Below, in pieces: positions 1-64,000 of a DNA stretch of 64,000 bases; position 1 is the stretch's first letter; each line of letters opens with the position of its first letter. The translations under genes were made by a program, and so were the position numbers. The stretch covers positions 145-64,144 of the forward strand of contig JBPPNF010000047.1 in NCBI GenBank assembly GCA_051306435.1, in the 5' to 3' direction. The notes below the pieces were generated by a model. The model worked only from the letters and a program-made list of their open reading frames with translations, was not told where the DNA came from and made no database searches. This stretch comes from Solirubrobacterales bacterium. GTDB lineage: Bacteria; Actinomycetota; Thermoleophilia; Solirubrobacterales; JACPNS01.

Positions 1-11
1 GCGCTGTGCGC

Positions 12-32
12 TTGCATGCCTGAGGCATGCAA
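12..32. repeat. perfect 9-3-9 palindrome TTGCATGCC-TGA-GGCATGCAA at the window edge
   Basis: Read directly from the sequence. Lies beyond the glnK terminator. Its context is cut off by the window start, so its function is unknown. Confidence 0.4.
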
Positions 33-50
33 GGTGAGGGTCGGCCAGAA

Positions 51-88
51 GCAAAAGAAAACGCCCCGGACCAAAAGGTCCGGGGCGC
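51..88 (-). terminator. intrinsic terminator downstream of glnK
   Basis: On the minus strand: CGCCCCGGACC-TTTT-GGTCCGGGGCG (11-bp GC-rich stem) followed immediately by TTTTCTTTTGC. Lies about 30 nt after the glnK stop. Confidence 0.75.
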
Positions 89-119
89 TCCATCCATCCA
101 CCATCCAGGAGGGGGTGAT

Positions 120-494
120 TCAAACCCCAGAGGGAATCTCTTCCGCCTCGTGCGACTGGAGCACTGTGGCTCCGCGCTCACCGGTGCGGATGCGGATCGC
201 ATCCTCGATGTTGAAGATGAAGATCTTTCCGTCTCCAACCTCGCCGGTACGAGCGTGCTTGAGGATCACGTCGGTCACCTTCGCGAGTTCACTGTCGTCG
301 ACCGCGCACTCAATCTTGAGCTTGGGACGGAGGTGGATGACCAGCTCCGAACCACGGTATGACTCGGTGATGCCCTTCTGGCGTCCGGATCCCTTGACGT
401 CGACAATCGACAGGCTCGGGATACCGGCGTCGAGCAGTTCCTTGCGGATCGACTCGAACGCCTCGTGTCGTACATATGCCTCAATCTTCTTCAT
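120..494 (-). CDS. glnK: PII nitrogen regulatory protein
   Basis: 124-aa ORF starting MKKIEAYVR. Has a T-loop-like VKGSGRQKGITESYRGSE and a GDGKIFI motif typical of PII. Sits 14 nt downstream of, and co-oriented with, an ammonium transporter gene (amt-glnK arrangement). Carries a short C-terminal tail beyond the usual PII length. Confidence 0.9.
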   Translation of the reverse strand: MKKIEAYVRHEAFESIRKELLDAGIPSLSIVDVKGSGRQKGITESYRGSELVIHLRPKLKIECAVDDSELAKVTDVILKHARTGEVGDGKIFIFNIEDAIRIRTGERGATVLQSHEAEEIPSGV

Positions 495-508
495 GTCCGT
501 ATAACTCC

Positions 509-1990
509 TTATGCCTCTGAGCCAGCAGGCGTCGATGTGGACAGGACACTTGAGGCGTGTGTCGGCGAGCCGGGGAGGCCGCTACCGACCAGCTCCGACG
601 CCGGAATGAACTGCTCCGGGTAGCCGTACATTCCGTGCTCGACGATGTCGAGACCGGCGTCCTCTTCTGCTTCGCTTACGCGCAGTCCGTACGTCGCCTT
701 GATGATCGCGAAGACGATCAGTGAGCTGACGAGGACGAAGAAGAACACTGCGACAACTCCGAGGGCCTGAACACCGAGCTGGTGGAAGCTGCCGGTGTAG
801 AACAGGCCGCCCTCTCCAACTGCGTTGTATTCGGCGAGGCCCGGGAAGGTGAACAGACCACACGCGAGTGTTCCCCAGATACCTGCCAGACCGTGAGCTG
901 AAAGCACACCGACCGGGTCGTCGAGCTTCTTCTCAATCAGGATCACGCCGACGACGACGATCACGCCGGCGAGGAAGCCGATCGGCACGCCCGCCCAGTT
1001 CTCGACGTATCCAGAACCTGCGGTGATTGCGACCAGGGCGGCGATCAGACCGTTGCCGACCATGCCGATGTCAATCGTCTTCTGCATCAGCAGGCCGGTG
1101 ATCAGGGCGCCGATGACACCAGATGCGGCAGCGATGAGTGTGACCATCGCGATCTCAGCGAAGCGTCCGTCCATCGCGCCAAGACCGGAGCCCGGGTTGA
1201 ACCCGAACCAACCGACCAGCAGCACGAGGCATGCGAGACCGAACAGCGGCATGTTGTGACCGGGGATTGCCCGCGGCTTGCCGTCTGCGCCGAACTTGCC
1301 CTTACGCGGTCCGAGCAGGAGCAGCACGGCGAGAGCACCGGTTGCACCGATCAGGTGGACAGCGGTCGAACCGGCGAAGTCCTGCATACCGAGGTTGGCC
1401 TGCAGCCATCCGCCACCGAAGACCCAGTGTGAGCCGATCGGGTAGATGAACGCCGCGAAGATGATCGCGTAGATGATGTAGACGCCGAACTTGATGCGCT
1501 CCAGCGTGGAGCCCCAGACAATTGCCAGCGAGACCGCGGCGAACGAGAACTGGAAGAGCCACTTGGCCTCGATCTGAGCGTTCGAGAAGCCCATCGCCGG
1601 GAACGTCACGGTTTGATCGTGGACATCCGTGAGCAGGAATCCCGCGTTACCGATCAAATCGACATTGCCACCGTTGGAGCCGAAGGCGAACGCGAATCCG
1701 ACGAAGTAGTAGACCAGAGCGGCGATCGAGAAGTTCACGAGGATCTTCGCGACAATCGTTCCGGCGTTCTTACCGCGCGAGAAGCCGATCTCCAAGAACA
1801 TGAAGCCCACCTGCATGAAAATGACAAGGATGGCTGCGAGGTACACCCAGAGAGTGTTGATCGCGAAGGCCGGCCCACCCGGTCCCCTGTCGGGAATCGT
1901 GTGGACTTCTGCCGCCAAGCCCGCGGCTGGGAACGCCAGCGCAGCGAGCGCCATGATCCCCAGTCCGATGATGAAAACTTTTTGTTTCAT
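509..1990 (-). CDS. amt: ammonium transporter (Amt family)
   Basis: Track ORF is 509..2137. I place the start at ATG 1990 (MKQKVFIIGLGIMALAALAFPAAGLAAE, signal-like). Polytopic membrane protein with Amt-like segments FMQVGFMFLEIGFSR, AVHLIGATGAL and GLAGIWGTLACGLF. Paired with glnK. Confidence 0.9.
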   Translation of the reverse strand: MKQKVFIIGLGIMALAALAFPAAGLAAEVHTIPDRGPGGPAFAINTLWVYLAAILVIFMQVGFMFLEIGFSRGKNAGTIVAKILVNFSIAALVYYFVGFAFAFGSNGGNVDLIGNAGFLLTDVHDQTVTFPAMGFSNAQIEAKWLFQFSFAAVSLAIVWGSTLERIKFGVYIIYAIIFAAFIYPIGSHWVFGGGWLQANLGMQDFAGSTAVHLIGATGALAVLLLLGPRKGKFGADGKPRAIPGHNMPLFGLACLVLLVGWFGFNPGSGLGAMDGRFAEIAMVTLIAAASGVIGALITGLLMQKTIDIGMVGNGLIAALVAITAGSGYVENWAGVPIGFLAGVIVVVGVILIEKKLDDPVGVLSAHGLAGIWGTLACGLFTFPGLAEYNAVGEGGLFYTGSFHQLGVQALGVVAVFFFVLVSSLIVFAIIKATYGLRVSEAEEDAGLDIVEHGMYGYPEQFIPASELVGSGLPGSPTHASSVLSTSTPAGSEA

Positions 1991-2152
1991 GTTGTTCGCA
2001 TGCCCCTTCCGGTCAATTGCGAGCGCCGGTGCCGTAGCTCCGGACAGTGGTTTCGTGAATACAAGGGTCAAGGTATGGGCGAGGCCCGTACGCTTTCTTG
2101 TACCGATGGCGAAAGATCGTTTGTGACCTTTGGACAACGGACAACCACATAG

Positions 2153-2182
2153 CTGAAAGCCGCATGGCTATGCGGCTTTCAG
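2153..2182 (-). terminator. stem-loop after metH (possible terminator, no clean U-tract)
   Basis: CTGAAAGCCGCAT-GGCT-ATGCGGCTTTCAG, a 13-bp perfect stem. Located between the metH stop (2212) and the amt start (1990). Confidence 0.5.
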
Positions 2183-2211
2183 GGGTTCTGCGAACTATTT
2201 GTGCCTGGCCG

Positions 2212-5200
2212 TCAGGCGCTGACAGGATCGGGTAGCTGCGCGCCGTCGATCTCGCCCTCGACAGCGCCGTCAAGCGGGTCATCGAGCAGTTCTGCCCGTA
2301 CCGCGGGATCCCGCTCTGTGCCCTTGATCAGCTGATCGGGCATCTTCACGCCGGGTGCCGGCAGGAACCCGCTCCTGGTGCCGTAATAGACGGCCTGCGG
2401 GTGATAGGCGACGATCGCGACCGTCGACTGCTCAGGCTCGACCGCGTAACCGCCCGAAAGGCGCATTCCGATCGAAGGCGCGTCGAGCAGATCAAAGACC
2501 TTCTCGTGTTCGGACTGCTCGGGCACCGCCGGGTAGCCCCACGAGTAGCGACGACCCTGACCCTCTTCGACGCCGAGGTCGCGACGAACCTTGTCGTGCA
2601 GCCACTCGGACGTGCCCTCTGCCGTCTGCACGCCGATGCCGTGAACGAAGAGCTGCTCGGCGAACTCGCCGTCCTCTTCGAGCTTGGCCATCAGGTCTGT
2701 GACCTCGTCGCCGACGGTGACGGCCTGAAGCGTGACGACGTCATAGACGCCGGTCTCTTCAACGACCTCGCGCGGCCTGTAGAAGTCGGCCAGGCAGATG
2801 CGGTCGTGCCTGGGCTGGCGCGGGGCGACGAGCTTCTCGATCACGCGGGCTTCGGCGACCGGCTTGTCGCGGTCCTCGGGGTCGACCACGAAGATCTCGT
2901 TGCCCACGGAGTAACAGGGGAAGTATCCGAGCTTGGCGCGCGGGTGCAGATAGGTCTGCTCCTTCCACATGCGCTCGAGGCGTGGCTGGAAGTCCTCGCG
3001 CAGCAACTTGGTGTACTCGTCGGGACTCATTCCGCGTCCGCCCCAGTGGAGCTTGTAGAGCACGTGCGTGTCGAGGAAGTTGTAGACCTCGTCGAGCGGA
3101 ACCTCGATCTCCTGCTGGCCCCAGAACGGCGGCTCAGGAACGGGCAGATCGGTCTGAACTGCCGAACGCACGGAGTCGTCTGTGACCGGCGGGCCGGTGT
3201 CGACGACTTCCTTCTCGTTGCGCAGATCCGCTGCGGCATCCGCGACCTGGCGCACGAGCGCCTCACGCTGGTCGTCCTCGACCAGCTGGTCCATCACGGC
3301 AAGGCCCTCGAAGGCGTCCTTGCAGTAGAAGACGCCGGGCTCGTAGATCGTGTCGTCGGCCTTGCCGTTCACGTATGACGCGCGGTAGCCGAACTTGCGG
3401 TTGATCGCGGCGCCGCCGAGCAGCACCGGGAAGGGCAGCTCCTGACGGTGCAGCTCCTGGACGGCAAGCGGCATCTGCTTGCTGGTGCTGACGAGCAGCG
3501 CCGAGAGGCCGATCGCCGTGGCGTTGTTCTCCTTTGCCGCGTCGACGATGTCGCCGACCGGAACCTGCTTACCGAGGTCGACCACGGTGTAGCCGTTGTT
3601 GGTGAGGATCGTCTTGACCAGCGACTTGCCGATGTCGTGCACGTCGCCGAAGACCGTTGCCAGAACGACAGTGCCCTTCGTGTAGCCCTCGATGCGGTCG
3701 AGGTAGTTCTCAAGACGCGCGACGGCCTTCTTCATGACCTCAGCGCTCTGCAGCACGAACGGCAGGATCAGCTCGCCGGCGCCGAACTTGTCGCCGACTT
3801 CCTTCATCGCGGGGAGCAGCACGTCGTTGAGCGTCGGGACCGCGCCGATCTTCTCGTTGGACTTGTCGATCCAGTCTTCGACGCCGTCCTTCTTGCGTCG
3901 CAGGATGTGCCAGTGCAGCGCTTCCTCGGGCTCCATGCCTGCGGTCGGGTCCGCAGCTTCGTCGACGTCTTCTTCGCCCTTGCCCTCGAAGTGCTCGATG
4001 AACTTCTGGAGGGCGTCGTCGGAGCGGTCGAAGACGAGGTCGTCGGCGAGCTTGCGCTCTTCGTCGGAGATCTCGCCGTATGGCGTGATGTGGTTGGGAT
4101 TGACCATCGCGAGGTCAAGGCCGGCCTCCACGCAGTGGTGCAGAAAGACCGAGTTGAGCACCGCGCGGGCCGGCTGGCCGACGCCGAACGAGACGTTAGA
4201 GACACCGAGTGAGGTCTTCACATTCGGCAGAACCTTCTTGAGCTCGCGGATGCCCTCGATCGTTGCGATCGCGGACGGGCGCCACTCTTCGTCACCGGTG
4301 GTCAGCGTGAAGGTCAGGAGATCGAAGATCAGGACTTCTTCGTCGAGGCCGTGCTCAGCGCAGGCGAGTTCGTGGATGCGCTGCGCGATCTCGACCTTGC
4401 GCTCGACGGTCTTGGCCATGCCGATTTCGTCGATCGTCAGGGCGATCACCGCGGCGCCGTGTTCGATCGCCAGCGGCACGACGGTGTCGAGCTTGTCGCG
4501 ACCGGCCTCGAGGTTGATCGAGTTGACGATCGCGCGACCCGGGGTCTGCTCGAGCGCGAGCTTGATCACGTCGGGTTCAGTCGAGTCGATCTGCAGCGGC
4601 GCGGGCTGGGTCAGCGAGACGCGCTTGGCGACTTCGCGCATCTGCTCGGCCTCATCGTCGGGGCGCTCGGTCACGGCGACGCAGAGGTCAAGCACGTGGG
4701 CGCCGCCCTCGACCTGGTTCTCGGCGACCTGGACCAGTCCGTCGTAGTCGTCGGCCAGCAGCATCTCCTTGGCGGCGCGCGAGCCCTGCGAGTTGACGCG
4801 CTCGCCCACGAGCGTCGGTGCGGGCTCCTGCACCAGATCGGTCGCGCCGATCATCGACGACACGCGCGGCGGACGCGGCGCTGGACGCGGCTTGACCGGA
4901 AGGTCGGCGCAGCGCTCGGCGATCGCCTTGATGTGTTCGGGCGTGGTGCCGCAGCAGCCGCCGACGATGCCGATGCCGTACTGTTCGATGAACTCGCCAA
5001 GCGATTCGGCGAGTGGGCCCGGCTCCTCGGGGAAGATCGTCTCACCGTCGTCACCCTGGATCGGGAGACCGGCGTTGGGGATACAGTGGACCGGCATCGG
5101 CGAGTTCTCGCCGAGGAAGCGGACTGCATCGCGCATGTCGTTGGGACCGGTCGAGCAGTTGAGGCCGATCACGTCGACCTTCAGCGCTTCAAGCGTGGTG

Positions 5201-5841
5201 AGCGCAGCGTCGACGTCGGTGCCGAGCAGCATCTTGCCGCCGTTCGGGAGCAGCGTGATCGAGGTCTGGATCGGCACACGGTGGTCGGATTCCTTCATCG
5301 CCCGGCGCGCTCCGAAGATCGCGGCCTTGACCTCGAGAATGTCCTGCGCGGTCTCGATGATGATCAGGTCGACGCCGCCCTCGAGCAGGCCGACGGTCTG
5401 CTCGCGAAAGGTCTCGGCGAGTTCAGCAAAGGTGATTTCCGACAGGCCCGGCTCCATCGAGGCAGGCAGCATTCCCGTCGGGCCGATCGACCCGGCGACG
5501 AAGAGCTCCTCGCCGACGGCTGCACGCGCGATCTGGGCGGCCTTGACGTTGATCTCGTGGGTGTGCTCGGCGAGCGTCGTGCCGTCGGCGAACTCCCACT
5601 CGGACAGCTTCAGGCGCGAGGCCTGGAAAGTGTCGGTCTCGACGACCATTGCACCGGCTTCAACCATGCTGTGGTGGACGCCTTCGATCACGTCCGGGCG
5701 GTTGAGGATCAGGGCTTCGTGGGCACGGCCCGGGAGCTTGTAGTCGTCCTCGAGTGAGAGGTCGAAAGCTTCGAGCGTGGCGCCCATTCCGCCGTCAAAG
5801 ATGACGACGCGTTCAGAAACTGTCTTCAGGTAATCGCGCAT
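2212..5841 (-). CDS. metH: cobalamin-dependent methionine synthase
   Basis: Track ORF 2212..6237 is over-extended. The real sequence starts at MRDYLKTVSERVVIFDGGMGA (ATG 5841; alternative ATG 5859). Contains an Hcy-methyltransferase part (GLNCSTGP, GGCCGTTPEHI), a pterin-binding part, a B12-binding DxHxxG motif (GDVHDIGK) and a C-terminal AdoMet-activation domain. Confidence 0.9.
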   Translation of the reverse strand: MRDYLKTVSERVVIFDGGMGATLEAFDLSLEDDYKLPGRAHEALILNRPDVIEGVHHSMVEAGAMVVETDTFQASRLKLSEWEFADGTTLAEHTHEINVKAAQIARAAVGEELFVAGSIGPTGMLPASMEPGLSEITFAELAETFREQTVGLLEGGVDLIIIETAQDILEVKAAIFGARRAMKESDHRVPIQTSITLLPNGGKMLLGTDVDAALTTLEALKVDVIGLNCSTGPNDMRDAVRFLGENSPMPVHCIPNAGLPIQGDDGETIFPEEPGPLAESLGEFIEQYGIGIVGGCCGTTPEHIKAIAERCADLPVKPRPAPRPPRVSSMIGATDLVQEPAPTLVGERVNSQGSRAAKEMLLADDYDGLVQVAENQVEGGAHVLDLCVAVTERPDDEAEQMREVAKRVSLTQPAPLQIDSTEPDVIKLALEQTPGRAIVNSINLEAGRDKLDTVVPLAIEHGAAVIALTIDEIGMAKTVERKVEIAQRIHELACAEHGLDEEVLIFDLLTFTLTTGDEEWRPSAIATIEGIRELKKVLPNVKTSLGVSNVSFGVGQPARAVLNSVFLHHCVEAGLDLAMVNPNHITPYGEISDEERKLADDLVFDRSDDALQKFIEHFEGKGEEDVDEAADPTAGMEPEEALHWHILRRKKDGVEDWIDKSNEKIGAVPTLNDVLLPAMKEVGDKFGAGELILPFVLQSAEVMKKAVARLENYLDRIEGYTKGTVVLATVFGDVHDIGKSLVKTILTNNGYTVVDLGKQVPVGDIVDAAKENNATAIGLSALLVSTSKQMPLAVQELHRQELPFPVLLGGAAINRKFGYRASYVNGKADDTIYEPGVFYCKDAFEGLAVMDQLVEDDQREALVRQVADAAADLRNEKEVVDTGPPVTDDSVRSAVQTDLPVPEPPFWGQQEIEVPLDEVYNFLDTHVLYKLHWGGRGMSPDEYTKLLREDFQPRLERMWKEQTYLHPRAKLGYFPCYSVGNEIFVVDPEDRDKPVAEARVIEKLVAPRQPRHDRICLADFYRPREVVEETGVYDVVTLQAVTVGDEVTDLMAKLEEDGEFAEQLFVHGIGVQTAEGTSEWLHDKVRRDLGVEEGQGRRYSWGYPAVPEQSEHEKVFDLLDAPSIGMRLSGGYAVEPEQSTVAIVAYHPQAVYYGTRSGFLPAPGVKMPDQLIKGTERDPAVRAELLDDPLDGAVEGEIDGAQLPDPVSA

Positions 5842-5880
5842 GGAGCCAGCGTAAACCATGTCTTGTGTCAATATGACGTC

Positions 5881-6123
5881 ATGTCTACAAAGGCGAAAGT
5901 GACGGCATATGTGGATCCAGTCGTGCACCGGGCTCTGAAGGTCGCGGCAGCGCGACAGAATGAGAAGGAGTCGGCGATCGTCGAACGGGCGCTGCGCGTC
6001 GCGCTGGGGATCGAGTCGGCCGAGCAGTCGCGGGCGCTGACCACTCTCACCGCTGACCAGGCGATGCAGGCTGCGCTCGACGAGGTGCGCGCGTACCGAC
6101 GCACCAACCCGATCACGCGATGA
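5881..6123 (+). CDS. ribbon-helix-helix antitoxin-like protein
   Basis: About 80 aa. The N-terminus KAKVTAYVDPVVHRALKVAAARQNEKESAIVERALR has an RHH/CopG-like pattern. Its stop overlaps the PIN gene start by 4 nt (ATGA). Start is ATG 5881; the track uses TTG 5863. Confidence 0.6.
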   Translation: MSTKAKVTAYVDPVVHRALKVAAARQNEKESAIVERALRVALGIESAEQSRALTTLTADQAMQAALDEVRAYRRTNPITR

Positions 6124-6563
6124 TCCGCGCGGTGGTCGACACGAACGTGCTGGTCGCAGGATTCCTTGGCCCCGAATACTCCCCCGCGCACGCCCTGCTT
6201 GAGGCCCACCGCGAGGGCGAGTTCGAACTTGTCTCAAGCCCCCGCCAGTTCGCCGAGCTCGACGGCGTTCTTCGTCGTCCGGCCTTCGAGCGTCAGGCAG
6301 GCGGCGGCCGCGGAGCTGAGTTTGTCGACCGTCTCGCGACTGCGGCGCTGTTTGTTGCCGACCCCTATGACCTCCCCCGCCTCACCGCGAACCGCCACGA
6401 CGATCTGCTCGCCGAGGTCGCCCACATCGGCGGCGCGCGGTTCCTGGTGACGGGCGAGCCCGAGTTGGTGCGCTCACACGTGCGCAACCTGACGATCGTC
6501 ACCACCGAGGAGTTCCTGGGCGGTCTCGATCGCGTGGAGCAGCTACTCGCCGCCGCTGTTTAG
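6120..6563 (+). CDS. PIN-domain toxin-like protein
   Basis: 147 aa. VVDTNVLVAGFL at the N-terminus (first acidic PIN residue), then DDLLAEVAHIGGARFLVTGEPEL, as in the PIN-family putative toxin components. Translationally coupled to the upstream RHH gene. Confidence 0.7.
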   Translation: MIRAVVDTNVLVAGFLGPEYSPAHALLEAHREGEFELVSSPRQFAELDGVLRRPAFERQAGGGRGAEFVDRLATAALFVADPYDLPRLTANRHDDLLAEVAHIGGARFLVTGEPELVRSHVRNLTIVTTEEFLGGLDRVEQLLAAAV

Positions 6564-6572
6564 GCTGCGGAC

Positions 6573-7238
6573 ATGAGTGATCAAGAATTCTGGAAGTCCA
6601 CTGATGACTACATCGTCGAGCACTTGCTCGGCAACGATGCTGACCTTGCGGGCGCCCTCGAGCGCAACGCCGGAGGCGGCCTCCCGGCGATCGACGTCTC
6701 GCGCACACAGGCCGAACTGCTCGCGATGCTCGTGCACTTCGGCGGCGCGGAGCGCGTGCTCGAAGTCGGCACGCTCGGCGGCTACAGCACGATCGGCCTG
6801 GCGCGCGCCGTCGGCGAGGCGGGTTCCGTGACGACGCTTGAGCTGATCCCCCACCATGCCGATGTCGCCGCCGAGAATCTCGTCGCCGCCGGACTGTCCG
6901 ACCGCGTCGAGATCCAGGTCGGGCCCGCACTCGAACTGCTCGAGGCGATGCTCGACGAGCCGCCCGCGCCGTTCGACTTCGTATTCATCGACGCCGACAA
7001 GAAGAACAGCCCTGAGTATTTCGCGCTTGCGCGCAGGCTCTGCCGCCCGGGCGCGATGATCATCGTCGACAACGTGGTCCGCGACGGCACACTCGCCGAC
7101 CCCTCCGCAGACGACGAGCAGACGCTCGGCAACCGCCGCCTGCAGGCGATCCTGAAGGCCGACGATTCAGTCCGGGCGACAACGATCCAGACGGTCGGAC
7201 ACAAAGGTTGGGACGGCTTCACGATCGCGATCGTTTGA
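6573..7238 (+). CDS. class I SAM-dependent O-methyltransferase (caffeoyl-CoA OMT-like)
   Basis: 221 aa. SAM-binding VLEVGTLGGYSTIGLA, and FDFVFIDADKKNSPEYF typical of the Methyltransf_3 family. Confidence 0.8.
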   Translation: MSDQEFWKSTDDYIVEHLLGNDADLAGALERNAGGGLPAIDVSRTQAELLAMLVHFGGAERVLEVGTLGGYSTIGLARAVGEAGSVTTLELIPHHADVAAENLVAAGLSDRVEIQVGPALELLEAMLDEPPAPFDFVFIDADKKNSPEYFALARRLCRPGAMIIVDNVVRDGTLADPSADDEQTLGNRRLQAILKADDSVRATTIQTVGHKGWDGFTIAIV

Positions 7239-7360
7239 TCTTGCCTGTTGGGGTTCGCGATCGACCGATACTCCCCCTGGTCCCATCTGGCGGTGACGGT
7301 CAGGGGCGAAAGCCATCAATCGGCCAGTAGTCCGCCCGATCGATGGCCGATACTTGAGGC

Positions 7361-8125
7361 ATGAAGAAACTTGCGGTTCGAACCTTTTCGGCTTTCATCC
7401 TCACGATCGGCGCAGTGGCGCTTTCCGGCTGCGGAGCCTCTGTGGACCAGAGCCTCTTGGACCAGGCGGGCAAGCATGGCAATGCACTCGAGGCGGTGTA
7501 TGCGCTCTACAACCAGGACGTTCTGAAGTCATCGTCCGCCCGCGACCTCAAGGATGTCAACGCCGCCCTGAAGGCCAGCGACCCGAAGAAGGCCACTGAA
7601 GGCGACCTGCGTCGCGCGCAGGAAGAGATCGACAACCGCATCGAGAAGCTCGACGACTACAAGTCCAAGCTGAGCGCGGCAAACAAGAAGCTGCGCACCA
7701 CTCCGGCCCCGGACTTCGCCGCCGCGCTGGACAAGTCCAGCGACAGCGAGAAGTTCGCCGCCAGCTACAAGAAGACCACTGAGATCACGCAGAAGACCGG
7801 CACGGCCGCAGTCGGCGCGTTGCGCTACGCGACATCGGCCTTCGAGAAGTACCTCGATTTCCTCGAGGCTTGGGAGGGCTACCTCGACGACGGTGAGACA
7901 GCCACCTTCGTCTCGACGGCGAACGCCAGCGACAAGGCCTACGCAAAGCTGAAGCGCCAGATCGCGATCGTCGAGGCCAAGGGCAGCCTGACCAAGCGGT
8001 TGGATCCGCTTGTCGGCGAGATGGCTGACGCCGCGAGCAACGACAGCCAGATCGCGGACCTGATCAGCAAGCTCCGCGAGGACTACCCGAAGAGCTTCCT
8101 GCCGGTTCACATCGTCGAGAAGTAG
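7361..8125 (+). CDS. lipoprotein of unknown function
   Basis: Signal peptide with lipobox (AVALSGC). The mature part is helical and rich in K, E and A. No recognisable catalytic motif. Confidence 0.6.
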   Translation: MKKLAVRTFSAFILTIGAVALSGCGASVDQSLLDQAGKHGNALEAVYALYNQDVLKSSSARDLKDVNAALKASDPKKATEGDLRRAQEEIDNRIEKLDDYKSKLSAANKKLRTTPAPDFAAALDKSSDSEKFAASYKKTTEITQKTGTAAVGALRYATSAFEKYLDFLEAWEGYLDDGETATFVSTANASDKAYAKLKRQIAIVEAKGSLTKRLDPLVGEMADAASNDSQIADLISKLREDYPKSFLPVHIVEK

Positions 8126-8230
8126 CCGGCGCCGTGGGATCGACCGATGAAACGCCCATTCGACTCCCTCTCCTACGCGGCAGTCAAGCTCAACGGCAAA
8201 GACATCAAGAAGGCCGCGACCAGCGCCAGG

Positions 8231-9289
8231 CTAAAGCTCGTAGGCCGCCTTCAGCACCGGGTCCTTCTCGGCCAGCATCGTCGCGAGGTCGACCATCACC
8301 TTGCACTGCTTCCAGGTGGCGTCGTCCTGCATCTTGCCGTCGATCATGTGGACGCCCTTGCCGTCCGGGATCGCTTCGAGCACCTTCTTGGCGAACAGCA
8401 CTTCGTCGACCGGCGGGGAAAAGACCTTGCGCGCGATTTCGATCTGGGCCGGGTGCAATGACCATGCGCCGACGCAACCGAGCAGAAATGCGCTGCGGAA
8501 CTGGACCTCGCAGGCGACCGTGTCCTTGATGTCGCCGAACGGGCCGTAGAACGGGAGGATTCCGTTGCTGGCGCAGGCGTCGACCATGCGGGCGATCGTG
8601 TAGTGCCACGGGTCCTGCTGGGCGTAGACGCGGCCGTCTTCGAGGTCCTCCGGGTTGCTCGGGTCGTTGATCGAGGTGTAGCCGGGGTGGCCTCCACCGA
8701 CGCGGGTGGTCTTCATGCGGCGGCTGGCGGCGAGGTCTGCCGGGCCGAGCGACATGCCCTGCATGCGCGGGCTGGCCTGGGCGATCTCTTCGACGTGGGC
8801 GACTCCCTGCGCGGTTTCGAGAATCGCGTGGAAGAGCAGCGGCTTCGTGAGGCTGGCCTTGGCTTCAAGCTGGGCAACGAGTTGGTCGGCGTAGTGGATA
8901 TCCCACGGGCCTTCGACCTTCGGGATCATGATCACGTCGAGCTTGTCGCCGATCTGCGTGACCAGCTCGGTGAGGTCGTCCAGTATCCAGGGGCTGTCGA
9001 GCGAGTTGATGCGGGTCCAGAAGCCGGTGCCTGTTGCCTTGAAGTCGACGGTTTTGCCGACTTCGATCAGACCGGCGCGAGCAGCTTCCTTGTTGTCCGC
9101 GCTGATCGCGTCTTCGAGGTTGCCGAGCAGGATGTCGCTCTTGGCGGCCATGTCCGGCACCTTGCCGCGCATCTTCTCGTTCGACGGGTCGAAGAAGTGG
9201 ATCATGCGTGACGGCGGGAAGGGGACCTCGTGAACGGGATCCGGCGCGCCTGCGGCGAGCGGCTTGAAAAAGTCGCGTGGGCTCTTCAT
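8231..9289 (-). CDS. HpcH/HpaI aldolase-citrate lyase family protein, malyl-CoA lyase-like
   Basis: 352 aa. Segments [55 protein letters not shown] and GPFGDI follow the pattern I recall for L-malyl-CoA/beta-methylmalyl-CoA lyases. Confidence 0.7.
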
Positions 9290-9357
9290 GGGGAAAGGTC
9301 TCCTGGAAAAAGGTCGGTGGACAGCGGGCGCAATGGTAGATGCTTCAATCCCTGCCT

Positions 9358-9852
9358 ATGGAGAACGAGCCGACGAAACTGCTCTTTGTGTGCCTCGGAA
9401 ACATCTGCCGATCGCCGACCGGTGAGGGTGTGATGCGGCGTCTCGTCGAAGAGGCCGGCGTGGTCGATCTGTTCGAGATCGAGAGCGCGGGAACGGGCTC
9501 GTGGCACATCGGCGACCCACCCGATCACCGCAGCGTCGCCGCCGCCGCGGCCCGCGGTATCACGATCGAAGGCCGCGCCCGCCAGGTCACCGGCGGTGAC
9601 TTCGAGCACTACGACTTCCTCCTCGCGGCCGACACGTACAACCTCCGCGATCTCCAGGCGATCGCGCCGTCCGACGAGGACGAGGCGAAGGTGCGCCTGC
9701 TGCGCGAATTCGATCCGATGTCCACCCCGGACGACCTCGACGTGCCGGATCCGTACTACGGCGGACCGAGCGGCTTCGACGATGTGATCGATCTCGTCGA
9801 AGCGGCCTGCCGCGGCCTGCTCGACGAAGTACTCAGCCAGCAGCAGGCGTAG
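9358..9852 (+). CDS. low-molecular-weight protein-tyrosine phosphatase
   Basis: CX5R(S/T) P-loop in LLFVCLGNICRSPTGE. C-terminal DVPDPYYG carries the catalytic Asp motif. Start taken at ATG 9358 (track 9340). Confidence 0.85.
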   Translation: MENEPTKLLFVCLGNICRSPTGEGVMRRLVEEAGVVDLFEIESAGTGSWHIGDPPDHRSVAAAAARGITIEGRARQVTGGDFEHYDFLLAADTYNLRDLQAIAPSDEDEAKVRLLREFDPMSTPDDLDVPDPYYGGPSGFDDVIDLVEAACRGLLDEVLSQQQA

Positions 9853-9855
9853 GTC

Positions 9856-10749
9856 ATGGCGGTCGACGCGATTCGCGCGGCGCTCGAGTCCAAGCTGGGA
9901 CTCACCGTCTCGACGGTCGTTCTGACCTCCGGCGGCGACATCAACGACGCGTATCGCGCCGAGACCACCGACGGACCGATCTTTGTCAAATCCAGCCCGA
10001 CGGCGCAGCCGCGAATGTTCAGCGACGAGGCTGCCGGCCTGGAATGGCTCGGCGAGCCGAGCGGCGTCGCGGTGCCGAAAGTGATCGGCGTCTGCGACGA
10101 CGAGGACGCGCCGCGACTGCTCGCACTTGAATGGATCGACAGCGGCCGCCTGGGTCCGGACGGCGAGGAGGAGCTCGGCCGCGGCATCGCAAAGATCCAC
10201 GCCGCCGGAGCGCCGACATTCGGCGCCACTCCCGTTCTCGGCGGCGGCTATGCGAGCGCGCCGATGCGCTTCAACGAGTTGAGCCTCCCCAACGATCCGC
10301 GCGAGACCTGGGCAGAGTTCTACGCCGAGAACCGCCTCCTCCCGCTCGCCCGCGCATCGATGCAACGTGGCGCTTTCGACAAACACGACCTCGCACTGAT
10401 CGAGCGGGTCGCGGCGCGGCTTCCGGGACTCGCCGGCCCGGACGAGCCGCCGTCGAGAACGCACGGCGACCTCTGGTCCGGAAACATCCTGCCGTCAGCC
10501 GAAGGCACCCCCTATCTGATCGACCCGGTTGCCCACGGCGGGCATCGCGAGGTCGATCTCGCCCTGCTCACCGTCTTCGGTGGACCGGGTCAGCGCTGCT
10601 TCGACGCCTACGACGAAGCCTTCCCCCGCGCCGACGGGCACGAGGAACGCAAGCAGCTGTGGCAGCTGGCGATGATCCTGCTGCACGTCTGTCTGTTCGG
10701 CGGCTCGTACGCGGGCCAGGCCCGCGCGATCGCCAGCAGCTACACCTAG
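9856..10749 (+). CDS. fructosamine/ketosamine kinase family protein
   Basis: 297 aa. HGDLWSGN catalytic loop and DPVAHGGHREVDLAL, typical of the Fructosamin_kin family. Confidence 0.8.
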   Translation: MAVDAIRAALESKLGLTVSTVVLTSGGDINDAYRAETTDGPIFVKSSPTAQPRMFSDEAAGLEWLGEPSGVAVPKVIGVCDDEDAPRLLALEWIDSGRLGPDGEEELGRGIAKIHAAGAPTFGATPVLGGGYASAPMRFNELSLPNDPRETWAEFYAENRLLPLARASMQRGAFDKHDLALIERVAARLPGLAGPDEPPSRTHGDLWSGNILPSAEGTPYLIDPVAHGGHREVDLALLTVFGGPGQRCFDAYDEAFPRADGHEERKQLWQLAMILLHVCLFGGSYAGQARAIASSYT

Positions 10750-11141
10750 CCGACGGTCCGCTGCAGCGTCAGCGTGTTGCCGTCCGGATCGAGAAACCAG
10801 GCGACCTCTCCCCCGCCCGCCACGTGATAGATCCGGTCGTCATCCTGATCGATCCCCGAAACCTCAAGAAACTCGACGCCCTTCTCGCGCAGCGACGCCA
10901 CCTCGGCCTGCACATCACCGACCTCGAACCCGAGCACCGCGAACTGATGGGGCTCGAAGTTGTCGACCAGCGTGACCCGGAGCTCGGTTCCGCCCGCGTT
11001 CATCACCACGGCGAAGGGCGTCCGCTCGATCAGTCCGCACCCGAGCGTGTCGACGTAGAAGTCGCGCGCGCGCTGGATGTCCTGGCACGCGATGAAGGTC
11101 TTGATCCTGAATGAATTGAGCATTTGCGCAGACTTTCCCAT
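10746..11141 (-). CDS. VOC (glyoxalase/bleomycin-resistance) family protein
   Basis: 131 aa. ARDFYVDTLG at the N-terminus and WFLDPDGNTLTL at the C-terminus are typical VOC beta-alpha-beta-beta-beta module signatures. Confidence 0.7.
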   Translation of the reverse strand: MGKSAQMLNSFRIKTFIACQDIQRARDFYVDTLGCGLIERTPFAVVMNAGGTELRVTLVDNFEPHQFAVLGFEVGDVQAEVASLREKGVEFLEVSGIDQDDDRIYHVAGGGEVAWFLDPDGNTLTLQRTVG

Positions 11142-11146
11142 CGATT

Positions 11147-11182
11147 AAATGAAGAAGCCCCGCCACGGGGATAGGCGGGGCC
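11147..11182 (-). terminator. intrinsic terminator after glnN
   Basis: Minus strand: GCCCCGCC-TATCCCCGT-GGCGGGGC followed by TTCTTCATTT. Confidence 0.6.
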
Positions 11183-11243
11183 TCTTCGGCGGGCTCGGCG
11201 CGCCGAAACCCATATCTCAGGCGCAGAAAGCCCGCGGGAGTCT

Positions 11244-13379
11244 CTACTTGACGAAGAGGATCTCGCGGTACTTGGGCAGCGGCCAGAGCTTGTCGGGCAC
11301 GACGCGCTCGAGCTCGTCTGCCGCTTCACGCACAGCGAGCATCTTCGGGAGCACCGTGTCACACATGTAGTCGGCTTCCGCGACGATTTCCGTCGGGTGG
11401 TTCTCGTCGAGGTTGGCCACGGCGAGCTCGTCGATTGCTGCGGCAAGTCCGACGAGGCCCTCCTTCAGACCCTTGGCCAGGTCGAGACCAAGACCGGATG
11501 TCTGGATGTCGTTGTAGTACTGGATCGCGGCCGGCAGGATCGACGTCTTGGCGATGTCAAACGTTGTTTCTGCCTCGATGTTGGTCTTGATCACGTACTG
11601 CTCGACGAAGACCTCGTAACGCGAGTGCAGCTCGCGCTCGGTGAGGACGTTGTACTTGCCGAACGTCTCGGTCGTGACGGCTTCAGTCCACTGCTTGAGT
11701 GCGACCGGGGTCGTCTTGAGGTCGAGGAGGCCGCGCTCGGCGGCCTCGTCGTGCCACTCCTGCGAGTAGCCGTCGCCGTTGAACACGATGTTCTTGACCT
11801 CGGCGTATGACGCCTGAAGGACCGGAAGCAGCGCCTCGTCGGCGGTCTTGCCGCCTTTCATCGCGGCTTCGAGTTTGTCTGAAAGCTCGTCGAGCGCCTC
11901 GGCCGTGATCGTGTTCAGAACCGTGTTCGGGTCGCTGATCGACTGGGCCGAACCGAGCGCACGGAACTCGAAGCGGTTGCCGGTGAATGCGAACGGGCTC
12001 GTTCGGTTGCGGTCACCCGGGTCGGCCGGCAGCGGCGGAAGCACCGGAGAGCCGAGGTCGAGGATCGAACCGCTGGTCGAGGAGACGAGCTCGCCCTTTT
12101 CGATCTGGTCGTAGACGTCCTGCAGCTGATCCGAGAGGTAGACCGAGATGATCGCCGGCGGGGCCTCGTTGGCACCCAGACGGTGGTCATTTCCGGCCGA
12201 AGCGACAGTTGCGCGCAGCAGGCCCTGGTGCTTCTTGACCGCGGCGAGGATCGCCGTGCAGAAGAACAGGAACTGGAGGTTGTCGTGCGGGTCATCGCCG
12301 GGATTGAGCAGGTTTTCGCCTGTGTCGGTTCCCATCGACCAGTTGTTGTGCTTGCCCGAACCGTTGATGCCGGCGAACGGCTTCTCGTGGAGCAGCGCGA
12401 CCAGGCCGTAGTTGCGGGCCGTGTTCTGAATCGTCTGCATGCACAGCTGCTGGTGGTCACACGCGAGGTTGCTGCTCTCGAACATCGGAGCGACCTCGTA
12501 CTGGGCCGGAGCGACCTCGTTGTGGCGGGTCTTGATCGGCACGCCGAGCTTCGCCAGCGTGTTTTCGAACTCCATCATGAACGCGAGGACGCGCTCCGGG
12601 ATCGAGCCGAAGTAGTGGTCGTCGAGCTCTTGACCCTTGGGCGGCTTGGAACCGAAGAGCGTGCGACCGGTCGTGACCAGGTCAGGGCGCTCGTAGAAGT
12701 AGTGCTCGGGGATCAGGAAGTACTCCTGCTCCGGGCCCGCAGTCGTGTAGACGTGCTCGACGTCCTCTTTGCCGAACAGCCTCAGCGCGCGAACGGCCGC
12801 GTCTGAGAGCGCGCGCATCGAGCGCAGCACCGGGATCTTGTTGTCCAGCGCCTCGCCGGTCCACGACGTGAACGCGGTTGGGATGCACAGGGTGGCGCCG
12901 TTCGGGTTCTCGAGGATGAACGCCGGTGAGGTCGGGTCCCACGCGGTGTATCCACGCGCCTCGAAGGTGCCGCGGAGGCCGCCGTTCGGGAACGAGGATG
13001 CGTCGGGCTCAGCCTGGATCAGCTCCTTGCCGCGGAACTTCGACTTGGTGGTGCCATCCTTGGGCTCAAAGAACGAGTCGTGCTTCTCGGCGGTACGGCC
13101 GGTAAGCGGCTGGAACCAGTGGGTGTAGTGGGTCGCACCCTTGCCGAGCGCCCACTCGAGCATCGCGGCTGCGACCGAGTCTGCGACGGTCGGGCTGATC
13201 GCCTCGCCTGCTGAGAGTGCTGCTTTGTACTGGTCGTATGACCCAGCGTCCATCAACTCCTTGGCGACTGAATCAGTGAAAACGAGCTCGTTGTAGACCT
13301 CGTCCTCATTGGCAACTTCGCCGCCGTTGCGCTGCTTCCACTGTGTGCCGATAATGGCGTGCTGTCGAAGGCTTGACAT
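11244..13379 (-). CDS. glnN: glutamine synthetase type III
   Basis: 711 aa, a GSIII-sized protein. Contains the [24 protein letters not shown] block characteristic of GSIII, plus downstream GS catalytic-domain segments ([27 protein letters not shown]). Confidence 0.85.
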
Positions 13380-13407
13380 CTCTGTGACCGTCTCCTCTTT
13401 TAGGCGT

Positions 13408-13423
13408 TCCGGACGTGTCCGGA
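13408..13423. promoter_or_regulatory. inverted repeat TCCGGAC-GT-GTCCGGA in the glnN leader
   Basis: Perfect 7-bp arms, 29 nt upstream of the glnN ATG and next to its GAGGAG ribosome-binding site. The 2-nt spacer argues for a DNA site rather than an RNA hairpin. Confidence 0.35.
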
Positions 13424-13585
13424 CAATCTCTTGGGTGAATACTTGCCTGACTCTGAATTAATCGCATTTCTGCGAATCACGAGCCAGCAGACTCCGGCCG
13501 TGGTGGATGTACGGCTGGGTGATCATGGGCTCCTGGGAGCGGATCAGAGACTAAGCCAAACGGTGCATCCGCGCGGTTGTCCAGA

Positions 13586-13612
13586 TGTATAAAACCGCCG
13601 CGTGGCGGTTGG
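13586..13612 (-). terminator. intrinsic terminator after the small membrane protein gene
   Basis: Minus strand: AACCGCC-ACGC-GGCGGTT followed by TTATACAT. Separates gene 13639..14040 from the glnN promoter region. Confidence 0.6.
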
Positions 13613-13638
13613 CCGACAATACTTGGGTAGTCGGGGCG

Positions 13639-14040
13639 CTACGTGGCGCTGTTGGCGATCGCGACGACCAACACCCAGACCAACGGGGTCAGAAGCACAT
13701 ACGGGATCATCGCTCCCAGCGCGAATGCGCGGCGCTTGCGGTGGATCAGCTCAAGGTCTTCTGGATCGTCCTTCAGCCCGATCCAGCGGCGCAGGCTGAA
13801 CAGCCAGCGACCGACAACTAGCGATACAGCAACCGCGAACACGCCGAACAGGACCACCACCGCAGGCCGCCAGGTGAGAGCGTCCTCGCTGGTGAATGAC
13901 TCATAGAAAGCTACTCCCACCGCGTTCACCAGGGCGCAGACGACGATCGCGACACAAGCGATCACGAAGCCACCACCGATCAGCGGGAGCAGGTCTTCGG
14001 CGTGGGCAGCCTTCGAGCGATCGACGGTTGTTGCGCTCAT
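13639..14040 (-). CDS. small integral membrane protein, unknown function
   Basis: 133 aa with 3-4 hydrophobic helices. Its start overlaps the stop of the upstream 682-aa membrane protein gene by 4 nt. Confidence 0.5.
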   Translation of the reverse strand: MSATTVDRSKAAHAEDLLPLIGGGFVIACVAIVVCALVNAVGVAFYESFTSEDALTWRPAVVVLFGVFAVAVSLVVGRWLFSLRRWIGLKDDPEDLELIHRKRRAFALGAMIPYVLLTPLVWVLVVAIANSAT

Positions 14041-16082
14041 GCCTTGATTGTGCCGGAAAGCGGCCGGCCGCGTAGGTAGAGGAGACCCATGCAGAGGTAG
14101 ATCGTCCCGATGATCAGGATCACCGGGCCGGAGTCGTTGGCGAGCGCACCGACCACAGTGCCGCCGAGCGCACCGACGATGCCGGCACGGAACGGCCGAC
14201 GCGCGACCGGGTCCTCGCCACCTTCGGTAAGTCGCGAGAACAGGCGCTCACGTTTGATCCAGCCCCAGAGCAGCGCGCCGAGCGCAGCCAGCACGACTAC
14301 CCAGATCCCATCGGATTTCGCGCTCTCGATGCTCGCACTGAAGCGCCGGTCGGCGACTTTCCAGAGATCCCCCGCCCCGTTCGCCTCGAACACCGTGCGG
14401 GTGAGATGCGATTCCCCGCCGGTCGCAGAATCGAGCAGCGCGATCAGTCCGAGCCCGATGAAAGGCATCGCGACCAGCGCCGCGACGCGCAGCGGAGTGA
14501 ACTTCATCTTCGCGACGTAGAGCGCGGCGATTCCAAAGGCGGTCCCGACGTAGATCACGCCGCCGACGTCGGCGCCCAGGCGACCGGCGCCCAGGAAGAG
14601 TGCAAGCAGGACGCCCGCGCCGGCGAACCACCTTGCCGGGTGTCTGGCTCCGCTGTCGCTGAGCAGCGCGCCGACGCCGATCACGCCGCTTACGGCAAGT
14701 ACTGCTTCGAGCTCGTTTCCGACGCCGAAGAATCTCGCTCCGTAGAGCGGGTTTGACCCGAGCAACGACTCGCCGGTGAACTTGCCGCTGAAGAAAAGGA
14801 AGTCGATTCCGTGGGCGATCACCACAAACAGAACTGGCACGATGAGTGCGCGCGGCCAGCGCACGAGCCGGTCGGTGCCGAATGCGAGCAGGAACGATCC
14901 CGCTATCGCGATATCTGCCTCTGCGGCACGCGAAGGTCGCAGCAGTGCCGTGAGGAGAAGCATCAGCGGGAGCCAGAGGACTGCCAGGCCGACGATTCGC
15001 TGGGTGAGGCAGGAGATCTCGGCGTAGCGCCCGGTCAAACGGCCGAACAGCAGCAGGATGATGATGATCAGCCCGCCGATCAGGATCACGCTGCGGCCGA
15101 GCGGGGCGCGTCGGCCGGACACGAGCGAGAGGCGGTCATTCATCTCGTTGAGCTCCGGTGGGCTCATGCGCGGGGCGCCTTCGATCGGCTGACCCTGCAT
15201 GTCGCTCGGCGGCTCGACCTCCAGGCGCTCAAGAATCGTCGGCGCGACATCGGTGGCTGCGACGAGACCGTCGCGGCGGGTTGTGGCTGATCGCAGGCCA
15301 CCGTCGCCGTCAAGCCCGCGGGCGGCAAGAGTGAGCAGGCGGGTTCGGGCCGGTTCGGGCGGGGCCTGCACGATGATGATGAGGCGATCGGGGTCTGCCT
15401 CGGCGAGCTGACGGGCAACTCCAAAGCCGCGTCCTCCGGCCGGAAGCGTGCCGACCAGGACATCGGAGTAGCGCTGCGCCTTGAGCAGTTCGCCCGTAAG
15501 GTTCCTGGTGGGCGAGACAACCAGATTGCCCACCCTGCCTGCGGTGTCTGCAGCAGCGATGCCGGTGATCGTCGGAGAACCGTCGTAGGAAATCCATGTC
15601 AGCCGGTTTCTCGAACTGAGAACCGAGCACCCGAACGATCCGGGGATGATCTCACCGGGAACGTCGCTCGCGCGCTTCACGAACCCGGGCCATTGGACGA
15701 AACGGCCCTGGTCGCCCTCAAGGCCGAGCGCATTGACTTCGAATCCCGGCGGCGGCGGAGCCACCGGCTTGTAGAGACTGCTGGCAACGCGCGCGCCCTG
15801 CGAGATGTCGAGCATCATCTGGGTCGGGCTGTAGCGACCGAGCGTCGGGCTGAAGAGCCCGACCGCGAAACCCGGAAGTTGCTCGAGATCCGCCGCCAGT
15901 ACCGGTTCAGGGCTTCCCGCCGGACCGGGGATGAAAAGCAAGGTTGCGGCTCGGGTCTGGTCGATCTCACCGGTCTTGGGAGCCTGTGCGGGCGTGCACT
16001 TGGCCGCCGCTGCGGCAGGTTCGGAGAAGGCCGCTGCCGCAATCAGCACGGCCAGCAGCGCGAGGGGCGCGGTGCGAAACAT
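14037..16082 (-). CDS. membrane protein with signal peptide, about 330-aa extracytoplasmic domain and polytopic C-terminal half
   Basis: Track ORF 14037..16874 is over-extended into the hemQ gene on the other strand. I start at ATG 16082 (MFRTAPLALLAVLIAAAAFSEPAAA). The external domain ends with LVAATDVAPTILERLEV, which resembles the C-terminal strand-helix of alkaline-phosphatase/sulfatase superfamily proteins (weak). It is followed by about 9 TM helices. Confidence 0.55.
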   Translation of the reverse strand: MFRTAPLALLAVLIAAAAFSEPAAAAAKCTPAQAPKTGEIDQTRAATLLFIPGPAGSPEPVLAADLEQLPGFAVGLFSPTLGRYSPTQMMLDISQGARVASSLYKPVAPPPPGFEVNALGLEGDQGRFVQWPGFVKRASDVPGEIIPGSFGCSVLSSRNRLTWISYDGSPTITGIAAADTAGRVGNLVVSPTRNLTGELLKAQRYSDVLVGTLPAGGRGFGVARQLAEADPDRLIIIVQAPPEPARTRLLTLAARGLDGDGGLRSATTRRDGLVAATDVAPTILERLEVEPPSDMQGQPIEGAPRMSPPELNEMNDRLSLVSGRRAPLGRSVILIGGLIIIILLLFGRLTGRYAEISCLTQRIVGLAVLWLPLMLLLTALLRPSRAAEADIAIAGSFLLAFGTDRLVRWPRALIVPVLFVVIAHGIDFLFFSGKFTGESLLGSNPLYGARFFGVGNELEAVLAVSGVIGVGALLSDSGARHPARWFAGAGVLLALFLGAGRLGADVGGVIYVGTAFGIAALYVAKMKFTPLRVAALVAMPFIGLGLIALLDSATGGESHLTRTVFEANGAGDLWKVADRRFSASIESAKSDGIWVVVLAALGALLWGWIKRERLFSRLTEGGEDPVARRPFRAGIVGALGGTVVGALANDSGPVILIIGTIYLCMGLLYLRGRPLSGTIKA

Positions 16083-16127
16083 CGGGGCGACTCTACCTGC
16101 GTGCGGGGCGCATAAGATCTGTAGATC

Positions 16128-16823
16128 ATGGCCGGAGAGTCGTTCGTCAAGTTCACATTCATCAAGGTCGATCCCGCTTGGCGCCGCCGCCTCGCCGAGG
16201 AGCGCACCCGCGACAAGGACGAGTTCGCCGCGGCCTGCGAGGACTTCGCGGTCGACGACTTCCTGCGGGCCTACTCGACTGTCGGCACGAAGGGCAGCGC
16301 CGACTTGATGCTCTGGACCGCATCGCCCAACCTCGATCACATCCACGAGCTGCACGTGCTTCTCAACCAGAGCGGGATCCTTCGCCACGGCGAGATCTCC
16401 CACTCCTTTCTGGCGATGACCAAGAACTCGCCCTACACGAACGAGGACCGCACGAAGGTGCGCCCGGGCGACGGCAAGTATCTCTTCGTCTACCCGTTCG
16501 TGAAGACGCGCGAGTGGTACCTGCTGCCGATCGACGAGCGCATGAGGATCATGAAGGAACACATCGCCGTCGGCAAGGAGTACCCGCAGATCAACTTGAA
16601 CACCTCGTACTCGTTCGGGCTCGACGATCAGGATTTCGTCGTCTCGTTCGAGGCCGACGAGCCGGTCGACTTCCTGAACCTCGTGCAAAAACTGCGCGAG
16701 ACCGAGTCGAGCCTCTACACCGCGCGAGACACGCCGATGTTCACGGCCCGCTCGATGTCGATCCGCCGCGCGCTCAATGCGCTGGACGGCTCGGCGCCCG
16801 TGGCTGAGCCTCTTTCGAACTAG
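16128..16823 (+). CDS. hemQ: coproheme decarboxylase / chlorite dismutase family protein
   Basis: 231 aa. YLFVYPFVKTREWYLLP, RMRIMKEH and SFGLDDQDFVVSFE match the actinobacterial HemQ (ChdC) pattern. Confidence 0.85.
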   Translation: MAGESFVKFTFIKVDPAWRRRLAEERTRDKDEFAAACEDFAVDDFLRAYSTVGTKGSADLMLWTASPNLDHIHELHVLLNQSGILRHGEISHSFLAMTKNSPYTNEDRTKVRPGDGKYLFVYPFVKTREWYLLPIDERMRIMKEHIAVGKEYPQINLNTSYSFGLDDQDFVVSFEADEPVDFLNLVQKLRETESSLYTARDTPMFTARSMSIRRALNALDGSAPVAEPLSN

Positions 16824-17006
16824 ACCGTCTGCCGTCTGCGCCTCCATGTCGGTTGATCGACAGAGCGCGAGCACCGCCCTGCGCGTCGCGCGCGGCGGAT
16901 TCCCATACGGGCCACACTACCCGTTCATAGTTCAGCCTGCACTATCGCCCAACGGTTTTCAGCGGTTCATTGCCGCAGACGGAGGATGCGCCAGAACGTG
17001 GTTCAC

Positions 17007-18377
17007 CTAAGCGTTGGCGATGCGCTTCATCTCGTCGATGTCGACGAGCTTCACGCGGGGGCGGCCCTGGGCTTCGCCGAGCGCGACTTCGTGCGCGTCG
17101 ATCTTGCTCCAGCCGTCCCATTCCACAAGATCTGAGACCTTCGACTTCAGCCACTCGCCGTTGTCGCCCAGCGGCTCCTTCGGCGCGAGCTTGCCAGCGT
17201 CGCGGTCCTCGACGATGCGCGCCACGGTGTCGGCGCTGTCCTTCTTGTTCGTGCCGATCACGCCGCTCGGACCACGCTTGACCCAGCCGGAGACGTATTC
17301 GCCAGAAAGCACGTTGCCCGCTTCATCGGTGACGCGGCCGCCCTCGTTGCAGATCAGGCCACGCTTGGGCTCAAACGGAACTGTGTCGACCGGCTCGCCG
17401 CGGTAACCGATCGAGCGGAACACCAGTCCGCAGTCGATGTCCTCGGTGACGCCCGTACCGACTGCCTTGGGGTTGCCGTTGCCGTCGTCGACGATCTCAT
17501 TGATCTCGACGCGGATGCCGGTGACCTTCTCGCCGTCGCCGAGAATCTCGACGGGCGAGCGCAGGTACCGGAGCACGACGCGGTGTGACTTGCCCTCGGG
17601 CTTGCGCGTCGAGTACTCCTTCATGATGTCCACGTTGCGGCGGTTGGTCGGCTCCGCGAGATCGCTCTCGAGCCACTTCTCACTGAGTTCGTCGAGCTCC
17701 ATCTGCTCCGGGTCGACGATCACGTCGGCACGCTTGAGCTCGCCGAGCTCGAGCAGTTCCGGGTTGGTGAACGCTGCCTGCGCCGGTCCACGGCGGCCGA
17801 GGATGATGACCTCTTTGACGCCGTGCGATTTGAATGCTTCGACGGCGTGGTCCGCGGTGTCGGTCGGCTGGACCTCGTCCGCGTCGAGCACGAGCATGCG
17901 CGCGACGTCGATCGCCACGTTGCCGTTCCCGATCACGACCGCGCGTTCCACGTCGAGGTCGAACTCGTTGTCGACGGCCTCAGGGTGACCGTTGTACCAG
18001 GCGACAAATGTGGTGGCCGGGTGTGATCCGGCGAGGTCTTCGCCTTCGATGCCGAGGCGGTTGTCGCTGCTCGTGCCGATCGTGTAGAGCACGAGGTCGT
18101 AGCGATCGAGCAGCTCTTGTCGCGTGATGTCAGCGCCCAGCTCGACGCCGCCGAAGAAGCGGAAGTCCGGGTTCTGCGCGGTTTTCTCGAAGACGCGGGT
18201 GACGTTCTTGATCTTCGGGTGGTCCGGGGCGACGCCAAAGCGCACGAGGCCGAAGGGCGTCGGCAGTTTGTCGATCAGGTCGACGGCGAAATCCTCGGCG
18301 AGGAGTTGGCCGGCGGCATAGAAGCCCGAGGGACCGGCGCCGACGATTGCGGCGCGAAGCTTTGTGTCTGTGGTCAT
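17007..18377 (-). CDS. fprA: NADPH-ferredoxin reductase, FprA type
   Basis: Start placed at ATG 18377 (MTTDTKLRAAIVGAGPSGFYAA, FAD-binding GxGxxG). 457 aa, which fits the adrenodoxin-reductase-like FprA size. Second nucleotide-binding motif is VVIGNGNVAIDVARML. Confidence 0.85.
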   Translation of the reverse strand: MTTDTKLRAAIVGAGPSGFYAAGQLLAEDFAVDLIDKLPTPFGLVRFGVAPDHPKIKNVTRVFEKTAQNPDFRFFGGVELGADITRQELLDRYDLVLYTIGTSSDNRLGIEGEDLAGSHPATTFVAWYNGHPEAVDNEFDLDVERAVVIGNGNVAIDVARMLVLDADEVQPTDTADHAVEAFKSHGVKEVIILGRRGPAQAAFTNPELLELGELKRADVIVDPEQMELDELSEKWLESDLAEPTNRRNVDIMKEYSTRKPEGKSHRVVLRYLRSPVEILGDGEKVTGIRVEINEIVDDGNGNPKAVGTGVTEDIDCGLVFRSIGYRGEPVDTVPFEPKRGLICNEGGRVTDEAGNVLSGEYVSGWVKRGPSGVIGTNKKDSADTVARIVEDRDAGKLAPKEPLGDNGEWLKSKVSDLVEWDGWSKIDAHEVALGEAQGRPRVKLVDIDEMKRIANA

Positions 18378-18466
18378 GGGGTGAGAAAAATCTTTCGGAT
18401 CGTCGTGTTGATGCCTGGCTGGGGTCGACCGAGCCGGTGATGTTATCTGCAACACTTCGCGCCGCC

Positions 18467-19495
18467 ATGTCCGAACCGCGCGCATTTTCGCCCCGCCGCG
18501 CCGCAGCCCTTTCAGTAATGACGGCCGCGCTCGCCCTGATCGTCGCCGGATGCGGGGGCGACTCCGCAGGCTCCGCTGAGGCAAACACTCCGTCGTCAGC
18601 GCAGAACGTCAATCTCGCCGACTTCCCGAAGACCGACGGCAAGAAGACCGTCGCCGACCTCCAGCGCGAGGTCAGTGCCGGTCAGGAGGCGAACCTGCTT
18701 CCGGCAGCCAACAATTTCGTCGCCGGCCGCGACAACCGCCTCCCGTTCGGCCTCTTCAACCAGGACCGCGAGCCGATCTGGGGCCCGACCGCGATGTATC
18801 TCTCGGCTGGCACCACCGCCCCCGCAACCGGCCCGTTCAAAGTTGCCGCCAACGACTTCTCAGTCCCTGCGGAGTTCCAGAGCGAGACCTCCGAGGGCGA
18901 CCTCAACGCGATCGGCAACGGCTTCTACGCCGCGAACATCCCCACCCCGAAGGGCACCAAGAAGATCAACGTGCTCACGCTGACCCAGCAGGACGGCGGA
19001 TTCCAGGCTGCGGCCACAGGGATCACCACCACCCTCCGTGATCCGACTGTCGCGCCCGGCGAGCAGGCGCCGGCCGTCACGACGCCGACCGTCAAGAGCT
19101 CTGGCGGCGATCTTGAGGCGATCTGCACGCGCACTCCTGCCGACGACATGCACGAGATCAGCCTGAAGGACGCGCTCAAAGCGAAGAAGCCGATCGTGCT
19201 GATCTTCGCCACGCCCAAGCTCTGCGCCTCACGCGTCTGCGCTCCTGTTGTTGATGTCGCCGAAGAGGTCCACCACGAACTCGGCGGCGACGTGATCTTC
19301 ATCCACAACGAGATCTACAAAGAGAACGACATCAACGAGGGCTACAGACCGCAGGTTGCGGCATACGGCCTGACCTCCGAGCCCTACACGTTCGTGATCG
19401 CGTCAGACGGCCGCGTGGCCGAGCAGCTGCAGGGGCCGTTCGTCGCTTCGGAGCTGCGCGCCGCGCTGGCAAAAGCCGGCGTGAAGAAGACCTAG
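18467..19495 (+). CDS. lipoprotein with C-terminal thioredoxin-like (TlpA/AhpC-TSA-like) region
   Basis: Start at ATG 18467. Lipobox LIVAGC. The C-terminal KKPIVLIFATPKLCASRVCAPVV has a thioredoxin-fold-like Cys pair. Confidence 0.55.
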   Translation: MSEPRAFSPRRAAALSVMTAALALIVAGCGGDSAGSAEANTPSSAQNVNLADFPKTDGKKTVADLQREVSAGQEANLLPAANNFVAGRDNRLPFGLFNQDREPIWGPTAMYLSAGTTAPATGPFKVAANDFSVPAEFQSETSEGDLNAIGNGFYAANIPTPKGTKKINVLTLTQQDGGFQAAATGITTTLRDPTVAPGEQAPAVTTPTVKSSGGDLEAICTRTPADDMHEISLKDALKAKKPIVLIFATPKLCASRVCAPVVDVAEEVHHELGGDVIFIHNEIYKENDINEGYRPQVAAYGLTSEPYTFVIASDGRVAEQLQGPFVASELRAALAKAGVKKT

Positions 19496-19866
19496 GCGGC
19501 AGCGCCGGAGGGGCAGTCGACTTCGGCGCCTTCTTCATCCTTCACGCGGAAAGAGGAGCCGCAGCCGCAGGCAGCGACCACGTTCGGGTTGTTGACCTGG
19601 AAGCCGGCACCGGTCAGCCCGTCGAGGAAATCGACTTCTGACTCGTCGACATAACGCAGAGAGAGATCGTCAATGAGAATCTTGATCCCGTTGTTCTCGA
19701 AGATGTGGTCACCGTCGCGCTGTTCGTCGATTGCAAGCGAATAGGTGAACCCAGAGCAGCCGCCACCCTTCACGCCCACGCGCAGGCCAGCATCGTCGAT
19801 GCTCTTGTCCTGGCCTTCGACGTAATCCTTGATCTTTGTGGCTGCGATGTCTGTGAGGGTGACCAT
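19492..19866 (-). CDS. A-type iron-sulfur cluster insertion protein (IscA/ErpA/HesB family)
   Basis: Start at ATG 19866 (MVTLTDIAATKIKDY). GGGCSGF and the terminal CGCGSSF cysteine ligands are present. Has an extra ~18-aa acidic tail containing one more Cys. Confidence 0.85.
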   Translation of the reverse strand: MVTLTDIAATKIKDYVEGQDKSIDDAGLRVGVKGGGCSGFTYSLAIDEQRDGDHIFENNGIKILIDDLSLRYVDESEVDFLDGLTGAGFQVNNPNVVAACGCGSSFRVKDEEGAEVDCPSGAAA

Positions 19867-19961
19867 GCGGGGAGTGCTCCAGTTTGTCCGTTTGTAATTG
19901 ATCGGACGGGGGCTAACTTGACTACAGTCCATTTTACTCAGATTGCCCGGACTTCATCCAG

Positions 19962-20204
19962 ATGGCTGACATAGTAGAAATCAAAAACAGAATTGAAGCC
20001 GCGCTTCCCGGCTCGACCGCGGAGGTCGAGGACACGGCCGGCGACAGCAATCACTTCCGTGCGGTTGTGACCGCCCCGCAGTTCGAAGGACTCTCAAGGA
20101 TCCAGCAGCACAAGCTGATCAACGAGATCTTCGACGGCGAACTCGGCGGCAGCATCCACGCACTCTCGATCAAGACCCAGACACCAGAGGCAGCAACAAC
20201 ATGA
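19962..20204 (+). CDS. BolA family protein
   Basis: 80 aa. HFRAVVTAPQFEGLSRIQQHKLINEIF and IHALSIKT match the BolA signature. Overlaps the monothiol glutaredoxin gene by 4 nt. Confidence 0.8.
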   Translation: MADIVEIKNRIEAALPGSTAEVEDTAGDSNHFRAVVTAPQFEGLSRIQQHKLINEIFDGELGGSIHALSIKTQTPEAATT

Positions 20205-20605
20205 GCGACGAAATCTCCAACGAACTGCGCGAGCACCTCGCCAAGCTGATCGACGAAAACGAAGTGATCCTTTTCATGAAGGGCAACCCCGACGCCCCGG
20301 CCTGCGGCTTTTCGGCCCGCACCGTCGCTGTCCTCAACTCGCTCGGCCGCAAATACGCCGCCGTCGACATCCTTCCCGACCCGCGCATCCGCCAGGAACT
20401 GACCGCGCTCTCTGAATGGCCGACCATCCCCCAGCTCTTCGTCGACGGCGAGCTGATCGGCGGCTGCGACATCGTCACTGAGATGTACGAGAGCGGCGAG
20501 CTGGCAAGCGTCATGGGCGTCAACCAGTCAGCAGCGGCTGAGCCCGAAGAAGTCGCCACCGCACCGCAGTCCCAGGGACTGCAACTCGAGAACCACCTCG
20601 AGTAA
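20201..20605 (+). CDS. grxD: monothiol glutaredoxin (Grx4 family)
   Basis: CGFS active site in FMKGNPDAPACGFS, and WPTIPQLFVDGELIGGCDI. Confidence 0.9.
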   Translation: MSDEISNELREHLAKLIDENEVILFMKGNPDAPACGFSARTVAVLNSLGRKYAAVDILPDPRIRQELTALSEWPTIPQLFVDGELIGGCDIVTEMYESGELASVMGVNQSAAAEPEEVATAPQSQGLQLENHLE

Positions 20606-20610
20606 CGGCC

Positions 20611-21480
20611 ATGGCCGTACGCGTCGTCGCCGACAGCACGTCGTACCTCACACCTGCGCAGATCTCCGAGTACGGGATCATCGAGGTCAGTCTCGCCGTC
20701 GTCTGGAACGACCGCTCCGTACCTGAGCTGGAGATCACGGATCTCGACGCGTTCTACGACGAGCTGCGCGCGATGAAGGATCTGCCGGGCACTTCTCAGC
20801 CCTCGGTCGGCCAGTTTCTCGAGGCGTACCAACCGATCATCGATGCCGGCGACGACATCGTCTCGCTGCATTTTTCCAGCGGGATCTCCGGAACGTACGA
20901 GAGCGCCGTGCAGGCGAAGCAGCAGCTTGAGCGCGACGGCGTGGATCCGCTGCGCGTGACCGTGATCGACACCGGCTCTGCCTGCGGGGGTTACGGCGCG
21001 ATTCTGCTCGCCGCAGCGGCATCAGCCGGCCGGGGCGAATGTCACGGCGATGTCGTCGCGGCCGCGCAGAAGATGACCGCCGGCCTGAGTTTCTGGTTCG
21101 CGATCGACACGCTTGAGTTCCTGCGGCGCGGCGGCCGGGTCGGCGCGGCGGCGGCACTGCTCGGCGGCACGATCAAGATCAAGCCGATCCTGACGGTGAA
21201 CAGCGAAGGAATCGTCCCGGTCGAGAAGGTTCGCACCGAATCGCGCGTGCTCGCGCGGATCGCGGACCTCGGAATGGAACACATTCCCGAAGGCGGCGGA
21301 TTCATCGTTCAACACGTTCAGGCGCCAGAGCGCGCCCAGAAGGTGATCGAGGACCTGACCGCGAGGCTTGGCAGGGGGCCCGCGTTTGTTCCCGGCGAGA
21401 TCGGCCCCGTGATCGGCGCGCACGTCGGGCCGGGACTGATCGGCGTCGGGGTGTTCCCCGGCGGTCTGATCGACCTCTAG
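20611..21480 (+). CDS. DegV family fatty-acid-binding protein
   Basis: 289 aa. The N-terminal VVADSTSYL, TSQPS and later RGGR(V/I)G segments are typical of DegV. Confidence 0.85.
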   Translation: MAVRVVADSTSYLTPAQISEYGIIEVSLAVVWNDRSVPELEITDLDAFYDELRAMKDLPGTSQPSVGQFLEAYQPIIDAGDDIVSLHFSSGISGTYESAVQAKQQLERDGVDPLRVTVIDTGSACGGYGAILLAAAASAGRGECHGDVVAAAQKMTAGLSFWFAIDTLEFLRRGGRVGAAAALLGGTIKIKPILTVNSEGIVPVEKVRTESRVLARIADLGMEHIPEGGGFIVQHVQAPERAQKVIEDLTARLGRGPAFVPGEIGPVIGAHVGPGLIGVGVFPGGLIDL

Positions 21481-22574
21481 CCGGTTTCGCCGGCCGGAGC
21501 GGGTCCACCGCGCGACGCCTGGCGACGCTTCTGAACCTCTGGCCAGAGGTCTGCGGCGAGCACCTGCAGCATCGCCGCGACCGGAATGGCGAGCAGAACA
21601 CCGAGCACGCCGAGCAGCGCCGCCCCGATCAGTACGGCGACGATGGTGAGGATTGGCGGCACCGAGACCGTGCGCTTGTAGACGACCGGTTGGAGCAGGT
21701 TGTTCTCCGCCTGCTGGTAGGCGGTGAGCACGATCAGCCAGATGATCGGATCCCAGGGGAAATCACCCAGCGCGATGCACGCGAGCGCGATGATGCCTCC
21801 GCCGATCGTCGCGCCGACCAGCGGAATCAGGTCCATGAAGGCCATGAAAATCGCCAGAGGTGCCGCAAACGGGATGCCGAGGATGATCAGGGTGAGGTAC
21901 GTGACTGTCCCGGCGGCGACGCTGATCAGGAAGTTTCCGACGACGTAGCCACTCACCACGCGGTAGAGATCCCCGGCGAAGCGCTCGATGCGTTCGCGCT
22001 GGTCACCTTCAAACTGAGCTGAGAGCCAGCGGACGATTCGGGGGCCCTCGAGCAGCCAGAGGAAGACAAGCGTGAACACCGTGAGCAGCTGAACAAACGC
22101 CGACAACGCGCCGAGCGTGACGGACTGCAGTGTTCCCGCTGCTGTGCCGAGCTGGTTGGGCAGCTCACGCACGGAGGACCCGAGGTTGTCGACGACGTCG
22201 TACCGCTCGTTCAGATCAAGGATCCAACCGGTGTTCTTCAGCTCCTCAACCCGGGCGGGAATGTCGTCCGCGATCGCCTCCACTCCCGTGACGATCGGCG
22301 GCACGACGACGAGGCCGATCAACACGATCGCTGCCATCAGTAACACGTAGACGACGAGGATGGACATCCACCGGGGAATGCGCGAGCGATTCTGGAAGAA
22401 GTCAACCGCCGGGCCGAGCGCGACCGCCAGAAAAAGCGAGATCACGACCAGGCCGAGCGCCTGCCGCGCGAGCACGATGAAGTAACAGACGGCGCTCAGC
22501 GCGATCACGATGAGGAAGACCTTGGCGACCGTCCGCGCCGAGACGATCACCTCGCGTTTGGGCGCGCAATCCAT
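21477..22574 (-). CDS. AI-2E family transporter (PerM/UPF0118)
   Basis: 365 aa, about 8 TM helices. FMAFMDLIPLVGATIGG is the conserved AI-2E block. Confidence 0.8.
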   Translation of the reverse strand: MDCAPKREVIVSARTVAKVFLIVIALSAVCYFIVLARQALGLVVISLFLAVALGPAVDFFQNRSRIPRWMSILVVYVLLMAAIVLIGLVVVPPIVTGVEAIADDIPARVEELKNTGWILDLNERYDVVDNLGSSVRELPNQLGTAAGTLQSVTLGALSAFVQLLTVFTLVFLWLLEGPRIVRWLSAQFEGDQRERIERFAGDLYRVVSGYVVGNFLISVAAGTVTYLTLIILGIPFAAPLAIFMAFMDLIPLVGATIGGGIIALACIALGDFPWDPIIWLIVLTAYQQAENNLLQPVVYKRTVSVPPILTIVAVLIGAALLGVLGVLLAIPVAAMLQVLAADLWPEVQKRRQASRGGPAPAGETG

Positions 22575-22614
22575 CCTTGCAAGCTACCCGCGCGCTCCGA
22601 CGGGGAAACCGGGA

Positions 22615-22839
22615 CTATCGACGGCGGCGGCGAAGGCCCTTGAGCACTATCGAACTGCCGATCAGAAAGCCGATCGCGGCGGCGCCGACCGTCAGTTCCT
22701 GTTTGTGGTCGACGATGTGCTGTCGCCAGTCGGTGATGCGCGCAACTTCGGTGCGCGCGGAGTTGACTGACTGGACGAGTTGCTGGCGGTTGTCCTCGAT
22801 CGAGGCACGAATCTCGGCGGGGGTGCGCTGCTGGGCCAT
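22615..22839 (-). CDS. DUF3618-like small protein with C-terminal TM anchor
   Basis: 74 aa. TPAEIRASIEDNRQQLVQSV helix, then one TM helix and an RRRRR tail, as in DUF3618 proteins. Confidence 0.55.
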   Translation of the reverse strand: MAQQRTPAEIRASIEDNRQQLVQSVNSARTEVARITDWRQHIVDHKQELTVGAAAIGFLIGSSIVLKGLRRRRR

Positions 22840-23831
22840 CAGTTGTCACTCTTCGGGTCGTAGGGCTTGGACGTGTCGCGTGGCGGCTCGGGTGGCTGCG
22901 CGGGCGGCGGAGACTGGCTCGGCGGAGCAGGCGGCTGCGGTGGCTGCGGTGCCGCTGGCTGCGGCGGAGTCGGAGCGACATAGGGCTGGGCCTGAACCTC
23001 GGGCTGCGTTGGTGGCGCCTCGGGCGCTGATCCGCTCTTCTCGGCCTGCTTCTCGGCGGCCTTTGCTGCCTTGGCGGCGTCCGTCTCGGCCTGCGCTGCT
23101 GCCTTGGCAGCTTCCTTCTCGGCCTTCTCTGCGGCCTTGTCGGCGATGGCGTCGGCCTTCGCTGCCTCCTGCTCGGCGACGCGGGCTGCCTTGGCAGCGA
23201 GTTTGGCCTCTTTGGCTTCCTGCTTTGCGCGCTTCTTCAGTTCTTTGGCGTCGAGCTCGAGTTCTTCGGCGTCTGCGCGGGCTTCCTTGAGGTCCTCTTT
23301 GGCCTCCGCGACGTCGGGATGCTCGGCCGTCTTTTCAGCCGGCTTGACCGTCGCTGCGACTGCGCCCGGGGCAGCGGTGCCCGGCGCAGGTTCTTCGACG
23401 GCGACTGAGTCGATCGTCTCGAGCGGCTTTTCGGCCTCGGCCTGCAGCGCTTCCTTGGTCTGTCTGGCCTCGGAGATCGCCTGGCTGGGCGCGAGCTGCG
23501 ATCCCTTCTTGATCTTCTTCAGTGCGACGAACGCGAGCAGCCCGCCCATGCCGAAGCAGAGAAAGGCGACGATGAAGAAGCCGAGCCACGGGTACCAGGT
23601 GCCGATTGCGTCGGCAACGAGGAATGAGAGCGCGATCAGAAGAATGAAGAGACCGAAGAAGGCGAATACGCCGCCGACGATTCCGGCGACCGAGCCGCGC
23701 AGCAGGTCCTGGAGCGCGACGGCCATCTCGGCCTTGGCGAGCTCGATCTCTTCGTGGACGATCGTGGTGGTGCGGTCGATGATGTCGCTGATCGACTCGC
23801 CGAGCGGGGTGTTCTCGGGGGGAATGCTCAT
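22839..23831 (-). CDS. actinobacterial holin-X (Phage_holin_3_6/DUF1469)-like membrane protein with long low-complexity tail
   Basis: The N-terminal ~115 aa (HEEIELAKAEM, two TM helices, ALKKIKK) fit the holin-X pattern. The remaining ~200 aa are A/E/K-rich coiled-coil-like sequence followed by a P/Q-rich tail. Confidence 0.6.
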   Translation of the reverse strand: MSIPPENTPLGESISDIIDRTTTIVHEEIELAKAEMAVALQDLLRGSVAGIVGGVFAFFGLFILLIALSFLVADAIGTWYPWLGFFIVAFLCFGMGGLLAFVALKKIKKGSQLAPSQAISEARQTKEALQAEAEKPLETIDSVAVEEPAPGTAAPGAVAATVKPAEKTAEHPDVAEAKEDLKEARADAEELELDAKELKKRAKQEAKEAKLAAKAARVAEQEAAKADAIADKAAEKAEKEAAKAAAQAETDAAKAAKAAEKQAEKSGSAPEAPPTQPEVQAQPYVAPTPPQPAAPQPPQPPAPPSQSPPPAQPPEPPRDTSKPYDPKSDN

Positions 23832-23833
23832 GC

Positions 23834-24025
23834 TCAGTCGATTGGCGGCGGCTCGTTGAAGACGCGGATCCAGATCTGCTCGGCGATTTTGCGGGCCGCG
23901 ATGGCCACAATTGCGCCAACGCCAGCCATGATGCCGCTCCAGACGAGCTTTTTGACAATGTCATTCTGCATCGCGGCAGGAAGCCTTTCGTTCGGAGCGG
24001 AGGTGCTGGGGCTGGATTCAGACAT
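23834..24025 (-). CDS. DUF4235-like small membrane protein
   Basis: Start at ATG 24025 (MSESSPST). KKLVWSGIMAGVGAIVAIAARKIAEQIW then EPPP resembles DUF4235. Its stop is 3 nt from the holin-X-like start. Confidence 0.5.
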   Translation of the reverse strand: MSESSPSTSAPNERLPAAMQNDIVKKLVWSGIMAGVGAIVAIAARKIAEQIWIRVFNEPPPID

Positions 24026-24056
24026 CAAAATTCCCTTTGCCGTGGTGGCGGAGAGG

Positions 24057-24884
24057 TCACCATGAATAGGCGCCCGGAACGCGGTTGGCAAGGCTCGGCA
24101 GCTTATCGCGGATCGCCGACTGCTCTGCAAAATCGAGCTCCGCTGCAACGACTGCGTCGCCCTCGTCACCGGCCCGGGCCAGCACCGTGCCCCAGGGGTC
24201 GACGATCATCGAATTGCCGTAGGAGCGGCGGTCGCCGTCGTGGTAGCCGAACTGGTTGGCGGCGACGATGAAGAGTTGGTTCTCGACCGCGCGGGCTCGC
24301 AGCAGCAGCTCCCAGTGGGCCTCGCCGGTCGTGTAGGTGAAGGCGGCGGGGACGCTCTCGATCAGGGCGCCGCGGGTCGCGAGGATCCGGCAGAGCTCGG
24401 GGAAGCGGATGTCGTAGCAAACCGTCAGGCCGATTGGCTGGCCGCCGGCGAGGTCGGTCGTGACGATCTCGTCGCCCGGGTCCTCATGGTCGGATTCTTT
24501 GTAGCTCCGGCCCGCGACCTCGACGTCAAACATGTGGATCTTGCGGTACGTCGCCCTGATCGATCCGTCGGGGCCGATGTGAACGGAGGTGTTGGCGAGC
24601 TTCTCCTGGCCCGGCACCTGCTCGACGATCGAGCCGGCGACGATGTCCAGCTGCAGTTCTTCGGCGATGCGCGCGAGCCCGGCGATCGTCGGGCCGTCGA
24701 GCGGCTCGGCGTTCTCGAAGTAGTCCTTCGTGTTGCCCATGACGTTGAACTTCTCCGGCAGGACGACCAGCTGCGCGCCTTCGCTGGCGGCTTCGCGAAC
24801 GAGCGCATGGGCGCGCTCATTGTTGTGGGCCTTGTCGGCCTGGGAGTTCATCTGGATCGCGGCCGCGATCAAGGTCTGTGGCAT
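24057..24884 (-). CDS. carbon-nitrogen hydrolase (nitrilase superfamily)
   Basis: 275 aa. Has the E-K-C catalytic context (VVLPEKF, YRKIHMFD, GLTVCYDIRFPE). Confidence 0.85.
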   Translation of the reverse strand: MPQTLIAAAIQMNSQADKAHNNERAHALVREAASEGAQLVVLPEKFNVMGNTKDYFENAEPLDGPTIAGLARIAEELQLDIVAGSIVEQVPGQEKLANTSVHIGPDGSIRATYRKIHMFDVEVAGRSYKESDHEDPGDEIVTTDLAGGQPIGLTVCYDIRFPELCRILATRGALIESVPAAFTYTTGEAHWELLLRARAVENQLFIVAANQFGYHDGDRRSYGNSMIVDPWGTVLARAGDEGDAVVAAELDFAEQSAIRDKLPSLANRVPGAYSW

Positions 24885-24893
24885 CCCGGCAGG

Positions 24894-25616
24894 CTAACCG
24901 TCTTGACGACGCCGAAGCTCCGCGACCAGCAGCTTCACATGCATGGCGCTGAGCAGATCTCGCATCGGTCCGTGCCCACGTTCAATCAGATCCGCAGCGT
25001 CATCGGCCGAGAGTTTGCCGGGCAGCTTCTCGGAGATCACGTCGACCTCGTCGCGCGCGAGGGCCTCGAGGTGGCGCATGTAGATCAGGGTGTCGTAGAT
25101 CGTGAAGCCGAGGGCTTCGCCGTAGCCGCTCTTGCGGAACCCGGAGATTGCTGTGAGGAACTCGGCATCGGGTTGGCTGTAGCGGACGCCGGCCTTGGTC
25201 TCATGCGGCTCAATCGCGCCGATGCGCTCGAATCCGTTGAGCACGTCCTCGGGCAGATCAAGCTTGGTCACCGCCTGCTTGCGCGTGATGCCCTTTCCGC
25301 TCGCGATCGCCTGTGAGCGCTGGAGCAGCACGTCGCCGAGCTCAAGCCGCGCCTCGACCTGATCGGGCTCGTTCTCGAGGATTCGCTTGATCACGTCGAG
25401 CGGCAGGTAGCGCTCTTCCTGAAGTCGCTTGATCAGCTTGATCCGGTCGACATACTCGGGCGAGTACCAGGCCATGTTGCGGCTGGTCTTGACCGGCGCG
25501 GGCAGCAGACCTTCGCGCAGGTAATGCTTGATCGTCGCGGCGGAGACTCCGCTCTGCTCGGCGAGCGCGGCCATGCGCAGGAGGCCGTCGGTGCTCGGCG
25601 TGGTGGTCCGGGTCAC
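24894..25616 (-). CDS. MerR family transcriptional regulator
   Basis: 240 aa. N-terminal HTH MAALAEQSGVSAATIKHYLREGLLP, followed by a long helical effector/dimerisation region. Its start overlaps the CoA-transferase stop by 4 nt. Confidence 0.8.
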   Translation of the reverse strand: MTRTTTPSTDGLLRMAALAEQSGVSAATIKHYLREGLLPAPVKTSRNMAWYSPEYVDRIKLIKRLQEERYLPLDVIKRILENEPDQVEARLELGDVLLQRSQAIASGKGITRKQAVTKLDLPEDVLNGFERIGAIEPHETKAGVRYSQPDAEFLTAISGFRKSGYGEALGFTIYDTLIYMRHLEALARDEVDVISEKLPGKLSADDAADLIERGHGPMRDLLSAMHVKLLVAELRRRQDG

Positions 25617-26833
25617 GACGTGGGGACTCCTGCCACGCCGGCGACGGCGCCAGATTCACGTAGCGAGGCGATTTCCTCGGCTGAGTATCCGATCGACTCA
25701 AGAACGGCATCCGTGTGCTCGCCGAATCCCGGTGCGGGCTCGCGACGGTCCGGGCGCGCGCCATCGATCACGAACGGCGGTGCGAGCTGGCCGACGGGAC
25801 CAATGCCCGGCTGGTCGACCTCAGTGACCATGCCGCGGGCCTTGACGAGATCAGATTCAAGCGCTTCGTCGATGCCCAGCACAGGTTCGATGCAGCAGTC
25901 GTGCTCGTCGTTGAAAGCGGCCCACTCCGCGCGGGTCTTCGTTTTGAAGACTTCTGCGATCACGCCCCAGCCGTCGCTGCCGGCGAGTTCGAACTGCTTC
26001 TCGATCAGATCCTCACGACCGACGCCGCGCGCGAACGCCTGCCAGAACTTCGGCTCGAGCGCTCCGCAGCTGACCCAGCCATCGGCGGCTTCATAAGGCA
26101 TGTAACAAACCCATTTGCCTGCGAGGTCGACGTCGCCGCGTTCTCGGGCGTCGCCGGCCAGCGCGGCGGCGGCCGGCATTGCCAGCCAGCTCAAAGCGCC
26201 ATCAGTCATTGAGATGTCGATTTCTGCGCCGATGCCCGTGGCGTTCTTCCTGACCAGAACGGCGAGGATCGCGATCGCGGCCATCTGCGCGCCGCCGCCG
26301 ATGTCGGCGATCTGGCCTGCGGCCTGAACCGGCGGGCCGCCCTTCGCTCCGGTCAGACCGAGCAGACCGTTCAGGCCGAGGTAATTCATGTCGTGTCCGG
26401 CGCGCAGGGTGAACGGGCCGTCCTGGCCGTATCCAGTGATCGCGCAGTAGATGACGCCCGGATTCACGGTCTTCATCTGGTCATATCCGACGTTCAGCTT
26501 GTCGAGCACGCCGGGACGAAAGGACTCAAGCACCACGTCGTGGTCGGCGACGAGCTTCAGGAGAATCTCTTTGCCGTCGTTCGACTTGAGGTCGAGCTGG
26601 ATCGACTGCTTGTTGCGGTTGAGCGCGTCGAACTGGACGCTGTGCGTGCCGCTCGCCTTTGCCGCTTCGCCGCCGGCATACGGAGTCGTCCAGCGCATGT
26701 AATCGCCCGCTCCGGTGTCTTCGACCTTCAGCACCTCTGCGCCGAGGTCGGCGAGAAGCAGTGAGCAGAACGGTCCGGGGAGCAGGCGCGAGAGGTCGAG
26801 GACTTTGACGCCCTTCAGCGGAAGATCAGACAT
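25613..26833 (-). CDS. family III CoA-transferase (CaiB/BaiF/racemase family)
   Basis: Start at ATG 26833 (MSDLPLKGVKVLDLSRLLPGPFCSLLLADLGAEVLKVE, the canonical family III N-terminus). 406 aa. Confidence 0.85.
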   Translation of the reverse strand: MSDLPLKGVKVLDLSRLLPGPFCSLLLADLGAEVLKVEDTGAGDYMRWTTPYAGGEAAKASGTHSVQFDALNRNKQSIQLDLKSNDGKEILLKLVADHDVVLESFRPGVLDKLNVGYDQMKTVNPGVIYCAITGYGQDGPFTLRAGHDMNYLGLNGLLGLTGAKGGPPVQAAGQIADIGGGAQMAAIAILAVLVRKNATGIGAEIDISMTDGALSWLAMPAAAALAGDARERGDVDLAGKWVCYMPYEAADGWVSCGALEPKFWQAFARGVGREDLIEKQFELAGSDGWGVIAEVFKTKTRAEWAAFNDEHDCCIEPVLGIDEALESDLVKARGMVTEVDQPGIGPVGQLAPPFVIDGARPDRREPAPGFGEHTDAVLESIGYSAEEIASLRESGAVAGVAGVPTS

Positions 26834-27719
26834 TGCGCGGCACTCCAAGCAGTTCGCGGGCTTCGGCGATCGTCGCGACCTTGCGGCCACCGGCCTCGAT
26901 CTGGCGCGCGGCTTCCTCGCAGAGGTCGCCGTTGCCCTTGCAGACGTCGCCGTTGGGCAGATAGAAGTTGTCTTCCAGACCAACACGGACGTTGCCGCCT
27001 TCGGCGATCGCGACGGGAACCAGATCCCACTGCTCGCGCGAGACGCCGACCATGCCCCAGTTGTTCACGCCATCGCCGCCGTGCCCGCCGGGCTGCGGAA
27101 CCTGACTCGCCATGTGCTTGAGGTTCTCCGGGCGCGCCGGGGTACCGCCAAGTACTCCCGTCACGAGCGAGATCTGCAGCGGCGACTCGAGAATTCCCAT
27201 GTCGATCAGCGGCTCGAGCGAGGCCAGGTGCCCCAGCTCGAAGCACTCGTGCTCGGGGCGGATGCCGTATTCGTTCATCGCAGTCAGGAACTGGATGATC
27301 GTGTCGAAGCTGTTCTCGAAGATGAAGCCGAAGATGAACTCTTTGCGACGCTTGGAGTACTTCGCATAGTTCATCGAGCCCATGTTCAGGGCCGCGATGT
27401 CGGGGCGGATCGCCTCGAGATACTCGAGGCGCTTCTCTACGGAGAGGCCGACCGCGCCGGTCGAGAAGTTGATGATCACGTCGCCGCATTCGGCCTTGAT
27501 CGCGTCGGTGATCTCGCGGTAATTCTCAATCTCGAAGCTCGGCGTTCCGTCGTGCTTGCGCGCGTGGATGTGGATCATCGCCGCGCCGGCGTCGACCGCG
27601 CTGCGCGCTTCGGCTGCGTACTCCTCCGGCGTATAGGGAATTGCCGGGTGTTGCTCCTTGTTGGCAACCACTCCGCTGATCGAGTTGGTGAGGATGCACG
27701 GCTTGTCAAATCCCGACAT
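26826..27719 (-). CDS. beta-keto acid cleavage enzyme family protein (BKACE/DUF849)
   Basis: Start at ATG 27719. PCILTNSISGV, IPYTPEEYAAEARSAVDAGAAMIHIHAR and RVGLEDN match the Kce-like TIM-barrel family with its Zn-binding HxH. Overlaps the CoA-transferase start by 8 nt. Confidence 0.8.
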   Translation of the reverse strand: MSGFDKPCILTNSISGVVANKEQHPAIPYTPEEYAAEARSAVDAGAAMIHIHARKHDGTPSFEIENYREITDAIKAECGDVIINFSTGAVGLSVEKRLEYLEAIRPDIAALNMGSMNYAKYSKRRKEFIFGFIFENSFDTIIQFLTAMNEYGIRPEHECFELGHLASLEPLIDMGILESPLQISLVTGVLGGTPARPENLKHMASQVPQPGGHGGDGVNNWGMVGVSREQWDLVPVAIAEGGNVRVGLEDNFYLPNGDVCKGNGDLCEEAARQIEAGGRKVATIAEARELLGVPRNV

Positions 27720-27732
27720 CAAGCGCTCCTTT

Positions 27733-27755
27733 GCTGCGCACCTCAGGTGTGCAAC
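27733..27755. promoter_or_regulatory. box 1: GCTGCGCACC-TCA-GGTGTGCAAC
   Basis: 10-3-10 inverted repeat with 2 arm mismatches. Lies 13 nt upstream of the BKACE start codon. Confidence 0.6.
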
Positions 27756-27796
27756 GAGAATTGTCAATGAAAAATGGCTTGTTCAAGGGGGTTGTT

Positions 27797-27819
27797 GCTG
27801 CACACCTCTGGTGAGCAGC
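27797..27819. promoter_or_regulatory. box 2: GCTGCACACC-TCT-GGTGAGCAGC
   Basis: 10-3-10 inverted repeat with 1 arm mismatch. Confidence 0.6.
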
Positions 27820-27889
27820 AGTTTGGCCATGGCCTGCTTCGCGGAGGCGGCCGTACGGCTGGTCGGTTGCGACCGCGGAGCCAAAACCC

Positions 27890-27912
27890 GCTGCACACCG
27901 GAGGTGTGCAGC
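27890..27912. promoter_or_regulatory. box 3: GCTGCACACC-GGA-GGTGTGCAGC
   Basis: Perfect 10-3-10 inverted repeat. Confidence 0.65.
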
Positions 27913-27953
27913 ACCGGACCGCATACCTAAGCCATTCTTGGCCGCAGGATCGT

Positions 27954-27976
27954 CCAGTTCACCAGAGGTGTGCAGC
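27954..27976. promoter_or_regulatory. box 4: CCAGTTCACC-AGA-GGTGTGCAGC (degenerate left arm)
   Basis: The right arm is identical to consensus. The left arm is degenerate (4 of 10 positions differ from consensus). Lies 16 nt downstream of the carboxyltransferase stop. Confidence 0.5.
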
Positions 27977-27992
27977 AGATAATCAAATCCGC

Positions 27993-29573
27993 TCATACAG
28001 GCATCACTCCGTGCTTCTTGTCCGGGCGGTCGACGTGCTTGTTCTCGGCCATCTCGAGGGCGCGGATGATGTGGTGGCGCGTCTCGCGTGGGTCGATCAC
28101 GTCGTCGATCATGCCGTTGCCGGCTGCGAGGTAGACGTCGATCATCTTCTGGGCCTCGGCGAGCAGTTCCTCGCGTTTGGCCTCGGGGTCCTCGGCGGCT
28201 TCGATGATCGAGCGACCGATGATGTTCACCGCGCCTTCGGCACCCATCACGCTGATCTCGGCGGTCGGCCATGCGTAGATTGCGTCCGGCTCATAGCCCG
28301 AGCCGTTCATCACGTAGTAGCCAGCGCCGTAACACTTGCGGATCAGGATCGTGACCTTCGGGACCGTCGCACGCGAGGTCGCGTACAAGAACTTCGCGCC
28401 GTGGCGGATGATCCCGGCCTCCTCGACCTTGCTGCCGACCATGAATCCGGGAACGTCCTGGAGATAGATCAGCGGGATTCCATACGCGTCGCAGAGGTTG
28501 ATGAAGCGTGCGGCCTTGTCGGCGGAGTCGTTGTCGAGGATTCCGCCCAGGTGCTTGGGCTGGTTTGCGACGATGCCGACGCTGCGGCCGTCCATCCGCG
28601 CGAAGCAGGTGATGATCGACTTCGCCCACTTCCCCTTCATGTCGAAGTACTCACCGTCGTCGACGATGTGCTTGATGATCTCGTACATGTCGTAGGGCTG
28701 CCGGCTGCTCTCGGGCAGGATGCTGAGCAGCTCTTCCGCGTGGCGGTTGACCGGGTCCTCGGTCGCCTTGATCGGCGGCTTCTCGCCGCTGTGCATCGGC
28801 ATGTAGGAGAGGTAGTCCTTGATCGACTGGATGCACTCGGCGTCGTCGCCACACTCCATGTCGGCGACGCCGCTCTTGCGGTTGTGAACCTTGTAGCCAC
28901 CGATCTCTTCGTCGGTGACGTCCTCGCCGGTTGCGGCCTTGACGAGGTGCGATCCGGCCAGCGCCATCGAGCCCTGGCCCTTGACCATCGGCAGAAAGTC
29001 GGTGAGCGCCGGGACATACGCGGTGCCGGCCGCGCACGGCCCCATGACTGCCGCGACCTGCGGGATGACCCCGCTCATCGTCACCTGTTCGCGGAAGAGG
29101 TGACCGGAGCCGGCGAACAACGATCCGACCGCTTCCTGAATGCGCGCGCCAGCCGAGTCGAGCAGCCAGATCATCGGCATGCGCTTGTTCAGGGCGAGTG
29201 CGCGCAGGCGGGAAAGCTTGACCTCGCCGGTGTAGCCCATCGATCCCGCCATCACGGTGAAGTCGTAGGCACCGACGCAGACCAGGCGGCCGTTGACCCG
29301 GCCGTAGCCGGTGATGACGCCGTCGGCCGGGGCGTCCACGCCCGCGAGCGCGCGCTGCGAGAAGTGCGGGCGCCCGTGCAGGCCGAACTCGACCCAGGTT
29401 CCTTCGTCGATCAACAGCTCGACGCGCTCGCGCGCCGTGAGCTTTCCACGCTCGTGCTGCTTGGCGATCTTTGCGTCGCCGCCGCCCTTGAGGTTGTGTT
29501 CGCGCTTGGCGAGCAGCTCATCGACGAGCTCCTCCATCTGCGACTTCAATTGAGTTGCTTCAGCGTCGTTCAT
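27993..29573 (-). CDS. acyl-CoA carboxylase carboxyltransferase (beta) subunit
   Basis: 526 aa. ERGKLTARERVELLIDEGTW, DGVITGYGRVNGR, YDFTVMAGSMG, DSAGARIQE and MGPCAAGTAYVPALTDF match the PccB/AccD carboxyl-transferase pattern. Confidence 0.85.
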   Translation of the reverse strand: MNDAEATQLKSQMEELVDELLAKREHNLKGGGDAKIAKQHERGKLTARERVELLIDEGTWVEFGLHGRPHFSQRALAGVDAPADGVITGYGRVNGRLVCVGAYDFTVMAGSMGYTGEVKLSRLRALALNKRMPMIWLLDSAGARIQEAVGSLFAGSGHLFREQVTMSGVIPQVAAVMGPCAAGTAYVPALTDFLPMVKGQGSMALAGSHLVKAATGEDVTDEEIGGYKVHNRKSGVADMECGDDAECIQSIKDYLSYMPMHSGEKPPIKATEDPVNRHAEELLSILPESSRQPYDMYEIIKHIVDDGEYFDMKGKWAKSIITCFARMDGRSVGIVANQPKHLGGILDNDSADKAARFINLCDAYGIPLIYLQDVPGFMVGSKVEEAGIIRHGAKFLYATSRATVPKVTILIRKCYGAGYYVMNGSGYEPDAIYAWPTAEISVMGAEGAVNIIGRSIIEAAEDPEAKREELLAEAQKMIDVYLAAGNGMIDDVIDPRETRHHIIRALEMAENKHVDRPDKKHGVMPV

Positions 29574-29576
29574 GCC

Positions 29577-30353
29577 TTATCGGCCCTTCCAGTTGGGTTC
29601 ACGCTTCTCGAAGAACGCCATTGCGCCCTCGATTGCGTCTTCAGTTCCGAGCGCCACGGTGAACTGCGTGTGCAGGTACTCAAGGGCGCTGAAGTACGGC
29701 AGGTCCTGTTGATTGACCATCGAGTCGTGGCCGAGGCGCATCACGACGGGGGCCTTTGCTGCGAGCTTCTCCGCCCAGGCGTCCGTTGCTTCGTCGAGTT
29801 CTTCGCGCGGGACGGCCTTGTTGATCAGGCCGAAATTCACCGCCTCATCGGCAGTCATCCGCTCGCCGAGCAGCAGCATCTCGTTGACCTTCTTGCGCGG
29901 GACGTTGCGGTAGATGATCGCCATGATCATGAACGGGAAGAGCCCGATGTTGATCTCGGGCGTAGAGAACTTCGCCGCGTCGGAGGAGACGATCAGGTCA
30001 CAGGCGAGCGCCACGCCCAGCCCCCCGGCGACCACGTGACCGTTTGCCTTGCAGATCGTCGGCTTGCCGAGTTCGGCGATCGCGCGGAAGAGATCGAGAA
30101 AGCGCGTCGTGCCGTAATGCTTGTGCGCGAGTGGCACGTCCTGCGAGAAGCCGGAGAGGTCGCCGCCGGCGCTGAAGACGTCGCCCGCGCCGGTCAGTAC
30201 GGCGACGCGCACTTCCGGATCGGTCTTTGCCTTGCCGAACGCGTCGACGAGGTCGTCGAGCATCGCGTGGCTCAGCGCGTTGCGCTTGTCCGGCTGGTTG
30301 AGAGTGATCGTCGCGACCCCACCCGCGACCTCGTAAAGAATATTTTCGTACAC
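29577..30353 (-). CDS. enoyl-CoA hydratase/isomerase (crotonase) family protein
   Basis: 258 aa with a GTG start at 30353. ATITLNQPDKRNAL, VAVLTGAGDVFSAGGDL and ANGHVVAGGLGVALACD are crotonase oxyanion-hole segments. Confidence 0.85.
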   Translation of the reverse strand: MYENILYEVAGGVATITLNQPDKRNALSHAMLDDLVDAFGKAKTDPEVRVAVLTGAGDVFSAGGDLSGFSQDVPLAHKHYGTTRFLDLFRAIAELGKPTICKANGHVVAGGLGVALACDLIVSSDAAKFSTPEINIGLFPFMIMAIIYRNVPRKKVNEMLLLGERMTADEAVNFGLINKAVPREELDEATDAWAEKLAAKAPVVMRLGHDSMVNQQDLPYFSALEYLHTQFTVALGTEDAIEGAMAFFEKREPNWKGR

Positions 30354-30370
30354 GCCCGCTCCAGTAAGAA

Positions 30371-30391
30371 GTAAGAAGTTCGACTTCTCAC
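30371..30391. promoter_or_regulatory. 21-bp palindromic operator candidate, site 1: GTAAGAAGT-TCG-ACTTCTCAC
   Basis: 17 nt from the GTG start of crotonase 29577..30353. Preceded by an extra GTAAGAA direct half-repeat (30364..30370). Confidence 0.6.
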
Positions 30392-30414
30392 TCTAACGGA
30401 TCGGTTCGGTGCGC

Positions 30415-31215
30415 TCAGGGACGCGGATCGCCGGAGTCGAAAACCGGCTTCTCGCCGGCCTGCGCGGCCTCGATCGCACCCTTGAAATCATCGTGCGACT
30501 GCGCCAGCGCCATGTACGAAGAAACCATGTCGTAGTGCGTGTCGCGCGGCATCGACTCGGCTGTATGGACAGCTCGTTTGATCAGGCGCTGGGCGAGCTG
30601 CGGGCCGGCGGCGAGCTTCTCGGCCAGGGCGTAAGTGACTTCAGTGAGCTCGTCGCGCGGAACGGACTGGTTGACAAGGCCCCATTCCGCCGCCTGCTCG
30701 CCGTTGATCACTTTGCCGGTCAGGAGCAGCTCGAGCGCGCGCGCCGGTCCGACCAGGTGCGTGAGCAGCCAGGCGCCGCCGTCGCCGGGGACCAGCCCGA
30801 GATTCACGTAGGCCTCGCCGATCTTCGCCTCGTTCGCCGCGATGCGGAGATCGCACAGCAGCGCCATGTCAAACCCCGCCCCCATCGCCGCTCCGTTGAT
30901 CATCGCGATCACAGGTTGGGGCACGCGCTGGAGCGAGCGCTGAACGCGATGGACGTGGTCGCGCAGGAACTCCTTCTTGGCCAGCGGTCCTGACTCTGTC
31001 GCGAGCGTCGCGAACTCACCGCCGGCGCTGAAGGCCTTCCCGGCGCCTGTGACCACGATCGTGTGCACGGATCTGTCGGCCGCGAGCCGGTCAAGAGCGT
31101 CGGCCCATTCGTCGACGAACTCGCCGTCGAAGGCGTTGAGCCTGTCGGGCTTGTTCAGCGTCAGCGTGGCGACATGCGTCGCCGCGTCGACCTCGGTGAG
31201 GATCACATCGGACAT
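30415..31215 (-). CDS. enoyl-CoA hydratase/isomerase (crotonase) family protein
   Basis: Start at ATG 31215 (MSDVILTEVDAATHVATLTLNKPDRLNAF). VVTGAGKAFSAGGEF and INGAAMGAGFDMALLCD. Confidence 0.85.
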   Translation of the reverse strand: MSDVILTEVDAATHVATLTLNKPDRLNAFDGEFVDEWADALDRLAADRSVHTIVVTGAGKAFSAGGEFATLATESGPLAKKEFLRDHVHRVQRSLQRVPQPVIAMINGAAMGAGFDMALLCDLRIAANEAKIGEAYVNLGLVPGDGGAWLLTHLVGPARALELLLTGKVINGEQAAEWGLVNQSVPRDELTEVTYALAEKLAAGPQLAQRLIKRAVHTAESMPRDTHYDMVSSYMALAQSHDDFKGAIEAAQAGEKPVFDSGDPRP

Positions 31216-31289
31216 GGCTGGCGACTCTACCGGAGGGGGTTGATTGGTAGGTTGCGCCGGTAACGGCAAGATTCTTCCGGGGAGAGCAC

Positions 31290-31967
31290 ATGGCTGGAGA
31301 GATAGTCGAGTTCGCGTCCAATGGCGGCACCGCCGAGGGGTACCTGGCAACGCCCGAAACACCAAATGGCAAAGCCCTGGTCGTGATCCAGGAGTGGTGG
31401 GGTCTCGTCGACGAGATCAAGGGCATCGCCGATCGCTATGCAGACGCCGGCTACTACGCCCTGGTACCGGACCACTTCCATGGCAACTCGACCGAACAGC
31501 CCGACGAGGCCGAGCAGCAGATGATGGCCATGAACGTCTCCGAGACCGAGAAGGAACTGATCGGCGCGGTTGACTTCATCGCAGAGAAGGCCGGCACCGA
31601 AATCGTCGGCGCGACGGGCTACTGCATCGGCGGGGCCCTGTGCCTGTTTGCCGCTGCGCTGAACCCAAAGGTCGCAGCGAGCTCGAGCTTCTATTATGTC
31701 TTCCCACACGGCAAGCCCGAATGGAGCAAGATCGCGGGACCGGTGCTGATGCACTTCGGAACCGAGGACGCCTTCATTTCGGCCAGCGACATCGAGGCCC
31801 TGACCTCGGAGATGAAAGAAGCTGGCGTGGAACTCGTCGTCGAGTCCTACGAAGGAGCCGGGCACGCCTTCTGCAACACCGCCAACCGCCTCGGCACCTA
31901 CAACGAAGAATACGCCGAGCTGGCCTTCGCGCGCAATCTCGAGTTCTTTGACAAAAACCTCGGCTGA
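31290..31967 (+). CDS. dienelactone hydrolase family protein
   Basis: 225 aa. ALVVIQEWWGL, nucleophile elbow GYCIGG and C-terminal GAGHAF are typical DLH features. Confidence 0.8.
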   Translation: MAGEIVEFASNGGTAEGYLATPETPNGKALVVIQEWWGLVDEIKGIADRYADAGYYALVPDHFHGNSTEQPDEAEQQMMAMNVSETEKELIGAVDFIAEKAGTEIVGATGYCIGGALCLFAAALNPKVAASSSFYYVFPHGKPEWSKIAGPVLMHFGTEDAFISASDIEALTSEMKEAGVELVVESYEGAGHAFCNTANRLGTYNEEYAELAFARNLEFFDKNLG

Positions 31968-31989
31968 ACCGGTCGCTAGATTCGCGCCC

Positions 31990-32538
31990 ATGGCGCGGAG
32001 CATTGCCAAATCACTGGCGGCGGCACTTCTGGCTGGCGCGCTGCTGGCCGGATGCGGCGGCGGGGATCAGTCCTTCACCACGCCGACCTACCCGTTCAGC
32101 TTCGACTACCCCGCAGGCTGGAGGCTCTCGCGCGGCGCCAACTTCACCTACGGCTCGAGCGATGCCGCGGTGCGCTCGGTCTCGGCTGCGCTCAAAGAGC
32201 CGTACGACCAGGTGACGATCACGCAGTACAAGCTGAAGAAGACCCTGCCGGCCGGCACCAACGGCTACCAGCCCGAGGTCGACCGCATCGTCGCGCGTCT
32301 GACCAAACAGGCCGGCGGCAGCGCAGGCGACGCGAAGGTTGTGAAATACGGCGGGCAGCCCGGCTACCGGTACGTCGTCGAGTACCCGGGCGGCAACAAC
32401 CTCACGCTCGAGAACAAGCTGACCTTCCTGTTCAAGGGTCAGTACGAGTTTCAGGTCAACTGTCAGTCGTCCAAAGAGAATCGCGAAGCCCTGAATGAGG
32501 GCTGCGATCAAATTCTCGATTCGCTGAAGTTCAAGTAG
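31990..32538 (+). CDS. lipoprotein of unknown function
   Basis: Start at ATG 31990. Lipobox LLAGC followed by GGGD. No catalytic motif recognised. Confidence 0.55.
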   Translation: MARSIAKSLAAALLAGALLAGCGGGDQSFTTPTYPFSFDYPAGWRLSRGANFTYGSSDAAVRSVSAALKEPYDQVTITQYKLKKTLPAGTNGYQPEVDRIVARLTKQAGGSAGDAKVVKYGGQPGYRYVVEYPGGNNLTLENKLTFLFKGQYEFQVNCQSSKENREALNEGCDQILDSLKFK

Positions 32539-32542
32539 GCAG

Positions 32543-34663
32543 TTACTTGATGCTGCTCCAAGGTCCGTTGCCTTCGCGGTATTCGATCGCGCTGACCTTG
32601 AGATTGTTCGGCGGCCCGGTGCCGCGCTTGAGCTTGTAGGTCTCGGATGTCACGCCTGCGGCCGTCGCGAACGTAAAGATCGCGCTCGGCCCCGGCGAGG
32701 CCGTATACATCTTGCCGCTCTCGGCTTTGACGAGAACCGGTCCCCGCATGGCCTTCGCGACGATCCGCACCCGCCCCGGCTTCGCGGACCAGATCTTCAC
32801 GGTGAGCGACGTGTCGACGAGCCCGTCGCGCACATTGCGACCGCCGACCATCGACAATACTTGCGCAGGTGCTCGAGCGACCATCAGCGTTGACGAGATC
32901 CCGGTGTTCGGGTGAACGCGCTTGGACTCATCCTGAAGGTGCATAGAAAATGAGTTGCTCTCGACCAACCACGCGCTCGGGACCGAGTTGCAGCCCGGCG
33001 CGCCCGACGGTAGGATCGTTCCAGCCTGCCCGGTGTGGAAAAGACATGTCGGCGAGTACACCACGTGCGAATCGATCGGGCGCACCGGAGACACGTAGGC
33101 GCGGTTGAGGTTCGGGTTCCAGAACTCCGTTTCATAGAAGGTCGTCGGATCGGCGTCGGACGGCAGCAGCATCGCCACTTGCTGCGGCGTTGCGCGACTG
33201 ACCCAGTTCAGCGGCGTCGGTTCACGGACGCGCGCCGAGTCGGAGTAGAGCTGTTGGTAGGACCACGCCTTCGCCTGGCTGATCAGCAGGATGAAGAGCG
33301 GCAGAAAGACGGCAAGCGCGCGTCCGTATCGCGCGAGGTCCTCGCGACCCGCCGGGGCCACGCTCGCAACGTAACCGAGCCCCAGGACCAGCGTGAGTCC
33401 GGCCAGAACCATGCCGATGTGCGGAAGCATCCCCTCATTCGAATCCAGCAGGAAGCCCAGGTACGCCTGACCGAACGCATCAAGCGAGAACGGCACCGCC
33501 ACAGCATCGGACTGCATTCCGCTCACGATCACGACCGCGACGGCCACTGAAACTGCGGCGGCCTTCCAGGTGACCCGACCGAACGAGGCGACGAGGCCGA
33601 GAAAAAAGATCGGCCCGAGGTAGAACATGTAACGCTCGTAGAAAATGTGTAGCTCGCGCCAGTGGAGTGGATTGACCGCCGAGAACCAGGTCATCTGCAG
33701 AATGAACGCGACTGTCGCGACCAGAGCGAGCGCGACCAACGCACCGATCAGAGGATCTCGGCGATTTTCGCGCGAGCCGAACAGGGAGAATGTGGCGATC
33801 GCGGGCACGATTGCGCAGAGCAAGTAGACGTCCGCCGTGAAGGCCTTGAACCAGAACCAGATCTCTCCGACACCCGGCAGTTCGAGGGACGTGACCGAGG
33901 CATAGATCCCGAGCGACGCGCGACCACGAACGAGGACGTAAACCAGACCCAGAAGTGCGATCCCACTCAACATCGCCAGCAGAGCGCGCTGCGCGCGAAG
34001 AAACGCAATGCGCTCACCCGGCCCGCGCATCATCGCAACCAACAGGAGCGTCCCGCCAAAGATCGGCAGGAGCAACGCGAACTGCAATCGCGTGAACAGG
34101 GCAAACAGAGTGAGTGCCACCGCGAGGGCCGCAGACCTCCACCCCGGCCTTGCGAGCGCATGAATCATTCCGACAAATGCCGCGGCAGCCGCCGGATAGG
34201 CAAGGCTTTCAGTGCTGACGATCCCGGCATAGTTCAGCGCCGGGACGCTGATCGCGAAGACCGCCGCCAGCATCGCGTACTTCTGCGCGACAAACCAGCG
34301 CGCGGCCACGTAAACCGGGAAGGCGACCGCGCAGATCATCGCGGCGTTGATCGTCTTGACGACTTCGTACTGAGAGGCGACTGAATTCGCGAGCCTGAAC
34401 GCCGGCGCTATCACCACTGGGTAGAGCCAGATACCTCCACCAGTAGGAGCCCCCCGCCAGCTGAAGCCGGTCCCCGCAGCGAGACTCTTGGCCACGCCCC
34501 AGTAGAGAAATTCATCGACGAAGCGCCGCGGCGTCACGACCCCAAGCGCGAGCACAGCAATCAGAACGCTCGCGATCGCCCAGAGCGCAACAACAAACCA
34601 CAGATCGCGCCAGCGCCACCCGGGCACCTGCGCCTCCGGCTCGATCAGAGCAGGGTCTGCCAT
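32543..34663 (-). CDS. GT-C-like polytopic membrane protein (candidate polyprenyl-phosphate-sugar-dependent glycosyltransferase), paralog A
   Basis: 706 aa. Has an acidic RRFVDEFLYW motif after TM1, about 12 further TM helices, and a ~230-aa non-membrane C-terminal domain. This architecture resembles ArnT/PMT_2-type enzymes. Assignment is by architecture only. Confidence 0.5.
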   Translation of the reverse strand: MADPALIEPEAQVPGWRWRDLWFVVALWAIASVLIAVLALGVVTPRRFVDEFLYWGVAKSLAAGTGFSWRGAPTGGGIWLYPVVIAPAFRLANSVASQYEVVKTINAAMICAVAFPVYVAARWFVAQKYAMLAAVFAISVPALNYAGIVSTESLAYPAAAAAFVGMIHALARPGWRSAALAVALTLFALFTRLQFALLLPIFGGTLLLVAMMRGPGERIAFLRAQRALLAMLSGIALLGLVYVLVRGRASLGIYASVTSLELPGVGEIWFWFKAFTADVYLLCAIVPAIATFSLFGSRENRRDPLIGALVALALVATVAFILQMTWFSAVNPLHWRELHIFYERYMFYLGPIFFLGLVASFGRVTWKAAAVSVAVAVVIVSGMQSDAVAVPFSLDAFGQAYLGFLLDSNEGMLPHIGMVLAGLTLVLGLGYVASVAPAGREDLARYGRALAVFLPLFILLISQAKAWSYQQLYSDSARVREPTPLNWVSRATPQQVAMLLPSDADPTTFYETEFWNPNLNRAYVSPVRPIDSHVVYSPTCLFHTGQAGTILPSGAPGCNSVPSAWLVESNSFSMHLQDESKRVHPNTGISSTLMVARAPAQVLSMVGGRNVRDGLVDTSLTVKIWSAKPGRVRIVAKAMRGPVLVKAESGKMYTASPGPSAIFTFATAAGVTSETYKLKRGTGPPNNLKVSAIEYREGNGPWSSIK

Positions 34664-36759
34664 TTTCCGTCAGGACCCGAGACGCTCATGTCATCCACGG
34701 AGACGTCCGCCGGTAGTCCGCCCGGCGTCTTCACGGTGAAGGTCGTGTAGACCTCGTTGGCCGGCACGTCGATCGTCAGCGTGCCGCTCTTGCCCGCGTT
34801 TATGACCGTCGATCCGCCGCCCCGGGCTTTCACGACAACGCTTGACCTGCTGGCACGCAGCTTCAAACGCAGCTTGCCGGGCTTGTCGAGGAAGGTGCGC
34901 GTGTTCAGAGCGTTCTGCACGATGCCGGTGCGCACTGCTCGTCCGTCCACCAGCGACAGAATGCGTGGCGGCGGCTCGCCGACCATCAGAGTGAGCGTGG
35001 GCCACGACGTCGACGGGTGCACGCGCTTGACCTCGTCCTTCAGGTGCATCGTCACCGTGTCGCTGCGCAGATACCAGGCGTTGGGCACGGTGTCGCAGCC
35101 GGTGCCGAGGATCTCGCCGGTCTCTGACCAGTCGAACTTGCAGTTCGGCGAGTACATGACCGGAGAGACGATCGGCTTCGCATCCGTTGCGAACGCGCGC
35201 ACCACGCGGTTGTTCCAGAACTCGGTAGTGAAGTACGAGAGCGGATCATCGGTCGAGGTGACAATCATCCCGACTTCTTCATCGGTGTTTTTGTCGATGA
35301 AGTTGGCGGGCTTGGGGAACTGCTCGAAGGCCTGTGTCGAGTACTTCCGCGCGTCGTTCCAGGTCTTCACCTGCGCCTGCACGAGCCAGACGAACGTGAA
35401 GGCGATCAGCACCCAGTAGAGGATCTTCCTCACCAGTTTGTGGTCGATCGTCGAGAGCACGTAGACCAGACCGACAAGCAGCGTGACGCGGGCGAGCGTC
35501 ATGCCGATCTTCGGCGCGACGTCGGGGTGCGTGCTCATGTAACTGGCGATCGTGGTCAGGCCGAACGAGTCGTACGAGAACGGCACGAGCACGGCATCTG
35601 TCTGGAAACCGCTGACGATCGCGGTCGCCGCCGCTACGGACACGAGCGCGGAGGTCCAGGAGACGCGGTTCCACGACGCGACAAGGCCGAGGAAGAAGAT
35701 CGGCCCGAGGTAGAACATGTAGCGCTCGTAGAAGATGTGCCGCGTGCGCCACTGGTACGGGTTGGTCGCCGAGAACCAGGAGATCTGCGCGATGAAGAAG
35801 AGTGACGCCATCACCGCGAGCGCGAGCAGCGCACCGATCAGTGGATCGCGGCGGTTCTCGGCTCGTCCGAACATCGCCATCGTCGCGATCACCGGGACGA
35901 TTCCGCAGAGCAGATAGACGTCCGCCGTGAAGGCCTTGACCCAGAACCAGAGCGCCGAGAATTCAAGCGCGACGCCGTCGAAGACGCCCTGGTAGAGCCC
36001 GAATGCGCCCTTGCCCTGGGCGAGAATCGCGATGCTGCCGAGCACCCCGAGCACAGCGATCGTGAGCCATACCGAGCGCCGTTCTTTGAGGTACCGCGTG
36101 CGGCTGCCGGGCTCGGCCATCAGTGCCGCGAGCAGCAACGTGCCGAGGAAGATCGGCAGCAGCACGACAAACTGCGTGCGGGCGAGCATCGCCAGAACGA
36201 TCATCGCGAAGGCAAGCAACGTGTTGCGCGGCCGCGGCCGCGCCAGCGCGAGCAGGACCGCTCCGCAGGCGGCGGTGAAGATGAAGTAGCCGAGGTTCTC
36301 CGTGCCGATGATTCCCGCGTAGTTCATCGCCGGTACCGAAACGACGAGAATCGCCACGACCAGCGCGCGCCAGCGGTCCAGGTAGAGGCGCCCGAGCAGG
36401 TAGGCAGGGAAGATCGTTCCGACGATCATCATCGAGTTGATCAGGTGCACGCCGGTGTACTGACCCGGCACCGTCTTGGCAAACCAGAACGCCGGAGCGA
36501 GCAACATCGGGTAGAGCGTGCTGCGCATGTTCAGGTCTGCGCCGCGCCAGGTCATGCCGTCGCCGCCGGCCCAGTTCTTGCCCAGCGCCCAGAAGAGGAA
36601 CTCGTCCTGGTAGCGACGCGGCGATTCATGGCCGGTCGCAAGCAGGTAGATGATCACCGTGAGCAGAGCCCAGATGCCGGTGATGATCCAAAGCTCAAAG
36701 CCGCGTTCGCGCAGCCAGGCGCCGGCGTCGCTGCGCCATTCTGCAAAGTTCGCTTTCAC
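34645..36759 (-). CDS. GT-C-like polytopic membrane protein, paralog B
   Basis: 704 aa. Has RRYQDEFLFW after TM1 and shares long identical blocks with paralog A (IFYERYMFYLGPIFFLGLVAS, KAFTADVYLLC). Its stop overlaps the paralog A start by 19 nt. Confidence 0.5.
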   Translation of the reverse strand: MKANFAEWRSDAGAWLRERGFELWIITGIWALLTVIIYLLATGHESPRRYQDEFLFWALGKNWAGGDGMTWRGADLNMRSTLYPMLLAPAFWFAKTVPGQYTGVHLINSMMIVGTIFPAYLLGRLYLDRWRALVVAILVVSVPAMNYAGIIGTENLGYFIFTAACGAVLLALARPRPRNTLLAFAMIVLAMLARTQFVVLLPIFLGTLLLAALMAEPGSRTRYLKERRSVWLTIAVLGVLGSIAILAQGKGAFGLYQGVFDGVALEFSALWFWVKAFTADVYLLCGIVPVIATMAMFGRAENRRDPLIGALLALAVMASLFFIAQISWFSATNPYQWRTRHIFYERYMFYLGPIFFLGLVASWNRVSWTSALVSVAAATAIVSGFQTDAVLVPFSYDSFGLTTIASYMSTHPDVAPKIGMTLARVTLLVGLVYVLSTIDHKLVRKILYWVLIAFTFVWLVQAQVKTWNDARKYSTQAFEQFPKPANFIDKNTDEEVGMIVTSTDDPLSYFTTEFWNNRVVRAFATDAKPIVSPVMYSPNCKFDWSETGEILGTGCDTVPNAWYLRSDTVTMHLKDEVKRVHPSTSWPTLTLMVGEPPPRILSLVDGRAVRTGIVQNALNTRTFLDKPGKLRLKLRASRSSVVVKARGGGSTVINAGKSGTLTIDVPANEVYTTFTVKTPGGLPADVSVDDMSVSGPDGKWQTLL

Positions 36760-36815
36760 GTCCCGGCGAGACTAAACGCGGATGCGGCCGCAGGTTCCAG
36801 CGCACTTCGGATAAA

Positions 36816-36836
36816 GTGAGAACTAGGACTTCTTAC
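36816..36836. promoter_or_regulatory. 21-bp palindromic operator candidate, site 2: GTGAGAACT-AGG-ACTTCTTAC
   Basis: 40 nt upstream of the acyl-CoA dehydrogenase ATG. Inverted orientation relative to site 1, with a flanking TTTCCAC (the complement of the extra half-repeat). Confidence 0.55.
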
Positions 36837-36876
36837 TTTCCACTTTCACCGAGCCAGACCCTGCGGAGGATCAACG

Positions 36877-38058
36877 ATGGAATCAGCCACGATCAAGCCC
36901 GACTTTGCCGCCAGCACACGGCACTTCATCTTCACCGAGGAGCACGAGCAGCTGCGCGAGACGATCGAGCGCTTTGTCAAGACGGAGCTCGCGCCCCACG
37001 CGGATGAGTGGGAAGAGACCACGTTCCCGGACTCCGTGGTCAAGCGTATGGGCGATCTCGGATTCCTCGGCCTCACGCAGCCCGAGGAGTACGGCGGCCA
37101 GGGCGGCGACTACTTCACCTCCGTCGTGCGCGCCGAGGCGATGGCCTACTCGAACAGCGGCGGCCTGAACATGGGCATCGCCGTCCAGACCGACATGGCG
37201 ATGCCGCCGATCGCCAAGTTCGGGTCTGAGGAGATCAAGCAGAAGTACTTGAAGGGCGCGATCGCCGGCGACATCATTCTCGCGCTGGGCATCACCGAGC
37301 CCGACGCCGGATCCGACGTCGCCGCGATCAAGACCCGCGCCGTGCGCGACGGCGACGACTACGTGATCAACGGCTCAAAGGTCTTCATCACCAACGGCCT
37401 GCGCGCCGACGCGATTGTGCTCGTCACCAAGACCGACGACTCGAAGGGCTTCGAGGGATTCACGCTTTTCATCGTCGACACCGACACTCCCGGCTTCGAG
37501 GTCTCGCGAAAGCTCGAAAAGCTCGGCATGCACGCTTCTGACACCGCGGAGTTGTCCTTCACCGACATGCGCGTCCCGGCGGCGAACATGCTCGGCGAAG
37601 AGGGCAAGGGCTTCTACAACATCATGTGGGAGCTGCAGAGCGAGCGCATGGTCGCCGCCTGCGCGTGCGTGGCCGGTGCGCAGCGTGTGCTCGAGCAGAC
37701 GATGGAATACGCCAAGGAGCGCGAAGCCTTCGGCCGCCCGATCGGCAAGTTCCAGGCGATCCGCCACAAGATCGCCACGATGAGCATGAAGATCGAGGCA
37801 GCGCGCCAGCTCAACTACTACACGGCGTGGCTCGTCGATCAGGGCCAGTACCCGGTGCGCGAGATCTCACAGGCGAAGCTCTACTCCTCGCAGATCGGCT
37901 GCGAAGTCACCGACGAGTGCCTGCAGATCCACGGCGGCTGGGGCTACATGAAGGAGTACGGCATCGAGCGCGCGTGGCGTGACATGCGTTTGAACCGCAT
38001 CGGTGCTGGAACTGATGAAGTGATGCTTGATGTGATCGGGCGCAGTTACGGGTTCTAG
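36877..38058 (+). CDS. acyl-CoA dehydrogenase
   Basis: 393 aa. GITEPDAGSDVAAIKTRA, FITNG and the C-terminal QIHGGWGYMKEYGIERAWRDMRLNRIGAGTDEV carry the ACAD signature, including the catalytic Glu context. Confidence 0.9.
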   Translation: MESATIKPDFAASTRHFIFTEEHEQLRETIERFVKTELAPHADEWEETTFPDSVVKRMGDLGFLGLTQPEEYGGQGGDYFTSVVRAEAMAYSNSGGLNMGIAVQTDMAMPPIAKFGSEEIKQKYLKGAIAGDIILALGITEPDAGSDVAAIKTRAVRDGDDYVINGSKVFITNGLRADAIVLVTKTDDSKGFEGFTLFIVDTDTPGFEVSRKLEKLGMHASDTAELSFTDMRVPAANMLGEEGKGFYNIMWELQSERMVAACACVAGAQRVLEQTMEYAKEREAFGRPIGKFQAIRHKIATMSMKIEAARQLNYYTAWLVDQGQYPVREISQAKLYSSQIGCEVTDECLQIHGGWGYMKEYGIERAWRDMRLNRIGAGTDEVMLDVIGRSYGF

Positions 38059-38230
38059 TTGACGAGCGGGGCGCCACGGTCAGCAGGAATCCGCCTGCTG
38101 CGAGCGGGATGACGGCGCCGATGTACGCGTTGTGAGCGGGTGTCAGCGATGGTCGCGTTGTCCGAACCGAGCGACTGCGAGATCGTGAGGATCACCGCCA
38201 CCTGGTCGGCGACCATTGCCAGGATGCAAC
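38059..38230 (-). pseudogene. possible frameshifted remnant of a membrane-protein gene
   Basis: On the minus strand, one frame reads CILAMVADQVAVILTISQSLGSDNATIAD with coding-like GC-rich third positions. After a frame change near 38140 it continues as PAHNAYIGAVIPLAAGGFLLTVAPRSS (TM-helix-like). No intact ORF with a plausible start exists. Confidence 0.3.
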
Positions 38231-38269
38231 GCGAGGCGTGGCGCAGACAAATCTCCGCGTGTGCGAGAA

Positions 38270-38290
38270 GTAAGAAGTTCCACATCTCAC
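38270..38290. promoter_or_regulatory. 21-bp palindromic operator candidate, site 3: GTAAGAAGT-TCC-ACATCTCAC
   Basis: 89 nt upstream of the SDR ATG. Preceded by GAGAA (a partial extra half-repeat). Confidence 0.55.
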
Positions 38291-38379
38291 TTCAACTGCA
38301 GAGCGGATAAGCTCCCACGCTGGATTTGCACCTTCTTTTCTCGATCCTCCAACCCACCAAGAAAGAGATCTAAATCACC

Positions 38380-39225
38380 ATGAGTGACCTCGTCATTCCC
38401 GGTCTGCTTGAAGGCAAGACCGCCATCGTCACCGGTTCGGCCCGCGGCATCGGCCGCTCCACCGCAGAGCTGCTCGCAGGCTCAGGCGCAAACGTTCTGA
38501 TCACCGACCTCGACGGCGACATCGCAGAGCAGGCTTCTGGCGAGATCGCCGGCAACACCGTCTCGATCGGCGGCGACATCACCAAGAACGGCGAGCCCGC
38601 CAACATCGTCAAGAAGGCGATCGATGAGTTCGGCCAGATCGACATCCTGATCAACAACGCCGGCTACACCTGGGACGGCCCGGTCCACAAGATCACGGAC
38701 GAGCAGTGGGACGCAATGCTCAACGTCCACGTCAAGGCCCCCTTCCAGATGATCCGCGAAGCCGCCCCCTACTTCCGCGAGCCGGCCAAGGCTGAGCGCG
38801 CAGAGGGCAAGGAAGTCTTCCGCAAGATCGTCAACGTGTCTTCGACTTCCGGAATGTTCGGCAACGCCGGTCAGGCCAACTACAGCTCCGGCAAGCTCGG
38901 CGTCGTCGGTCTGACCAAGACTGTCGCCAAGGAGTGGGGTCAGTTCAAGGTCAATGTCAACGCAGTCGCTTTCGGTTTCGTCGACACGCGCCTGACGGCC
39001 GCCAAGGAAGAGGCAGAGACGATCGAGCGTGACGGCGAGCAGATTCAGCTCGGTATCCCGGAGCAGATGCGCCAGATGGCGAACATGATGATTCCGCTCG
39101 GCCGCCCGGCAACCCCTGAAGAGGCCGCTGCGCCGGTCTACTTCCTGGCAAGCCCGCTCTCCAACTACGTGCACGGTCAGGTGCTCAACATCACCGGCGG
39201 CATGTTCGGCGGTATGGCGTTCTAG
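38380..39225 (+). CDS. SDR family oxidoreductase (FabG-like)
   Basis: 281 aa. TGSARGIG cofactor motif, NNAG, and the catalytic YSSGK (YxxxK). Confidence 0.9.
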   Translation: MSDLVIPGLLEGKTAIVTGSARGIGRSTAELLAGSGANVLITDLDGDIAEQASGEIAGNTVSIGGDITKNGEPANIVKKAIDEFGQIDILINNAGYTWDGPVHKITDEQWDAMLNVHVKAPFQMIREAAPYFREPAKAERAEGKEVFRKIVNVSSTSGMFGNAGQANYSSGKLGVVGLTKTVAKEWGQFKVNVNAVAFGFVDTRLTAAKEEAETIERDGEQIQLGIPEQMRQMANMMIPLGRPATPEEAAAPVYFLASPLSNYVHGQVLNITGGMFGGMAF

Positions 39226-39261
39226 TTCGCCAGTTGCTGCTCGAAGTTCCAGGCAGTTATC

Positions 39262-39298
39262 AAAAGGCCCTTCCGCTCGCGCGGGAGGGCCTTTTTCT
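39262..39298 (+). terminator. intrinsic terminator after the SDR gene
   Basis: AAAAGGCCCTTCCGC-TCGC-GCGGGAGGGCCTTTTT followed by CTTG. GC-rich stem plus T-run. Confidence 0.8.
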
Positions 39299-39329
39299 TG
39301 CCCTCCGGCCGTGGGCATAGATTTCGGCC

Positions 39330-40229
39330 ATGGCGGAGATCGACACACCGGTGTTGCGAACACCCCTGCCCGGGGGATCCGAAGGGGCGCGCGTGACCCT
39401 GCGGCCGTTCTCCACCGGCGAGATCGCCGTGCCGCGCGGCTTCCTGCACCGCATCGACGAACGCTTCGCCCACCAGCGCGCGCTCTGGCGCGGGGCGCGG
39501 AAGAAGTACGACCACTGGACCCCGTGTCCGATTTTCCTGATCGAGCATCCAACCGCTGGGCGAGTTCTGGTTGACACGGGAGTCCCCGCTGCGTCGGCCC
39601 ACGATCCGAAGGCCGGACTCGGCGCCCTTGCCGGTCGGATGTATGCAGTGCGGGCCACCGAGGATCAGCCGCTGCCGGCGCGGATGCGCGCGCTGGGGAT
39701 CCCGCGCGGCGGGATTGACGTCGTCGTGATGACGCATCTGCACTTTGATCACGCCGGCGCGCTCAATGAGATTGAGGATGCCGTCGTCGTGGTCAGCAAG
39801 AAGGAGTGGCGCAGCGCGAATGCCGGTAAGGCGCTGGCGCGCGGCTACGTGCGGCGCGAGTTCGATCTGGCGCATGACTACCGGCTGGTGGACTTTGACG
39901 ATCCGACGGTCAATTCTTTTGCTTCGTTCGGACGATCGGTCGACCTCTTCGGGGACGGCTCAGTGATGCTCGTCTCCACCCCCGGACATTCGAGCGGCCA
40001 CATGTCAGTGGTGGTGCGGCTGAAGGACCGCGAGTGCCTGATCGCCGGCGACGCGATCTACACGCGGCGCTCACTCGATGCCGGCGACCTGCCGCTGATC
40101 ATCGCCGACGAGCACAACTACAAACGCTCAGTCCGCGAGATCCGCGCCTACAAACAGATGACCCCCAGCGCCCTGATCATCCCTGGCCACGACGCCGATC
40201 GCTTCGCGTCGCTCGACGAGCTCTACTGA
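39330..40229 (+). CDS. MBL-fold metallo-hydrolase (N-acyl-homoserine-lactonase-like)
   Basis: 299 aa. HLHFDHAG (HxHxDH) and later TPGHSSGH metal ligands. Overall length and layout resemble AiiA-type lactonases. Confidence 0.7.
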   Translation: MAEIDTPVLRTPLPGGSEGARVTLRPFSTGEIAVPRGFLHRIDERFAHQRALWRGARKKYDHWTPCPIFLIEHPTAGRVLVDTGVPAASAHDPKAGLGALAGRMYAVRATEDQPLPARMRALGIPRGGIDVVVMTHLHFDHAGALNEIEDAVVVVSKKEWRSANAGKALARGYVRREFDLAHDYRLVDFDDPTVNSFASFGRSVDLFGDGSVMLVSTPGHSSGHMSVVVRLKDRECLIAGDAIYTRRSLDAGDLPLIIADEHNYKRSVREIRAYKQMTPSALIIPGHDADRFASLDELY

Positions 40230-40235
40230 CGTCGG

Positions 40236-41000
40236 CTACTCAGGAGCGGTGCGGCGGGGGACTTCGCCGGTGCGGGCGCGTTCCTTCTGGCGCCACTTCG
40301 GCTCGAACTCGGCGTCCATCTGCCACCACATCTCAAGGACCCGGCGGAAGATCTCTTCTGAGACGGCCTGCGCCTGCTCCTTGGTCGGCTCGTCGATCTG
40401 CGTGAACTGGACCGGTCGGCCGTAGCGAACCACGACCTTCGGGAACCAGTGCTTCTTGACGTCACGCAGAAACTGCGAGCCGTAGATCGCGACCGGAACG
40501 ACCGGCGCGCCGCTGGTCAGCGCGAGCTGGCCCGCGCCGCGCTTTGCGACGGTCGGGTAGTAATCGCGCGAGCGACCGCCCTCGGCGTACATCTGCACGA
40601 CGCCGCCGCGGTCGAGGATCGCCTGCGCGGTGACGAATGTCTCGGAGTCGCCCTTCCCGCGCATGACCGGAAAGACACCACCGTGCGAGTAGACGAAGTC
40701 GAGCGGCGGCTTGAAGAGCTGCGACTTGGCCATGAACTGGAGCTTGCGGCGCAGGTGGATGCCGGTGAAGAAGTGATCGATGAAGCTGAAGTGGTTGGGC
40801 ACGAAGATCGTCCCGCCCGCGCGCGGCACATTGTGCGCGTCGATCGCGGCGAGGCGGTCGAGTGCTCCGTAGCTGCCGGTCATCACGACGCGTACGAGGT
40901 CGTACATCGCGCTCGGCGGGTGTTCGCGCACGCGTCGGTGGTAGCGCTCCATGCCGGCGGCGTCGCGCTGATCGACGTAAACCTGTTCCTTCATCGCCAT
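40236..41000 (-). CDS. plsC: 1-acyl-sn-glycerol-3-phosphate acyltransferase family protein
   Basis: 254 aa. HX4D motif in VPNHFSFIDH, then FPVMRG and EGGRS blocks typical of lysophospholipid acyltransferases. Confidence 0.8.
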   Translation of the reverse strand: MAMKEQVYVDQRDAAGMERYHRRVREHPPSAMYDLVRVVMTGSYGALDRLAAIDAHNVPRAGGTIFVPNHFSFIDHFFTGIHLRRKLQFMAKSQLFKPPLDFVYSHGGVFPVMRGKGDSETFVTAQAILDRGGVVQMYAEGGRSRDYYPTVAKRGAGQLALTSGAPVVPVAIYGSQFLRDVKKHWFPKVVVRYGRPVQFTQIDEPTKEQAQAVSEEIFRRVLEMWWQMDAEFEPKWRQKERARTGEVPRRTAPE

Positions 41001-41018
41001 GTGATCACCTCCCGCCTG

Positions 41019-42500
41019 TCACGCGCCGGGCGTTCCTCGCCCGCGCACACTGTTGACCGTCGCCGCCCACTCGTCGAGCAGCCCGGCACGGCGGGATTCT
41101 GACATCTGTGGTTCGAAACGATACTGCTCCCGCCAGAGCGACTCCACTTCGGCGGCCGTCCAGCTGCCGGCGGTGATGCCGGCCATCATTCCCGCGCCGA
41201 ATCCAGTCGTCTCGGTGATCTCCGGCACAACGACCGGCACGCCGAGCACGTCGGCCTGGAACTGCATCAGCCAGTGGTTTGCGACTGCGCCGCCGTCGGC
41301 GTGCAGCTCGTCGAGCGGCAGCCCGGCCGCGCGCTCCATCGCGCGCACCGCGTCCACCGTCTGGAACGCCATCGCCTCGAGCGCGGCTCGGGCCAGGTGC
41401 GCGCGCGTGGTGCCGCGGGTCAGTCCCATGATCGCGCCGCGCGCGTCCGGGTCCCAGTAGGGCGATCCGAGTCCGGTCAGCGCCGGCACGAAGTACACGC
41501 CGTCGTTCGAGTCGAGCGAGCGCGCCAGCGTCTCGGTCTCAGCCGCATTTGGCAGCAGGCCCAGCCCGTCACGCAGCCACTGCACCGCTGCACCCGACAC
41601 GAACACGCTCGCCTCGTAAGCGTAGGTGGCGGTTTCAGCGGTGCCCCAGGCAAGCGTGCCGATCAGCCCGTCGGCCGGCACCGGCGCGCCGTCGCCGACG
41701 TTCAGCAGCACGAAGCTGCCGGTGCCGTAAGTGTTCTTCGCCTTGCCCGGCGAGAAGCACGCCTGACCGAACAGCGCCGCCTGCTGATCGCCCGCCATGC
41801 CGGCGAGCGGGATCGAGGCACCGCCGAACAGGCCGGGATCGGTCTCGCCGAAGACGCTGAGCGAAGGCTGCACCTTTGGCAACGACGCCGGGTCCACGCC
41901 GAAAAGCTCGCAGAGCTCCAGCGACCACTCGAGCTTGTTGATGTCGAAGAGCATCGTGCGCGCGGCGTTCGAGTAGTCGGTCACGTGGTGGCCCGTGAGT
42001 TTGAACGCGAGCCACGAATCGATCGTCCCGAAGCAGATCTCCGCAGCCGGGCGAGCTGCGAGACCTTCCACGTTCTGCAGCAGCCACTCGATCTTCGTCG
42101 CGGAGAAGTAGGGATCGATCGTCAGACCGGTCTGCTCGCGCACCAGCTGCGAGTGGCCGTCTTCCACCAACGCGCGGCAGCGGTCGGCGGTGCGGCGATC
42201 CTGCCAGACGATCGCGTGGTGCAACGGCTCGCCGCTCGCGCGATCCCACGCCACGACGGTCTCGCGTTGGTTGGTGATCCCGAGTCCCTTGAGATCGCTG
42301 GCCCGGGCTCCGGCGGCCGCGAGCACCTCGGCGGCGACTCCGCTTGTGACGTTCCAGATCTCGTTGGCGTCGTGTTCGACCCAACCCGGATGCGGGAAGT
42401 GCTGCGTGAACTCGTGCTGGCGCGATGCGACGATCCGGCCGTCGTCGCCGAGCAGCATCGCTTTGCTGCCCGTCGTGCCCTCGTCGAGCGCGAGGATCAC
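41019..42500 (-). CDS. glpK: glycerol kinase
   Basis: 493 aa. ILALDEGTTGSK, GITNQRETVVAWD, YFSATKIEWLL and GDQQAALFGQ are canonical GlpK (FGGY family) blocks. Confidence 0.92.
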   Translation of the reverse strand: MILALDEGTTGSKAMLLGDDGRIVASRQHEFTQHFPHPGWVEHDANEIWNVTSGVAAEVLAAAGARASDLKGLGITNQRETVVAWDRASGEPLHHAIVWQDRRTADRCRALVEDGHSQLVREQTGLTIDPYFSATKIEWLLQNVEGLAARPAAEICFGTIDSWLAFKLTGHHVTDYSNAARTMLFDINKLEWSLELCELFGVDPASLPKVQPSLSVFGETDPGLFGGASIPLAGMAGDQQAALFGQACFSPGKAKNTYGTGSFVLLNVGDGAPVPADGLIGTLAWGTAETATYAYEASVFVSGAAVQWLRDGLGLLPNAAETETLARSLDSNDGVYFVPALTGLGSPYWDPDARGAIMGLTRGTTRAHLARAALEAMAFQTVDAVRAMERAAGLPLDELHADGGAVANHWLMQFQADVLGVPVVVPEITETTGFGAGMMAGITAGSWTAAEVESLWREQYRFEPQMSESRRAGLLDEWAATVNSVRGRGTPGA

Positions 42501-43204
42501 GTGCGCGGCTCTCTGGTTTCGCGGTACACCTTGAGGAAGTCTTTCAGTTGGCGGCCGCGGTGGACGAAGCCGGCGAGCGACCTGCCGGTCGCGCGGTGCG
42601 CGAGGTCGAGCTCGATCTCCTTCACCCGCAGGCCGGCGCGAACTGCGTCGATCGTCATCCCGATCTCCATGCCGAAGGCCGCGTGGAAAGGCGTCACAGC
42701 GTCGAGCGCGTCGTATGTGATCGCGCGCTGGCCAGAGATCGGCGCGCGGGTGTCAAGCCCACAGCGGCGCAGAATCGCCTTGTGCGCAAAGCCGAGCGCA
42801 AGTCCGAACCCGCCACCGACGCGACTGGCGAAGATCGCCACCGTGAGATCGGCCTCGCCTGCCGCCACGGCCTCTGCCAGTGGCGCCAGGCGGGCGGCCG
42901 AGCGGGCGAGGTCCGCGTCGGCGAGCAGGACTACGGCCGAGTCACTCGGTGCGCCGTCGGCCAGAACGCGCGCCGCTGCGAGCGACGCCGCACCACCTTT
43001 GCCCAGATGGGTGGGCCCACCGACCACCGTCGCGCCGGCCTCGCGCGCCACGTCGCCGGTCGCGTCCGCTGAACCGTCGTCGGCAACGACAACAGTCGTG
43101 CCCGGAAAAGCCTCGTGCAGCGCCGCGACAGTCTCGGCGACATGGTCGGCCTCGTTGCGCGCGGCGACGATCACGTGGCCGACCAGGATGTGTTCGTCCG
43201 CCAT
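42497..43204 (-). CDS. GT-A fold glycosyltransferase, glucosyl-3-phosphoglycerate-synthase-like
   Basis: 235 aa. The order AARNEA...VVVADDGSADAT...GKGGA...LADADL...GGGFG...PISGQRA...FGMEIGMTIDA follows the pattern I recall for GpgS/GT81-type enzymes, but the protein is shorter. Its stop overlaps the glpK start by 4 nt. Confidence 0.55.
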   Translation of the reverse strand: MADEHILVGHVIVAARNEADHVAETVAALHEAFPGTTVVVADDGSADATGDVAREAGATVVGGPTHLGKGGAASLAAARVLADGAPSDSAVVLLADADLARSAARLAPLAEAVAAGEADLTVAIFASRVGGGFGLALGFAHKAILRRCGLDTRAPISGQRAITYDALDAVTPFHAAFGMEIGMTIDAVRAGLRVKEIELDLAHRATGRSLAGFVHRGRQLKDFLKVYRETREPRT

Positions 43205-43265
43205 CAGGGACGATATGTTGTCAGGCGGCTACGACGATCTCCAAACACCCCGACCAAGAGGCGAA

Positions 43266-43478
43266 ATGAGCGACATAGAGGCACACATCACCGGCACCGT
43301 CTGGAAGATAGAGGTAAAGCCCGGCGACAGCATCGAAGAGGGCGACACCGTCGTGATCCTCGAGTCGATGAAGATGGAGATGCCGGTCGAAGCCGAAGAC
43401 GACGGCGTCGTCAAAGAGATCAAATGCGCCGAAGGCCAGTCGGTCCACGAAGGTGACGTGCTCGTAGTTCTCGAATAG
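43266..43478 (+). CDS. small biotin/lipoyl-attachment protein (stand-alone BCCP-like)
   Basis: 70 aa, embedded in a spurious 734-aa track ORF. Biotinylation motif ESMKME at the hairpin tip. The size matches the small actinobacterial biotinylated proteins (TB7.3 type). Confidence 0.8.
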   Translation: MSDIEAHITGTVWKIEVKPGDSIEEGDTVVILESMKMEMPVEAEDDGVVKEIKCAEGQSVHEGDVLVVLE

Positions 43479-43517
43479 GCTCAGTTCTCGAATAAGCGCG
43501 GTTCTCAAACAGGAACT
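43467..43517. repeat. three tandem 17-nt direct repeats (GTTCTCGAATAGGCTCA / GTTCTCGAATAAGCGCG / GTTCTCAAACAGGAACT)
   Basis: Read directly from the sequence. The first copy includes the last codons and stop of the BCCP-like gene. The array ends 21 nt before the crotonase ATG. Confidence 0.7.
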
Positions 43518-43538
43518 GCGGCCAATTACTCTCGGGTC

Positions 43539-44360
43539 ATGTCCTTTGAGCTACCCGAGGGTCAGAACCGGCAGGAGTTCGCCAGCGGCAAGCTGATCTA
43601 CGACGAGCCGCTGCCCCACGTCGCCCGCCTGCGGATCGACAACCCCGAGAAGCGCGGTGCGCTCGATCAGGAGATCCTCGATGCCTTCGCGCTCAACGTC
43701 CCGGCGATCGAGGCCCGCTGTCTGATCATCACCGGCACAGGCAGCGTCTTCAGCGCCGGCTACGACATCGGCGGTCTGCCGGACGATCGATTTGCCGAGG
43801 AGGCCGAGAAGCTCGTCGCGCACCCGTTCACCGAGGCGATCACTTCGATCACTGCGTTTCCCTTTCCGACGATCGGCGCGCTCAACGGTCACACGATCGG
43901 AGGCGGTCTGGAGCTTGCGCTCTCGTGCGACATCCGCATCTGCGCCGAGGGCGCGAAGCTCGGGATGCCACCGGCCAAACTCGGCCTGGTCTACAGCTAC
44001 GACGGCCTCGACAAGTTCATCCAGACGATCGGACCCGCCCGCACCCGCGAGCTCTTCTTCACCGCGCAGAACATCAGCGCCGACCGCGCGCTCAAGTGGG
44101 GACTCGTCAACTACGTACGTCAGGCCGAGTCCGTGAGCCCCGACGCGGTGGTGATGGCAGAGTCGATCGCCGCGAACGCACCGCTCTCATTGGAGGGCAA
44201 CAAGCGCGTGATCAACACCCTCCTGGCGCACGCTCCGATCGATCCCGCGATCCGCGATGAGCTCGCCGCGCTGCGTCGCGACTGCTTCCGCAGCAGCGAC
44301 TTCCACGAGGGCGTCCGTGCCTTCGCCGAGAAGCGTCCGCCCGAGTGGACCGGCACCTGA
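43539..44360 (+). CDS. enoyl-CoA hydratase/isomerase (crotonase) family protein
   Basis: 273 aa. IITGTGSVFSAGYDI and LNGHTIGGGLELALSCD. Confidence 0.85.
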   Translation: MSFELPEGQNRQEFASGKLIYDEPLPHVARLRIDNPEKRGALDQEILDAFALNVPAIEARCLIITGTGSVFSAGYDIGGLPDDRFAEEAEKLVAHPFTEAITSITAFPFPTIGALNGHTIGGGLELALSCDIRICAEGAKLGMPPAKLGLVYSYDGLDKFIQTIGPARTRELFFTAQNISADRALKWGLVNYVRQAESVSPDAVVMAESIAANAPLSLEGNKRVINTLLAHAPIDPAIRDELAALRRDCFRSSDFHEGVRAFAEKRPPEWTGT

Positions 44361-44469
44361 TCGCCAAGTCACTCAATCCCACACGGGGCGCGGCTTTGGC
44401 CGTCCGGACAACCGCCTACCTTATGGGTCATCCGATGGGGTTCCCGCCCGGTCGGACGGGGAACCGAAC

Positions 44470-45762
44470 TTGACTGATCTCGAACAGCACCTGAACGCCC
44501 TCGAGGACCAGGGCCTCTACCGCCGCATGCGGCTGATTTCCGGACCGCAAGGTGCGCGCGTTCTGCTCGACGGCAAGCCCGTCCTGCTGATGTGTTCAAA
44601 CAACTATCTCGGTTTGGCGGACCACCCCCGGATCCGTGAAGCGGCCGCTGATGCCGCTCGTCGTTGGGGCGTCGGCTCCAGCGGATCGCGGTTGATCAGC
44701 GGCAACATGACGGTCCACCGCAGGCTCGAGTCGCGCCTCGCGGAGTTCAAGGGCACAGACGCCGCGCTGCTCTTCGGCAGCGGTTACATGGCGAACGCCG
44801 GGATCATTCCCGCGCTCAGCCAAGAGGGCGAAGTGGTCTTCAGCGACGAGCTCAACCACGCCTCGATCGTCGACGGCTGCCGCCTCTCGCGCGCCGAGAC
44901 CTTCATCTACGACCACGGCGACCTCGAGCACCTCGCCTGGGGCCTGCGCCAGGCACGCGGCCGCGCAAGCCTGATCGTCACCGACAGCGTCTTCAGCATG
45001 GACGGCGACATCGCCCCGCTCGAAGGCATCGCCGAACTGGCGAGCAACCACGATGTGCGCGTAATGGTCGACGAGGCCCACGCCACCGGGACAATCGGCC
45101 CCGAGGGTCGCGGGGCAGTCGCCGCGATGGGACTGACCGAAGAGATCGACGTGATCGTCGGCACGCTGAGCAAGGCGCTCGGTGGCTACGGCGCCTTCGC
45201 GGCCTGTGACACGCAGATCGCCCGTTACCTCGTCAACTCCGCACGCAGCTTCATCTACAGCACCGCGCCCTCGCCGCCGGTCGTGGCCGCCGCCGCCGAA
45301 GCGCTCGAGATTCTGATCGAGCAGCCGCGCCGTGTCACCCGGCTGCGCCATAACGCCGAGTACTTCCGCCGCGAACTCGCACGCCACGGCTTCGACGTCG
45401 CCGAAGACGCTGGCAGACTCCGCGCGCCGCACATCGTGCCGCTGGTGATCGGCGAGCCCGAACTCGCCATGAAGATGTCCCAGGAGGCGCTCGAGCGCGG
45501 CGTGTTCGCGCAGGCGATCCGGCCGCCCACGGTGCCCGACGGCATGAGCCGCATCCGCGCCGCCGTGATGGCTTCGCACAAGCCCGACGAGCTCTCATCC
45601 GCCGCAAAGATCCTCGCCAAGGCCGCGATTTCCGTGGGCTTCACGCCGGGTGAGCGCATGCCCGGCGAGTTCGGACCGCCGCAGACGATCACTGCGCAGC
45701 GCGGCCCGGGCGGCGGCAGTCGAGTCTTCGACGAAGACTCGGACGAGTTGGCCGTCGCCTAG
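44470..45762 (+). CDS. bioF: 8-amino-7-oxononanoate synthase
   Basis: Homology-like sequence begins at LTDLEQHLNALEDQGLYRR (TTG 44470; the start is uncertain and the track ORF begins at 44257). NNYLGL, GSGYMAN, DEAHATG and the PLP-lysine context TLSKALG are present. Has a ~45-aa C-terminal extension. Confidence 0.8.
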   Translation: MTDLEQHLNALEDQGLYRRMRLISGPQGARVLLDGKPVLLMCSNNYLGLADHPRIREAAADAARRWGVGSSGSRLISGNMTVHRRLESRLAEFKGTDAALLFGSGYMANAGIIPALSQEGEVVFSDELNHASIVDGCRLSRAETFIYDHGDLEHLAWGLRQARGRASLIVTDSVFSMDGDIAPLEGIAELASNHDVRVMVDEAHATGTIGPEGRGAVAAMGLTEEIDVIVGTLSKALGGYGAFAACDTQIARYLVNSARSFIYSTAPSPPVVAAAAEALEILIEQPRRVTRLRHNAEYFRRELARHGFDVAEDAGRLRAPHIVPLVIGEPELAMKMSQEALERGVFAQAIRPPTVPDGMSRIRAAVMASHKPDELSSAAKILAKAAISVGFTPGERMPGEFGPPQTITAQRGPGGGSRVFDEDSDELAVA

Positions 45763-45766
45763 GTCA

Positions 45767-46450
45767 GTGCCCGGCCTGTTCGTAACGGGCACCGGCACCG
45801 GCGTGGGAAAGTCCGTTGTCGCTGCCGCGATCGTCTCCGCGCTGACCGCCCGCGGCCGCAAGGTCGCCGCATTCAAGCCGGCCGTCAGCGGGCTCGATGA
45901 ACCGACCCCCGGTTGGCCGATGGACCACGAACTGCTCGCAGGCGCGACGGGCTGGCAGGCCCCGGCGCAGGTCTCCCCCTTCACGTTCGGTCCGCCGGTC
46001 TCGCCGCATCTCGCCGCAAGCCGGGCCGGAACCCTGATCACGCTCGAGGCGCTGCTTTTCGCCTACGAGCTGGCGAGTGTCGGCGCTGAGCTGACAGTCT
46101 GCGAGGGCGTCGGCGGACTGATGGTTCCCCTGGCCGACGAACCCCCGCTCAGCGTGCTCGATTTCGCGACGGCGATCGCGCTTCCCGTCGTCGTCGCAAC
46201 CCACCCCGGTCTCGGCACGATCAGCGACACCCGCCTGACCGTCGACCGCCTCGAGTCCGAGGGGTTGAAGGTCGCCGCCGTCGTGATCTCCGGATGGCCC
46301 GAGCATCCTTCAGAGATCGAGCTCTCGAACCTGGAAACGCTCGCTCGCCTGTTGCGGGTGGATGTCGCGACGCTACCGCTCACCACCCCCGATCGCCTCG
46401 CTCAGGACGCCGCAGACCTACCCGTAGAACGTTGGATCTCCACGGCCTAG
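45767..46450 (+). CDS. bioD: dethiobiotin synthase
   Basis: GTG 45767 gives VPGLFVTGTGTGVGKSVV (P-loop). KPAVSG and EGVGGLMVPL are typical BioD blocks. Confidence 0.8.
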   Translation: MPGLFVTGTGTGVGKSVVAAAIVSALTARGRKVAAFKPAVSGLDEPTPGWPMDHELLAGATGWQAPAQVSPFTFGPPVSPHLAASRAGTLITLEALLFAYELASVGAELTVCEGVGGLMVPLADEPPLSVLDFATAIALPVVVATHPGLGTISDTRLTVDRLESEGLKVAAVVISGWPEHPSEIELSNLETLARLLRVDVATLPLTTPDRLAQDAADLPVERWISTA

Positions 46451-46460
46451 GATCTGATCC

Positions 46461-47786
46461 ATGACGAGTGGCGACCTTGCCGAGCTGGACCGGCGCTACA
46501 TCTGGCATCCCTTCACCCAGCAGCAGGGCTGGCTGACCGAGGACGCCCCGATCATCCGCTCCGCGAAGGGCTGCATCCTGATCGATGTCGACGGTCGCGA
46601 CTACATTGACGGCGTCTCGTCGCTCTGGTGCAACGTGCACGGTCACCAGCACCCGAAGATCGACCAGGCCGTGCGCGACCAGCTCGGTCGCGTCGCCCAC
46701 TCGACCATGCTCGGACTGTCGCACGAGCCGGGAATCCAGCTCGCCCAGCGACTGATCGAGCTCGCGCCCGAGCGCCTGACGCGCGTCTTCTACTCAGACA
46801 GCGGATCGACCGCGACCGAGATCGCGTTGAAGATCGCCTTCCAGCACTTCCAGCAGTCGGGCCAGCCGCAACGCACGCGCTTCATGTCGATGCGCGACGC
46901 CTACCACGGCGACACGATCGGCGCGGTCTCGGCCGGCGGAATCGACCTCTTCCACGCCACGTACGGGCCTTTGCTCTTTGAAACGCTGAAGACCACCCCG
47001 GGCGACTTCGAAGAACTCGAACGCAACTTCGCGCAGTACGGCGGTGAGCTCGCTGCGGTGATGATGGAGCCGTTGGTGCAGGGCGCTGCGGGGATGATCC
47101 TCCACCCCACCGGCTTCCTGCGCAAGGTGCGCGAGCTCTGCGACAGGCACGGCGTGCTGCTGATTCTCGATGAGGTGGCGACGGGCTTCGGTCGCACCGG
47201 CACGATGTTCGCCTGCCAGCAGGAAGGCGTCGAGCCCGACATCATGTGCGTTGCCAAGGGGCTCACCGGCGGCTACCTCCCGCTCGCCGCAACGATGACC
47301 AGCGAGATCATCTACTCAAGCTTTCTCGGCGACCACACCGAGCACAGGACCTTCTTCCACGGCCACACGTACACCGGCAACCCGCTCGCCTGCGCTGCCG
47401 CCATTGCGACGCTCGATGTCTTTGAACAGGAGCAGACGCTCGACCACGTGGCAGACCTCTGCGTTCTGGTCGGCGACCTGCTGAGGCCGATCGCCGACCT
47501 GCCGCGCGTCGCCGAGGTCAGGCGCCGCGGCCTGATGGTCGGGATCGAGCTCGAGGGCTTCCCCGTCGAGGCCCGGGCAGGGCATCAGGTCACGCTGGCG
47601 GCGCGTCGGCGCGGAGCGATCATCCGCCCACTCGGCGACACGGTCGTGCTGATGCCGCCGTTGGCGATCAGCCCCGAAGAGCTGCGCCGCCTGATCGACA
47701 TCACTGGCGAATCGATCGCAGAAGTGTCGGCCGATGCATCTTCCCGAGAGGAACCCACCGTGCGCAGGGCGAAGGTCAGGGTCTGA
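46461..47786 (+). CDS. bioA: adenosylmethionine-8-amino-7-oxononanoate aminotransferase
   Basis: 441 aa. WHPFTQ, DGVSSLWCNVHGH, DEVATGFGRTG and the PLP-lysine context VAKGLTGGYLPL. Confidence 0.9.
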   Translation: MTSGDLAELDRRYIWHPFTQQQGWLTEDAPIIRSAKGCILIDVDGRDYIDGVSSLWCNVHGHQHPKIDQAVRDQLGRVAHSTMLGLSHEPGIQLAQRLIELAPERLTRVFYSDSGSTATEIALKIAFQHFQQSGQPQRTRFMSMRDAYHGDTIGAVSAGGIDLFHATYGPLLFETLKTTPGDFEELERNFAQYGGELAAVMMEPLVQGAAGMILHPTGFLRKVRELCDRHGVLLILDEVATGFGRTGTMFACQQEGVEPDIMCVAKGLTGGYLPLAATMTSEIIYSSFLGDHTEHRTFFHGHTYTGNPLACAAAIATLDVFEQEQTLDHVADLCVLVGDLLRPIADLPRVAEVRRRGLMVGIELEGFPVEARAGHQVTLAARRRGAIIRPLGDTVVLMPPLAISPEELRRLIDITGESIAEVSADASSREEPTVRRAKVRV

Positions 47787-48382
47787 TGCCAGTTGAACCG
47801 CGCCCAGCTTCTTCGGTCCTCGTCCTCCGCGACGGGGACGACGGAATCGAGATCCTCTTCGTCCAGCGCTCGATGTCGCTCAAGTTCATGGGCGGCGCCT
47901 GGGTCTTCCCCGGCGGAACGCTGCTCGCCGACGACGGCGACATCGAGGACGATTTCGCATGGAAGACGGCGGGCGCACGCGAGACCTTCGAAGAGGCCCG
48001 GATCAGCCTTTCCGACCCCGCCGAGTTAGTGCCGTTCAGCCGCTGGATCACGCCCGAGATGGCGCCGATGCGCTTTGACACCCGCTTCTACCTGGCGCTG
48101 GCGCCGGAAGGCGCAGAGCCGGCCCCTGACCGCCGCGAAGTCGACCGCGCGGAGTGGTGGACGCCCGCCAAGGCGCTGCACCTCTTCGTGAAGGACGAAG
48201 CAGACCTCCATTTCCCGACGATCAAGCAGGTCGAGAAGATCGCACTTTTCGAAGAGGCCGCCCACGCGCTGGACGCGTACACCGGTGTGCCCGTGGAGAC
48301 GATCCTCCCGCGCGTCGCCGCGAGCGACGAAGGCTTCGAGATTCTGCTGCCCGGCGACCCCGGCTACGAACAGGCCACCTAG
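47786..48382 (+). CDS. Nudix-like hydrolase (divergent Nudix box)
   Basis: 198 aa. GGAWVFPGG...RETFEEARI resembles the Nudix box, but with an unusually long insert between the Gly and RE elements. Its start overlaps the bioA stop. Confidence 0.55.
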   Translation: MPVEPRPASSVLVLRDGDDGIEILFVQRSMSLKFMGGAWVFPGGTLLADDGDIEDDFAWKTAGARETFEEARISLSDPAELVPFSRWITPEMAPMRFDTRFYLALAPEGAEPAPDRREVDRAEWWTPAKALHLFVKDEADLHFPTIKQVEKIALFEEAAHALDAYTGVPVETILPRVAASDEGFEILLPGDPGYEQAT

Positions 48383-49386
48383 GCGAGCGCCAGCGCGAAG
48401 CGCTCGTCCTCGTCGGTGTACCAGTCCTTCAGCGCCAGCCCGGCTTCTTCGAGCGCGGCGACGAACCCCTCGCGGGTGAACTTGCGGCTGATCTCCGTGC
48501 GGATGTCCTCGCCGGCGACGAAGTCGATCGTCAGGTCGATCGCCGCGATCCTCACCACCTGGTTGCGAGTGGCGCGCAGACGCATCTCGATCCACTGGTT
48601 CTGTTCGTCGAAGAAGGCGACGTGCTCCCAGCGGTCGAGATCGAAGTTGCCACCGAGGCTCGTGTTGATCGATGACAGCACATTCTTGTTGAAGGCGGCC
48701 GTCACGCCGGCCGAGTCGTTGTAGGCCGCTTCGAGCTCGTTCGTGTCCTTGACGAGGTCGATCCCGACCAGCAGCGAGTCGTTGCGCTCAGCGAGAAACG
48801 CCATGCGCCTCAAAAAGAAGAGCATCTCATCGGGGGTGAAGTTTCCGATCGTGCCGCCGAGGAAGGCGAACAGTCGGCCGTCCGCATGCGGCAGGCCGCC
48901 GAGGTGCTTCTCAAAATCGCCGATCACGCCATGGACCCGCAGGCCCGGGTAGTCGCCGACCAGCCGCACGGAGGCCTCGCGCACCGCAGACTCAGAGAAC
49001 TCGATCGGCACGTAGAGCGCCTCGCCCTTGCTCGCCAACAGAGGCCGCAGCAGATGCTCCGTCTTCAGCGAGGATCCTGAGCCGAGCTCGACCAGCGCGG
49101 TTGCCCCGGCGGCGTCCACGATGTCCGCGCCGCGGGCCTCGAGGATCGATTCCTCGGCGCGCGTCGGGTAGTACTCGGGCAGCTCACAGATCTGGTCAAA
49201 CAGCTCGGAGCCCTTGGCGTCGTAGAAATATTTCGGCGGGAGCGCGCGCGGCCGCGCCATCAGACCGCGGCGCACGTCGTTGGCGAACGCGGTGATCCAT
49301 TCTTCGCCGCGGTAGATGTCGAGCCGCACATCGGGCTTCAGCTCCGCGAATTCGAGTTCAAGTGCGTGTTCTGCGGTGGGGTTCAA
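48379..49386 (-). CDS. egtD: L-histidine N-alpha-methyltransferase
   Basis: 335 aa. LPPKYFYDAKGSELFDQICELPEYYPTRAE, ELGSGSS and FLGGTIGNF match the EgtD family. Confidence 0.85.
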   Translation of the reverse strand: MNPTAEHALELEFAELKPDVRLDIYRGEEWITAFANDVRRGLMARPRALPPKYFYDAKGSELFDQICELPEYYPTRAEESILEARGADIVDAAGATALVELGSGSSLKTEHLLRPLLASKGEALYVPIEFSESAVREASVRLVGDYPGLRVHGVIGDFEKHLGGLPHADGRLFAFLGGTIGNFTPDEMLFFLRRMAFLAERNDSLLVGIDLVKDTNELEAAYNDSAGVTAAFNKNVLSSINTSLGGNFDLDRWEHVAFFDEQNQWIEMRLRATRNQVVRIAAIDLTIDFVAGEDIRTEISRKFTREGFVAALEEAGLALKDWYTDEDERFALALA

Positions 49387-50726
49387 GTGGCGCTCCTGGC
49401 GAGCCGGATTCCGGAGAAGATCTGCCGGCGCTGCGGCAGATCCCAGTTGCGGAAGCGGTTTGTGACGGTGCGGGCGCGAGTGGCCCAGGATCCGCCGCGC
49501 AGTACGCGGTAGCCGTCGTCGAAGAATGGTTTGGAGTACTGCTCGTAGGCGAACGGCGCGAAACCCTCATAGGCCGAGAACTCACTGCCGGTCCACTCCC
49601 AGACCTGGCCGAGCATGTCGATCGGGGCGAATCCGTGATCGGTGCTGCCGACGGGATGCGCGCCGAAGGCGAGTTGGTCGAGGTTGGCGGCGCCCGGAGT
49701 CCAGTCTTTGTCACCCCAGGCGTGCCTGCGCCGCGGCCCCGTCGCGCCGGCGCGCGGGTCGTACGAGGCAGCGACCTCCCATTCGAATTCGCTGGGCAGC
49801 CGGTCGCCGTGGGCGCGGGCGTAGGCCGAGGCCTCGTGCCAGTTGACGTGGCAGACCGGCGACGCCGGATCAATCGCGCGGCGCTCGCCAAAATCCTCGG
49901 TGGCCCAGCCGTGCTCGTCGCGGATCCAGCCGAGCGGCGCAGGGTCGAACAACCTGCCCTGCTCTACCAGCCAGCCCCAGCCCTCCGGGGTCCACCACTC
50001 TGGCTTCTTGTAGCCGCCGAGCTCGATCCACTCGGCGTAATCGCCATTGGTCACCGGGCGGGTCGCGATCGAGAACGGTTCGAGCGATCGGGTGTGCGAC
50101 CTGAGCTCGTTGTCGTAGACGAGCGCGCCGTCTTCGGGCTCGCTGCCGATGCGGTAGTCGCCGCCGGGGAAGGCGATCCAGTCGCTGCTGCCCGAGGCCG
50201 GGCGGTAGGCGCGCGATGCGGCCTCGCGGAGGCGGATGTGCTGGGATCCGGTCGGCGGAGCCAGGTACTCGTTCGCAAGGGCCGGCGGAGGCATGTATCC
50301 CTTCAGCTGACGCAGCGCCTGGAGCATCGTCTCGTTGTGCTGCTGCTCGTGCTGGATCACCAGCTCGACCAAGAACGGGTCAAGCTCGTCAAACCGCTGG
50401 AACACCTGCTCACGCACGGCCCCCATGTAGGTGAAGCACTGATCGCTGCTCAGGACAGCAAGTTCACCGCGCTCTGCGCGCGGATGGTCGAAGGGGTTGT
50501 AGACGTCGTCGAGCGCGGCGGCGTCGCTGCCGAGCAGCCAACGCTGCTCGAAGTTGGCGATGTGTCCGAGATCCCAGATCAGCGGCGAGAGCAAGGGGTC
50601 GACAACCCGCGCGAGGTCGTCATCGTCCACGCCCGCAATCAGCGCGAGCGTGCGGTCCCGTGTGCCTGCCAGCACTGCCGCCTGCTCGCCCGCGATCACT
50701 GCCCCCCTCATGGCGCGAGATTCCAT
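49383..50726 (-). CDS. egtB: ergothioneine biosynthesis sulfoxide synthase
   Basis: 447 aa. N-terminal DinB-like iron site (WDLGHIANFEQ, HEQQHNE) plus a C-terminal FGE-sulfatase-like domain (NVWEWT-type GQVWEWTGS, RGGSW). Overlaps egtD by 4 nt. Confidence 0.85.
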   Translation of the reverse strand: MESRAMRGAVIAGEQAAVLAGTRDRTLALIAGVDDDDLARVVDPLLSPLIWDLGHIANFEQRWLLGSDAAALDDVYNPFDHPRAERGELAVLSSDQCFTYMGAVREQVFQRFDELDPFLVELVIQHEQQHNETMLQALRQLKGYMPPPALANEYLAPPTGSQHIRLREAASRAYRPASGSSDWIAFPGGDYRIGSEPEDGALVYDNELRSHTRSLEPFSIATRPVTNGDYAEWIELGGYKKPEWWTPEGWGWLVEQGRLFDPAPLGWIRDEHGWATEDFGERRAIDPASPVCHVNWHEASAYARAHGDRLPSEFEWEVAASYDPRAGATGPRRRHAWGDKDWTPGAANLDQLAFGAHPVGSTDHGFAPIDMLGQVWEWTGSEFSAYEGFAPFAYEQYSKPFFDDGYRVLRGGSWATRARTVTNRFRNWDLPQRRQIFSGIRLARSAT

Positions 50727-50763
50727 CCGGCCACTCTACGCAGAATTGGCGTTCGACGTGTCG

Positions 50764-52698
50764 ATGGCCATCGCAACAACGATGGTGATTAAGGTGTTCT
50801 TCAACCTGGTGTCTTCAAACCACCGACAACTGAATCCCCGCACGGTCGCTCTGGCGGCCGTACTTGTATCCGCTCTGCTTCTGGCAGTGACGGCCGGCTC
50901 CGCGTCGGCCGCGAGCGTGCCGAGCAAGGGCGCGCCGTTCAGCTACGGCCAGGACAACCGCTACACGCTCGGCGGCACCTGGTTCCTGAAGGCCGACCCG
51001 ACCGACGCAGGTCGCGCGGCCGGCTTCGAGACGACGAAGAACTTCTCCTCATGGAAGAAAATCACCGTCCCGAACGCATTCAACGCCGGCGACTCGTCAG
51101 AGGCCAGCTACACCGGCAGCATCGCCTGGTACGCCACGCAGTTCAACCGTCCGTCCGCGCCCGGCGGATCGAACTGGATCCTCCAGTTCAACAGCGCCAA
51201 CCTGCGCGCCGACGTCTACCTCAACGGCCGCAGAGTCGGCGGTCACCTCGGCGGCAACATTCCCTTTGAAGTACCCGCCTCAAGCATGAGGAGCGGCAAG
51301 AACACGCTCATCGTGCGCGTCGACAGCCGGCTCTCGCTCACCTCGGTGCCCTCGATCGAAGAGCGCATCGATCAGCTGACCGGCGGGTGGTGGAACTTCG
51401 GCGGCCTGCTGCGCGAGGTCGTGCTGCGACGCGTCGGTCGATATGACATCTCGTCCGTGGCAACCCGCTCTGCTTTCACCGCGTCAAGCGGAAAGTCCAA
51501 GGGCTCGGCCCGCATCACGGTACTCGCGACCGTCAAGAACTTCGGTCGCCGCGGGCGTGTCCAGTTGCGTGGCAGATACGGCACGTCCACGATCCGGTTC
51601 CGCCGGACTCTGCTGCGATCCGGCGCGACAGCGCAGCTGGTCGGAACAGCGACCGTACGCAAGCCGAAGCTGTGGTCCCCGCTCTCGCCGAAGCTCTACA
51701 GCGTGAAGGTCAGCGCCCCGGGCGTGTCCTGGACCTCGAAGGCAGGCATCCGCAAATACACGGTCTCGGGCAGGGGCGTACTCAGGATCAACGGTCTGAA
51801 GACCCGCCTACGCGGCGTCAGTTTCCACGAGTCGGATATTGCGACCGGCGCCGCCTGGAGCCCGGCCCAACGCGCCGCCAACAACGCATTGTTCAAGAAG
51901 CTCGGCGTGAAGATGATCCGCACGCACTACCCGATGGCTCCGCAACAGATGGAGTGGGCCGACAAGAACGGTGTCTTCGTCTGGCTGCAGGTGCAGTCCT
52001 TCCGGCCGCGCAACCCGCAGCTGCGCTCGCCGACCTACCGCAAGCAGGTGACCGCGCTCACCCGCGAGATGGTCGCGCGGTACCGGCAGTACCCGTCTGT
52101 ACTGACATGGAACCTCAGCAACGAGGCCGTGCCGTCGGACACCAAGTACCTCGACGCGCTGTTCGTTCAGCAGATCAAGGCCGTCAAGGCGCTCGACCCG
52201 CAGGGGCTGATCAGCGCTGACTACGCGTCGGCGCCAGAGGATGAGCTTCAGCATCCGGCCTACCGCCGCATGGACATCCTCGGCATCAACGAGTACTTCG
52301 GCTGGTACCCCGGTCAGCTCGGATCGACGCTCGACATGGCCGGAATGCGCCCGTACCTCGACTACCTGCACAGGATCTACTCGCGTCAGGCGCTCTTCAT
52401 CACCGAGTTCGGCGCCGAGGCCAGCCGCGAGGGCAGCGCCGACGAACTGGGCACCTACGCGTACCAGACCAACTTCTTCACGCAGCAGCTGAGCATCCTG
52501 CGCAATGTGCCGTATCTCAACGGCCTCTTCGCCTGGGCGCTGAAGGACTACTGGGTGCGCCCCGAGTGGACCGGTGGCAACCCCGATCCGACGCCGCCGT
52601 TCTCACGAAAGGGCCTGTTCCAGGCCGACGGCACCCCCAAACCCGCCGCCGCGCTGATCGAGCGCGAGTTCAAGGCGACGCCGCCCTTGATCAAGTAG
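50764..52698 (+). CDS. secreted glycoside hydrolase family 2 protein
   Basis: Start at ATG 50764 or 50782. Signal peptide ending GSASAAS. MIRTHYP, LTWNLSNE (acid/base Glu context) and GINEYFGWY are GH2 (beta-glucuronidase/galactosidase-like) blocks. Confidence 0.75.
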   Translation: MAIATTMVIKVFFNLVSSNHRQLNPRTVALAAVLVSALLLAVTAGSASAASVPSKGAPFSYGQDNRYTLGGTWFLKADPTDAGRAAGFETTKNFSSWKKITVPNAFNAGDSSEASYTGSIAWYATQFNRPSAPGGSNWILQFNSANLRADVYLNGRRVGGHLGGNIPFEVPASSMRSGKNTLIVRVDSRLSLTSVPSIEERIDQLTGGWWNFGGLLREVVLRRVGRYDISSVATRSAFTASSGKSKGSARITVLATVKNFGRRGRVQLRGRYGTSTIRFRRTLLRSGATAQLVGTATVRKPKLWSPLSPKLYSVKVSAPGVSWTSKAGIRKYTVSGRGVLRINGLKTRLRGVSFHESDIATGAAWSPAQRAANNALFKKLGVKMIRTHYPMAPQQMEWADKNGVFVWLQVQSFRPRNPQLRSPTYRKQVTALTREMVARYRQYPSVLTWNLSNEAVPSDTKYLDALFVQQIKAVKALDPQGLISADYASAPEDELQHPAYRRMDILGINEYFGWYPGQLGSTLDMAGMRPYLDYLHRIYSRQALFITEFGAEASREGSADELGTYAYQTNFFTQQLSILRNVPYLNGLFAWALKDYWVRPEWTGGNPDPTPPFSRKGLFQADGTPKPAAALIEREFKATPPLIK

Positions 52699-52701
52699 TC
52701 G

Positions 52702-53499
52702 CTACTGCGCCGGCGCCCGGTGCTGCCAGCTCTTGCGGCCCTCGACTTCGAAGTCCTCGGGCAGCCGGCCTTCGAGATCGAGCTTTTCGAGATTCGTCTG
52801 CATCGTGACGTGGGCGGCAATGCGCAGTTCCGGTCCCACGTCGCTCCAGACGCGATCGAGCAGCGCTTCGCGGTCGTACAGGCCGTCGCCCAGTGCCGCG
52901 ACGAGGTCGCGCTCGCGCTTCAGCCGGTGTTCACGCTGAGCTTCAACTGCGGCCACTGCGTCTTCGATCGGCTCACCATGACCGGGCAGGATGATGTCCG
53001 GGGCGATCTCGGCGACCTTTGCGAGCGAGTCGAGGTAGGCGATCAACGTGCCACCGCCGGGAGGAACGATCGTCGAGGACTGGCCGAGGATCAGATCACC
53101 GCTGAAGAGAGCGCGGCGGTGCTGATCGCCGAAGTGGAAGACGAGATGGTCGGCGGCATGACCCGGCGTGAACTCGATCTCCAGCGGAACACCAGCGAAG
53201 TCGTCGCCGTGTCGCAGGATCGGCACGCCGCCGACCAGCGCCGCCATCGAGTCCAGGCCTGCGCTGTGATCGAGGTGGTCATGGGTGAGCAGCACGGCAC
53301 GCGGCTCGCCGAGCTCTCGCGCGGCCACGGCGACGGCTTCCAGGTGCTCGAGGTCGTCCGGACCCGGGTCGATCACCCAGCTCCCACGTTCGGTTGCGAC
53401 GATCCAGGTGTTGGTTCCGCCCAGCGTCATGATCGACGGATTGTCTGCGCGCACCAGGCCGACGGTCACGCCGCTGACGCCGGTTTCGATCACTCGCAC
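52702..53499 (-). CDS. MBL-fold metallo-hydrolase
   Basis: HDHLDHSAG (HxHxDH) and PGHAADH. The start is uncertain: GTG 53499 or 53493 is preferred over the track ATG 53586, whose extra residues look non-protein-like. Confidence 0.7.
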   Translation of the reverse strand: MRVIETGVSGVTVGLVRADNPSIMTLGGTNTWIVATERGSWVIDPGPDDLEHLEAVAVAARELGEPRAVLLTHDHLDHSAGLDSMAALVGGVPILRHGDDFAGVPLEIEFTPGHAADHLVFHFGDQHRRALFSGDLILGQSSTIVPPGGGTLIAYLDSLAKVAEIAPDIILPGHGEPIEDAVAAVEAQREHRLKRERDLVAALGDGLYDREALLDRVWSDVGPELRIAAHVTMQTNLEKLDLEGRLPEDFEVEGRKSWQHRAPAQ

Positions 53500-53532
53500 T
53501 GCGTCCCGCCCTGCAATTTTGTGATTAACCTT

Positions 53533-53546
53533 GTAACCATGGTTAC
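53533..53546. promoter_or_regulatory. perfect 14-bp palindrome GTAACCATGGTTAC in a divergent intergenic region
   Basis: Read directly from the sequence. Locally AT-rich, lying between the MBL gene (minus strand) and the DUF4383-like gene (plus strand). Confidence 0.45.
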
Positions 53547-53636
53547 TTGACCGGTGCCTGTGGTGTAGATCTCTCTGGAGGCCCATCCCGGGTCGCCGGA
53601 TACATTCACCGTCGAATTCGAAAGAGGGTGGTTACG

Positions 53637-54089
53637 GTGGAAGCACATGGCATGAAGGGGCACGGATTGAAGGACTTCGGTTCTGACGTCGCCCATGGTT
53701 CGATCGCCCAGATGTTCGCACTTGTCGCGGGCGTGATCCTCACTGTCGGCGGAGTTGCGGCGTTGATCGTCAACGCGGACTTCTCAACCGGCGGCGAGAT
53801 AGTCACCGACAAACTCCTGTTCATGGACGTTAATGGCTGGAGCGGGCTTCTGATGCTGCTCACCGGCATTGCGCTCGTTGTCGCCAGCCGAGCGGCCGGC
53901 ATGGCGCGCAAGGCCTGCCTTGGCGTCGGTGTCATCTACCTGGCCGTGACGATCTGGAGCTTGTTTGACAGCTCCGTGCTCGGCATGTTCCCGGTCAACG
54001 ACATGACGGCGATCGTCTACGCCGCAATCGGCGTACTCGGCGTGACCGCGGGCCTCGGCCCGGACCGTCGCGACGACGAAGCCGCCTGA
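53637..54089 (+). CDS. DUF4383-like small membrane protein
   Basis: GTG 53637 is preceded by AGAGGGTGG (alternative ATG 53652). Four TM helices with a VNGWSG/FPVND pattern reminiscent of DUF4383. Confidence 0.5.
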   Translation: MEAHGMKGHGLKDFGSDVAHGSIAQMFALVAGVILTVGGVAALIVNADFSTGGEIVTDKLLFMDVNGWSGLLMLLTGIALVVASRAAGMARKACLGVGVIYLAVTIWSLFDSSVLGMFPVNDMTAIVYAAIGVLGVTAGLGPDRRDDEAA

Positions 54090-54104
54090 GACGCCATCAC
54101 AGCT

Positions 54105-54129
54105 GCGGGGCGCCGGACGGGCGCCCCGC
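54105..54129 (+). terminator. GC-rich stem-loop after the DUF4383-like gene
   Basis: GCGGGGCGCC-GGACG-GGCGCCCCGC, a perfect 10-bp stem with only a weak T-run after it. Confidence 0.5.
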
Positions 54130-54222
54130 TGTCATGTCATGCGACGGGGCGGGCTTCCTCGTTGTTTCGATGTGGAGCCCAGTCGGATTGCGGATCTGTG
54201 GCGGCGTATTACGATCCAGGGC

Positions 54223-55686
54223 ATGCCGATCACAGCTGCCTCCGAACAAGCCGTCGTTGATTCCGTTCCGAAGGGGGCGCTGATCAACGGGAGTTGGATT
54301 GAGACAGGCAGGACGCTCGACGTGATCGACCCGTCGACCGGCGAAGCGCTCTGCGCGATCGCCGACGCCGGCGAACCAGAGGCGTTGGCCGCTCTCGACG
54401 CGGCGTCAGACGCCCAGGCCTCATGGGCCGCCACCCCGCCGCGCGAACGCGGCGAGATTCTGCGAGCCGTCTACGAATCGATGACCAGCCGTCTCGACGA
54501 GCTGGCGCTGCTGATGACGCTCGAGATGGGCAAGCCACTCAGCGAGTCAAAGGCCGAAGTCGCCTACGCCGCCGACTTCCTGCGCTGGTTCAGCGAAGAG
54601 GCCGTGCGCATAAGCGGTCGCTACGCCGTCGCCCCCAACGGCCAGGGTCGCCTGCTCACGATGAAGCAGGCCCTCGGTCCGTGCGTCTTCGTCACCCCCT
54701 GGAATTTCCCGGCCGCGATGGCCACGCGCAAGATCGGCCCGGCGCTCGCCGCCGGCTGCACGGTCGTGATGAAGCCGGCCAAGGAAACGCCGCTCAGCTC
54801 GTTCGCGCTCGCTCAGGCATTCATCGATGCCGGCCTGCCCGACGGCGTCATCAACATCGTCTGCGGATCCAGCCCCAGCGCGATCGTCGCGCCACTGCTG
54901 CAGGACCCGCGCACCCGCAAGCTCAGCTTCACCGGATCGACCGCGGTCGGCAAGGAACTGATCAAGCAGTCGGCCGACCAGGTCCTGAAGGTCTCGATGG
55001 AACTCGGCGGAAACGCCCCGTTCATCGTCCACGAAGACGCAGACCTCGAGAAGGCCGTCGAGGGTGCGATCCTCGCCAAGATGCGCAACAACGGCGAGGC
55101 CTGCACGGCAGCCAACCGCTTCCACGCCCACGAGTCGATCGCGCAGGAGTTTGCCGAGAAACTGGCCGAGCGCCTGGGCGCGATGAAGGTCGGTCGCGGC
55201 ACGCTCGAAGACACGCAGGTCGGCCCGCTGATCAGCGAGAGCCAGCGCGGGATCGTCGAAGGCCTGGTCGAAGATGCGGTCAGCAAGGGCGGCAAGATTC
55301 TGACCGGTGGCGAGCGCCCGGACGGCGAGGGCTATTACTACCCGCCCACGGTGATCGGCGACCTCTCGGCCGACGCAAACATCCTTGTCGACGAGGTCTT
55401 CGGGCCCGTCGCCCCGATCAAGTCATTCAGCACCGAGGAAGAGGCGCTGGCCAGCGCCAACGCCACCGAGTACGGCCTCGCGGCATATGTCTACACGCGT
55501 GACCTCGGCCGGGCCTTCCGCACGATCGAGGGCCTCGAGACCGGCATGGTCGGCCTCAACCGCGGCGTGATCAGCAACCCGGCCGCGCCGTTCGGTGGCA
55601 CCAAGCAGAGTGGGTTCGGCAAGGAGGGTGGTTTCGAGGGGATCGAGGAGTATCTCGAGACCAAGTATGTGGGGATGGATTTTTAG
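54223..55686 (+). CDS. gabD: NAD(P)-dependent succinate-semialdehyde dehydrogenase
   Basis: Start at ATG 54223. FVTPWNFP, KPAKETPLS, the catalytic Glu in MELGGNAP and the Cys in NNGEACTAANR. The overall pattern resembles GabD-type aldehyde dehydrogenases. Confidence 0.85.
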   Translation: MPITAASEQAVVDSVPKGALINGSWIETGRTLDVIDPSTGEALCAIADAGEPEALAALDAASDAQASWAATPPRERGEILRAVYESMTSRLDELALLMTLEMGKPLSESKAEVAYAADFLRWFSEEAVRISGRYAVAPNGQGRLLTMKQALGPCVFVTPWNFPAAMATRKIGPALAAGCTVVMKPAKETPLSSFALAQAFIDAGLPDGVINIVCGSSPSAIVAPLLQDPRTRKLSFTGSTAVGKELIKQSADQVLKVSMELGGNAPFIVHEDADLEKAVEGAILAKMRNNGEACTAANRFHAHESIAQEFAEKLAERLGAMKVGRGTLEDTQVGPLISESQRGIVEGLVEDAVSKGGKILTGGERPDGEGYYYPPTVIGDLSADANILVDEVFGPVAPIKSFSTEEEALASANATEYGLAAYVYTRDLGRAFRTIEGLETGMVGLNRGVISNPAAPFGGTKQSGFGKEGGFEGIEEYLETKYVGMDF

Positions 55687-55735
55687 CCGGACAAACCGCT
55701 GAGTCGGCCCGCGCAGGTTCTGCAATTATCGAGCA

Positions 55736-57235
55736 ATGAGTCCAGTTCGTCGCTCGCTCAGCGTTCTCCTACCGCTCATCGTCCTGCTTGCCACCTGCGC
55801 GGGCGCGCAGGCAGCCAACCGTTATGCCAGCGAGGGTGGTTCGGGCACCGCGTGTACCGAATCGACGCCATGCTCGTTGGTCGAAGCGATCGGACCAAAT
55901 TCGGATTTCGGCAATGACGTCACGGTCGAACCGGGCACCTACGGCTCGAGCTCCGTGCCGCTCAGCCTGCTGACCGCGTACTGGAACGAACAGGTGATCC
56001 ACGGCCGTGCGGGGGCGCCCGCCCCGGTTGTCTATGTGACGACCCCGGACCCGCTCCCGTCGGTGCCGTACACACCTCCGGGCTATGGCTTCAACACCAA
56101 CAAGGGCAGCCTCACCCACCTCGACATCCGGGTCATCGGGACAGCCACCACCTTCTTCGGCGTTTCCGTCGTCGGGTCCTCGATGGATCACGTTCGCGTC
56201 ACAGGTAATGCTCGCTGGGGCGCATGCACCGGTCACGTGAACATGACAAACGTCCTCTGCCAGTCAAGCTGGCCGGCGGCCGCCGGTATCGGTCTCTTCG
56301 TCGCGGGCAGCGGGCCGCTCACGTTCAACTACACGTATCGCAATGTGACCGCGATCAGCTCCGGCGTGGGCGGTACCGGACTGGATGTGTCGATCAACGA
56401 CTTCATAGTGGAGAACCTGACCGTCGTGAACTCGATCTTCGACGGCGCGGGCGCGGACATCCGTACCGAATCAAACGGCAACGGCGGAGCCGCGCTCAAC
56501 CTGAGCGCCAGCAACTCCAATTACCCGGTGCTCAGTGCCGGTGCGAACACCACCGTCACGCCGAACACCACGAACGGCAACCAGGCAACTCCCGCCACGT
56601 TCGCCGATGCCGCTTCGCTTGACTTCAGGCCCGCCCCGGGCTCCCCGACAGTCGACGGCGGAATGGACGATCCCGCCAACGGCACCACCGACCTCGCGGG
56701 CTCCGCGCGAATCCAGGGCCTCCGCACGGACATCGGCGCGTACGAATCGAGCTTCCTCGGAGCTTCGCCTCCAGAGCCGAAGGTGCCAACCGTACTGACG
56801 GGCCTGAAGGCGCTCACAAAGAAGTTCGCGAGCGCAAAGAGCGGGAATGCATTCCGGCCAGCAAGCAAGCGCCCCAGGACCAGGAAGGGCGAGAAGCCCG
56901 TCGGCACGTTGATCAACTTCACGCTCAACCAACCCGACACAGTCAACTTCACGCTCGAGCGCGGCACTTCCGGCCGCAAGTCCGGCTCAAAGTGCGTCAA
57001 GAAGACCCGAGGCAACGCCGCGAAAAAGAAGTGCACACGCTACGTGGCGGTCAAGGGAACCGAGTCGGTGGTCGGCGTCGTCGGCAAGAACACCGTCTGG
57101 TTCACAGGCCGGTGGAAAGAGAAGACACTCCCTGCGGGATCGAGCTTCGTGATGCGCGGCACGCCGATCAAGGCCAGCACCGGCAACGAGCCGGGCGTGC
57201 TCAGTCCGCGACCGATCAAGACCTTTCCGAAGTAG
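55736..57235 (+). CDS. secreted protein with right-handed beta-helix-like repeats and a basic C-terminal domain
   Basis: Signal peptide ending CAGAQA. Has a Gly/Asn/Thr-rich repetitive core and a DIGAYE motif. The C-terminal ~130 aa are Lys/Arg-rich with two Cys (KCVKK...KKKCTRY). Confidence 0.5.
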   Translation: MSPVRRSLSVLLPLIVLLATCAGAQAANRYASEGGSGTACTESTPCSLVEAIGPNSDFGNDVTVEPGTYGSSSVPLSLLTAYWNEQVIHGRAGAPAPVVYVTTPDPLPSVPYTPPGYGFNTNKGSLTHLDIRVIGTATTFFGVSVVGSSMDHVRVTGNARWGACTGHVNMTNVLCQSSWPAAAGIGLFVAGSGPLTFNYTYRNVTAISSGVGGTGLDVSINDFIVENLTVVNSIFDGAGADIRTESNGNGGAALNLSASNSNYPVLSAGANTTVTPNTTNGNQATPATFADAASLDFRPAPGSPTVDGGMDDPANGTTDLAGSARIQGLRTDIGAYESSFLGASPPEPKVPTVLTGLKALTKKFASAKSGNAFRPASKRPRTRKGEKPVGTLINFTLNQPDTVNFTLERGTSGRKSGSKCVKKTRGNAAKKKCTRYVAVKGTESVVGVVGKNTVWFTGRWKEKTLPAGSSFVMRGTPIKASTGNEPGVLSPRPIKTFPK

Positions 57236-57239
57236 GCGT

Positions 57240-57638
57240 CTAGCTGTAGCCGTCGCCGACTCCGAGAATGTTCCCGTCCGGATCCTTGAACCAGGCGGCC
57301 GTCAACTCGGTGCCGTCCATGACGTGAACGTCGCCCTCGAGCGTCGTACCCGGCATCTCGTAATGCTCGAACTCAATGCCCTTGGACGCAAGTTCGGATA
57401 CCACGGTCCGAACGTCCGCCACCCGAAAAAAGGCAACGGTTGCCTGCCCGGTGCCGGCCGTCGGTGAGACGTACACAAAGAGCTGACCGGCACCGACTTT
57501 GTAGCCGACCCCGCCCATGTTCTCCAACATCTGCTCGAGTCCCAGCTTCGCGCCGTAGAACTCCCTGCCTTTTGCCAGATCGCTGACTGCGACTGTCGCG
57601 ATTACATCCCCATCAGAAAGCATTACTGCCCCGATCAT
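57240..57638 (-). CDS. VOC (glyoxalase) family protein
   Basis: 132 aa. GREFYGAKLGL and WFKDPDGNILG. Confidence 0.7.
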   Translation of the reverse strand: MIGAVMLSDGDVIATVAVSDLAKGREFYGAKLGLEQMLENMGGVGYKVGAGQLFVYVSPTAGTGQATVAFFRVADVRTVVSELASKGIEFEHYEMPGTTLEGDVHVMDGTELTAAWFKDPDGNILGVGDGYS

Positions 57639-57640
57639 GT

Positions 57641-57671
57641 GAGTAATTTGGCCTGCCCGGCCAATTTACTC
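57641..57671 (-). terminator. AT-rich 13-bp-stem hairpin between the response regulator stop and the VOC start
   Basis: GAGTAATTTGGCC-TGCCC-GGCCAATTTACTC (one mismatch). Fills the whole 33-nt gap and has no U-tract. Confidence 0.45.
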
Positions 57672-58331
57672 CTATGTCGCCGCTGGCGGCTGAACTCCGA
57701 GCCCGGCCTCACGCGCCTTCTGGATTGCGCTCGCGCGATCTGCCACCTGGAGCTTGTTGAAAATGTTGCTCACGTGGTTGCGCACGGTCTTCAGGCTCAG
57801 GAAAAGATTCTCAGCGATCGCGGTGTTGCTCTTCCCGGCCGCGATCAGATCGAGGATCTCGCGCTCGCGGTCGGTCAGCTCTGGGAAGAGCGTCCTTGGT
57901 GTCGCTGTGAAGTAGTCGATCAGTCTCGCCGCTATCGACGGACCGAAGATCGCTTCGCCGCTGCCGATCACGCGGACCGCGCGGAGGATGTCGTCGCGCT
58001 GCGCGCCTTTCAGCAGGTATCCACGCGCGCCAGCCCGCATCGCCGCAAAAACCGAATCGTCGTCCTCGAACATCGTGATCACGATCACGCCGATGTCGGG
58101 ATTGGCGGAGGTGATCTGGCGCGTCGCCTCGATGCCGTTCAGCTGGGGCATCTGCAGATCCATGAGAATTGCGTCCGGGGCGAGCGTTGCCGCCTCGGCC
58201 ACGGCTTCCACGCCGGTTGTCGCCTCGCCCACGACCTCAATGTCGTCGGCCGCATCGAGCATCAGTCTGAGGCCGTCGCGAAATGCCGGATGGTCGTCGG
58301 CGATCAGCACGCGCATGCTGCCGCCGATCAT
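57672..58331 (-). CDS. NarL/LuxR-family response regulator
   Basis: REC domain (MRVLIADDH, phospho-acceptor context AILMDLQMP) plus a C-terminal LuxR HTH (LTDREREILDLIAAGKSNTAIAENLFLSLKTVRNHVSNI). Confidence 0.9.
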   Translation of the reverse strand: MIGGSMRVLIADDHPAFRDGLRLMLDAADDIEVVGEATTGVEAVAEAATLAPDAILMDLQMPQLNGIEATRQITSANPDIGVIVITMFEDDDSVFAAMRAGARGYLLKGAQRDDILRAVRVIGSGEAIFGPSIAARLIDYFTATPRTLFPELTDREREILDLIAAGKSNTAIAENLFLSLKTVRNHVSNIFNKLQVADRASAIQKAREAGLGVQPPAAT

Positions 58332-60436
58332 CCGGGCCCCAGCGGAAGCCGCGCAATCACGACCGTTCCATCACGGCCGGTTTCGACGCTCAGCTCGCCA
58401 CCGATCTCGGACGCGCGTTCGCGCATCGAGCTCATCCCTACTCCGTGCCGCGCGTCCGGTGCGAATCCGTCGCCGTTGTCGGAAACGGTCAGCTGAATAC
58501 CGCCGTTCAGAGAAAGCTTGACTTCGCACGCTGCCGCCCCCGCGTGCTTGGCCACATTCGTCATCGCCTCAAGCGCAATCCGATAGGTCGCCACCTCGGC
58601 GGCGGCGGGGAGCTGGGGAATTTCGCTCGGGCCAAGCACCTCAAAGTTCGCACCAGAAGCAGACAAGCGCGTTGCCTGTTCGCGGAGCGCGGAAACAAGC
58701 CCAAACTCGTCGAGCGCGGGCGGGCGGAGGTCGTAGACGAGGCGACGGATATCTGTGATCGTCTCCTGGACCTCTCCGCCGAGTTGCTCAACAAGTGCGC
58801 GATCGTTGGTATCGACCCGATCGTTCAGGATCTCCAGCTTGATCGACATCGCTGCCAGCGCAGGTCCGACGCCGTCGTGCAGGTCCCGCCGCAGACGGCG
58901 ACGCTCCTCTTCGCGAGCGGTCACCAGATCTTTGCGCGATTTCTGAAGCTCCACGGTCAGGCTGACCGACTGGACTGCAACTCCCACGTGACTCGCCAGG
59001 TCGTCGAGCAGTCGCTGATCGGCGGATGCGAGCGTGCGACCCGGTGGCACTTCAACGGCGAGCGTTCCAACCCGCTCACCGCGATAAGAAAGCTCGCGAC
59101 GTTCGAGCTCGCCACGGCCGACGATTCCGTGTGAGGCGATCACCTGGCTGTCGTCGTCGCGCCCAAACTCGACCGCCGCGTACGGAAGTCGCAATGCCTC
59201 GGCCACAGAGCCAACAACCGTCTGGACAACCTCTGCGGGTGTGAGCGTCTCACGGAGTCTCAGGTCGAGTCGTTGAAGTGCGGCGTAGGGATTCGCCCGA
59301 TCGCCATAGATCCAGCGATCGACCCGAGCCTGAACCCGCGCGTGAAGCGGCTGGATCATCACCGCGACGACCCCGACCGCCAGCAGACCCGCCAGCCCGC
59401 GGTTGCCGATCACGGCGTCGAATCCAGCGATCACGGCTGCGTACACAGCGGCGATGCAGGCTGTCAAGGCGCCGTAGACCAGCGTGCGATTGATCACCAG
59501 CTCGATATCGAAGAGCCGGTAGCGGAGAACCCCGATCGCGATCGCCAGAGGCATCATCACGAACATCACGGCGAGTCCGATCACCGTCAACGGACCGCCG
59601 GAAGTGCCGAACACCGCTCCGTCGAGAAGGCAGAGCGCAACCGTCGCGGGAACCCAGAGCGCCGCGTACGCAAGCCATAGGATCTGAATGCGCGCGTCGC
59701 CGGTCGACGCGCGCAGTCGCGCCCGGACAGCAAACGCCGACGCGATCAGGCCGAAAAGAAATCCGAAGATGAAAAGAAGCGTGAGCGCCGTGAACATGGG
59801 AGGCAGTGTCGGAAGCGGATTCTTGATCGCCCTCAGCTCGCCCTCGAGCGGCTCGCTGGAGAGGAGCAGCCCGACCACGAGCGTGACGAGACAGAAAGCG
59901 GTGAACTGCCCCCAACGCTTGTACTTCTTTGAAACGAACCGACCGTCAGGAAATACGTACGCGATACCCGCGAAGCCAGCAAATAGCAGTGGCCAGGCCG
60001 CAGCCGAGTAGACCGCTGCCAGCCGCGTCGCCAGTGAGGGTGCCCCACCCGCCGCGAGCATGTGAATTGCATATGCCTCGGTCGAGCCGATCGTGAGGAT
60101 CGCGAACGACTGCAGAAGCAACAACCAGCCGACGGCATTGCGTGGCCGCGACCTGATGATCAGCCAGCCAAAGAACGTCGAGAAGAGCGAAACGATGGAC
60201 GCCCCGACATCGAAAGCAAGGCCATTGCCGGCACTGCCGTCGGCGATCAGAAGTGTCAGTACGGCCATCCCGACAGCGAGTGCGGCGACGATCGTGGCAA
60301 GTATCGCCTGCCGACCGAAGTGTTGCGAAACCTTGGCCTGCGTCACTTCGCCGATCGTTGCCGTTGATGACTCCATCAAAACATATTGACCGGTAACTGA
60401 CGCAAGTTCGAGCTGTCCCGGACATTTCCCGATCAA
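58328..60436 (-). CDS. membrane sensor histidine kinase (HisKA_3 type)
   Basis: About 10 N-terminal TM helices and a central GAF-like region. H-box RRRLRRDLHDGVGPAL, with HATPase N and G boxes. An alternative start is ATG 60376. Confidence 0.85.
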   Translation of the reverse strand: MIGKCPGQLELASVTGQYVLMESSTATIGEVTQAKVSQHFGRQAILATIVAALAVGMAVLTLLIADGSAGNGLAFDVGASIVSLFSTFFGWLIIRSRPRNAVGWLLLLQSFAILTIGSTEAYAIHMLAAGGAPSLATRLAAVYSAAAWPLLFAGFAGIAYVFPDGRFVSKKYKRWGQFTAFCLVTLVVGLLLSSEPLEGELRAIKNPLPTLPPMFTALTLLFIFGFLFGLIASAFAVRARLRASTGDARIQILWLAYAALWVPATVALCLLDGAVFGTSGGPLTVIGLAVMFVMMPLAIAIGVLRYRLFDIELVINRTLVYGALTACIAAVYAAVIAGFDAVIGNRGLAGLLAVGVVAVMIQPLHARVQARVDRWIYGDRANPYAALQRLDLRLRETLTPAEVVQTVVGSVAEALRLPYAAVEFGRDDDSQVIASHGIVGRGELERRELSYRGERVGTLAVEVPPGRTLASADQRLLDDLASHVGVAVQSVSLTVELQKSRKDLVTAREEERRRLRRDLHDGVGPALAAMSIKLEILNDRVDTNDRALVEQLGGEVQETITDIRRLVYDLRPPALDEFGLVSALREQATRLSASGANFEVLGPSEIPQLPAAAEVATYRIALEAMTNVAKHAGAAACEVKLSLNGGIQLTVSDNGDGFAPDARHGVGMSSMRERASEIGGELSVETGRDGTVVIARLPLGPG

Positions 60437-60444
60437 GTCGGGAA
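60426..60444. promoter_or_regulatory. inverted repeat TTCCCGA-TCAAG-TCGGGAA at the kinase / membrane-protein divergent region
   Basis: Perfect 7-bp arms. Intergenic only if the kinase starts at 60376. Confidence 0.35.
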
Positions 60445-60516
60445 CGGGACCCCTTGTGGGCGGGACACCAGGACGGCGATGGTGAGCGAAATCAATCCCG
60501 ATCCAGGAGTCTCAAA

Positions 60517-61176
60517 ATGCAAATCGATGGATTCAGGCGTTTTCTGCCATACACCGGAGTTATCTGCGCGATCACGTTGATCGCCGGGTTGGTGCTGAGC
60601 GGCACCACGCCGGAGGAAGGCGCATCCACAGCACAGTTCCTCGACTACTACGGCGACAACCAGACTGCGGGCTTTATCGCGAACTTCATTTTCGCGAACC
60701 TCTTCGCGATCTTCACACTGTTCTTCGTCACCGAGCTTCGCGCGACGCTGCGCTCGGGAGAGGCCGGTGAATCAATCTACTCGTCCCTCGCGTTCTCAGG
60801 AGGCATCGTGCTTGCCGTCGCCATCTCACTTGGAGGCATGGTCTCGGTCGCTGCGTTCTCCGCAGGTGACGCTGGCTTCGAAGCAGCGACCGTCGCGCTC
60901 GGCATGCTGGCGGCCTACTCGTTCATCCCCTGGATGGTCGGCGGCGCGGCGCTCTTCCTGGCGGCTGGCATCGGAGGACTGAAGACGGCGACGCTACCGA
61001 AATGGATCTCCTGGCTGAGCGTTGTCATGGGCGTCCTCTGTTTCACGCCCGGCGGCTTTGCCGCATTCATCGTCCAGCCCATCTGGTTCGTCGCAATGGC
61101 GGTCGTGTTGATCCGCCGTCAGTCGGCGTCAACCGCTCAGAAGCCAGTCGCGACGGCCACTCCGGCTGTCGCCTGA
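60517..61176 (+). CDS. integral membrane protein, unknown function
   Basis: ATG 60517 is preceded by AGGAG. About 6 TM helices. Divergent from the two-component operon. Confidence 0.5.
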   Translation: MQIDGFRRFLPYTGVICAITLIAGLVLSGTTPEEGASTAQFLDYYGDNQTAGFIANFIFANLFAIFTLFFVTELRATLRSGEAGESIYSSLAFSGGIVLAVAISLGGMVSVAAFSAGDAGFEAATVALGMLAAYSFIPWMVGGAALFLAAGIGGLKTATLPKWISWLSVVMGVLCFTPGGFAAFIVQPIWFVAMAVVLIRRQSASTAQKPVATATPAVA

Positions 61177-61184
61177 GGCGACGA

Positions 61185-62573
61185 CTACGCGGCTTTTGCC
61201 GCCGCCTGGCCGGGAGCTTCGGGCAGCTTGAAACGCCCGGAGAGCTCGGCCAGTGTGGCTGCGGTGTCCGCGACCTTCTGCGCTGAAGCTGTGACTTCTT
61301 GCGAAGCCGCTGAAGTCTGTTGTGTTGAGGCGCTGACTTCTTCAGTCGACGCGCTCGACTGCTCGGCGACGACGGCAACCTCGGAGACGTGCTCGCGCAC
61401 GTGCACGGCTGCCTCGACAATTCCACTCGTCAGCTGGCTGATCTCGCCAGCGCGCTCGTGCAGGCCGTGAATGGCGCCGCTGATGTCGTAGAAGGTCTGG
61501 CGGTTGCGGGCGACCGTGTCGAAGCCGTCCTCAACGAGGGTCACGCCGGATTCCATCGCGGCGACGGCCTGGTCGGTCTCAAGTTTGATCTCGCGGATCA
61601 GCACGGCGATCTCGGAGGCCGATGACTGCGCGTCCTCGGCAAGCGTGCGGACCTCGTCGGCGACGTTCGCAAAGCCGCTGCCCTGGTCACCGGCGCGGGC
61701 TGCTTCGATCGAAGCGTTCAGGGCAAGCATGTTGGTCTGTGTGGCGATGTCTGAGATCGACTGGACGATCTGGTCGATGTCGGCGGAGCTCTCTCCGAGC
61801 TCGCGGACGATCTCTGCCGTGCGCATCGAGCTCTCACGCGTGGCCTGCATCGCCTGCTCGACCTGGGCGGCGCGCGCCAGACCCTGGTCGGCAAGTTCGG
61901 CTGTGGCAGCGCTCTGACGGCGCGCCTCTTCAGCGTGTTCGGAGGCGTCGCGCACTGCATGCTCAATCGCCTCGATGTGTCCGGCCGAGCGGCCGACGAG
62001 ATCCACCTGGTGGGCGGCGCCCTCACTGATCGCGCTGATCGCCTGGGCGACTTCGCCGATCGAACTGCCTGCTTCGTCAGAAGTGTGGGACATCTCATCT
62101 GCGACCTGGCGCAAGTCGCCAGAGGCGCGATCGATGCGGGTGATGGTTGTGCGGAAGTTTCCGAGCAGATGACCGAACGCGCGTTGCAGTTCGCCGTACT
62201 CGTTGCCCATCGTGACCCTGGGTTCGACCGCAAGGTCGCCGATGGCCGCGCGGCGCATGTCGGCGATCATCTGTTCTGAAGCTTTCAGCGTGACCTTGCC
62301 AAGCGTGATGCGCAATAGCGCGCCAGCGAAGAGGAAGGTCAGCAGGACGCCGATCATCCAGAACCAGACGTCATGTGAGTAGTCAAGCGTGGACTCGATC
62401 GAGCCCGCCTTGAATGATCCGCTGCCGCTCGCTTCAGCTGCGATATGGCTGGCCTGGTCGCCCGTGCCGAGCTGCTCGTAGAAAAAGATTCCAAGGATCA
62501 CGGCCGGGACCGTTCCGCAGATCGTGACGATCACGTAGGACTTCGTCAGACTCATTGTCAAGAGCTTTTTCAT
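61185..62573 (-). CDS. methyl-accepting chemotaxis protein
   Basis: Two TM helices flanking a very short external loop, a HAMP-like segment, then the conserved signalling hairpin ([41 protein letters not shown]). Confidence 0.9.
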
Positions 62574-63997
62574 GCCGCCGCCTCGACCTTCTCAGTCGTT
62601 TCCGACTTCGATGTCGGTTTTTCCAAGGGGACGACGTTCCTGGTCGCATTCTGCTTCAGCACGAACTGTGATGCGAGGTCGGCGAGCGCAACTGCCGTGT
62701 TGGTGACGCGACCTGCGGTTGCCGTGACCTCCTGTGCCGCAGCGGCCGACTGTTCGGTTGCGGCGCTCACCTGCTCAGTCGAAGCGCTGGATTCTTCCGC
62801 GACAGAAGCGATGTCCTCGATCTCGATGCGCACGCGCGATGCGTCGCCGGCGATCTCGCGGGCGATCGTCGAAATCTTCGCCGTGCCCTCGTTGAGCTGG
62901 GCGACGGCTTCACTGATGTCGGCGAATGCCTGACGGTTGAGCGCGACTGCCTCGGCGCCCTCTTCGACGATTGCCGAGCCATCGTCGACTGCGGCGACTG
63001 CCTTGACAGTCTGAGCGCGAATCAGCTCGGTCAGTTCGGCGATCTCACCGGTCGACTGCTGTGAGTCTTCTGCAAGCCTGCGTACTTCTTCGGCGACAAC
63101 CGCGAAGCCGCGGCCCTGTTCGCCGGCGCGCGCTGCCTCGATGGCGGCGTTGAGCGCGAGAAGGTTGGTCTGTTCCGCGATGTCGGCGATCGACTTGACG
63201 ATCTGATCGATGTTGGTCGACTTCTCGCCGAGTGAACGAATCACGCGCGAAGTCTCGGTCGAGGTCTCGCGGACGTTCTCCATCGCCTCTTCGATCTCGG
63301 CTGCGCGGAGCACGCCCTCGTCGGTGAGCGCTTTGGTTGCGGCGCTCGCTTCACTCGCGTTCTGCGCGTGATCCGCAGCTTCGCGGACGGCCTGTTCGAT
63401 CTCGCCGACTTCACGCGAGGTGTCGCCGATCAGTTCGACCTGGTTGCCCGCGCCGGTGCTGATCACAGAAACTGAGTGTGCGACTTCGCCGATCGCGCCG
63501 CCGGCCTCGTCGGAGATGCCGGACATCTCCTTGGCTGAGTCGCGCAGGTCGAGTGCCGCAAGGTCGATGCGCGTGACTGTCGCGTGGAAGCTCGCAATCA
63601 TCTTGTCGAGCGCTTCCTGGATGTCGCCGATCTGGCTTGCGTTGTCGCGGACAATCTCGGACGTGAGGTCGCCGTCTGCGGCGCGCTCGACGCGCACTGT
63701 CATGTGACGCAGCCAGGCAGTTGAAAGCTTGGTGAGCGCGAGCGCGATGAACATCGCCCCGAACCACGCGACCATCGCTGTGAGCATGATCCCCGTGCGT
63801 GCGTCAGAGTTCGCGGCATCGAACTGGTTGGTCAGGCTGACGAGCTCAGCCTTGCTGCCGCCACTCGCGAGCAGCGCGTTGATCTGCGCGTGCAGATCCG
63901 CTGCCTTGTTCCATGAGATGACCGTGAACGCCGCGAACGGCGCAGCCACGACGAGCAGCAGGAGCGAAGAGATGAGGGGCTTCCTGCCTGCATCCAT
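62570..63997 (-). CDS. methyl-accepting chemotaxis protein
   Basis: Same architecture. [41 protein letters not shown]. Its stop overlaps the downstream MCP start by 4 nt. Confidence 0.9.
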
Positions 63998-64000
63998 GTC

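Follow-up and report, generated by a model that had tools for sequence, protein, structure and literature searches.

[quoted passage not shown] An earlier note on the window (the whole 64,000-nucleotide stretch of Solirubrobacterales DNA under study) described these seven genes as a cluster that maps to no canonical pathway and may form an undescribed catabolic route. The cluster is found to be a genuine, strongly syntenic, and uncharacterized acyl-CoA catabolic unit. At slightly better than an even chance, it represents a MerR-controlled regulon for leucine/isovalerate-type branched acyl-CoAs, which would be liu-like, built from nonorthologous parts, and dependent on a noncanonical carboxylase.

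Organization of the gene cluster

Open reading frames and independent gene calls on identical metagenome contigs place all seven genes on the minus strand, and their Pfam assignments lie far above the cutoffs. Crotonase A (positions 30415 to 31215; 266 amino acids [aa]; Pfam ECH_1) precedes crotonase B (29577 to 30353; 258 aa; ECH_1, 213 bits), which is separated by 3 nt from the gene for the CT beta subunit (27993 to 29573; 526 aa; Carboxyl_trans, 552 bits). The BKACE gene (26826 to 27719; 297 aa) overlaps that of the CoA-transferase (25613 to 26833; 406 aa) by 8 nt, and the latter overlaps by 4 nt the gene for MerR (24894 to 25616; 240 aa with a long C-terminal domain; MerR_1, 85 bits), past which the Nit-like CN-hydrolase gene (24057 to 24884; 275 aa; CN_hydrolase) starts after 9 nt. 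The gene content and couplings are, in this respect, as the earlier note had described them, as is the lack of a biotin carboxylase (BC) or HMG-CoA lyase gene within the seven-gene cluster; a 70-aa biotinyl protein is encoded at about 43266 to 43478. None of the cluster's enzymes reaches an NCBIfam equivalog cutoff.

The 273-nt gap between the CT and BKACE genes is filled by a single copy of a dispersed repeat (27733 to 27976) with four TGCACACCnnnGGTGTGCA boxes, which occurs at about 12 to 13 loci across the genome with identical box spacing and which contains a terminator-like hairpin (27889 to 27913). The corresponding gap is only 9 nt in close relatives, including relative L012, from which the repeat is absent. 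The separation of CT from BKACE by a repeat bearing such a hairpin counts against a leucine-type regulon.

Conserved core and lineage-specific neighbors

The core gene order, in which an acyl-CoA dehydrogenase (ACAD) gene is divergent from crotonase B-CT-BKACE-CoA-transferase-MerR, is conserved in approximately 80 species-level Solirubrobacterales genomes at 55 to 90% identity. Crotonase B is syntenic with CT in nearly all loci, and the crotonase B-CT-BKACE trio is kept in other actinobacterial classes too; linkage of the CoA-transferase to BKACE is confined to the Thermoleophilia. The loss of synteny that the earlier note had named as an argument against its proposal was not observed, since the BKACE-CT linkage persists across actinobacterial classes.

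Two of the seven genes lie outside this core. Crotonase A, which sits upstream of the first operator site described below, was present in only three of the 80 relatives (L012, L013, and L018) and is a lineage-specific neighbor. The CN-hydrolase, a regional or lineage-specific neighbor, is located 1 to 8 kb from MerR in most relatives, with other genes intervening, and its sequence looks like that of a Nit1-type housekeeping enzyme, with scores of 184 and 157 bits that fall below the respective cutoffs (500 and 355) of the deaminated-glutathione amidase equivalogs. The genes and couplings are therefore as proposed, and the core is syntenic, but the seven genes are not a single unit, crotonase A and the CN-hydrolase being neighbors of the core. 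Because the CN-hydrolase is external to the conserved unit, the amide or N-carbamoyl intermediate formerly suggested is without basis.

A common operator and the MerR regulon

A 21-bp palindrome has three genome-wide matches (2.3 Mb) with at most one mismatch. Site 1 (GTAAGAAGTTCGACTTCTCAC; 30371 to 30391) lies 17 nt upstream of crotonase B, site 2 (36816 to 36836) lies 40 nt upstream of the ACAD gene (36877 to 38058, plus strand; 393 aa; Pfam ACAD N, M, and C domains), and site 3 (38270 to 38290) lies 89 nt upstream of a gene encoding a short-chain dehydrogenase (SDR; 38380 to 39225, plus strand; 281 aa; adh_short). Among relatives, the palindrome precedes ACAD, crotonase B, CT, or BKACE, even where these genes are split apart; it is confined to loci that encode MerR and absent from every MerR-less locus. 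MerR is likely the repressor or sensor of this regulon, with its direction of regulation presumed.

ACAD is a regulon member, being divergent from crotonase B in most relatives, where adjoining orthologs share 63 to 86% identity. When the canonical isovaleryl-CoA dehydrogenase from a liu cluster of the same order is compared with the genome, ACAD is the best match, at an identity of only 40%, which counts against a leucine-type substrate. SDR is a probable member: in many relatives, its orthologs (63 to 70% identity) lie no more than about 7 kb from the cluster, a looser linkage than that of the core genes, and its gene is followed by a lactonase-like MBL gene.

Identity of the carboxyltransferase

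In comparisons with PDB entries, CT scored 460 to 500 bits against proteins of the PCC/12S type, 294 bits against MCC, and at most 150 bits against GcdA (294 bits for Pseudomonas aeruginosa MCC beta versus 500 bits for PCC). The reference MCC beta subunit was verified by its score of 905 bits to the AccD1 structure 4q0g. Phylogenetic analysis placed CT in a clade of its own (support, 95/88), sister to PCC/ACC and outside the MCC/GCC clade (AccD1, LiuB, and MCCC2 being of the MCC beta type), from which it is separated by a branch of 2.67. PccB, AccD5, and the 12S transcarboxylase thus represent its most similar characterized proteins, with about 45% identity and equal two-domain length, and this overall proximity to PCC/12S rather than MCC counts against a leucine-type role.

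The specificity loop, YGAGYYVM.G..YEPD (YGAGYYVM(C/N)G(R/K)AYEPD in orthologs), nevertheless differs from the GGAY[D/I/C] loop of the PCC/ACC beta subunits (PccB, AccD5, and AccD6): it reads GAGYY, with Tyr where the specificity Asp would be and with Gly and Ala in swapped order. A GAG.Y.M.G..Y.P pattern is common to the CT loop and verified MCC beta subunits (MCC loop, SYGAGNYSMCGRAYSPRF); despite this likeness, a 63-aa loop segment used as a query ranked PCC/12S proteins first, and the GAG.Y loop, which is also present in other uncharacterized CT lineages, is not MCC specific. On sequence grounds, CT is assigned to a distinct clade that is neither housekeeping PccB nor canonical MCC beta. 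A function equivalent to that of MCC beta is proposed for it.

The genome encodes three CTs: the one under study, a true PccB on contig C40 (711 bits to Streptomyces coelicolor PccB), and an ACC-like protein on contig C12 with Ile at the specificity position. No MCC/GCC-type CT was found among these three. The presence of a separate PccB bears out the earlier view that the cluster's CT is not the housekeeping PccB. That CT had also been termed an orphan, and it does lack an adjacent BC gene within the cluster; such an arrangement is ordinary for this genome, in which a single BC-BCCP alpha subunit, encoded on C40, serves all three CT genes. Adjacency of BC to CT was seen only in other actinobacterial classes, in two loci of which a 440-aa BC is encoded directly upstream of crotonase B-CT, making a function of CT as a decarboxylase unlikely.

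Crotonase B, BKACE, and the family III CoA-transferase

The best solved match of crotonase B is the 3-hydroxypropionyl-CoA dehydratase 5zai, whose GGLELALACD segment aligns with GGLGVALACD. Crotonase B therefore departs from the classical two-glutamate enoyl-CoA hydratases, the first catalytic Glu being replaced by Gly in the protein itself and in 22 of 22 orthologs; the second (PE) is kept in nearly all. The loss of one hydratase glutamate counts against a leucine-type function.

BKACE, the sole member of its family in the genome, belongs clearly to PF05853 (302 bits; cutoff, 24.8), and its orthologs (at least 46% identity) are well separated from paralogs (at most 39%). The zinc and catalytic residues H50, H52, S86, N112, E156/E158, R245, E249, and D250 (HxH and R...ED), at positions that we take to correspond to the Kce numbering, are invariant in 16 orthologs. 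Characterized BKACEs (Kce, Paracoccus BKACE15 [PDB 8RIO], and the 3-oxoadipate and 3,5-dioxohexanoate enzymes) have the same fold family, zinc, and catalytic residues, and the reaction expected here is alike, namely, conversion of a beta-keto acid and acetyl-CoA to an acyl-CoA and acetoacetate; identity is, however, only about 35 to 40%, and scores of 239, 213, and 196 bits fall below the equivalog cutoffs (382, 430, and 350, respectively) of the Kce, 3-oxoadipate, and 3,5-dioxohexanoate models. The literature searched yielded no example of a BKACE gene in such a context, beside those of a carboxylase and a crotonase.

The CoA-transferase, the only copy in the genome, matches PF02515 (CoA_transf_3) with 337 bits and falls far below the cutoff of every equivalog. 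Its best solved matches are formyl-CoA transferase (193 bits), the Mycobacterium tuberculosis Far racemase (190 bits), and succinate-hydroxymethylglutarate CoA-transferase (187 bits), so that, to judge from these similarities, it may be a racemase instead of a transferase. We infer the roles of both BKACE and this enzyme.

Phyletic distribution

Among 301 Actinomycetota genomes, the CT clade occurs in 53 and MCC/GCC-type CTs occur in 100, with only 3 genomes possessing both. A homolog of HMG-CoA lyase is present in 145 genomes (87 with the MCC/GCC type only, 38 with the CT clade only, 3 with both, and 17 with neither), and the 156 genomes devoid of it include 10 with the MCC/GCC type and 12 with the CT clade. 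The two CT types are almost mutually exclusive and each co-occurs with HMG-CoA lyase, a pattern that Fisher tests overstate because related genomes are nonindependent. In two families (f2 and f3), all genomes with the lyase carry either one CT type or the other, never both, and MCC/GCC-type genomes of the same order harbor a classical ACAD-HMGCL-BC-MCCbeta cluster without the CT-BKACE module. The phyletic pattern of CT, therefore, follows that of MCC and not that of PCC. In the genome under study, the lyase is encoded on contig C46 (NCBIfam NF004283, 358 bits; cutoff, 246), adjoining an acetate/acetoacetate-CoA-ligase-like gene. A genome-wide palindrome search found no operator near the lyase gene or that of the alpha subunit. 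Two aspects of the distribution count against a leucine-type reading: about a quarter of the CT-clade genomes have no HMG-CoA lyase homolog, and one CT-retaining family lacks BKACE in roughly half of its members.

Proposed pathway and comparison with known systems

As the genes present, the type of regulator, and the phyletic pattern agree, with the lyase being encoded elsewhere, the cluster is best read as a variant of the liu system (liuRABCDE of Pseudomonas and AccD1-AccA1 of actinobacteria). The assertion that it maps to no known pathway was too strong. In the proposed route, for which every substrate named is a predicted one, ACAD would oxidize a branched acyl-CoA to a 3-methyl-2-enoyl-CoA, which CT, together with the only BC-BCCP alpha subunit encoded in the genome, would carboxylate, a task performed elsewhere by MCC beta. 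Crotonase B would then convert the carboxylated product toward HMG-CoA, and the HMG-CoA lyase from the other contig would release acetoacetate and acetyl-CoA. BKACE may cleave a related free beta-keto acid with acetyl-CoA to yield an acyl-CoA and acetoacetate, and the CoA-transferase may activate the acetoacetate or else a dicarboxylate such as hydroxymethylglutarate. No role for BKACE is evident with leucine itself, since the reaction of acetoacetate with acetyl-CoA would be a null reaction, and this too counts against the leucine-type reading.

The likeness to liu comprises a MerR-type regulator, an ACAD, and a CT beside a crotonase, together with the biotin-dependent carboxylation, acetoacetate end product, and CoA-activating enzyme as proposed, and it extends to equal co-occurrence with HMG-CoA lyase and to the classical cluster carried by module-less genomes of the same order. 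The full liu architecture, in which a single regulated cluster encodes isovaleryl-CoA dehydrogenase, MCC alpha and beta, hydratase, and HMG-CoA lyase, was, however, not found: CT is of another clade, the genes for the alpha subunit and lyase lie at other loci, one catalytic Glu is lacking from the crotonase, ACAD is not a canonical isovaleryl-CoA dehydrogenase, BKACE and the family III CoA-transferase are additional, and the MerR protein, of 240 aa, possesses an extra C-terminal domain. In the acyclic terpene utilization (Atu) pathway, which employs geranyl-CoA carboxylase, a beta-methyl branch is carboxylated, the product is hydrated by an adjacent crotonase, and a lyase acts thereafter (PMC4097962). 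The logic of these steps is equal to that proposed here, whereas a GCC-type CT and other atu genes are absent; the involvement of longer branched substrates is a speculative extension.

Alternative substrates

A regulon for another, nonleucine short-chain substrate, such as a beta-hydroxy or beta-keto acid or a lactone, is considered rather unlikely. SDR would form a beta-keto acid, which BKACE would convert to an acyl-CoA and acetoacetate, followed by ACAD, crotonase, and an alpha-carboxylating CT. The typical pairing of a dehydrogenase with BKACE in BKACE pathways is in line with this route, as are the operator upstream of SDR and its lactonase-like neighbor, the overall PCC-like character of CT, and the tight BKACE-CT linkage across classes. 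Such a route would nonetheless leave both the near-exclusivity with MCC/GCC-type CTs and the co-occurrence with HMG-CoA lyase unexplained, and it is at odds with the canonical PccB encoded elsewhere in the genome and with an SDR gene that is less tightly linked than the core.

A C3 route appears distinctly less plausible, and we regard it as doubtful. ACAD and crotonase B would interconvert propionyl-CoA, acryloyl-CoA, and 3-hydroxypropionyl-CoA, CT would act on propionyl- or acetyl-CoA, and BKACE would cleave malonate semialdehyde with acetyl-CoA to formyl-CoA and acetoacetate, the CoA being passed on by the formyl-CoA-transferase-like enzyme. The matches invoked for it, i.e., those of crotonase B to 3-hydroxypropionyl-CoA dehydratase, of ACAD to the acryloyl-CoA reductase AcrC (its best NCBIfam match, below the cutoff), and of the CoA-transferase to formyl-CoA transferases, are subthreshold family resemblances, and one catalytic Glu of the dehydratase is lacking from crotonase B. 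Cleavage of malonate semialdehyde was seen in vitro for more than 20 of the 124 BKACEs assayed, yet this reaction is described as new-to-nature (PMC11961710). PccB, moreover, is encoded separately, and neither the complementarity with MCC nor the linkage to HMG-CoA lyase is predicted by a C3 route.

It is very improbable that the seven genes together make up a single route for a beta-keto substrate of amide or N-carbamoyl type derived from an amino acid, with the CN-hydrolase in the pathway and CT as a decarboxylase: the short distance between the MerR and CN-hydrolase genes and the best NCBIfam match of BKACE, the lysine-fermentation Kce (below the cutoff), are outweighed by the separate location of the Nit1-like CN-hydrolase in most relatives, the BC gene adjoining CT in other classes, and a conserved unit without aminomutase or aminotransferase genes.

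The liu-like regulon for branched acyl-CoAs, therefore, remains the favored interpretation. The gene set itself is real and is widely conserved among soil actinobacteria, and its CT clade represents a previously unrecognized branch of biotin carboxylase.

Gene content and conservation

The minus-strand interval from 24057 to 31215 encodes seven genes of high third-position GC content, and separate gene calling on three metagenome contigs of identical sequence yielded the same set. Their products correspond, with scores far above the Pfam cut-offs, to two crotonases (crotonase A, 30415 to 31215; crotonase B, 29577 to 30353), a carboxyltransferase (CT; 27993 to 29573), a zinc enzyme for beta-keto acid cleavage (BKACE; 26826 to 27719), a family III CoA-transferase (25613 to 26833), a MerR family regulator (24894 to 25616), and a CN-hydrolase (24057 to 24884); none of the seven proteins reached an NCBIfam equivalog cut-off. 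The tight coupling reported in the earlier note, namely, a 3-nt gap between crotonase B and CT and overlaps of 8 nt and 4 nt across BKACE, CoA-transferase, and MerR, was found as described. The host, a member of the Solirubrobacterales (class Thermoleophilia), is represented by a 2.3-Mb genome which is 96% complete.

The window proteins were mapped onto 80 species-level relatives gathered via BKACE alignment, among which the order crotonase B-CT-BKACE-CoA-transferase-MerR recurs nearly everywhere (45 to 95% identity), usually with one or two divergent acyl-CoA dehydrogenase (ACAD) genes upstream of these core genes. The module is also present in a genome of Conexibacter, a genus with cultured members (locus L084). 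Crotonase A is confined to three close relatives, while the CN-hydrolase is located 1 to 8 kb downstream in most genomes, with P450, DUF2804, or TetR genes intervening. The CN-hydrolase, together with DegV, AI-2E transporter, and holin-like genes, is a sign of regional synteny and not of membership in an operon, and the amide intermediate which had been proposed on account of the CN-hydrolase loses its basis, as this gene lies outside the conserved unit. In the window, the insertion of crotonase A, of a gene for a dienelactone hydrolase, and of two genes for large membrane proteins has displaced the ACAD gene (36877 to 38058, plus strand) by approximately 6 kb. The segment between crotonase A and ACAD (31290 to 36759), which encodes the dienelactone hydrolase, a small lipoprotein-like product, and two tandem multi-pass membrane proteins of approximately 705 amino acids, splits the divergent ACAD/crotonase B layout typical of most relatives.

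Small variable genes interrupt the CT-BKACE or the BKACE-CoA-transferase junction in certain relatives (loci L014 and L015, approximately 9006 to 10004; locus L102, 6007 to 6420), the products observed being an alcohol dehydrogenase of the zinc type and a redoxin resembling AhpC/TSA. In classes other than Thermoleophilia, the trio of crotonase B, CT, and BKACE occupies a conserved neighborhood (loci L096 and L110, approximately 2300 to 6000; loci L100, L106, and L110, downstream of BKACE), being flanked on one side by paired Mur-ligase and D-Ala-D-Ala-ligase-like genes together with one for an ECF-type sigma factor and on the other by a PdtaS-type histidine kinase. The corresponding sigH-pdtaS region of Mycobacterium tuberculosis presumably harbors an orphan 7-kDa biotinyl protein.

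The 273-nt gap between CT and BKACE contains four TGCACACCnnnGGTGTGCA boxes, which were ruled out as an operator because they constitute one copy of a dispersed repeat. This intergenic repeat of approximately 240 bp (27733 to 27976 in the window) consists of three or four TGCACACCnnnGGTGTGCA palindromes at spacings near 64, 93, and 64 nt, and the same box spacing is found at approximately 12 to 13 loci of the 2.3-Mb genome, the other copies being located on contigs C4, C6 (two loci), C10, C24 (two loci), C34, C36, C40, C46, and C50. One box followed by a T-run forms a terminator-like hairpin resembling an intrinsic terminator. The gap measures only 9 nt in a relative at 82% identity. The repeat has the character of a MITE or of a REP-type element, and the gap itself is not regulatory.

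A palindromic operator associated with MerR

The 21-bp palindrome GT(A/G)AGAAGTnnnACTTCT(C/T)AC has exactly three matches in the genome at one mismatch or fewer, positioned 17 nt before crotonase B (site 1), 40 nt before ACAD (site 2), and 89 nt before a short-chain dehydrogenase (SDR) gene at 38380 to 39225 on the plus strand (site 3). Among relatives, the consensus GTAGGAAGTnnnACTTCCTAC is located in the ACAD/crotonase B intergenic region and, where insertions part the genes, additional copies directly precede CT or BKACE. The density of the motif in loci containing MerR is approximately 17 times the genome-wide value, and the motif was found in no locus without MerR, including those of other classes and of same-order genomes with a classical liu cluster. 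Because the motif is confined to MerR-bearing loci, MerR is likely its cognate regulator. Judged by its placement with respect to a possible TAGAGT −10 box, the operator resembles a repressor site more than a classical MerR spacer site. Orthology of MerR to LiuR was considered and dropped, since literature searches yielded no LiuR motif usable for comparison; LiuR of Streptomyces is a TetR-family protein.

Downstream of site 3 (38380 to 40229), the SDR gene is accompanied by a gene for a homologue of the AttM-like lactonases of the metallo-beta-lactamase fold, a hint that the regulon may be supplied with a lactone or a hydroxy acid.

The carboxyltransferase represents a distinct clade

The genome encodes three CTs and a single alpha subunit combining biotin carboxylase (BC) and BCCP. 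Typing of the two paralogues ruled out a housekeeping PCC or ACC role for the window CT: that on contig C40 is a genuine PccB (711 bits to PccB of S. coelicolor), while that on contig C12 resembles ACC and carries Ile at the specificity position. Taken as a whole, the window CT resembles PCC, with scores of 500 bits to PCC, 294 bits to MCC (3-methylcrotonyl-CoA carboxylase), and at most 150 bits to GcdA. In a maximum-likelihood tree, the MCC reference of which was verified by a score of 905 bits to AccD1, it forms a clade of its own with 24 orthologues (support 95/88), sister to PCC/ACC and far from MCC/GCC. This clade is compact, collapsing to essentially two representative clusters at 50% clustering.

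All orthologues share the specificity loop RK(A/G/C)YGAGYYVM(C/N)G(R/K)AYEPD, the YGAGYYVM core of which differs from the PCC/ACC loop YGGAY(D/I/C)VM and from the MCC loop YGAGNYSMCGRAYSPRF. The loop shows what is predicted to be a non-PCC pocket but does not prove MCC function. Its use as such proof was downgraded because the 63-amino-acid loop segment ranks PCC/12S first and the GAG.Y pattern also occurs in several other uncharacterized CT lineages.

The earlier note had raised a decarboxylase role for the CT, which is unlikely. In two other actinobacterial classes, a 440-amino-acid BC without a BCCP domain is encoded immediately upstream of crotonase B and CT, which argues that the CT is part of a predicted ATP-dependent carboxylase rather than a decarboxylase; a GcdA-type enzyme was ruled out by this adjacent BC gene and by the GcdA score. 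As this BC carries no BCCP domain, a free biotinyl carrier may be its partner. A stand-alone biotinyl protein of this kind, 70 amino acids in length with an ESMKME motif, is encoded in the window (43266 to 43478), followed by a crotonase (43539 to 44360) with methylmalonyl-CoA decarboxylase as its second-best NCBIfam match, below the cut-off; both genes are located just upstream of bio genes.

Among solved structures, crotonase B matches 3-hydroxypropionyl-CoA dehydratase best. Gly takes the place of this enzyme's first catalytic glutamate in crotonase B and in 22 of 22 orthologues, while the second is present in nearly all. Crotonase B may act as an atypical hydratase, possibly with the carboxylate of the substrate itself assisting, or as an isomerase.

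Phyletic distribution and a proposed non-canonical MCC module

A total of 301 Actinomycetota genomes were profiled for four markers, namely, orthologues of the window BKACE (at least 46% identity, versus at most 39% for paralogues), orthologues of the window CT (at least 51% versus at most 49%), a verified MCC beta subunit, and the HMG-CoA lyase of the present genome. The CT clade was detected in 53 genomes and an MCC/GCC-type CT in 100, with both present in only three, all of one family; the statistics of this profile are inflated by the relatedness of the genomes, yet the switch between the two types is also seen within families. In family f2, two genomes carry the CT clade and three the MCC/GCC type, and the one genome devoid of both is lyase-negative as well; in family f3, the corresponding numbers are three and one. 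Among the 145 lyase-positive genomes, 87 possess the MCC/GCC type only, 38 the CT clade only, 3 both, and 17 neither, while the 156 lyase-negative genomes include 10 with the MCC/GCC type and 12 with the CT clade. Same-order genomes with the MCC/GCC type harbor a textbook ACAD-HMG-CoA lyase-BC-MCC beta cluster and are devoid of the module described here.

In the present genome, no MCC/GCC-type CT was found, nor was a close orthologue of the canonical liu-cluster ACAD, the best match to which (40%) is the window ACAD. A bona fide HMG-CoA lyase, scoring above the NCBIfam cut-off, is encoded on contig C46, and the absence of a 21-bp operator copy near it places it outside the MerR regulon. Its neighbors in the interval 4514 to 8254 of this contig are an acetate/acetoacetate-CoA-ligase-like gene on one flank and, on the other, a small gene without an NCBIfam match, whose product is possibly of the hotdog fold.

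The most economical reading of these data is that the CT clade, crotonase B, and the regulon ACAD supply HMG-CoA, thus representing a non-canonical MCC module. A beta-keto-acid route unrelated to leucine would accommodate the SDR and lactonase-like genes under operator site 3 and is a less probable alternative. A C3 route, acting on propionate or 3-hydroxypropionate, derives only from best matches below threshold and does not predict the MCC/lyase pattern.

The system would operate in the manner of the liu pathway but departs from it in several defining features: its CT belongs to a different clade, one catalytic glutamate of the two is missing from its crotonase, its alpha subunit and lyase are encoded elsewhere, and BKACE and the family III CoA-transferase are additional. 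In the literature searched, no paper connects BKACE with either methylcrotonyl-CoA carboxylase or the gene context described here. New evidence comes from the link between operator and MerR, the BC gene found adjacent in other classes, the clade and the loop of the CT, the glutamate missing from crotonase B, and the three-way phyletic profile.

Possible roles of BKACE and the CoA-transferase

BKACE is the only such gene product of the genome and retains all zinc-binding and catalytic positions. It is linked to CT in 44 of the 53 CT-clade genomes; because it is missing in about half of one family (f18), in which a small unrelated ORF alone fills the gap, it looks like an accessory step. Replacement of HMG-CoA lyase by BKACE found no support: the present genome encodes both, and the distribution of BKACE does not follow the absence of the lyase. 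The published BKACE mechanism is one of acyl exchange and not of HMG-CoA-type cleavage. Leucine offers no obvious substrate for the enzyme, since the combination of acetoacetate with acetyl-CoA is a null reaction. The closest characterized relatives of the window BKACE use neutral or hydrophobic beta-keto acids (PMC11961710).

The CoA-transferase, which accompanies BKACE in Thermoleophilia only, is closest to formyl-CoA transferase and succinate-hydroxymethylglutarate CoA-transferase. Plausible roles include the activation of acetoacetate released by the lyase and BKACE or that of free hydroxymethylglutarate or 3-methylglutaconate.

It is conceivable, if rather improbable, that the carboxylase, crotonase B, HMG-CoA lyase, and BKACE form a generalized pathway for beta-methyl branch removal. 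Any 3-methyl-2-enoyl-CoA, R-C(CH3)=CH-CO-SCoA, would be carboxylated and then hydrated, and HMG-CoA-lyase-type cleavage of the longer 3-hydroxy-3-alkylglutaryl-CoAs would yield acetyl-CoA and a free beta-keto acid, R-CO-CH2-COO-, which BKACE would re-capture with acetyl-CoA to give R-CO-SCoA and acetoacetate. The net outcome would be the exit of a four-carbon isoprene-head unit as acetoacetate at no extra ATP cost, with leucine representing the special case of R = CH3 in which BKACE is not needed. Such a scheme would account both for the tie of BKACE to the carboxylase and for its dispensability in some lineages and, if true, would give BKACE a role in isoprenoid or branched-chain acid breakdown. 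The lyase products of the textbook Atu pathway are, however, assigned as acetate and 3-oxoacyl-CoA (PMC4097962), and this reading is therefore speculative.

Implications

If the reading of a non-canonical MCC module holds, a whole branch of the Actinomycetota, comprising Thermoleophilia and several other classes of largely uncultured soil and water bacteria, would perform leucine-type catabolism with a carboxylase annotated as "propionyl-CoA carboxylase beta," and metabolic reconstructions of these abundant bacteria would be wrong at the carboxylase step. It would also define a third functional lineage among the acyl-CoA carboxyltransferases and provide a natural case in which MCC has been displaced by a paralogue. 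For the BKACE family, which is large and mostly unassigned, the genomic setting described here is new and very common, offering a clear set of partners that can be tested as well as a defined operator/regulator pair.

Follow-up and report, generated by a model that had tools for sequence, protein, structure and literature searches.

A nested array of palindromic modules at a carboxyltransferase–BKACE gene junction in Solirubrobacterales, probably tolerated through retained translational coupling

Palindromic boxes between two operon genes

The stretch of Solirubrobacterales DNA that was analyzed (64,000 nucleotides in all, hereafter the window) carries a carboxyltransferase gene (positions 27993..29573, minus strand; Pfam Carboxyl_trans, E = 1e-165) followed on the same strand by a BKACE (DUF849) gene (26826..27719, minus strand; Pfam BKACE, E = 6e-90). 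Pfam searches confirmed these two assignments, which had been made in a first-pass annotation of the sequence alone, as well as that of a MerR-family regulator gene two genes downstream (24894..25616, minus strand; Pfam MerR_1), which is given here only as context, unlinked to the boxes described below. The annotated 273-nt gap (27720-27992) between the carboxyltransferase stop codon (TGA, 27995-27993, minus strand) and the BKACE ATG (27719-27717) was likewise recovered. At the head of the operon, a conserved -10-like element, TAGAGT (31224..31229, minus strand), precedes the ATG of the first enoyl-CoA hydratase (31215) by 8 nt. This element is kept as TA(G/A)(A/G)(G/C/T)T in seven lineages and, judged by this conservation, likely represents the operon promoter, which would yield a leaderless transcript. 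The boxes are absent from this conserved promoter region, and the array is positioned 3.5 kb downstream of the promoter.

The gap holds four 23-bp palindromes with a 10-3-10 layout that begin at 27733, 27797, 27890, and 27954, with start-to-start spacings of 64, 93, and 64 nt, precisely as first described. Box 1 (27733..27755) carries two arm mismatches and has a predicted RNA hairpin stability of -12.7 kcal/mol, box 2 (27797..27819) carries one mismatch (-14.9 kcal/mol), and box 3 (27890..27912), GCTGCACACC-GGA-GGTGTGCAGC, is perfect (-19.0 kcal/mol). Box 4 (27954..27976) retains a single arm in the window, where the other arm has decayed and the predicted hairpin reaches -3.3 kcal/mol; it is intact in the related contig L105. 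When up to three mismatches are allowed, the box pattern is present only at these sites in the 64 kb, with an expectation of 0.00 from 100 dinucleotide shuffles. A covariance model of the box scores 26-36 bits at these sites, and the next best site in the window scores 15 bits.

Each box together with a 41-nt spacer constitutes a module of ~64 nt, and the element in the window is composed of two 87-nt arms, each with two modules, inverted around a 70-nt centre (27820..27889). The proposed two-fold symmetry about 27854/55 is borne out by 64% identity over 87 nt between the left half and the reverse complement of the right half, and the longest inverted repeat found in the element has 55-nt arms with 73% identity. 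In the consensus fold, box 4 pairs with box 1 and box 3 pairs with box 2, and the gap as a whole folds with a z-score of -5.3. The left-arm spacer (27913..27953), which carries AAGAATGGCTT and is 73% identical to that of L105, is an inverted copy of the right-arm spacer (27756..27796), which carries a motif, CCCTTGAACAAGCCATTTTTC, common to L105, L095, and L092. The analysis also confirmed the AATGGCTT motif and the GTTT(T)GGC flanks. A fifth palindrome at the centre had been proposed as well, and the midpoint does fall on GCCGTACGGC (27850-27859). However, the centre is only 40% identical between the window and L105, as compared with 66% at neutral 4-fold sites, and is therefore outside any constrained design. 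With a fold z-score of -0.64, which is not significant, a conserved central palindrome or structured centre was rejected. A CRISPR array was also considered and rejected, given that the repeats show 70-100% similarity and are palindromic throughout, the spacers mirror one another as inverted copies, the period is 45-93 nt, and the window is without cas genes.

The ancestral junction and a bridging open reading frame

The comparison set consisted of 13 close relatives, all uncultured Solirubrobacterales. Six lineages (L098, L093, L096, L100, L119, and L120) have no gap, and in these the BKACE start shares an ATGA with the carboxyltransferase stop. Among them, L098 has 95% BKACE identity and is sister to the window's clade (100% bootstrap support). 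The same -4 overlap between the two genes is seen in distant relatives too. Arrays of the ~64-nt module are present in five lineages, in which the box count ranges from four to at least seven, and module-to-module identity is 63-86% in either orientation. Two further lineages (L090 and L101) carry unrelated short inserts. Unrelated hairpins were observed at the same junction in L090 and L064.

L105 is an independent metagenome contig with four boxes and with spacers of 41, 70, and 41 nt, identical in length to those of the window, and therefore the element is not an assembly artefact. Its 88-nt arms are 78% complementary, and its box 2 is the exact reverse complement of its box 3. Between the window and L105, boxes 1 through 3 each show 91% identity, as compared with 66% at 4-fold sites. 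L095 carries six to seven boxes in a 432-nt gap with a box spacing of 45-90 nt, and at least one box is present in each of L092 and L099, whose contigs end inside the array.

Traces of the overlapping arrangement persist on both sides of the insert. The carboxyltransferase TGA (27995-27993) still overlaps an ATG (27996-27994) to form ATGA, and the sequence that surrounds it, ATGAGCGGATTTGA (27983..27996, minus strand), matches the empty-site junctions GTATGAG(C/T)GGnTT(T/C)GA, as would a remnant of the ancestral BKACE 5′ end. Compared with the present BKACE start, ATGTCGGGATTTGA (27719-27706), this remnant forms an imperfect 14-nt direct repeat (11 of 14 positions, 8 nt of them consecutive). 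The two copies sit 5 and 17 nt from the inverted arms, and the repeat is specific to the window, as it was not found in L105. A GGAG that represents the ancestral BKACE Shine-Dalgarno (28007..28010, minus strand) lies 10 nt upstream of the ATGA, within the 3′ end of the carboxyltransferase gene, and GGAGTGATGCCnGTATGA is present at this site in all empty-site relatives. The present BKACE gene has a new Shine-Dalgarno, AAGGAG (27726..27731, minus strand), which is supplied by the right end of the insert and is separated from box 1 by 1 nt; every insert-bearing relative has its own Shine-Dalgarno at the corresponding position. The second BKACE codon is TCG in the window and AGC or AGT at empty sites. 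A TCN serine codon is common to the box-bearing alleles, and this suggests a single origin with later loss or recombination, as opposed to insertion on several occasions. Comparison of these junctions identifies the element as a lineage-variable insertion at a junction that formerly overlapped as ATGA.

Inspection of the reading frames speaks against an untranslated gap, because a single open frame spans the element entirely. This bridging ORF (27706..27996, minus strand) comprises 96 codons plus a stop, extends from the ATG of the ATGA to a TGA at 27708-27706, crosses all four boxes, and ends 14 nt into BKACE. It is the sole stop-free frame among the six. By its position, the old GGAG Shine-Dalgarno is now that of the bridging ORF. 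The old and new ATGs lie 277 nt apart in the window and 436 nt apart in L095 (both 1 mod 3), and in L095 the corresponding ORF, of 149 codons, is again the sole open frame. The L105 ORF (P0121; 97 codons) is homologous to that of the window, and the same arrangement is met in L092 and L099. In the window, L105, and L095, the box-array ORF ends at a -14 overlap. The ORFs in the unrelated inserts of L090 (39 codons) and L101 (13 codons) finish exactly as NTGA on the BKACE start.

An open frame in the window alone would be only modestly unlikely (null probability 0.044). Across Thermoleophilia, 15 of the 16 gaps of 34-432 nt at this junction carry a bridging ORF, with a Poisson-binomial P of 2e-12 for all 16 gaps and of 4e-10 for the independent cases (13 of 14). 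Relatives with 57-66% BKACE identity, among the metagenome matches listed, contributed to this general rule, and no boxes were found in these relatives among the matches listed. The first-pass account had missed the ancestral ATGA overlap and the conserved bridging ORF, which are the two most informative facts about the locus.

Alternative explanations for the boxes

We considered whether the 96-codon ORF might be a real small-protein gene, for example one that encodes a His/Cys-rich peptide (AAHxRCAA), or a decayed gene remnant. The L105 ORF was called as a gene by JGI and is 55-57% identical to the ORF of the window, and distant relatives have real genes at this junction, with -4/-4 overlaps, that encode a PNPOx-like protein (158 aa) and a Zn-dependent alcohol dehydrogenase (334 aa). 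However, substitutions in the ORF are distributed over the three codon positions as 28/19/32, without the third-position bias that is evident in the carboxyltransferase gene (4%/2%/27% of sites differing), and a small His/Cys peptide was rejected on this pattern. The conservation of the peptide mirrors that of the DNA palindromes, the boxes being read in three frames within the ORF, and the L095 ORF differs in both sequence and length. Searches with the translated arrays (the window ORF, the L095 ORF, and a profile of the two) recovered no homologue among 5.8 billion and 1.84 billion proteins, the latter a representative set, except the same-locus P0121, and a Pfam search of the ORF gave no match. 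A spurious repeat protein, P0122, was also returned. No significant similarity links the ORF to the genes that are sandwiched here in the distant relatives, and on this basis a remnant of the PNPOx-like or Zn-dehydrogenase gene was rejected. A small-protein gene is thus hard to credit, and the pattern of change indicates that the openness of the frame is conserved and its peptide sequence is not, and that the bridging peptide is without function. Equally far from probable is the multi-site operator that had been proposed for MerR or another oligomeric regulator. The boxes would then be sites for a transcription factor that acts as a dimer or oligomer (the co-transcribed MerR protein or some other) and that governs an internal promoter or forms a roadblock, as might be expected from perfect or near-perfect 10-3-10 dyads, from 64- and 93-nt spacings near whole helical turns, and from a MerR gene within the operon. 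This idea fails because all relatives, with or without boxes, keep the MerR gene; eight box-free lineages, six of them gap-free, retain both the operon and the regulator. MerR operators sit in a 19-20-bp -35/-10 spacer, and the boxes lie outside any such spacer. No promoter-like site is evident in 27400-28300, the operon promoter region carries a different conserved motif, and the array lies far from that promoter, between two genes that appear to be translationally coupled. Box number and spacing also vary by lineage. A TTGACA beside box 1 was rejected as an internal promoter, since it is accompanied by no -10 element and is unconserved in L105. Somewhat less remote, and still improbable in our estimation, is a selected RNA device that acts independently of translation, either as a 3′-exonuclease barrier or processing site that gives the upstream and downstream halves of the operon mRNA different stabilities or as a U-less terminator or attenuator. 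What stands of the intercistronic stem-loops in the first-pass annotation is that the boxes reside within an operon and are predicted to form hairpins of up to -19 kcal/mol, in a gap whose overall fold has the z-score of -5.3 given above, and that they are conserved above the neutral level; unrelated hairpins at the same junction in two other lineages also favor such a role. Box 3 is followed by GGGUUUUGG, which resembles a terminator tract, but this partial tract is present at box 3 only, is unconserved, and is replaced in L105 by AGGAUCCCGG. The hairpins are situated inside a conserved open frame, and therefore translating ribosomes should unfold them. On the sense strand, G·U and A·C intermediates are equal in number (three boxes each) and hence give no RNA-strand signature. 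Some mismatches, the A·C in box 1 among them, are conserved, and box covariation, with 88.8% of cells paired as compared with 86.7% in shuffles, was set aside as too weak to be evidence for an RNA helix. An Rfam scan of 26500-29000 at a permissive threshold returned chance miRNA-like matches only, and six close lineages with the same operon have no such device.

The remaining alternative is that the array is one copy of a dispersed, non-autonomous family (REP/REPIN mobilized by a RAYT, which is an IS200/IS605-like tyrosine transposase often flanked by the repeats; MITE; or MIRU-like), selfish and neutral, that has inserted repeatedly and has other copies outside the window. Its architecture agrees with the REP/MITE-like option that had been raised from the sequence: inverted palindrome doublets, nested arrays, variable copy number, and patchy presence match descriptions of REPINs (PMC3116915, PMC3337134). 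Two contigs (L092 and L099) break within the array, as assemblies do at repeats, and the 14-nt direct repeat in the window resembles a target-site duplication. MIRUs have a density of ~40 loci per genome, and at a MIRU-like density the ~100 kb available from box-bearing genomes would not be expected to reveal a second copy. A further possible likeness is to IS200/IS605 (PATE)-type insertion next to TTGAT. Scattered copies, on the other hand, are the part of the option that found no support. Neither a mismatch scan nor the covariance model detected another box in ~800 kb of sequence, comprising the 64-kb window and ~740 kb from related loci, and therefore a REP-like density of one copy per 10-15 kb is excluded. 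The exact 23-mer is present nine times in 185,579 species genomes, each time singly, in unrelated, mostly coding contexts, none of them homologous to this locus, when searched as a pattern that covers the ACACC variant and leaves outside it the CTGCGCACC variant of L095, L092, and L099. One of these matches is a Paenibacillus coding sequence for L-H-T-H-G-V-Q-L. A scan of viral contigs with a degenerate box gave 13 isolated chance matches and no arrays, the searches with translated arrays returned the same locus only, and Pfam detected neither a transposase nor a RAYT among the ~50 genes of the window. Thus, the dozens of scattered copies by which the first-pass annotation would have recognized a generic REP-like element were not encountered in any of the sequence scanned. 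The shared TCN codon also argues for a single origin. We consider a dispersed selfish family to be unlikely, while giving it appreciable weight.

Probable tolerance of the array through translational coupling

The explanation that we favor, and that we consider somewhat more probable than not, is that a REPIN/MITE-like module array has been tolerated because translational coupling was kept, with the bridging ORF carrying ribosomes to BKACE. The ancestral ATGA overlap would have coupled the two genes translationally, and the insert is placed exactly at this ATGA, such that the array would be transcribed as part of the polycistronic mRNA. We infer from sequence statistics that the bridging ORF is translated, presumably from the old BKACE initiation site (GGAG-N10-ATGA), and it would terminate 14 nt within the relocated BKACE gene, near the new Shine-Dalgarno that abuts the box 1 hairpin. 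Ribosomes leaving the carboxyltransferase gene could then reinitiate at the start of the bridging ORF and unfold the hairpins along it, thereby reaching the BKACE start or uncovering it. If ribosomes are handed over in this manner via the bridging ORF, the insertion would be tolerated as a consequence, and the stop-free frame is probably maintained so that ribosomes still pass from carboxyltransferase to BKACE. BKACE translation would remain dependent on upstream translation, perhaps more strictly than before.

Note that the end of the ORF falls 11 nt beyond the BKACE ATG, not in a -4 overlap with it, and therefore the proposed hand-over would need either back-scanning or de novo initiation on the unfolded site. 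Both RNA-unfolding and ribosome-scanning models of coupling, as well as coupling across overlaps of -38 and -50 nt, have been reviewed (PMC12548453). In the predicted fold, the box 1 stem extends such that UUCU pairs with AGGA of the BKACE Shine-Dalgarno, and by this model the hairpins may gate BKACE initiation. The conservation of the boxes could arise through self-maintenance of the palindromes, by conversion between arms, or through selection. It is odd for a mobile repeat to be known from a single locus, as this one is in the ~800 kb covered.

Several known systems resemble parts of this arrangement. MIRUs lack strong dyad symmetry and are repeated directly in tandem, and the present element differs from them in its perfect 10-3-10 palindromes, its nested inverted repeats, and its restriction to one locus so far (~800 kb), rather than tens of loci, in a host from Solirubrobacterales (Thermoleophilia) and not Mycobacterium. 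MIRU units of 46-101 bp follow one another head to tail, with a copy number that differs among strains; the unit here is ~64 nt, the copy number ranges from zero through four to at least seven boxes, and the units, in both orientations as nested inverted repeats, are not purely head-to-tail. The box-array ORF also ends at a -14 rather than a -4 overlap. The two are alike in that repeat units in Actinomycetota, with variable copy number, occupy the stop/start junction of an operon and carry an ORF coupled to the flanking genes, and by analogy the insertion may barely disturb expression. According to the summary of Supply et al. 1997 in PMC12548453, MIRUs are inserted at start codons and bring a coupled ORF, and here the ORF starts in the ATGA on the carboxyltransferase stop and overlaps BKACE.

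With REP, REPIN, and BIME elements the array shares short GC-rich palindromes, inverted doublets with a conserved spacer, predicted long hairpins in ssDNA or mRNA, higher-order clusters, a position between co-transcribed genes, and patchy presence among strains. The 23-bp boxes with zero to two arm mismatches agree with the imperfect, GC-rich palindromes of ~20-35 nt that are typical of REPs, and the inverted arms are 64-73% complementary in the window and 78% in L105. REPINs number from tens to hundreds per genome and are associated with RAYTs (Bertels & Rainey 2011, PMC3116915; PMC3337134). Here, in contrast, neither a second copy (~800 kb) nor a RAYT (window genes) was found, and REPs are extragenic and untranslated whereas this array is inside a conserved open frame. 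The element likewise has the form of a MITE, being 244 bp in length with inverted arms of 87-88 nt and no coding capacity besides the bridging ORF. As with Rickettsia palindromic elements (RPE) and ORF-carrying MITEs, a translatable palindromic repeat appears to be tolerated with its peptide as a by-product (reviewed in PMC10969869). RPEs, however, insert in frame and join the host protein, whereas the present insert, at 277 nt (1 mod 3), shifts the frame relative to BKACE, and its ORF remains separate. Examples of coupling by RNA unfolding include phage f1 genes VII/IX and MS2 coat-lysis (reviewed in PMC12548453), wherein a hairpin near or over the downstream ribosome-binding site ties initiation to upstream translation, as it might here by analogy. 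Those systems employ a single, integral, conserved hairpin, whereas the junction examined here carries a variable multi-hairpin array and works without any array in sister lineages.

A more speculative proposal, to which we attach little confidence, is that the array is the first member seen of a palindromic, coupling-preserving repeat family in Thermoleophilia. Such a family would target or persist at stop/start overlaps, bring its own Shine-Dalgarno, and always provide a bridging frame. How many hairpins it carries, and how strong they are, could then serve as an evolvable dial for the downstream:upstream enzyme ratio and for the strictness of coupling, and it would constitute an undescribed structural hybrid of REPIN and MIRU.

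The locus carries a caution, in that a symmetric multi-palindrome near a regulator gene resembled an operator array and the comparative data say otherwise. On the reading that we favor, in which the array is tolerated through retained coupling, natural variation would reveal selection that protects the ribosome hand-over between two operon genes: whether real genes, short junk, or an array of four to seven hairpins were inserted at the ATGA junction, an open frame has been kept in nearly every case. The principle established for MIRUs, by which a repeat insertion is rendered harmless via a coupled ORF, would thereby extend to a repeat whose dyads are arranged as in REPINs, and to an actinobacterial class that is uncultured and branches deeply. 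Because otherwise near-identical operons exist with empty, short-insert, and array alleles, the locus may offer a compact natural setting in which to compare the RNA-unfolding and ribosome-scanning models of coupling.

Palindromic boxes within the operon

The operon lies on the minus strand and comprises, in order, two enoyl-CoA hydratases, the carboxyltransferase (27993-29573), the gap, BKACE (26826-27719), a family III CoA-transferase, a MerR regulator, and a nitrilase-type hydrolase; gene annotation agrees with the identities and strand assigned in the first-pass annotation. The four boxes it had described in the gap were recovered with the same coordinates, mismatches, and spacings. Box 3 (27890-27912) is a perfect GCTGCACACC-N3-GGTGTGCAGC palindrome, box 2 (27797-27819) and box 1 (27733-27755) carry one and two arm mismatches, respectively, and box 4 (27954-27976) keeps a single arm, with start-to-start distances of 64, 93, and 64 nt. 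The box pattern, allowing up to three mismatches, had no further match in the 64-kb window, and 100 dinucleotide shuffles produced 0 matches. By using a covariance model trained on 16 boxes, we obtained scores of 26-36 bits for the window boxes versus 15 bits for the next best window site.

Two other features of the window were noted. A box-like palindrome, GCGCGCACC-GAA-GTTGCGCGC, is located at 22735-22761 (minus) in a small conserved ORF downstream of a holin-like gene. It has 17 consecutive bases in common with the box at 9737 of the related locus L095, scores only 15 bits with the box model, and is probably a chance occurrence. Elsewhere, a 734-codon ORF (41274-43478, plus) has a C-terminal biotinyl/lipoyl domain as its sole domain hit, no match at E<=1e-5 for its N-terminal 670 residues, and an atypical codon-position GC of 0.74/0.57/0.74; the call may represent two merged genes or a wrong frame.

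The repeat unit is a module of ~64 nt, composed of a 41-nt spacer and a 23-bp box. Modules of the five box-bearing lineages (the window and the homologous loci L105, L095, L092, and L099) exhibit 63-86% pairwise identity in either orientation and have the spacer motif CCCTTGAACAAG(S)(S)nTTTTC in common. In the window and L105, each arm is made of two modules, and the arms are inverted copies of each other. The left half of the window element matches the reverse complement of its right half at 64% over 87 nt, and the 88-nt arms of L105 are 78% complementary, with box 2 being the exact reverse complement of box 3. RNAalifold analysis of the two sequences predicts a whole-element hairpin in which boxes 1 and 4 pair, the spacers pair with each other, and boxes 2 and 3 pair, the last pairing containing one A-U to G-C compensation.

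Boxes 1-3 each show 91% identity between the window and L105, and the 41-nt spacers show 73-78%, whereas the 70-nt centre, although equal in length, is only 40% identical, far below the 66% identity at 4-fold sites of the adjacent carboxyltransferase. Thus, conservation is seen in the arms and not in the centre. No significant structure was found for the centre in a fold test. The two-fold symmetry originally proposed holds, and the midpoint (27854/55) falls on GCCGTACGGC. However, the centre is not conserved in L105, and this putative fifth palindrome is on that comparison incidental.

Two box stem positions alternate between G:C and A:T among lineages. Because uncompensated states on the sense strand are equally frequent (G·T in three boxes, A·C in three) and box covariation statistics are weak, the dyad symmetry is a DNA-level property, alike on both strands, and no specific RNA-strand signature was evident in the boxes across the stem-position states of the lineages. 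Box conservation could reflect selection or conversion between arms. In a separate comparison, the BKACE-adjacent module of L099 (1-66) was most similar (84%) to the reverse-complemented left-arm module of L105 (1662-1724), not to the right-arm module, which hints at conversion or inversion between arms within an array.

Insertion into an ancestral gene overlap

The best BKACE homologues (<=95% identity) derive from soil metagenomes and MAGs labelled Solirubrobacterales or Thermoleophilaceae. We compared the junction in 13 close lineages (87-95% BKACE identity), six of which are gapless (L098, L093/94, L096/97, L100, L119, and L120). Their empty-site sequence is ...GGAGTGATGCCnGTATGAGyGGnTTyGA..., wherein the carboxyltransferase TGA overlaps the BKACE ATG. 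Distant relatives (57-65% identity) have the same -4 overlap, and therefore this ATGA arrangement is ancestral. By this comparison, the 273-nt gap is an insertion into the overlap. Other inserts are a 34-nt sequence without boxes in L101-104 and a 112-nt sequence with an unrelated 20-bp-stem hairpin in L090/91. The latter hairpin (L090 9923-9969, also in L091; 89%-identity relative) is a perfect GCCGCATGCCCTGTCCATGC-N7-GCATGGACAGGGCATGCGGC within a 39-codon bridging ORF and has no second copy in 21 kb. A third unrelated hairpin (17-bp stem; L064 9934-9972) is found in a distant relative, where the gap measures 73 nt and a 26-codon bridging ORF encloses the hairpin.

Among the box-bearing lineages, L105 has four boxes with spacer lengths (41/70/41) identical to those of the window, and the 432-nt gap of L095 holds seven boxes of the variant ACTGCGCACC-N3-GGTGCGCAGT, six good and one degenerate, as well as a further palindrome. 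The L092 and L099 contigs end ~40 nt upstream of the last box. That two independent assemblies break at matching places (L092 1-81, L099 1-83) suggests that these arrays hold longer identical or inverted repeats that short-read assemblers could not cross.

In bootstrapped neighbour-joining trees of flanking genes (~1.5 kb), the window, L105, and L099 group together and the empty-site L098 is sister to this clade, both with 100% support, and L092 and L095 are placed elsewhere among poorly resolved deep nodes. BKACE codon 2 is a TCN serine in the box alleles of the window, L105, L095, and L092, versus AGC or AGT at all empty sites. This shared codon suggests that the filled allele arose once, with later loss or recombination, as opposed to repeated insertion. 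The array itself may have arisen by transposition, local inverted duplication, or recombination between strains. The left flank of the window element, ATGAGCGGATTTGA, equals the ancestral first 14 nt of BKACE, and the present BKACE start, ATGTCGGGATTTGA, is 277 nt downstream of the ancestral start. This repeat resembles a target duplication, but it does not directly abut the arms, and L105 lacks it.

A reading frame that bridges the inserts

An ORF of 96 codons runs from the ATG (27996) of the ATGA overlap through all four boxes to a TGA (27708-27706) located 11 nt past the A of the BKACE ATG, giving a 14-nt overlap. It is the sole stop-free frame among six in the window, and it starts at the old BKACE initiation site (GGAG, 10 nt, ATGA); its peptide begins MSGFD, like BKACE. 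L095 has a 149-codon counterpart, again the sole open frame and ending at the same TGA, and JGI annotated the 97-codon counterpart of L105 as a hypothetical protein (P0121). No stop interrupts the frame up to the contig end in L092 and L099, where it terminates 2 nt before the start codon or overlapping it, respectively.

Likewise, in L090 and L101, whose inserts are unrelated, a frame (39 and 13 codons, respectively) opens in ATGA and terminates precisely at the BKACE start, in ATGA or GTGA. Among short gaps of distant relatives, 10 of 12 have an ORF from NTGA at the carboxyltransferase stop to NTGA at the BKACE start, and two more ORFs end within 8 nt of the BKACE start (-7 and +8). Only one distant-relative gap lacks a bridging ORF, and this gap also lacks an overlapping start codon. 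Overall, 15 of 16 gaps of 34-432 nt are bridged. With dinucleotide shuffles of random length class as the null and a Poisson-binomial test, this excess has P=2e-12 (P=4e-10 for 13 of 14 after obvious relatives were dropped); the window alone gives P=0.044.

The distant Thermoleophilia gaps of 49-205 nt (L027, L042, L048, L054, L060, L064, L065, L083, L084, and L087) encode mutually unrelated peptides in ORFs of 18-70 codons. Larger gaps (457-997 nt) contain real genes with -4 overlaps at both ends. These sandwiched genes, found in gaps of 457-568 nt (L010, L012, L018, L023, and others) and 949-997 nt (L014, L016, and L045), encode a PNPOx-like protein (~158-191 aa) and a Zn-dependent dehydrogenase (~320-334 aa); L011 and L013 have an odd 160-164-codon ORF without a Pfam hit at the junction. 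Extra cistrons appear to have entered this junction repeatedly.

The bridging ORF is not under selection as a protein. In the window-L105 comparison, its substitutions number 28/19/32 at codon positions 1/2/3, versus differing sites of 4%, 2%, and 27% in the carboxyltransferase, and its frame crosses the boxes in three different registers. Pfam gave no match, and protein searches of 5.8 billion and 1.84 billion entries returned only P0121 from the same locus.

Alternative readings and proposed translational coupling

A multi-site operator for the co-transcribed MerR protein had been suggested but is not supported: eight box-less lineages keep the MerR gene. The gap has no promoter-like site, and the conserved operon promoter, TAGAGT (31224-31229, minus) with an upstream GCGCAACCTACCAAT motif, has no boxes. 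As TAGAGT is only 8 nt upstream of the first enoyl-CoA hydratase ATG (31215), the operon transcript is probably leaderless. A conserved GCGCAAC(C/T)TACCAAT (31243-31257, minus), ~14 nt further upstream and present in several relatives, is a better candidate than the boxes for a MerR-type regulator site. Nor do the boxes form a conserved terminator, since the partial U-tract after box 3 is absent in L105. A canonical bidirectional terminator, AAAAGGCCCTTCCGC-TCGC-GCGGGAGGGCCTTTT (39262-39295), indicates that this genome does use A/T-tract-flanked hairpins; unlike it, the boxes lack a conserved A/T tract. CRISPR was rejected on the basis of degenerate, fully palindromic repeats, interrelated spacers, an irregular period, and the lack of cas genes in the window. 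The element matched no known RNA family.

A REP/MITE-like element, also put forward initially, fits the architecture, because inverted palindrome doublets with a conserved spacer are typical of REPINs and REPIN clusters (PMC3116915, PMC3337134), but not the copy number in any sequence examined. The search for scattered copies yielded only nine occurrences of the perfect 23-mer (ACACC variant only) across 185,579 species represented by one genome apiece; each occurrence is single copy and in an unrelated context, and most are coding. Neither a mismatch scan nor the covariance model detected further boxes in the window or across ~740 kb of related loci, which excludes, for the examined DNA, a REP family with as many as one copy per 10-15 kb. 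A viral collection gave 13 isolated chance box hits, and no transposase is present among the ~50 window genes, all ordinary chromosomal genes. The boxes may still belong to a low-copy dispersed family with copies elsewhere in the genome. In its relation to translation, the array resembles mycobacterial MIRUs, repeat units with an ORF coupled to the neighbouring operon genes (Supply et al. 1997, as summarised in PMC12548453), but is palindromic, nested-inverted, and single-locus in the sequence examined. It is a putatively translated palindrome like Rickettsia palindromic elements (PMC10969869), which extend the host protein in-frame, whereas the array forms a separate out-of-frame ORF. Finding REPIN-like dyad modules together with a MIRU-like bridging ORF is new, as is the comparative sequence evidence for an open frame kept across every insert kind at this junction.

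Genes with 4-nt overlaps are typically translationally coupled, and coupling falls off quickly with distance; either the ribosome unfolds structure around the downstream start or the same ribosome re-initiates, and coupling persists with the start upstream of the stop, as for phage fr and MS2 coat-lysis (-38 and -50) (PMC12548453). An untranslated, hairpin-rich 273-nt gap would break coupling, and the bridging ORF would restore it. Ribosomes finishing the carboxyltransferase would resume at the overlapping ATG, unfold the hairpins (-12.7 to -19 kcal/mol) on their way, and terminate beside the BKACE start. Because only 1 nt separates the BKACE Shine-Dalgarno sequence (AAGGAG, 27731-27726) from box 1 and part of this sequence is paired in the predicted fold, BKACE initiation in array lineages should be strictly dependent on upstream translation.

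Follow-up and report, generated by a model that had tools for sequence, protein, structure and literature searches.

Conserved palindromes in a Solirubrobacterales acyl-CoA gene cluster as probable operators of the cluster's own MerR-family regulator

Introduction

Some members of the MerR family, namely HspR/HAIR, CarH/LitR and GlnR/TnrA, are repressors with operators that cover part of the core promoter, and they use the MerR-type winged helix-turn-helix (HTH) for steric repression, not for activation by DNA distortion. LiuR, with about 130-140 aa, is a short member of the family. According to the accounts of Kazakov et al. 2009 given in PMC3223726 and PMC5343134, it represses the liu genes and branched-chain acyl-CoA genes in Proteobacteria. 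Activators that work at promoters with an over-long spacer make up most of the characterised MerR family (PMC6683498). FtsR, an actinobacterial regulator of ftsZ, binds a 25 bp inverted repeat as a dimer and activates from -73 or from the spacer (PMC6683498).

We analysed a 64-kb stretch of DNA (hereafter the window, meaning the whole stretch) from a metagenome-assembled Solirubrobacterales (Thermoleophilia) genome. The host is an uncultured soil actinobacterium. A sequence-only reading of the window had proposed three copies of a 21-bp palindrome as a dedicated operator set for acyl-CoA genes, bound either by a nearby MerR or by a TetR encoded outside the window. The MerR-family regulator (240 aa, 24894..25616, minus strand), encoded by the last regulator gene in the operon behind the first palindrome, is proposed here as the cognate factor.

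Results

The site sequences and coordinates given by that reading match the window exactly. In the 21-bp form these are GTAAGAAGTTCGACTTCTCAC at 30371-30391 (site 1), GTGAGAACTAGGACTTCTTAC at 36816-36836 (site 2) and GTAAGAAGTTCCACATCTCAC at 38270-38290 (site 3), and both the distances to the start codons (17, 40 and 89 nt, respectively) and the gene identities (ECH and Carboxyl_trans, a three-domain acyl-CoA dehydrogenase, and an SDR) were correct. The palindrome is symmetric as claimed but one base longer on each side: its true unit spans 23 bp (AGTRRGAAGT-N3-ACTTCYYACT) and is accompanied by a third half-site in phase with it. Its GGAAG/CTTCC cores lie 10 bp apart, on the same helix face. 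The third half-site is seen as a T-Y-Y-N-A-C conserved after the palindrome in position counts over the sites; it corresponds to the extra half-repeat already noticed beside each site, which is real and is kept in orthologous sites.

Read along the operon direction, the putative site 1 operator (30370..30392, minus strand) is AGTGAGAAGT-CGA-ACTTCTTACT. The GTG of the crotonase gene lies 16 nt downstream of it, and a third, direct half-site, TCTTACT (30363..30369, minus strand), is offset by 7 bp from the proximal half-site. The site 2 operator (36815..36837, plus strand), AGTGAGAACT-AGG-ACTTCTTACT, has the third half-site TTCCACT (36838-36844) and lies in a divergent region between the start of a membrane-protein gene at 36759 (minus strand) and the acyl-CoA dehydrogenase ATG at 36877. 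The site 3 operator (38269..38291, plus strand) reads AGTAAGAAGT-TCC-ACATCTCACT, with one mismatch in its right half, and the sequence nearest to it is site 1 (92% identity over 26 nt). Scanning the window with the degenerate pattern and at most 2 mismatches returned 3 matches, all of them sites 1-3, where 0.00 were expected from 100 dinucleotide-preserving shuffles of the window, in agreement with the earlier remark that the motif was not noticed elsewhere. Allowing up to 4 mismatches added only 2 weak matches (16390 and 40892, both at the 4-mismatch limit), and the extra matches to the 23-bp consensus were all frame-shifted copies of sites 1-3.

Site 1 precedes target operon 1 (25613..30353, minus strand), which encodes an enoyl-CoA hydratase (crotonase, ECH; 29577-30353), a carboxyltransferase (27993-29573), BKACE (26826-27767) and a family III CoA-transferase (25613-about 26830), all on the minus strand and followed by the MerR gene. 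This gene order is repeated in L001-L005 and in many genome loci. Site 2 precedes target 2, the acyl-CoA dehydrogenase gene (ACAD; 36877..38058, plus strand). Divergent from it around the site is the gene for a PMT_2-like membrane protein (34645..36759, minus strand), a possible co-target; this divergent arrangement occurs in 10 orthologous cases. Target 3 (38380..40229, plus strand), confined to this lineage, consists of the SDR gene (38380-39225, plus strand) and a gene for a metallo-beta-lactamase-fold lactonase-like protein (39330-40229, plus strand) behind site 3. Lactonase/DLH hydrolases are encoded near the cluster. A leucine/isovalerate pathway for the cluster is unsupported, since biotin carboxylase and HMG-CoA lyase are both missing from it.

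To assess the distribution of the motif, we scanned one genome per species (185,579 species) at the DNA level only with AGTRRGAASTNNNACTTCYTACT, a strict pattern that weaker sites escape, yielding 88 loci: 65 from Thermoleophilia, 11 from Myxococcota and 12 that appear random. Each of the 65 Thermoleophilia loci lay within the same gene cluster and immediately 5' of one of its genes. The genes directly downstream were CT (30), ECH (18), ACAD (16), the divergent membrane-protein gene (10) and BKACE (3), both genes being counted at divergent sites. The strict motif had no further copy in the Thermoleophilia genomes carrying cluster sites, and in L050 it was the sole match in a complete chromosome of 3.57 Mb. 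In loci with MerR identities of 85, 77, 69 and 51%, the motif still stands 5' of the orthologous operon, and across dozens of Thermoleophilia genomes the palindrome stays while intergenic length and sequence vary. Orthologues of site 1 stand before the same gene, with diverged flanks, in L001-L004, L024, L026, L043, L047, L054, L058 and L062, and orthologues of the ACAD site were found in L010, L014, L031, L040, L051, L058, L062, L065, L075 and L084; in L005 the ACAD site sits between directly divergent ACAD and ECH genes. This confirms the three palindromes as real, conserved sites, none of them expected by chance, and their retention 5' of orthologous genes amid diverging flanks supports the proposal of a dedicated operator set for acyl-CoA genes.

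A palindrome before a gene could also be an RNA hairpin in the 5' leader (attenuator or translational), or a dispersed repeat without regulatory role. The RNA of site 1 folds better than its shuffles (z = -2.85), as any palindrome would, but the leaders of sites 2 and 3 fold no better than theirs, a search of Rfam gave no match, and base identity is conserved in two phyla beyond what pairing alone would demand. Moreover, the non-pairing C9/C15 is stable in ten ACAD sites, the AGTAAACAGT variant recurs with its three mismatches in more than 10 loci, and sites occur in either orientation relative to genes, also in divergent regions; copies confined to one cluster are not dispersed. Both forms of this explanation are largely refuted, and we give them a negligible probability.

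Site 3 has a different history. It is carried at the 3' end of a lineage-specific insertion of ~225 bp (38065..38290) that lies between the ACAD stop codon and the SDR promoter in alignment A1. The site is missing from the closest relatives in this alignment (L065, L010, L051, L014 and L040), and, the site itself excepted, neither the rest of the window nor the related loci showed similarity to the insertion. Sites 1 and 2 of the original three-site set recur in relatives, whereas the SDR site is a lineage-specific gain and not a member of the ancestral regulon. The putative -10-like hexamer of the SDR promoter, TAAGCT (38308..38313, plus strand), belongs to a block conserved in relatives, TAAGCTCCCGCGC, and its columns are invariant or near-invariant in alignment A1. 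As site 3 lies 17 nt upstream of this hexamer, it is predicted to overlap the -35 region.

At site 1, a putative -10-like hexamer, TAGAGT (30390..30395, minus strand), shares its last 3 bases with the first 3 of the palindrome, and at site 2 a -10-like TAAAGT (36812-36817) flanks the operator. Such AGT-ending hexamers are widespread: among the 18 ECH1 sites, 8 have TAGAGT, and the majority of sites fit YARAGT. A scan of the window with an E. coli-type consensus found no promoter, so the repressor geometry rests on relatives. There, TTGACN lies 20-21 nt 5' of the palindrome in Thermoleophilia (22 nt in Myxococcota), with a spacing of 17-18 bp to a YARAGT or TANNNA hexamer that overlaps the operator edge. 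With TTGACN and YARAGT so placed, the -10 and the predicted transcription start would both lie under the operator, a repressor geometry and not the classical MerR spacer geometry. A second class of sites counts against this reading: in these, TTGACN is just 8-9 nt upstream (12 nt in Myxococcota), the operator being shifted relative to the promoter.

The same MerR might nevertheless be a classical activator, seated in an over-long -35/-10 spacer and untwisting the DNA on ligand binding, as the majority of characterised family members do (PMC6683498). When flanks were read directly, the distal palindrome end and two flanking bases gave TACTNT (TANNNT) at most ACAD sites and at site 2, reading toward several ACAD and membrane-protein genes; this could be an alternative -10 and, if it is real, the operator falls in the spacer. 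The dyad centre, however, lies about 32-34 nt (or 20-24 nt) from the -35, compared with roughly 10 nt in MerR-type promoters, and immediately next to the palindrome on its upstream side there is no TTGACA-like hexamer. At many CT sites (where it is an ATG) and Myxococcota merR sites the start codon follows 1-5 nt after the palindrome, which leaves no space for a downstream -10 and transcription start. MerR-family repressors are also well known, proteobacterial LiuR being one (PMC3223726). We consider activation unlikely.

The window MerR matches Pfam MerR_1 (4.4e-24) and has a second, weak or degenerate MerR_1-like module at about residues 114-166; its AF2 model (pLDDT 85) has a helical C-terminal region. 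The gene was present in all 17 of the 17 relatives whose locus reaches past the CoA-transferase or BKACE gene, and apart from it there is no regulator gene within about 20 kb, in line with the sequence-only reading. Among the 11 Myxococcota loci of the DNA scan, 8 carry a MerR homolog (34-44% identical), and in 6 loci the site, found without protein information, abuts the start codon of the homolog. These homologs with the motif lie in unrelated gene context. When Myxococcota MerR-homolog loci were sampled by protein, 3 of 4 had the core motif immediately 5'; L098, a Myxococcota homolog with the same recognition helix, had no motif within 4 kb. Between Thermoleophilia and Myxococcota the recognition helix TIKHYLREGLLP hardly varies, the stretch SGV(S/P)AATIKHYLREGLLP being almost identical in both phyla, which argues for the cluster's own MerR as the cognate factor and not for an outside TetR.

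A TetR or other factor encoded elsewhere could still bind the palindrome, with MerR as an operon passenger: actinobacterial acyl-CoA clusters are often controlled by TetR proteins, the Streptomyces liu regulator SCO2775 is one, and in L005 and L006 a TetR gene follows MerR at a distance of two to three genes. That gene is missing from the window and from L001-L004, which retain the motif, while the second phylum has the motif on MerR-homolog promoters in unrelated context, and conservation of the MerR recognition helix runs parallel to that of the motif. We judge this alternative very improbable. Of the two candidates named at the outset, the evidence favours MerR (17/17 relatives; motif at Myxococcota merR starts), and the cluster-encoded MerR is the most likely binder of the palindromes.

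Discussion

The palindromes are conserved, associated exclusively with the cluster, and co-occur with this MerR subfamily in two phyla. Our inferences are that MerR binds these sites, that it does so as a repressor and not as an activator, and that it responds to an effector, which would be a pathway metabolite. We think it likely that the palindromes are operators of a MerR (24894-25616) homodimer that governs a small local regulon by repression and is released by a metabolite. The homodimer would bind sites 1-3, forming a single small local regulon in this Thermoleophilia genome: site 1 would control the crotonase/carboxyltransferase/BKACE/CoA-transferase/MerR operon, site 2 the acyl-CoA dehydrogenase gene and, in this lineage only, site 3 the SDR-lactonase pair. 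Because its gene is in the operon behind site 1, MerR would be autoregulated. At sites 1 and 2 the operator would start within the -10-like hexamer and cover the predicted transcription start, and at site 3 it would cover the predicted -35 region, so that bound MerR would block RNA polymerase. A pathway metabolite binding the C-terminal half of MerR would then release it from DNA. Such a MerR switch for acyl-CoA breakdown genes would be an uncharacterised instance of an ordinary type of genetic switch, and one that probably turns genes off.

Among solved structures, SCO5550 of Streptomyces coelicolor (PDB 2dg6) was the best PDB sequence match to the window MerR in a single-protein search (E = 1.2e-9), ranked level with MerR 4ua1 in a profile search of PDB chains, and was the sole structure aligned full-length to the model in a fold search. 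SCO5550 has almost the same recognition helix, SGVSTATIKYYLREGLLP, as the window MerR, whereas the fold alignment gives 18% identity and a low TM-score (0.25-0.28). SCO5550 is structurally solved and functionally uncharacterised, and we found no operator or regulon for it in the literature. CarH and GlnR matched in the DNA-binding domain only (fold search), and these regulators, like HspR/HAIR, LitR and TnrA, differ from the window MerR in operators, sensor domains and regulons.

FtsR (Rv1828) resembles the window MerR in size (about 240-250 aa) and in combining an N-terminal MerR HTH with an extra C-terminal domain. Homologs of the window MerR have faint precomputed Pfam matches to Rv1828_C. 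The window protein, however, scores 43 bits against the FtsR equivalog model (cut-off 150), the FtsR operator AACCCTAAAGTAAAGGTTGAGGGTA is unrelated to the window motif, and FtsR targets are cell division genes, not acyl-CoA genes. We rejected orthology with FtsR on the equivalog score, and with LiuR on architecture and NCBIfam.

As far as LiuR is described in the accounts cited above, the two MerR-family regulators share (predicted) repression of an acyl-CoA catabolic cluster, palindromic operators at several promoters and a regulator gene inside the cluster, and their clusters share acyl-CoA dehydrogenase, carboxyltransferase and crotonase genes. The window MerR differs from LiuR in its 240 aa, second degenerate MerR-like module and helical C-terminal region, and no NCBIfam model gives it the LiuR name. 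In place of a biotin carboxylase subunit and an HMG-CoA lyase, its cluster has BKACE and a family III CoA-transferase, with lactonase/DLH hydrolases nearby. The comparison with LiuR made by the sequence-only reading therefore holds as analogy but not as orthology, given the length and second module of the window protein.

Palindromes and gene content of the acyl-CoA cluster

Site 1 precedes a six-gene operon on the minus strand, which comprises, in order, a crotonase (enoyl-CoA hydratase) gene (ECH1, 29577-30353), a carboxyltransferase gene (CT, 27993-29573), a BKACE gene (26826-27767), a family III CoA-transferase gene (25613 to ~26830), a gene encoding a MerR-family regulator, hereafter MerR (24894-25616, PF13411 at 4.4e-24), and a nitrilase-superfamily (CN_hydrolase) gene (24057-24884). 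On the other side of site 1 from ECH1 lies a second crotonase gene (30415 to ~31215), with a plus-strand dienelactone hydrolase (DLH) gene divergent from it (31290-31967); the latter is the real gene in a stretch of long minus-strand ORFs (31227-32511) that we rejected for having no Pfam or family match. Further along are a minus-strand PMT_2-like membrane-protein gene (34645-36759), the acyl-CoA dehydrogenase gene (ACAD, 36877-38058), the SDR gene (38380-39225) and, after it, a lactonase-like gene of the metallo-beta-lactamase fold (39330-40229). Two paralogous PMT_2-like membrane-protein genes (32543-36759, ~705 aa) split the cluster of the window lineage into two halves. None of these enzymes reached an equivalog cut-off. 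Unrelated neighbours in the window include EgtD-like and EgtB-like ergothioneine genes (48379-50726), a B12-dependent methionine synthase (2212-6237), a type III glutamine synthetase (11244-13379) and a LuxR-type response regulator with a histidine kinase (57672-60436).

The three palindromes reported by the sequence-only reading were found where it had placed them and with the sequences it gave, and its start-codon distances (17, 40 and 89 nt for sites 1 to 3) and gene identities were also correct. Searching the 64-kb window with the degenerate pattern and at most 2 mismatches returned those three places only, with a chance expectation of none (100 dinucleotide-preserving shuffles); looser scans added only two weak matches with 4 mismatches (at 16390 and 40892) and frame-shifted copies of sites 1-3. 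Aligned in one orientation, the sites share a symmetric unit of 23 bp, AGTRRGAAGT-N3-ACTTCYYACT, located between the second crotonase gene and ECH1 (site 1, 30370-30392), between the PMT_2-like gene and ACAD (site 2, 36815-36837) and upstream of the SDR gene (site 3, 38269-38291). The flanks are asymmetric, with a hexamer ending in AGT on one side (TAGAGT, TAAAGT, TGAAGT) and a third, direct half-site at a 7-bp offset on the other (TCTTACT, TTCCACT, TTCTCGC). With 10 bp, or one helical turn, between the centres of its GGAAG and CTTCC cores and a length within ~18-25 bp, the inverted repeat agrees with what is expected of a MerR-family operator.

Conservation and genome-wide specificity

MerR is 100% identical to a protein from a Solirubrobacterales metagenome-assembled genome, and its close homologs all belong to Thermoleophilia. 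We fetched orthologous loci through MerR homologs at 85, 77, 69 and 51% identity; all of them have the operon genes in the same order and a palindrome ahead of the first one, although the intergenic regions differed both in sequence and in length (66 to ~220 nt). At L005, a related locus, ACAD and ECH are directly divergent around a single site, which is clearly the counterpart of site 2. Direct divergence of ACAD and ECH around one operator was observed at L011, L038, L039 and L074 as well.

For genome-wide specificity, the strict pattern AGTRRGAASTNNNACTTCYTACT was searched in one genome per species (185,579 species), for which ~17 chance matches were estimated assuming uniform base composition. 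This DNA-only scan yielded 88 loci (65 Thermoleophilia-type, 11 from Myxococcota and 12 unrelated). The 12 unrelated loci lack the cluster genes, 11 of them are low in G+C, and their number agrees with the chance estimate. The sequence-only reading had named a random distribution of the motif, or its occurrence inside coding regions, as observations that would count against a regulon; neither was seen, all 65 Thermoleophilia-type loci lying within this gene cluster and their sites upstream of its genes. Counting both genes at divergent sites, the palindrome was immediately upstream of CT in 30 cases, ECH1 in 18, ACAD in 16 (10 of them divergent with a membrane-protein gene) and BKACE in 3. The complete 3.57-Mb chromosome of a member of Solirubrobacterales (L050) contained one strict match, at its ACAD gene. 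Relaxed scanning of the fetched loci added conserved ACAD sites whose left half is degenerate, AGTAAACAGT-N3-ACTTCCTACT; shuffled sequence gave no sites.

We also considered that the palindromes might act as RNA hairpins. This is unlikely: what the phyla share is the identity of the bases and not their pairing, positions that mispair are stably kept, the sites occur in both orientations relative to the genes, folding of the site 2 and site 3 leaders was no better than that of shuffled sequences, and a comparison with Rfam gave no match. A dispersed repeat was excluded by the confinement of the copies to this cluster. In relatives, ORFs with high GC3 run divergently from the CT gene; they are Ser/Arg/Pro-rich and were therefore judged to be antisense shadows of a real plus-strand gene and discarded as regulon members.

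The cluster's MerR as the candidate binding factor

The merR gene lies in the operon behind site 1, a position conserved in L001-L005, and MerR was present in all 17 Thermoleophilia loci that reach past the CoA-transferase or BKACE gene. The other candidate of the sequence-only reading was a TetR-family factor; for TetR-type acyl-CoA operators (KstR, KstR2, FadR and Streptomyces LiuR SCO2775), a TetR gene linked to the motif would be expected. A TetR gene does occur near the cluster in L005 and L006, and in these two only; none was present among the scanned window ORFs or the called genes of L001-L004, all of which have the motif, and across these loci the motif is not linked to a TetR gene. 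Other regulators among the scanned window ORFs amounted to a LuxR-type two-component pair ~20 kb away.

Among the 11 Myxococcota (Polyangia) loci, retrieved by DNA pattern alone, 8 hold a MerR homolog (34-44% identical), and in 6 of these 8 the palindrome abuts the merR start codon. Their gene context is unrelated to the Thermoleophilia cluster and is typically an operon of merR with a chlorophyllase/PETase-like alpha/beta-hydrolase gene. Since these loci were found by DNA alone and yet carry MerR homologs, which we regard as the decisive evidence, the palindromes are supported as predicted operators of the cluster's own MerR-family regulator, and the dedicated acyl-CoA regulon with MerR as candidate factor, as first proposed from the window, gains support from both this and the co-occurrence in Thermoleophilia. 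When Myxococcota homolog loci were instead sampled by protein, the core motif was directly upstream of merR in 3 of 4. The recognition helix TIKHYLREGLLP is conserved where the motif is conserved, and in the form SGV(S/P)AATIKHYLREGLLP it is almost invariant in Thermoleophilia and Myxococcota.

The Myxococcota loci in which the palindrome is on the promoter of a MerR homolog are L020, L021, L033, L042, L046, L048, L081, L089 and L095-L097. An ester or lactone connection is hinted at by the DLH-type hydrolase near the Thermoleophilia cluster together with the Myxococcota hydrolase operons. One Myxococcota MerR homolog (L098, 3890-4010) has the same recognition helix but no copy of the motif in the surrounding 4 kb; the start called for it seems truncated, and the upstream DNA holds a GC-rich palindrome of different sequence, GTGGCGCCAC. 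A Kofleriaceae locus (L007) has two sites. At the first (3020-3085), ~5 tandem heptads of the RGAAGT type lead up to the palindrome, in a divergent region ahead of a gene for a sigma-54 activator that has an FHA domain; the second (6680-6735) is flanked by a GntR gene and one encoding a Lon N-terminal domain protein. The 7.6 kb fetched for this locus contain no MerR homolog.

Promoter geometry and predicted mode of action

Two classes of promoter phasing were found. In the main class, the palindrome is preceded by a TTGACN element at a distance of 20-21 nt in relatives (24 of 50 CT, ECH and BKACE sites, whose spacers are unrelated in sequence) and of 22 nt in Myxococcota (exact in several loci); a YARAGT (or TANNNA) hexamer follows the element at 17-18 bp spacing and overlaps the first 1-3 bases of the operator. 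In the second class, comprising some of the sites, TTGACN lies 8-9 nt upstream in Thermoleophilia and 12 nt upstream in Myxococcota, and the operator is over the -10 region. The two classes differ in phasing by about one helical turn. Many CT and merR sites have a start codon 1-5 nt after the palindrome, and both classes put the operator over the predicted core promoter or transcription start. At the window sites 1-3 the TTGACN element is absent, and a promoter scan with the E. coli-type consensus identified no promoter at any of the three.

Classical MerR activator promoters carry the dyad within a 19-20 bp spacer, with its centre ~10 nt from the -35 element. Here the dyad centre would be 20-34 nt from the -35, which, as judged from sequence, does not fit this arrangement. 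Repression with ligand-induced release is favoured because the operator would cover the core promoter or start and the dyad centre would be far from the -35, so that MerR is probably a repressor as judged from this geometry. With the cores 10 bp apart, a MerR dimer would contact consecutive major grooves on the same side of the DNA, and would repress by covering the promoter or start until ligand binding released it. In the flanks of ACAD-type sites, however, the distal palindrome end shows the hexamer TACTNT, which could be an alternative -10 at these sites.

Site 3 and a lineage-specific insertion

The ACAD-SDR spacer of five relatives is ~100 nt long and contains a conserved TAAGCTCCCGCGC block, presumably the -10 region of the SDR gene, and no palindrome. 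The window spacer has ~225 extra bases (~38065-38290) between the ACAD stop codon and the SDR promoter that are absent from these five relatives, and site 3, which is closest in sequence to site 1, lies at the 3' end of this insertion. As it lies 17 nt upstream of the predicted SDR -10, site 3 would overlap the -35 region. Searches for the origin of the insertion by blastn and blastx recovered the site itself only, in the window and related loci. A 76-aa minus-strand ORF (38055-38285) that starts inside the palindrome was rejected as a gene, since its tail is rich in Arg and related loci have no homolog of it. The absence of the insertion, and with it of site 3, from the five relatives suggests that the SDR-lactonase pair is a recent addition to the regulon, which would make it an example of a regulon gaining a member via a small insertion with an operator copy; a function is less certain for site 3 than for the other two sites.

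Implications of the predicted regulon

Thermoleophilia are abundant soil bacteria, and to our knowledge no transcriptional regulation has been experimentally described in them. The analysis offers a concrete predicted regulator-operator pair, supported by ~60 genomes and an independent second phylum, and marks out a putative co-regulated set (crotonase, carboxyltransferase, BKACE, CoA-transferase and ACAD, here with the SDR and the lactonase-like gene) as a handle on the pathway.

In the AlphaFold2 model of MerR (pLDDT 85), the MerR winged helix at the N terminus and a long helix are followed by a second, small unit of helix-helix-hairpin form and by a C-terminal region that is helical. Residues ~112-166 form a second, degenerate MerR-like winged-helix module, and the C-terminal half alone gave a weak match to MerR_1 (E = 0.0017). 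The only full-length fold match was the uncharacterised SCO5550 (2dg6), all others covering the DNA-binding domain only; by sequence profile and fold search, no solved ligand-binding domain or Rv1828 C-terminal structure matched the C-terminal domain. Literature searches yielded no relevant paper on either the motif strings or SCO5550/2DG6, and a Streptomyces DAP-seq preprint does not mention SCO5550.

A broader and, in our estimate, rather improbable reading is that the sites are the operator of an uncharacterised MerR subfamily common to Thermoleophilia and Polyangia, with tandem MerR-like winged-helix modules resembling SCO5550/2dg6. Such a subfamily would have kept a near-identical recognition helix and the 23-bp operator across two phyla with differing targets (esterase, lactonase and acyl-CoA genes), would bind in an unusual mode and would respond to an ester-, lactone- or acyl-CoA-derived effector. 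If this were true, the third half-site at its 7-bp offset, the Kofleriaceae heptad arrays and the two -35 phasing classes would point to unusual binding, in which a higher-order, register-shifting or second-module assembly takes the place of a plain dimer at the palindrome.

Comparison with known MerR-family systems

The best NCBIfam matches of MerR were FtsR, HspR and MerR (42-43 bits, all far under the cut-offs), and no NCBIfam model names it as LiuR. MerR homologs carry faint Rv1828_C annotations; MerR scored 43 bits on the FtsR (Rv1828) equivalog NF050798, whose cut-off is 150 bits, and FtsR has a 25-bp AACCCTAAAGTAAAGGTTGAGGGTA-type operator before ftsZ, whereas the present motif is unrelated to it and targets acyl-CoA genes. 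MerR is therefore not FtsR.

As in the proteobacterial LiuR regulon, ACAD, carboxyltransferase and crotonase genes are present here, none of them at the specific equivalog cut-off, but biotin carboxylase and HMG-CoA lyase were not found among the scanned window ORFs, and BKACE and a family III CoA-transferase occur instead. A leucine/isovalerate gene set, with isovaleryl-CoA dehydrogenase, both methylcrotonyl-CoA carboxylase subunits, methylglutaconyl-CoA hydratase and HMG-CoA lyase, is accordingly not supported as the target. With 240 aa and two modules, MerR also appears to differ from LiuR in architecture. By analogy, the system would work like LiuR; for proteobacterial LiuR, repression with ligand-induced release has been proposed (PMC3223726). 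We conclude that this is a new, uncharacterised member of a well-known type of system, revealing no new kind of mechanism. It gains modest interest from a factor and operator that are conserved as a pair in two phyla, and from a regulator built of two modules.
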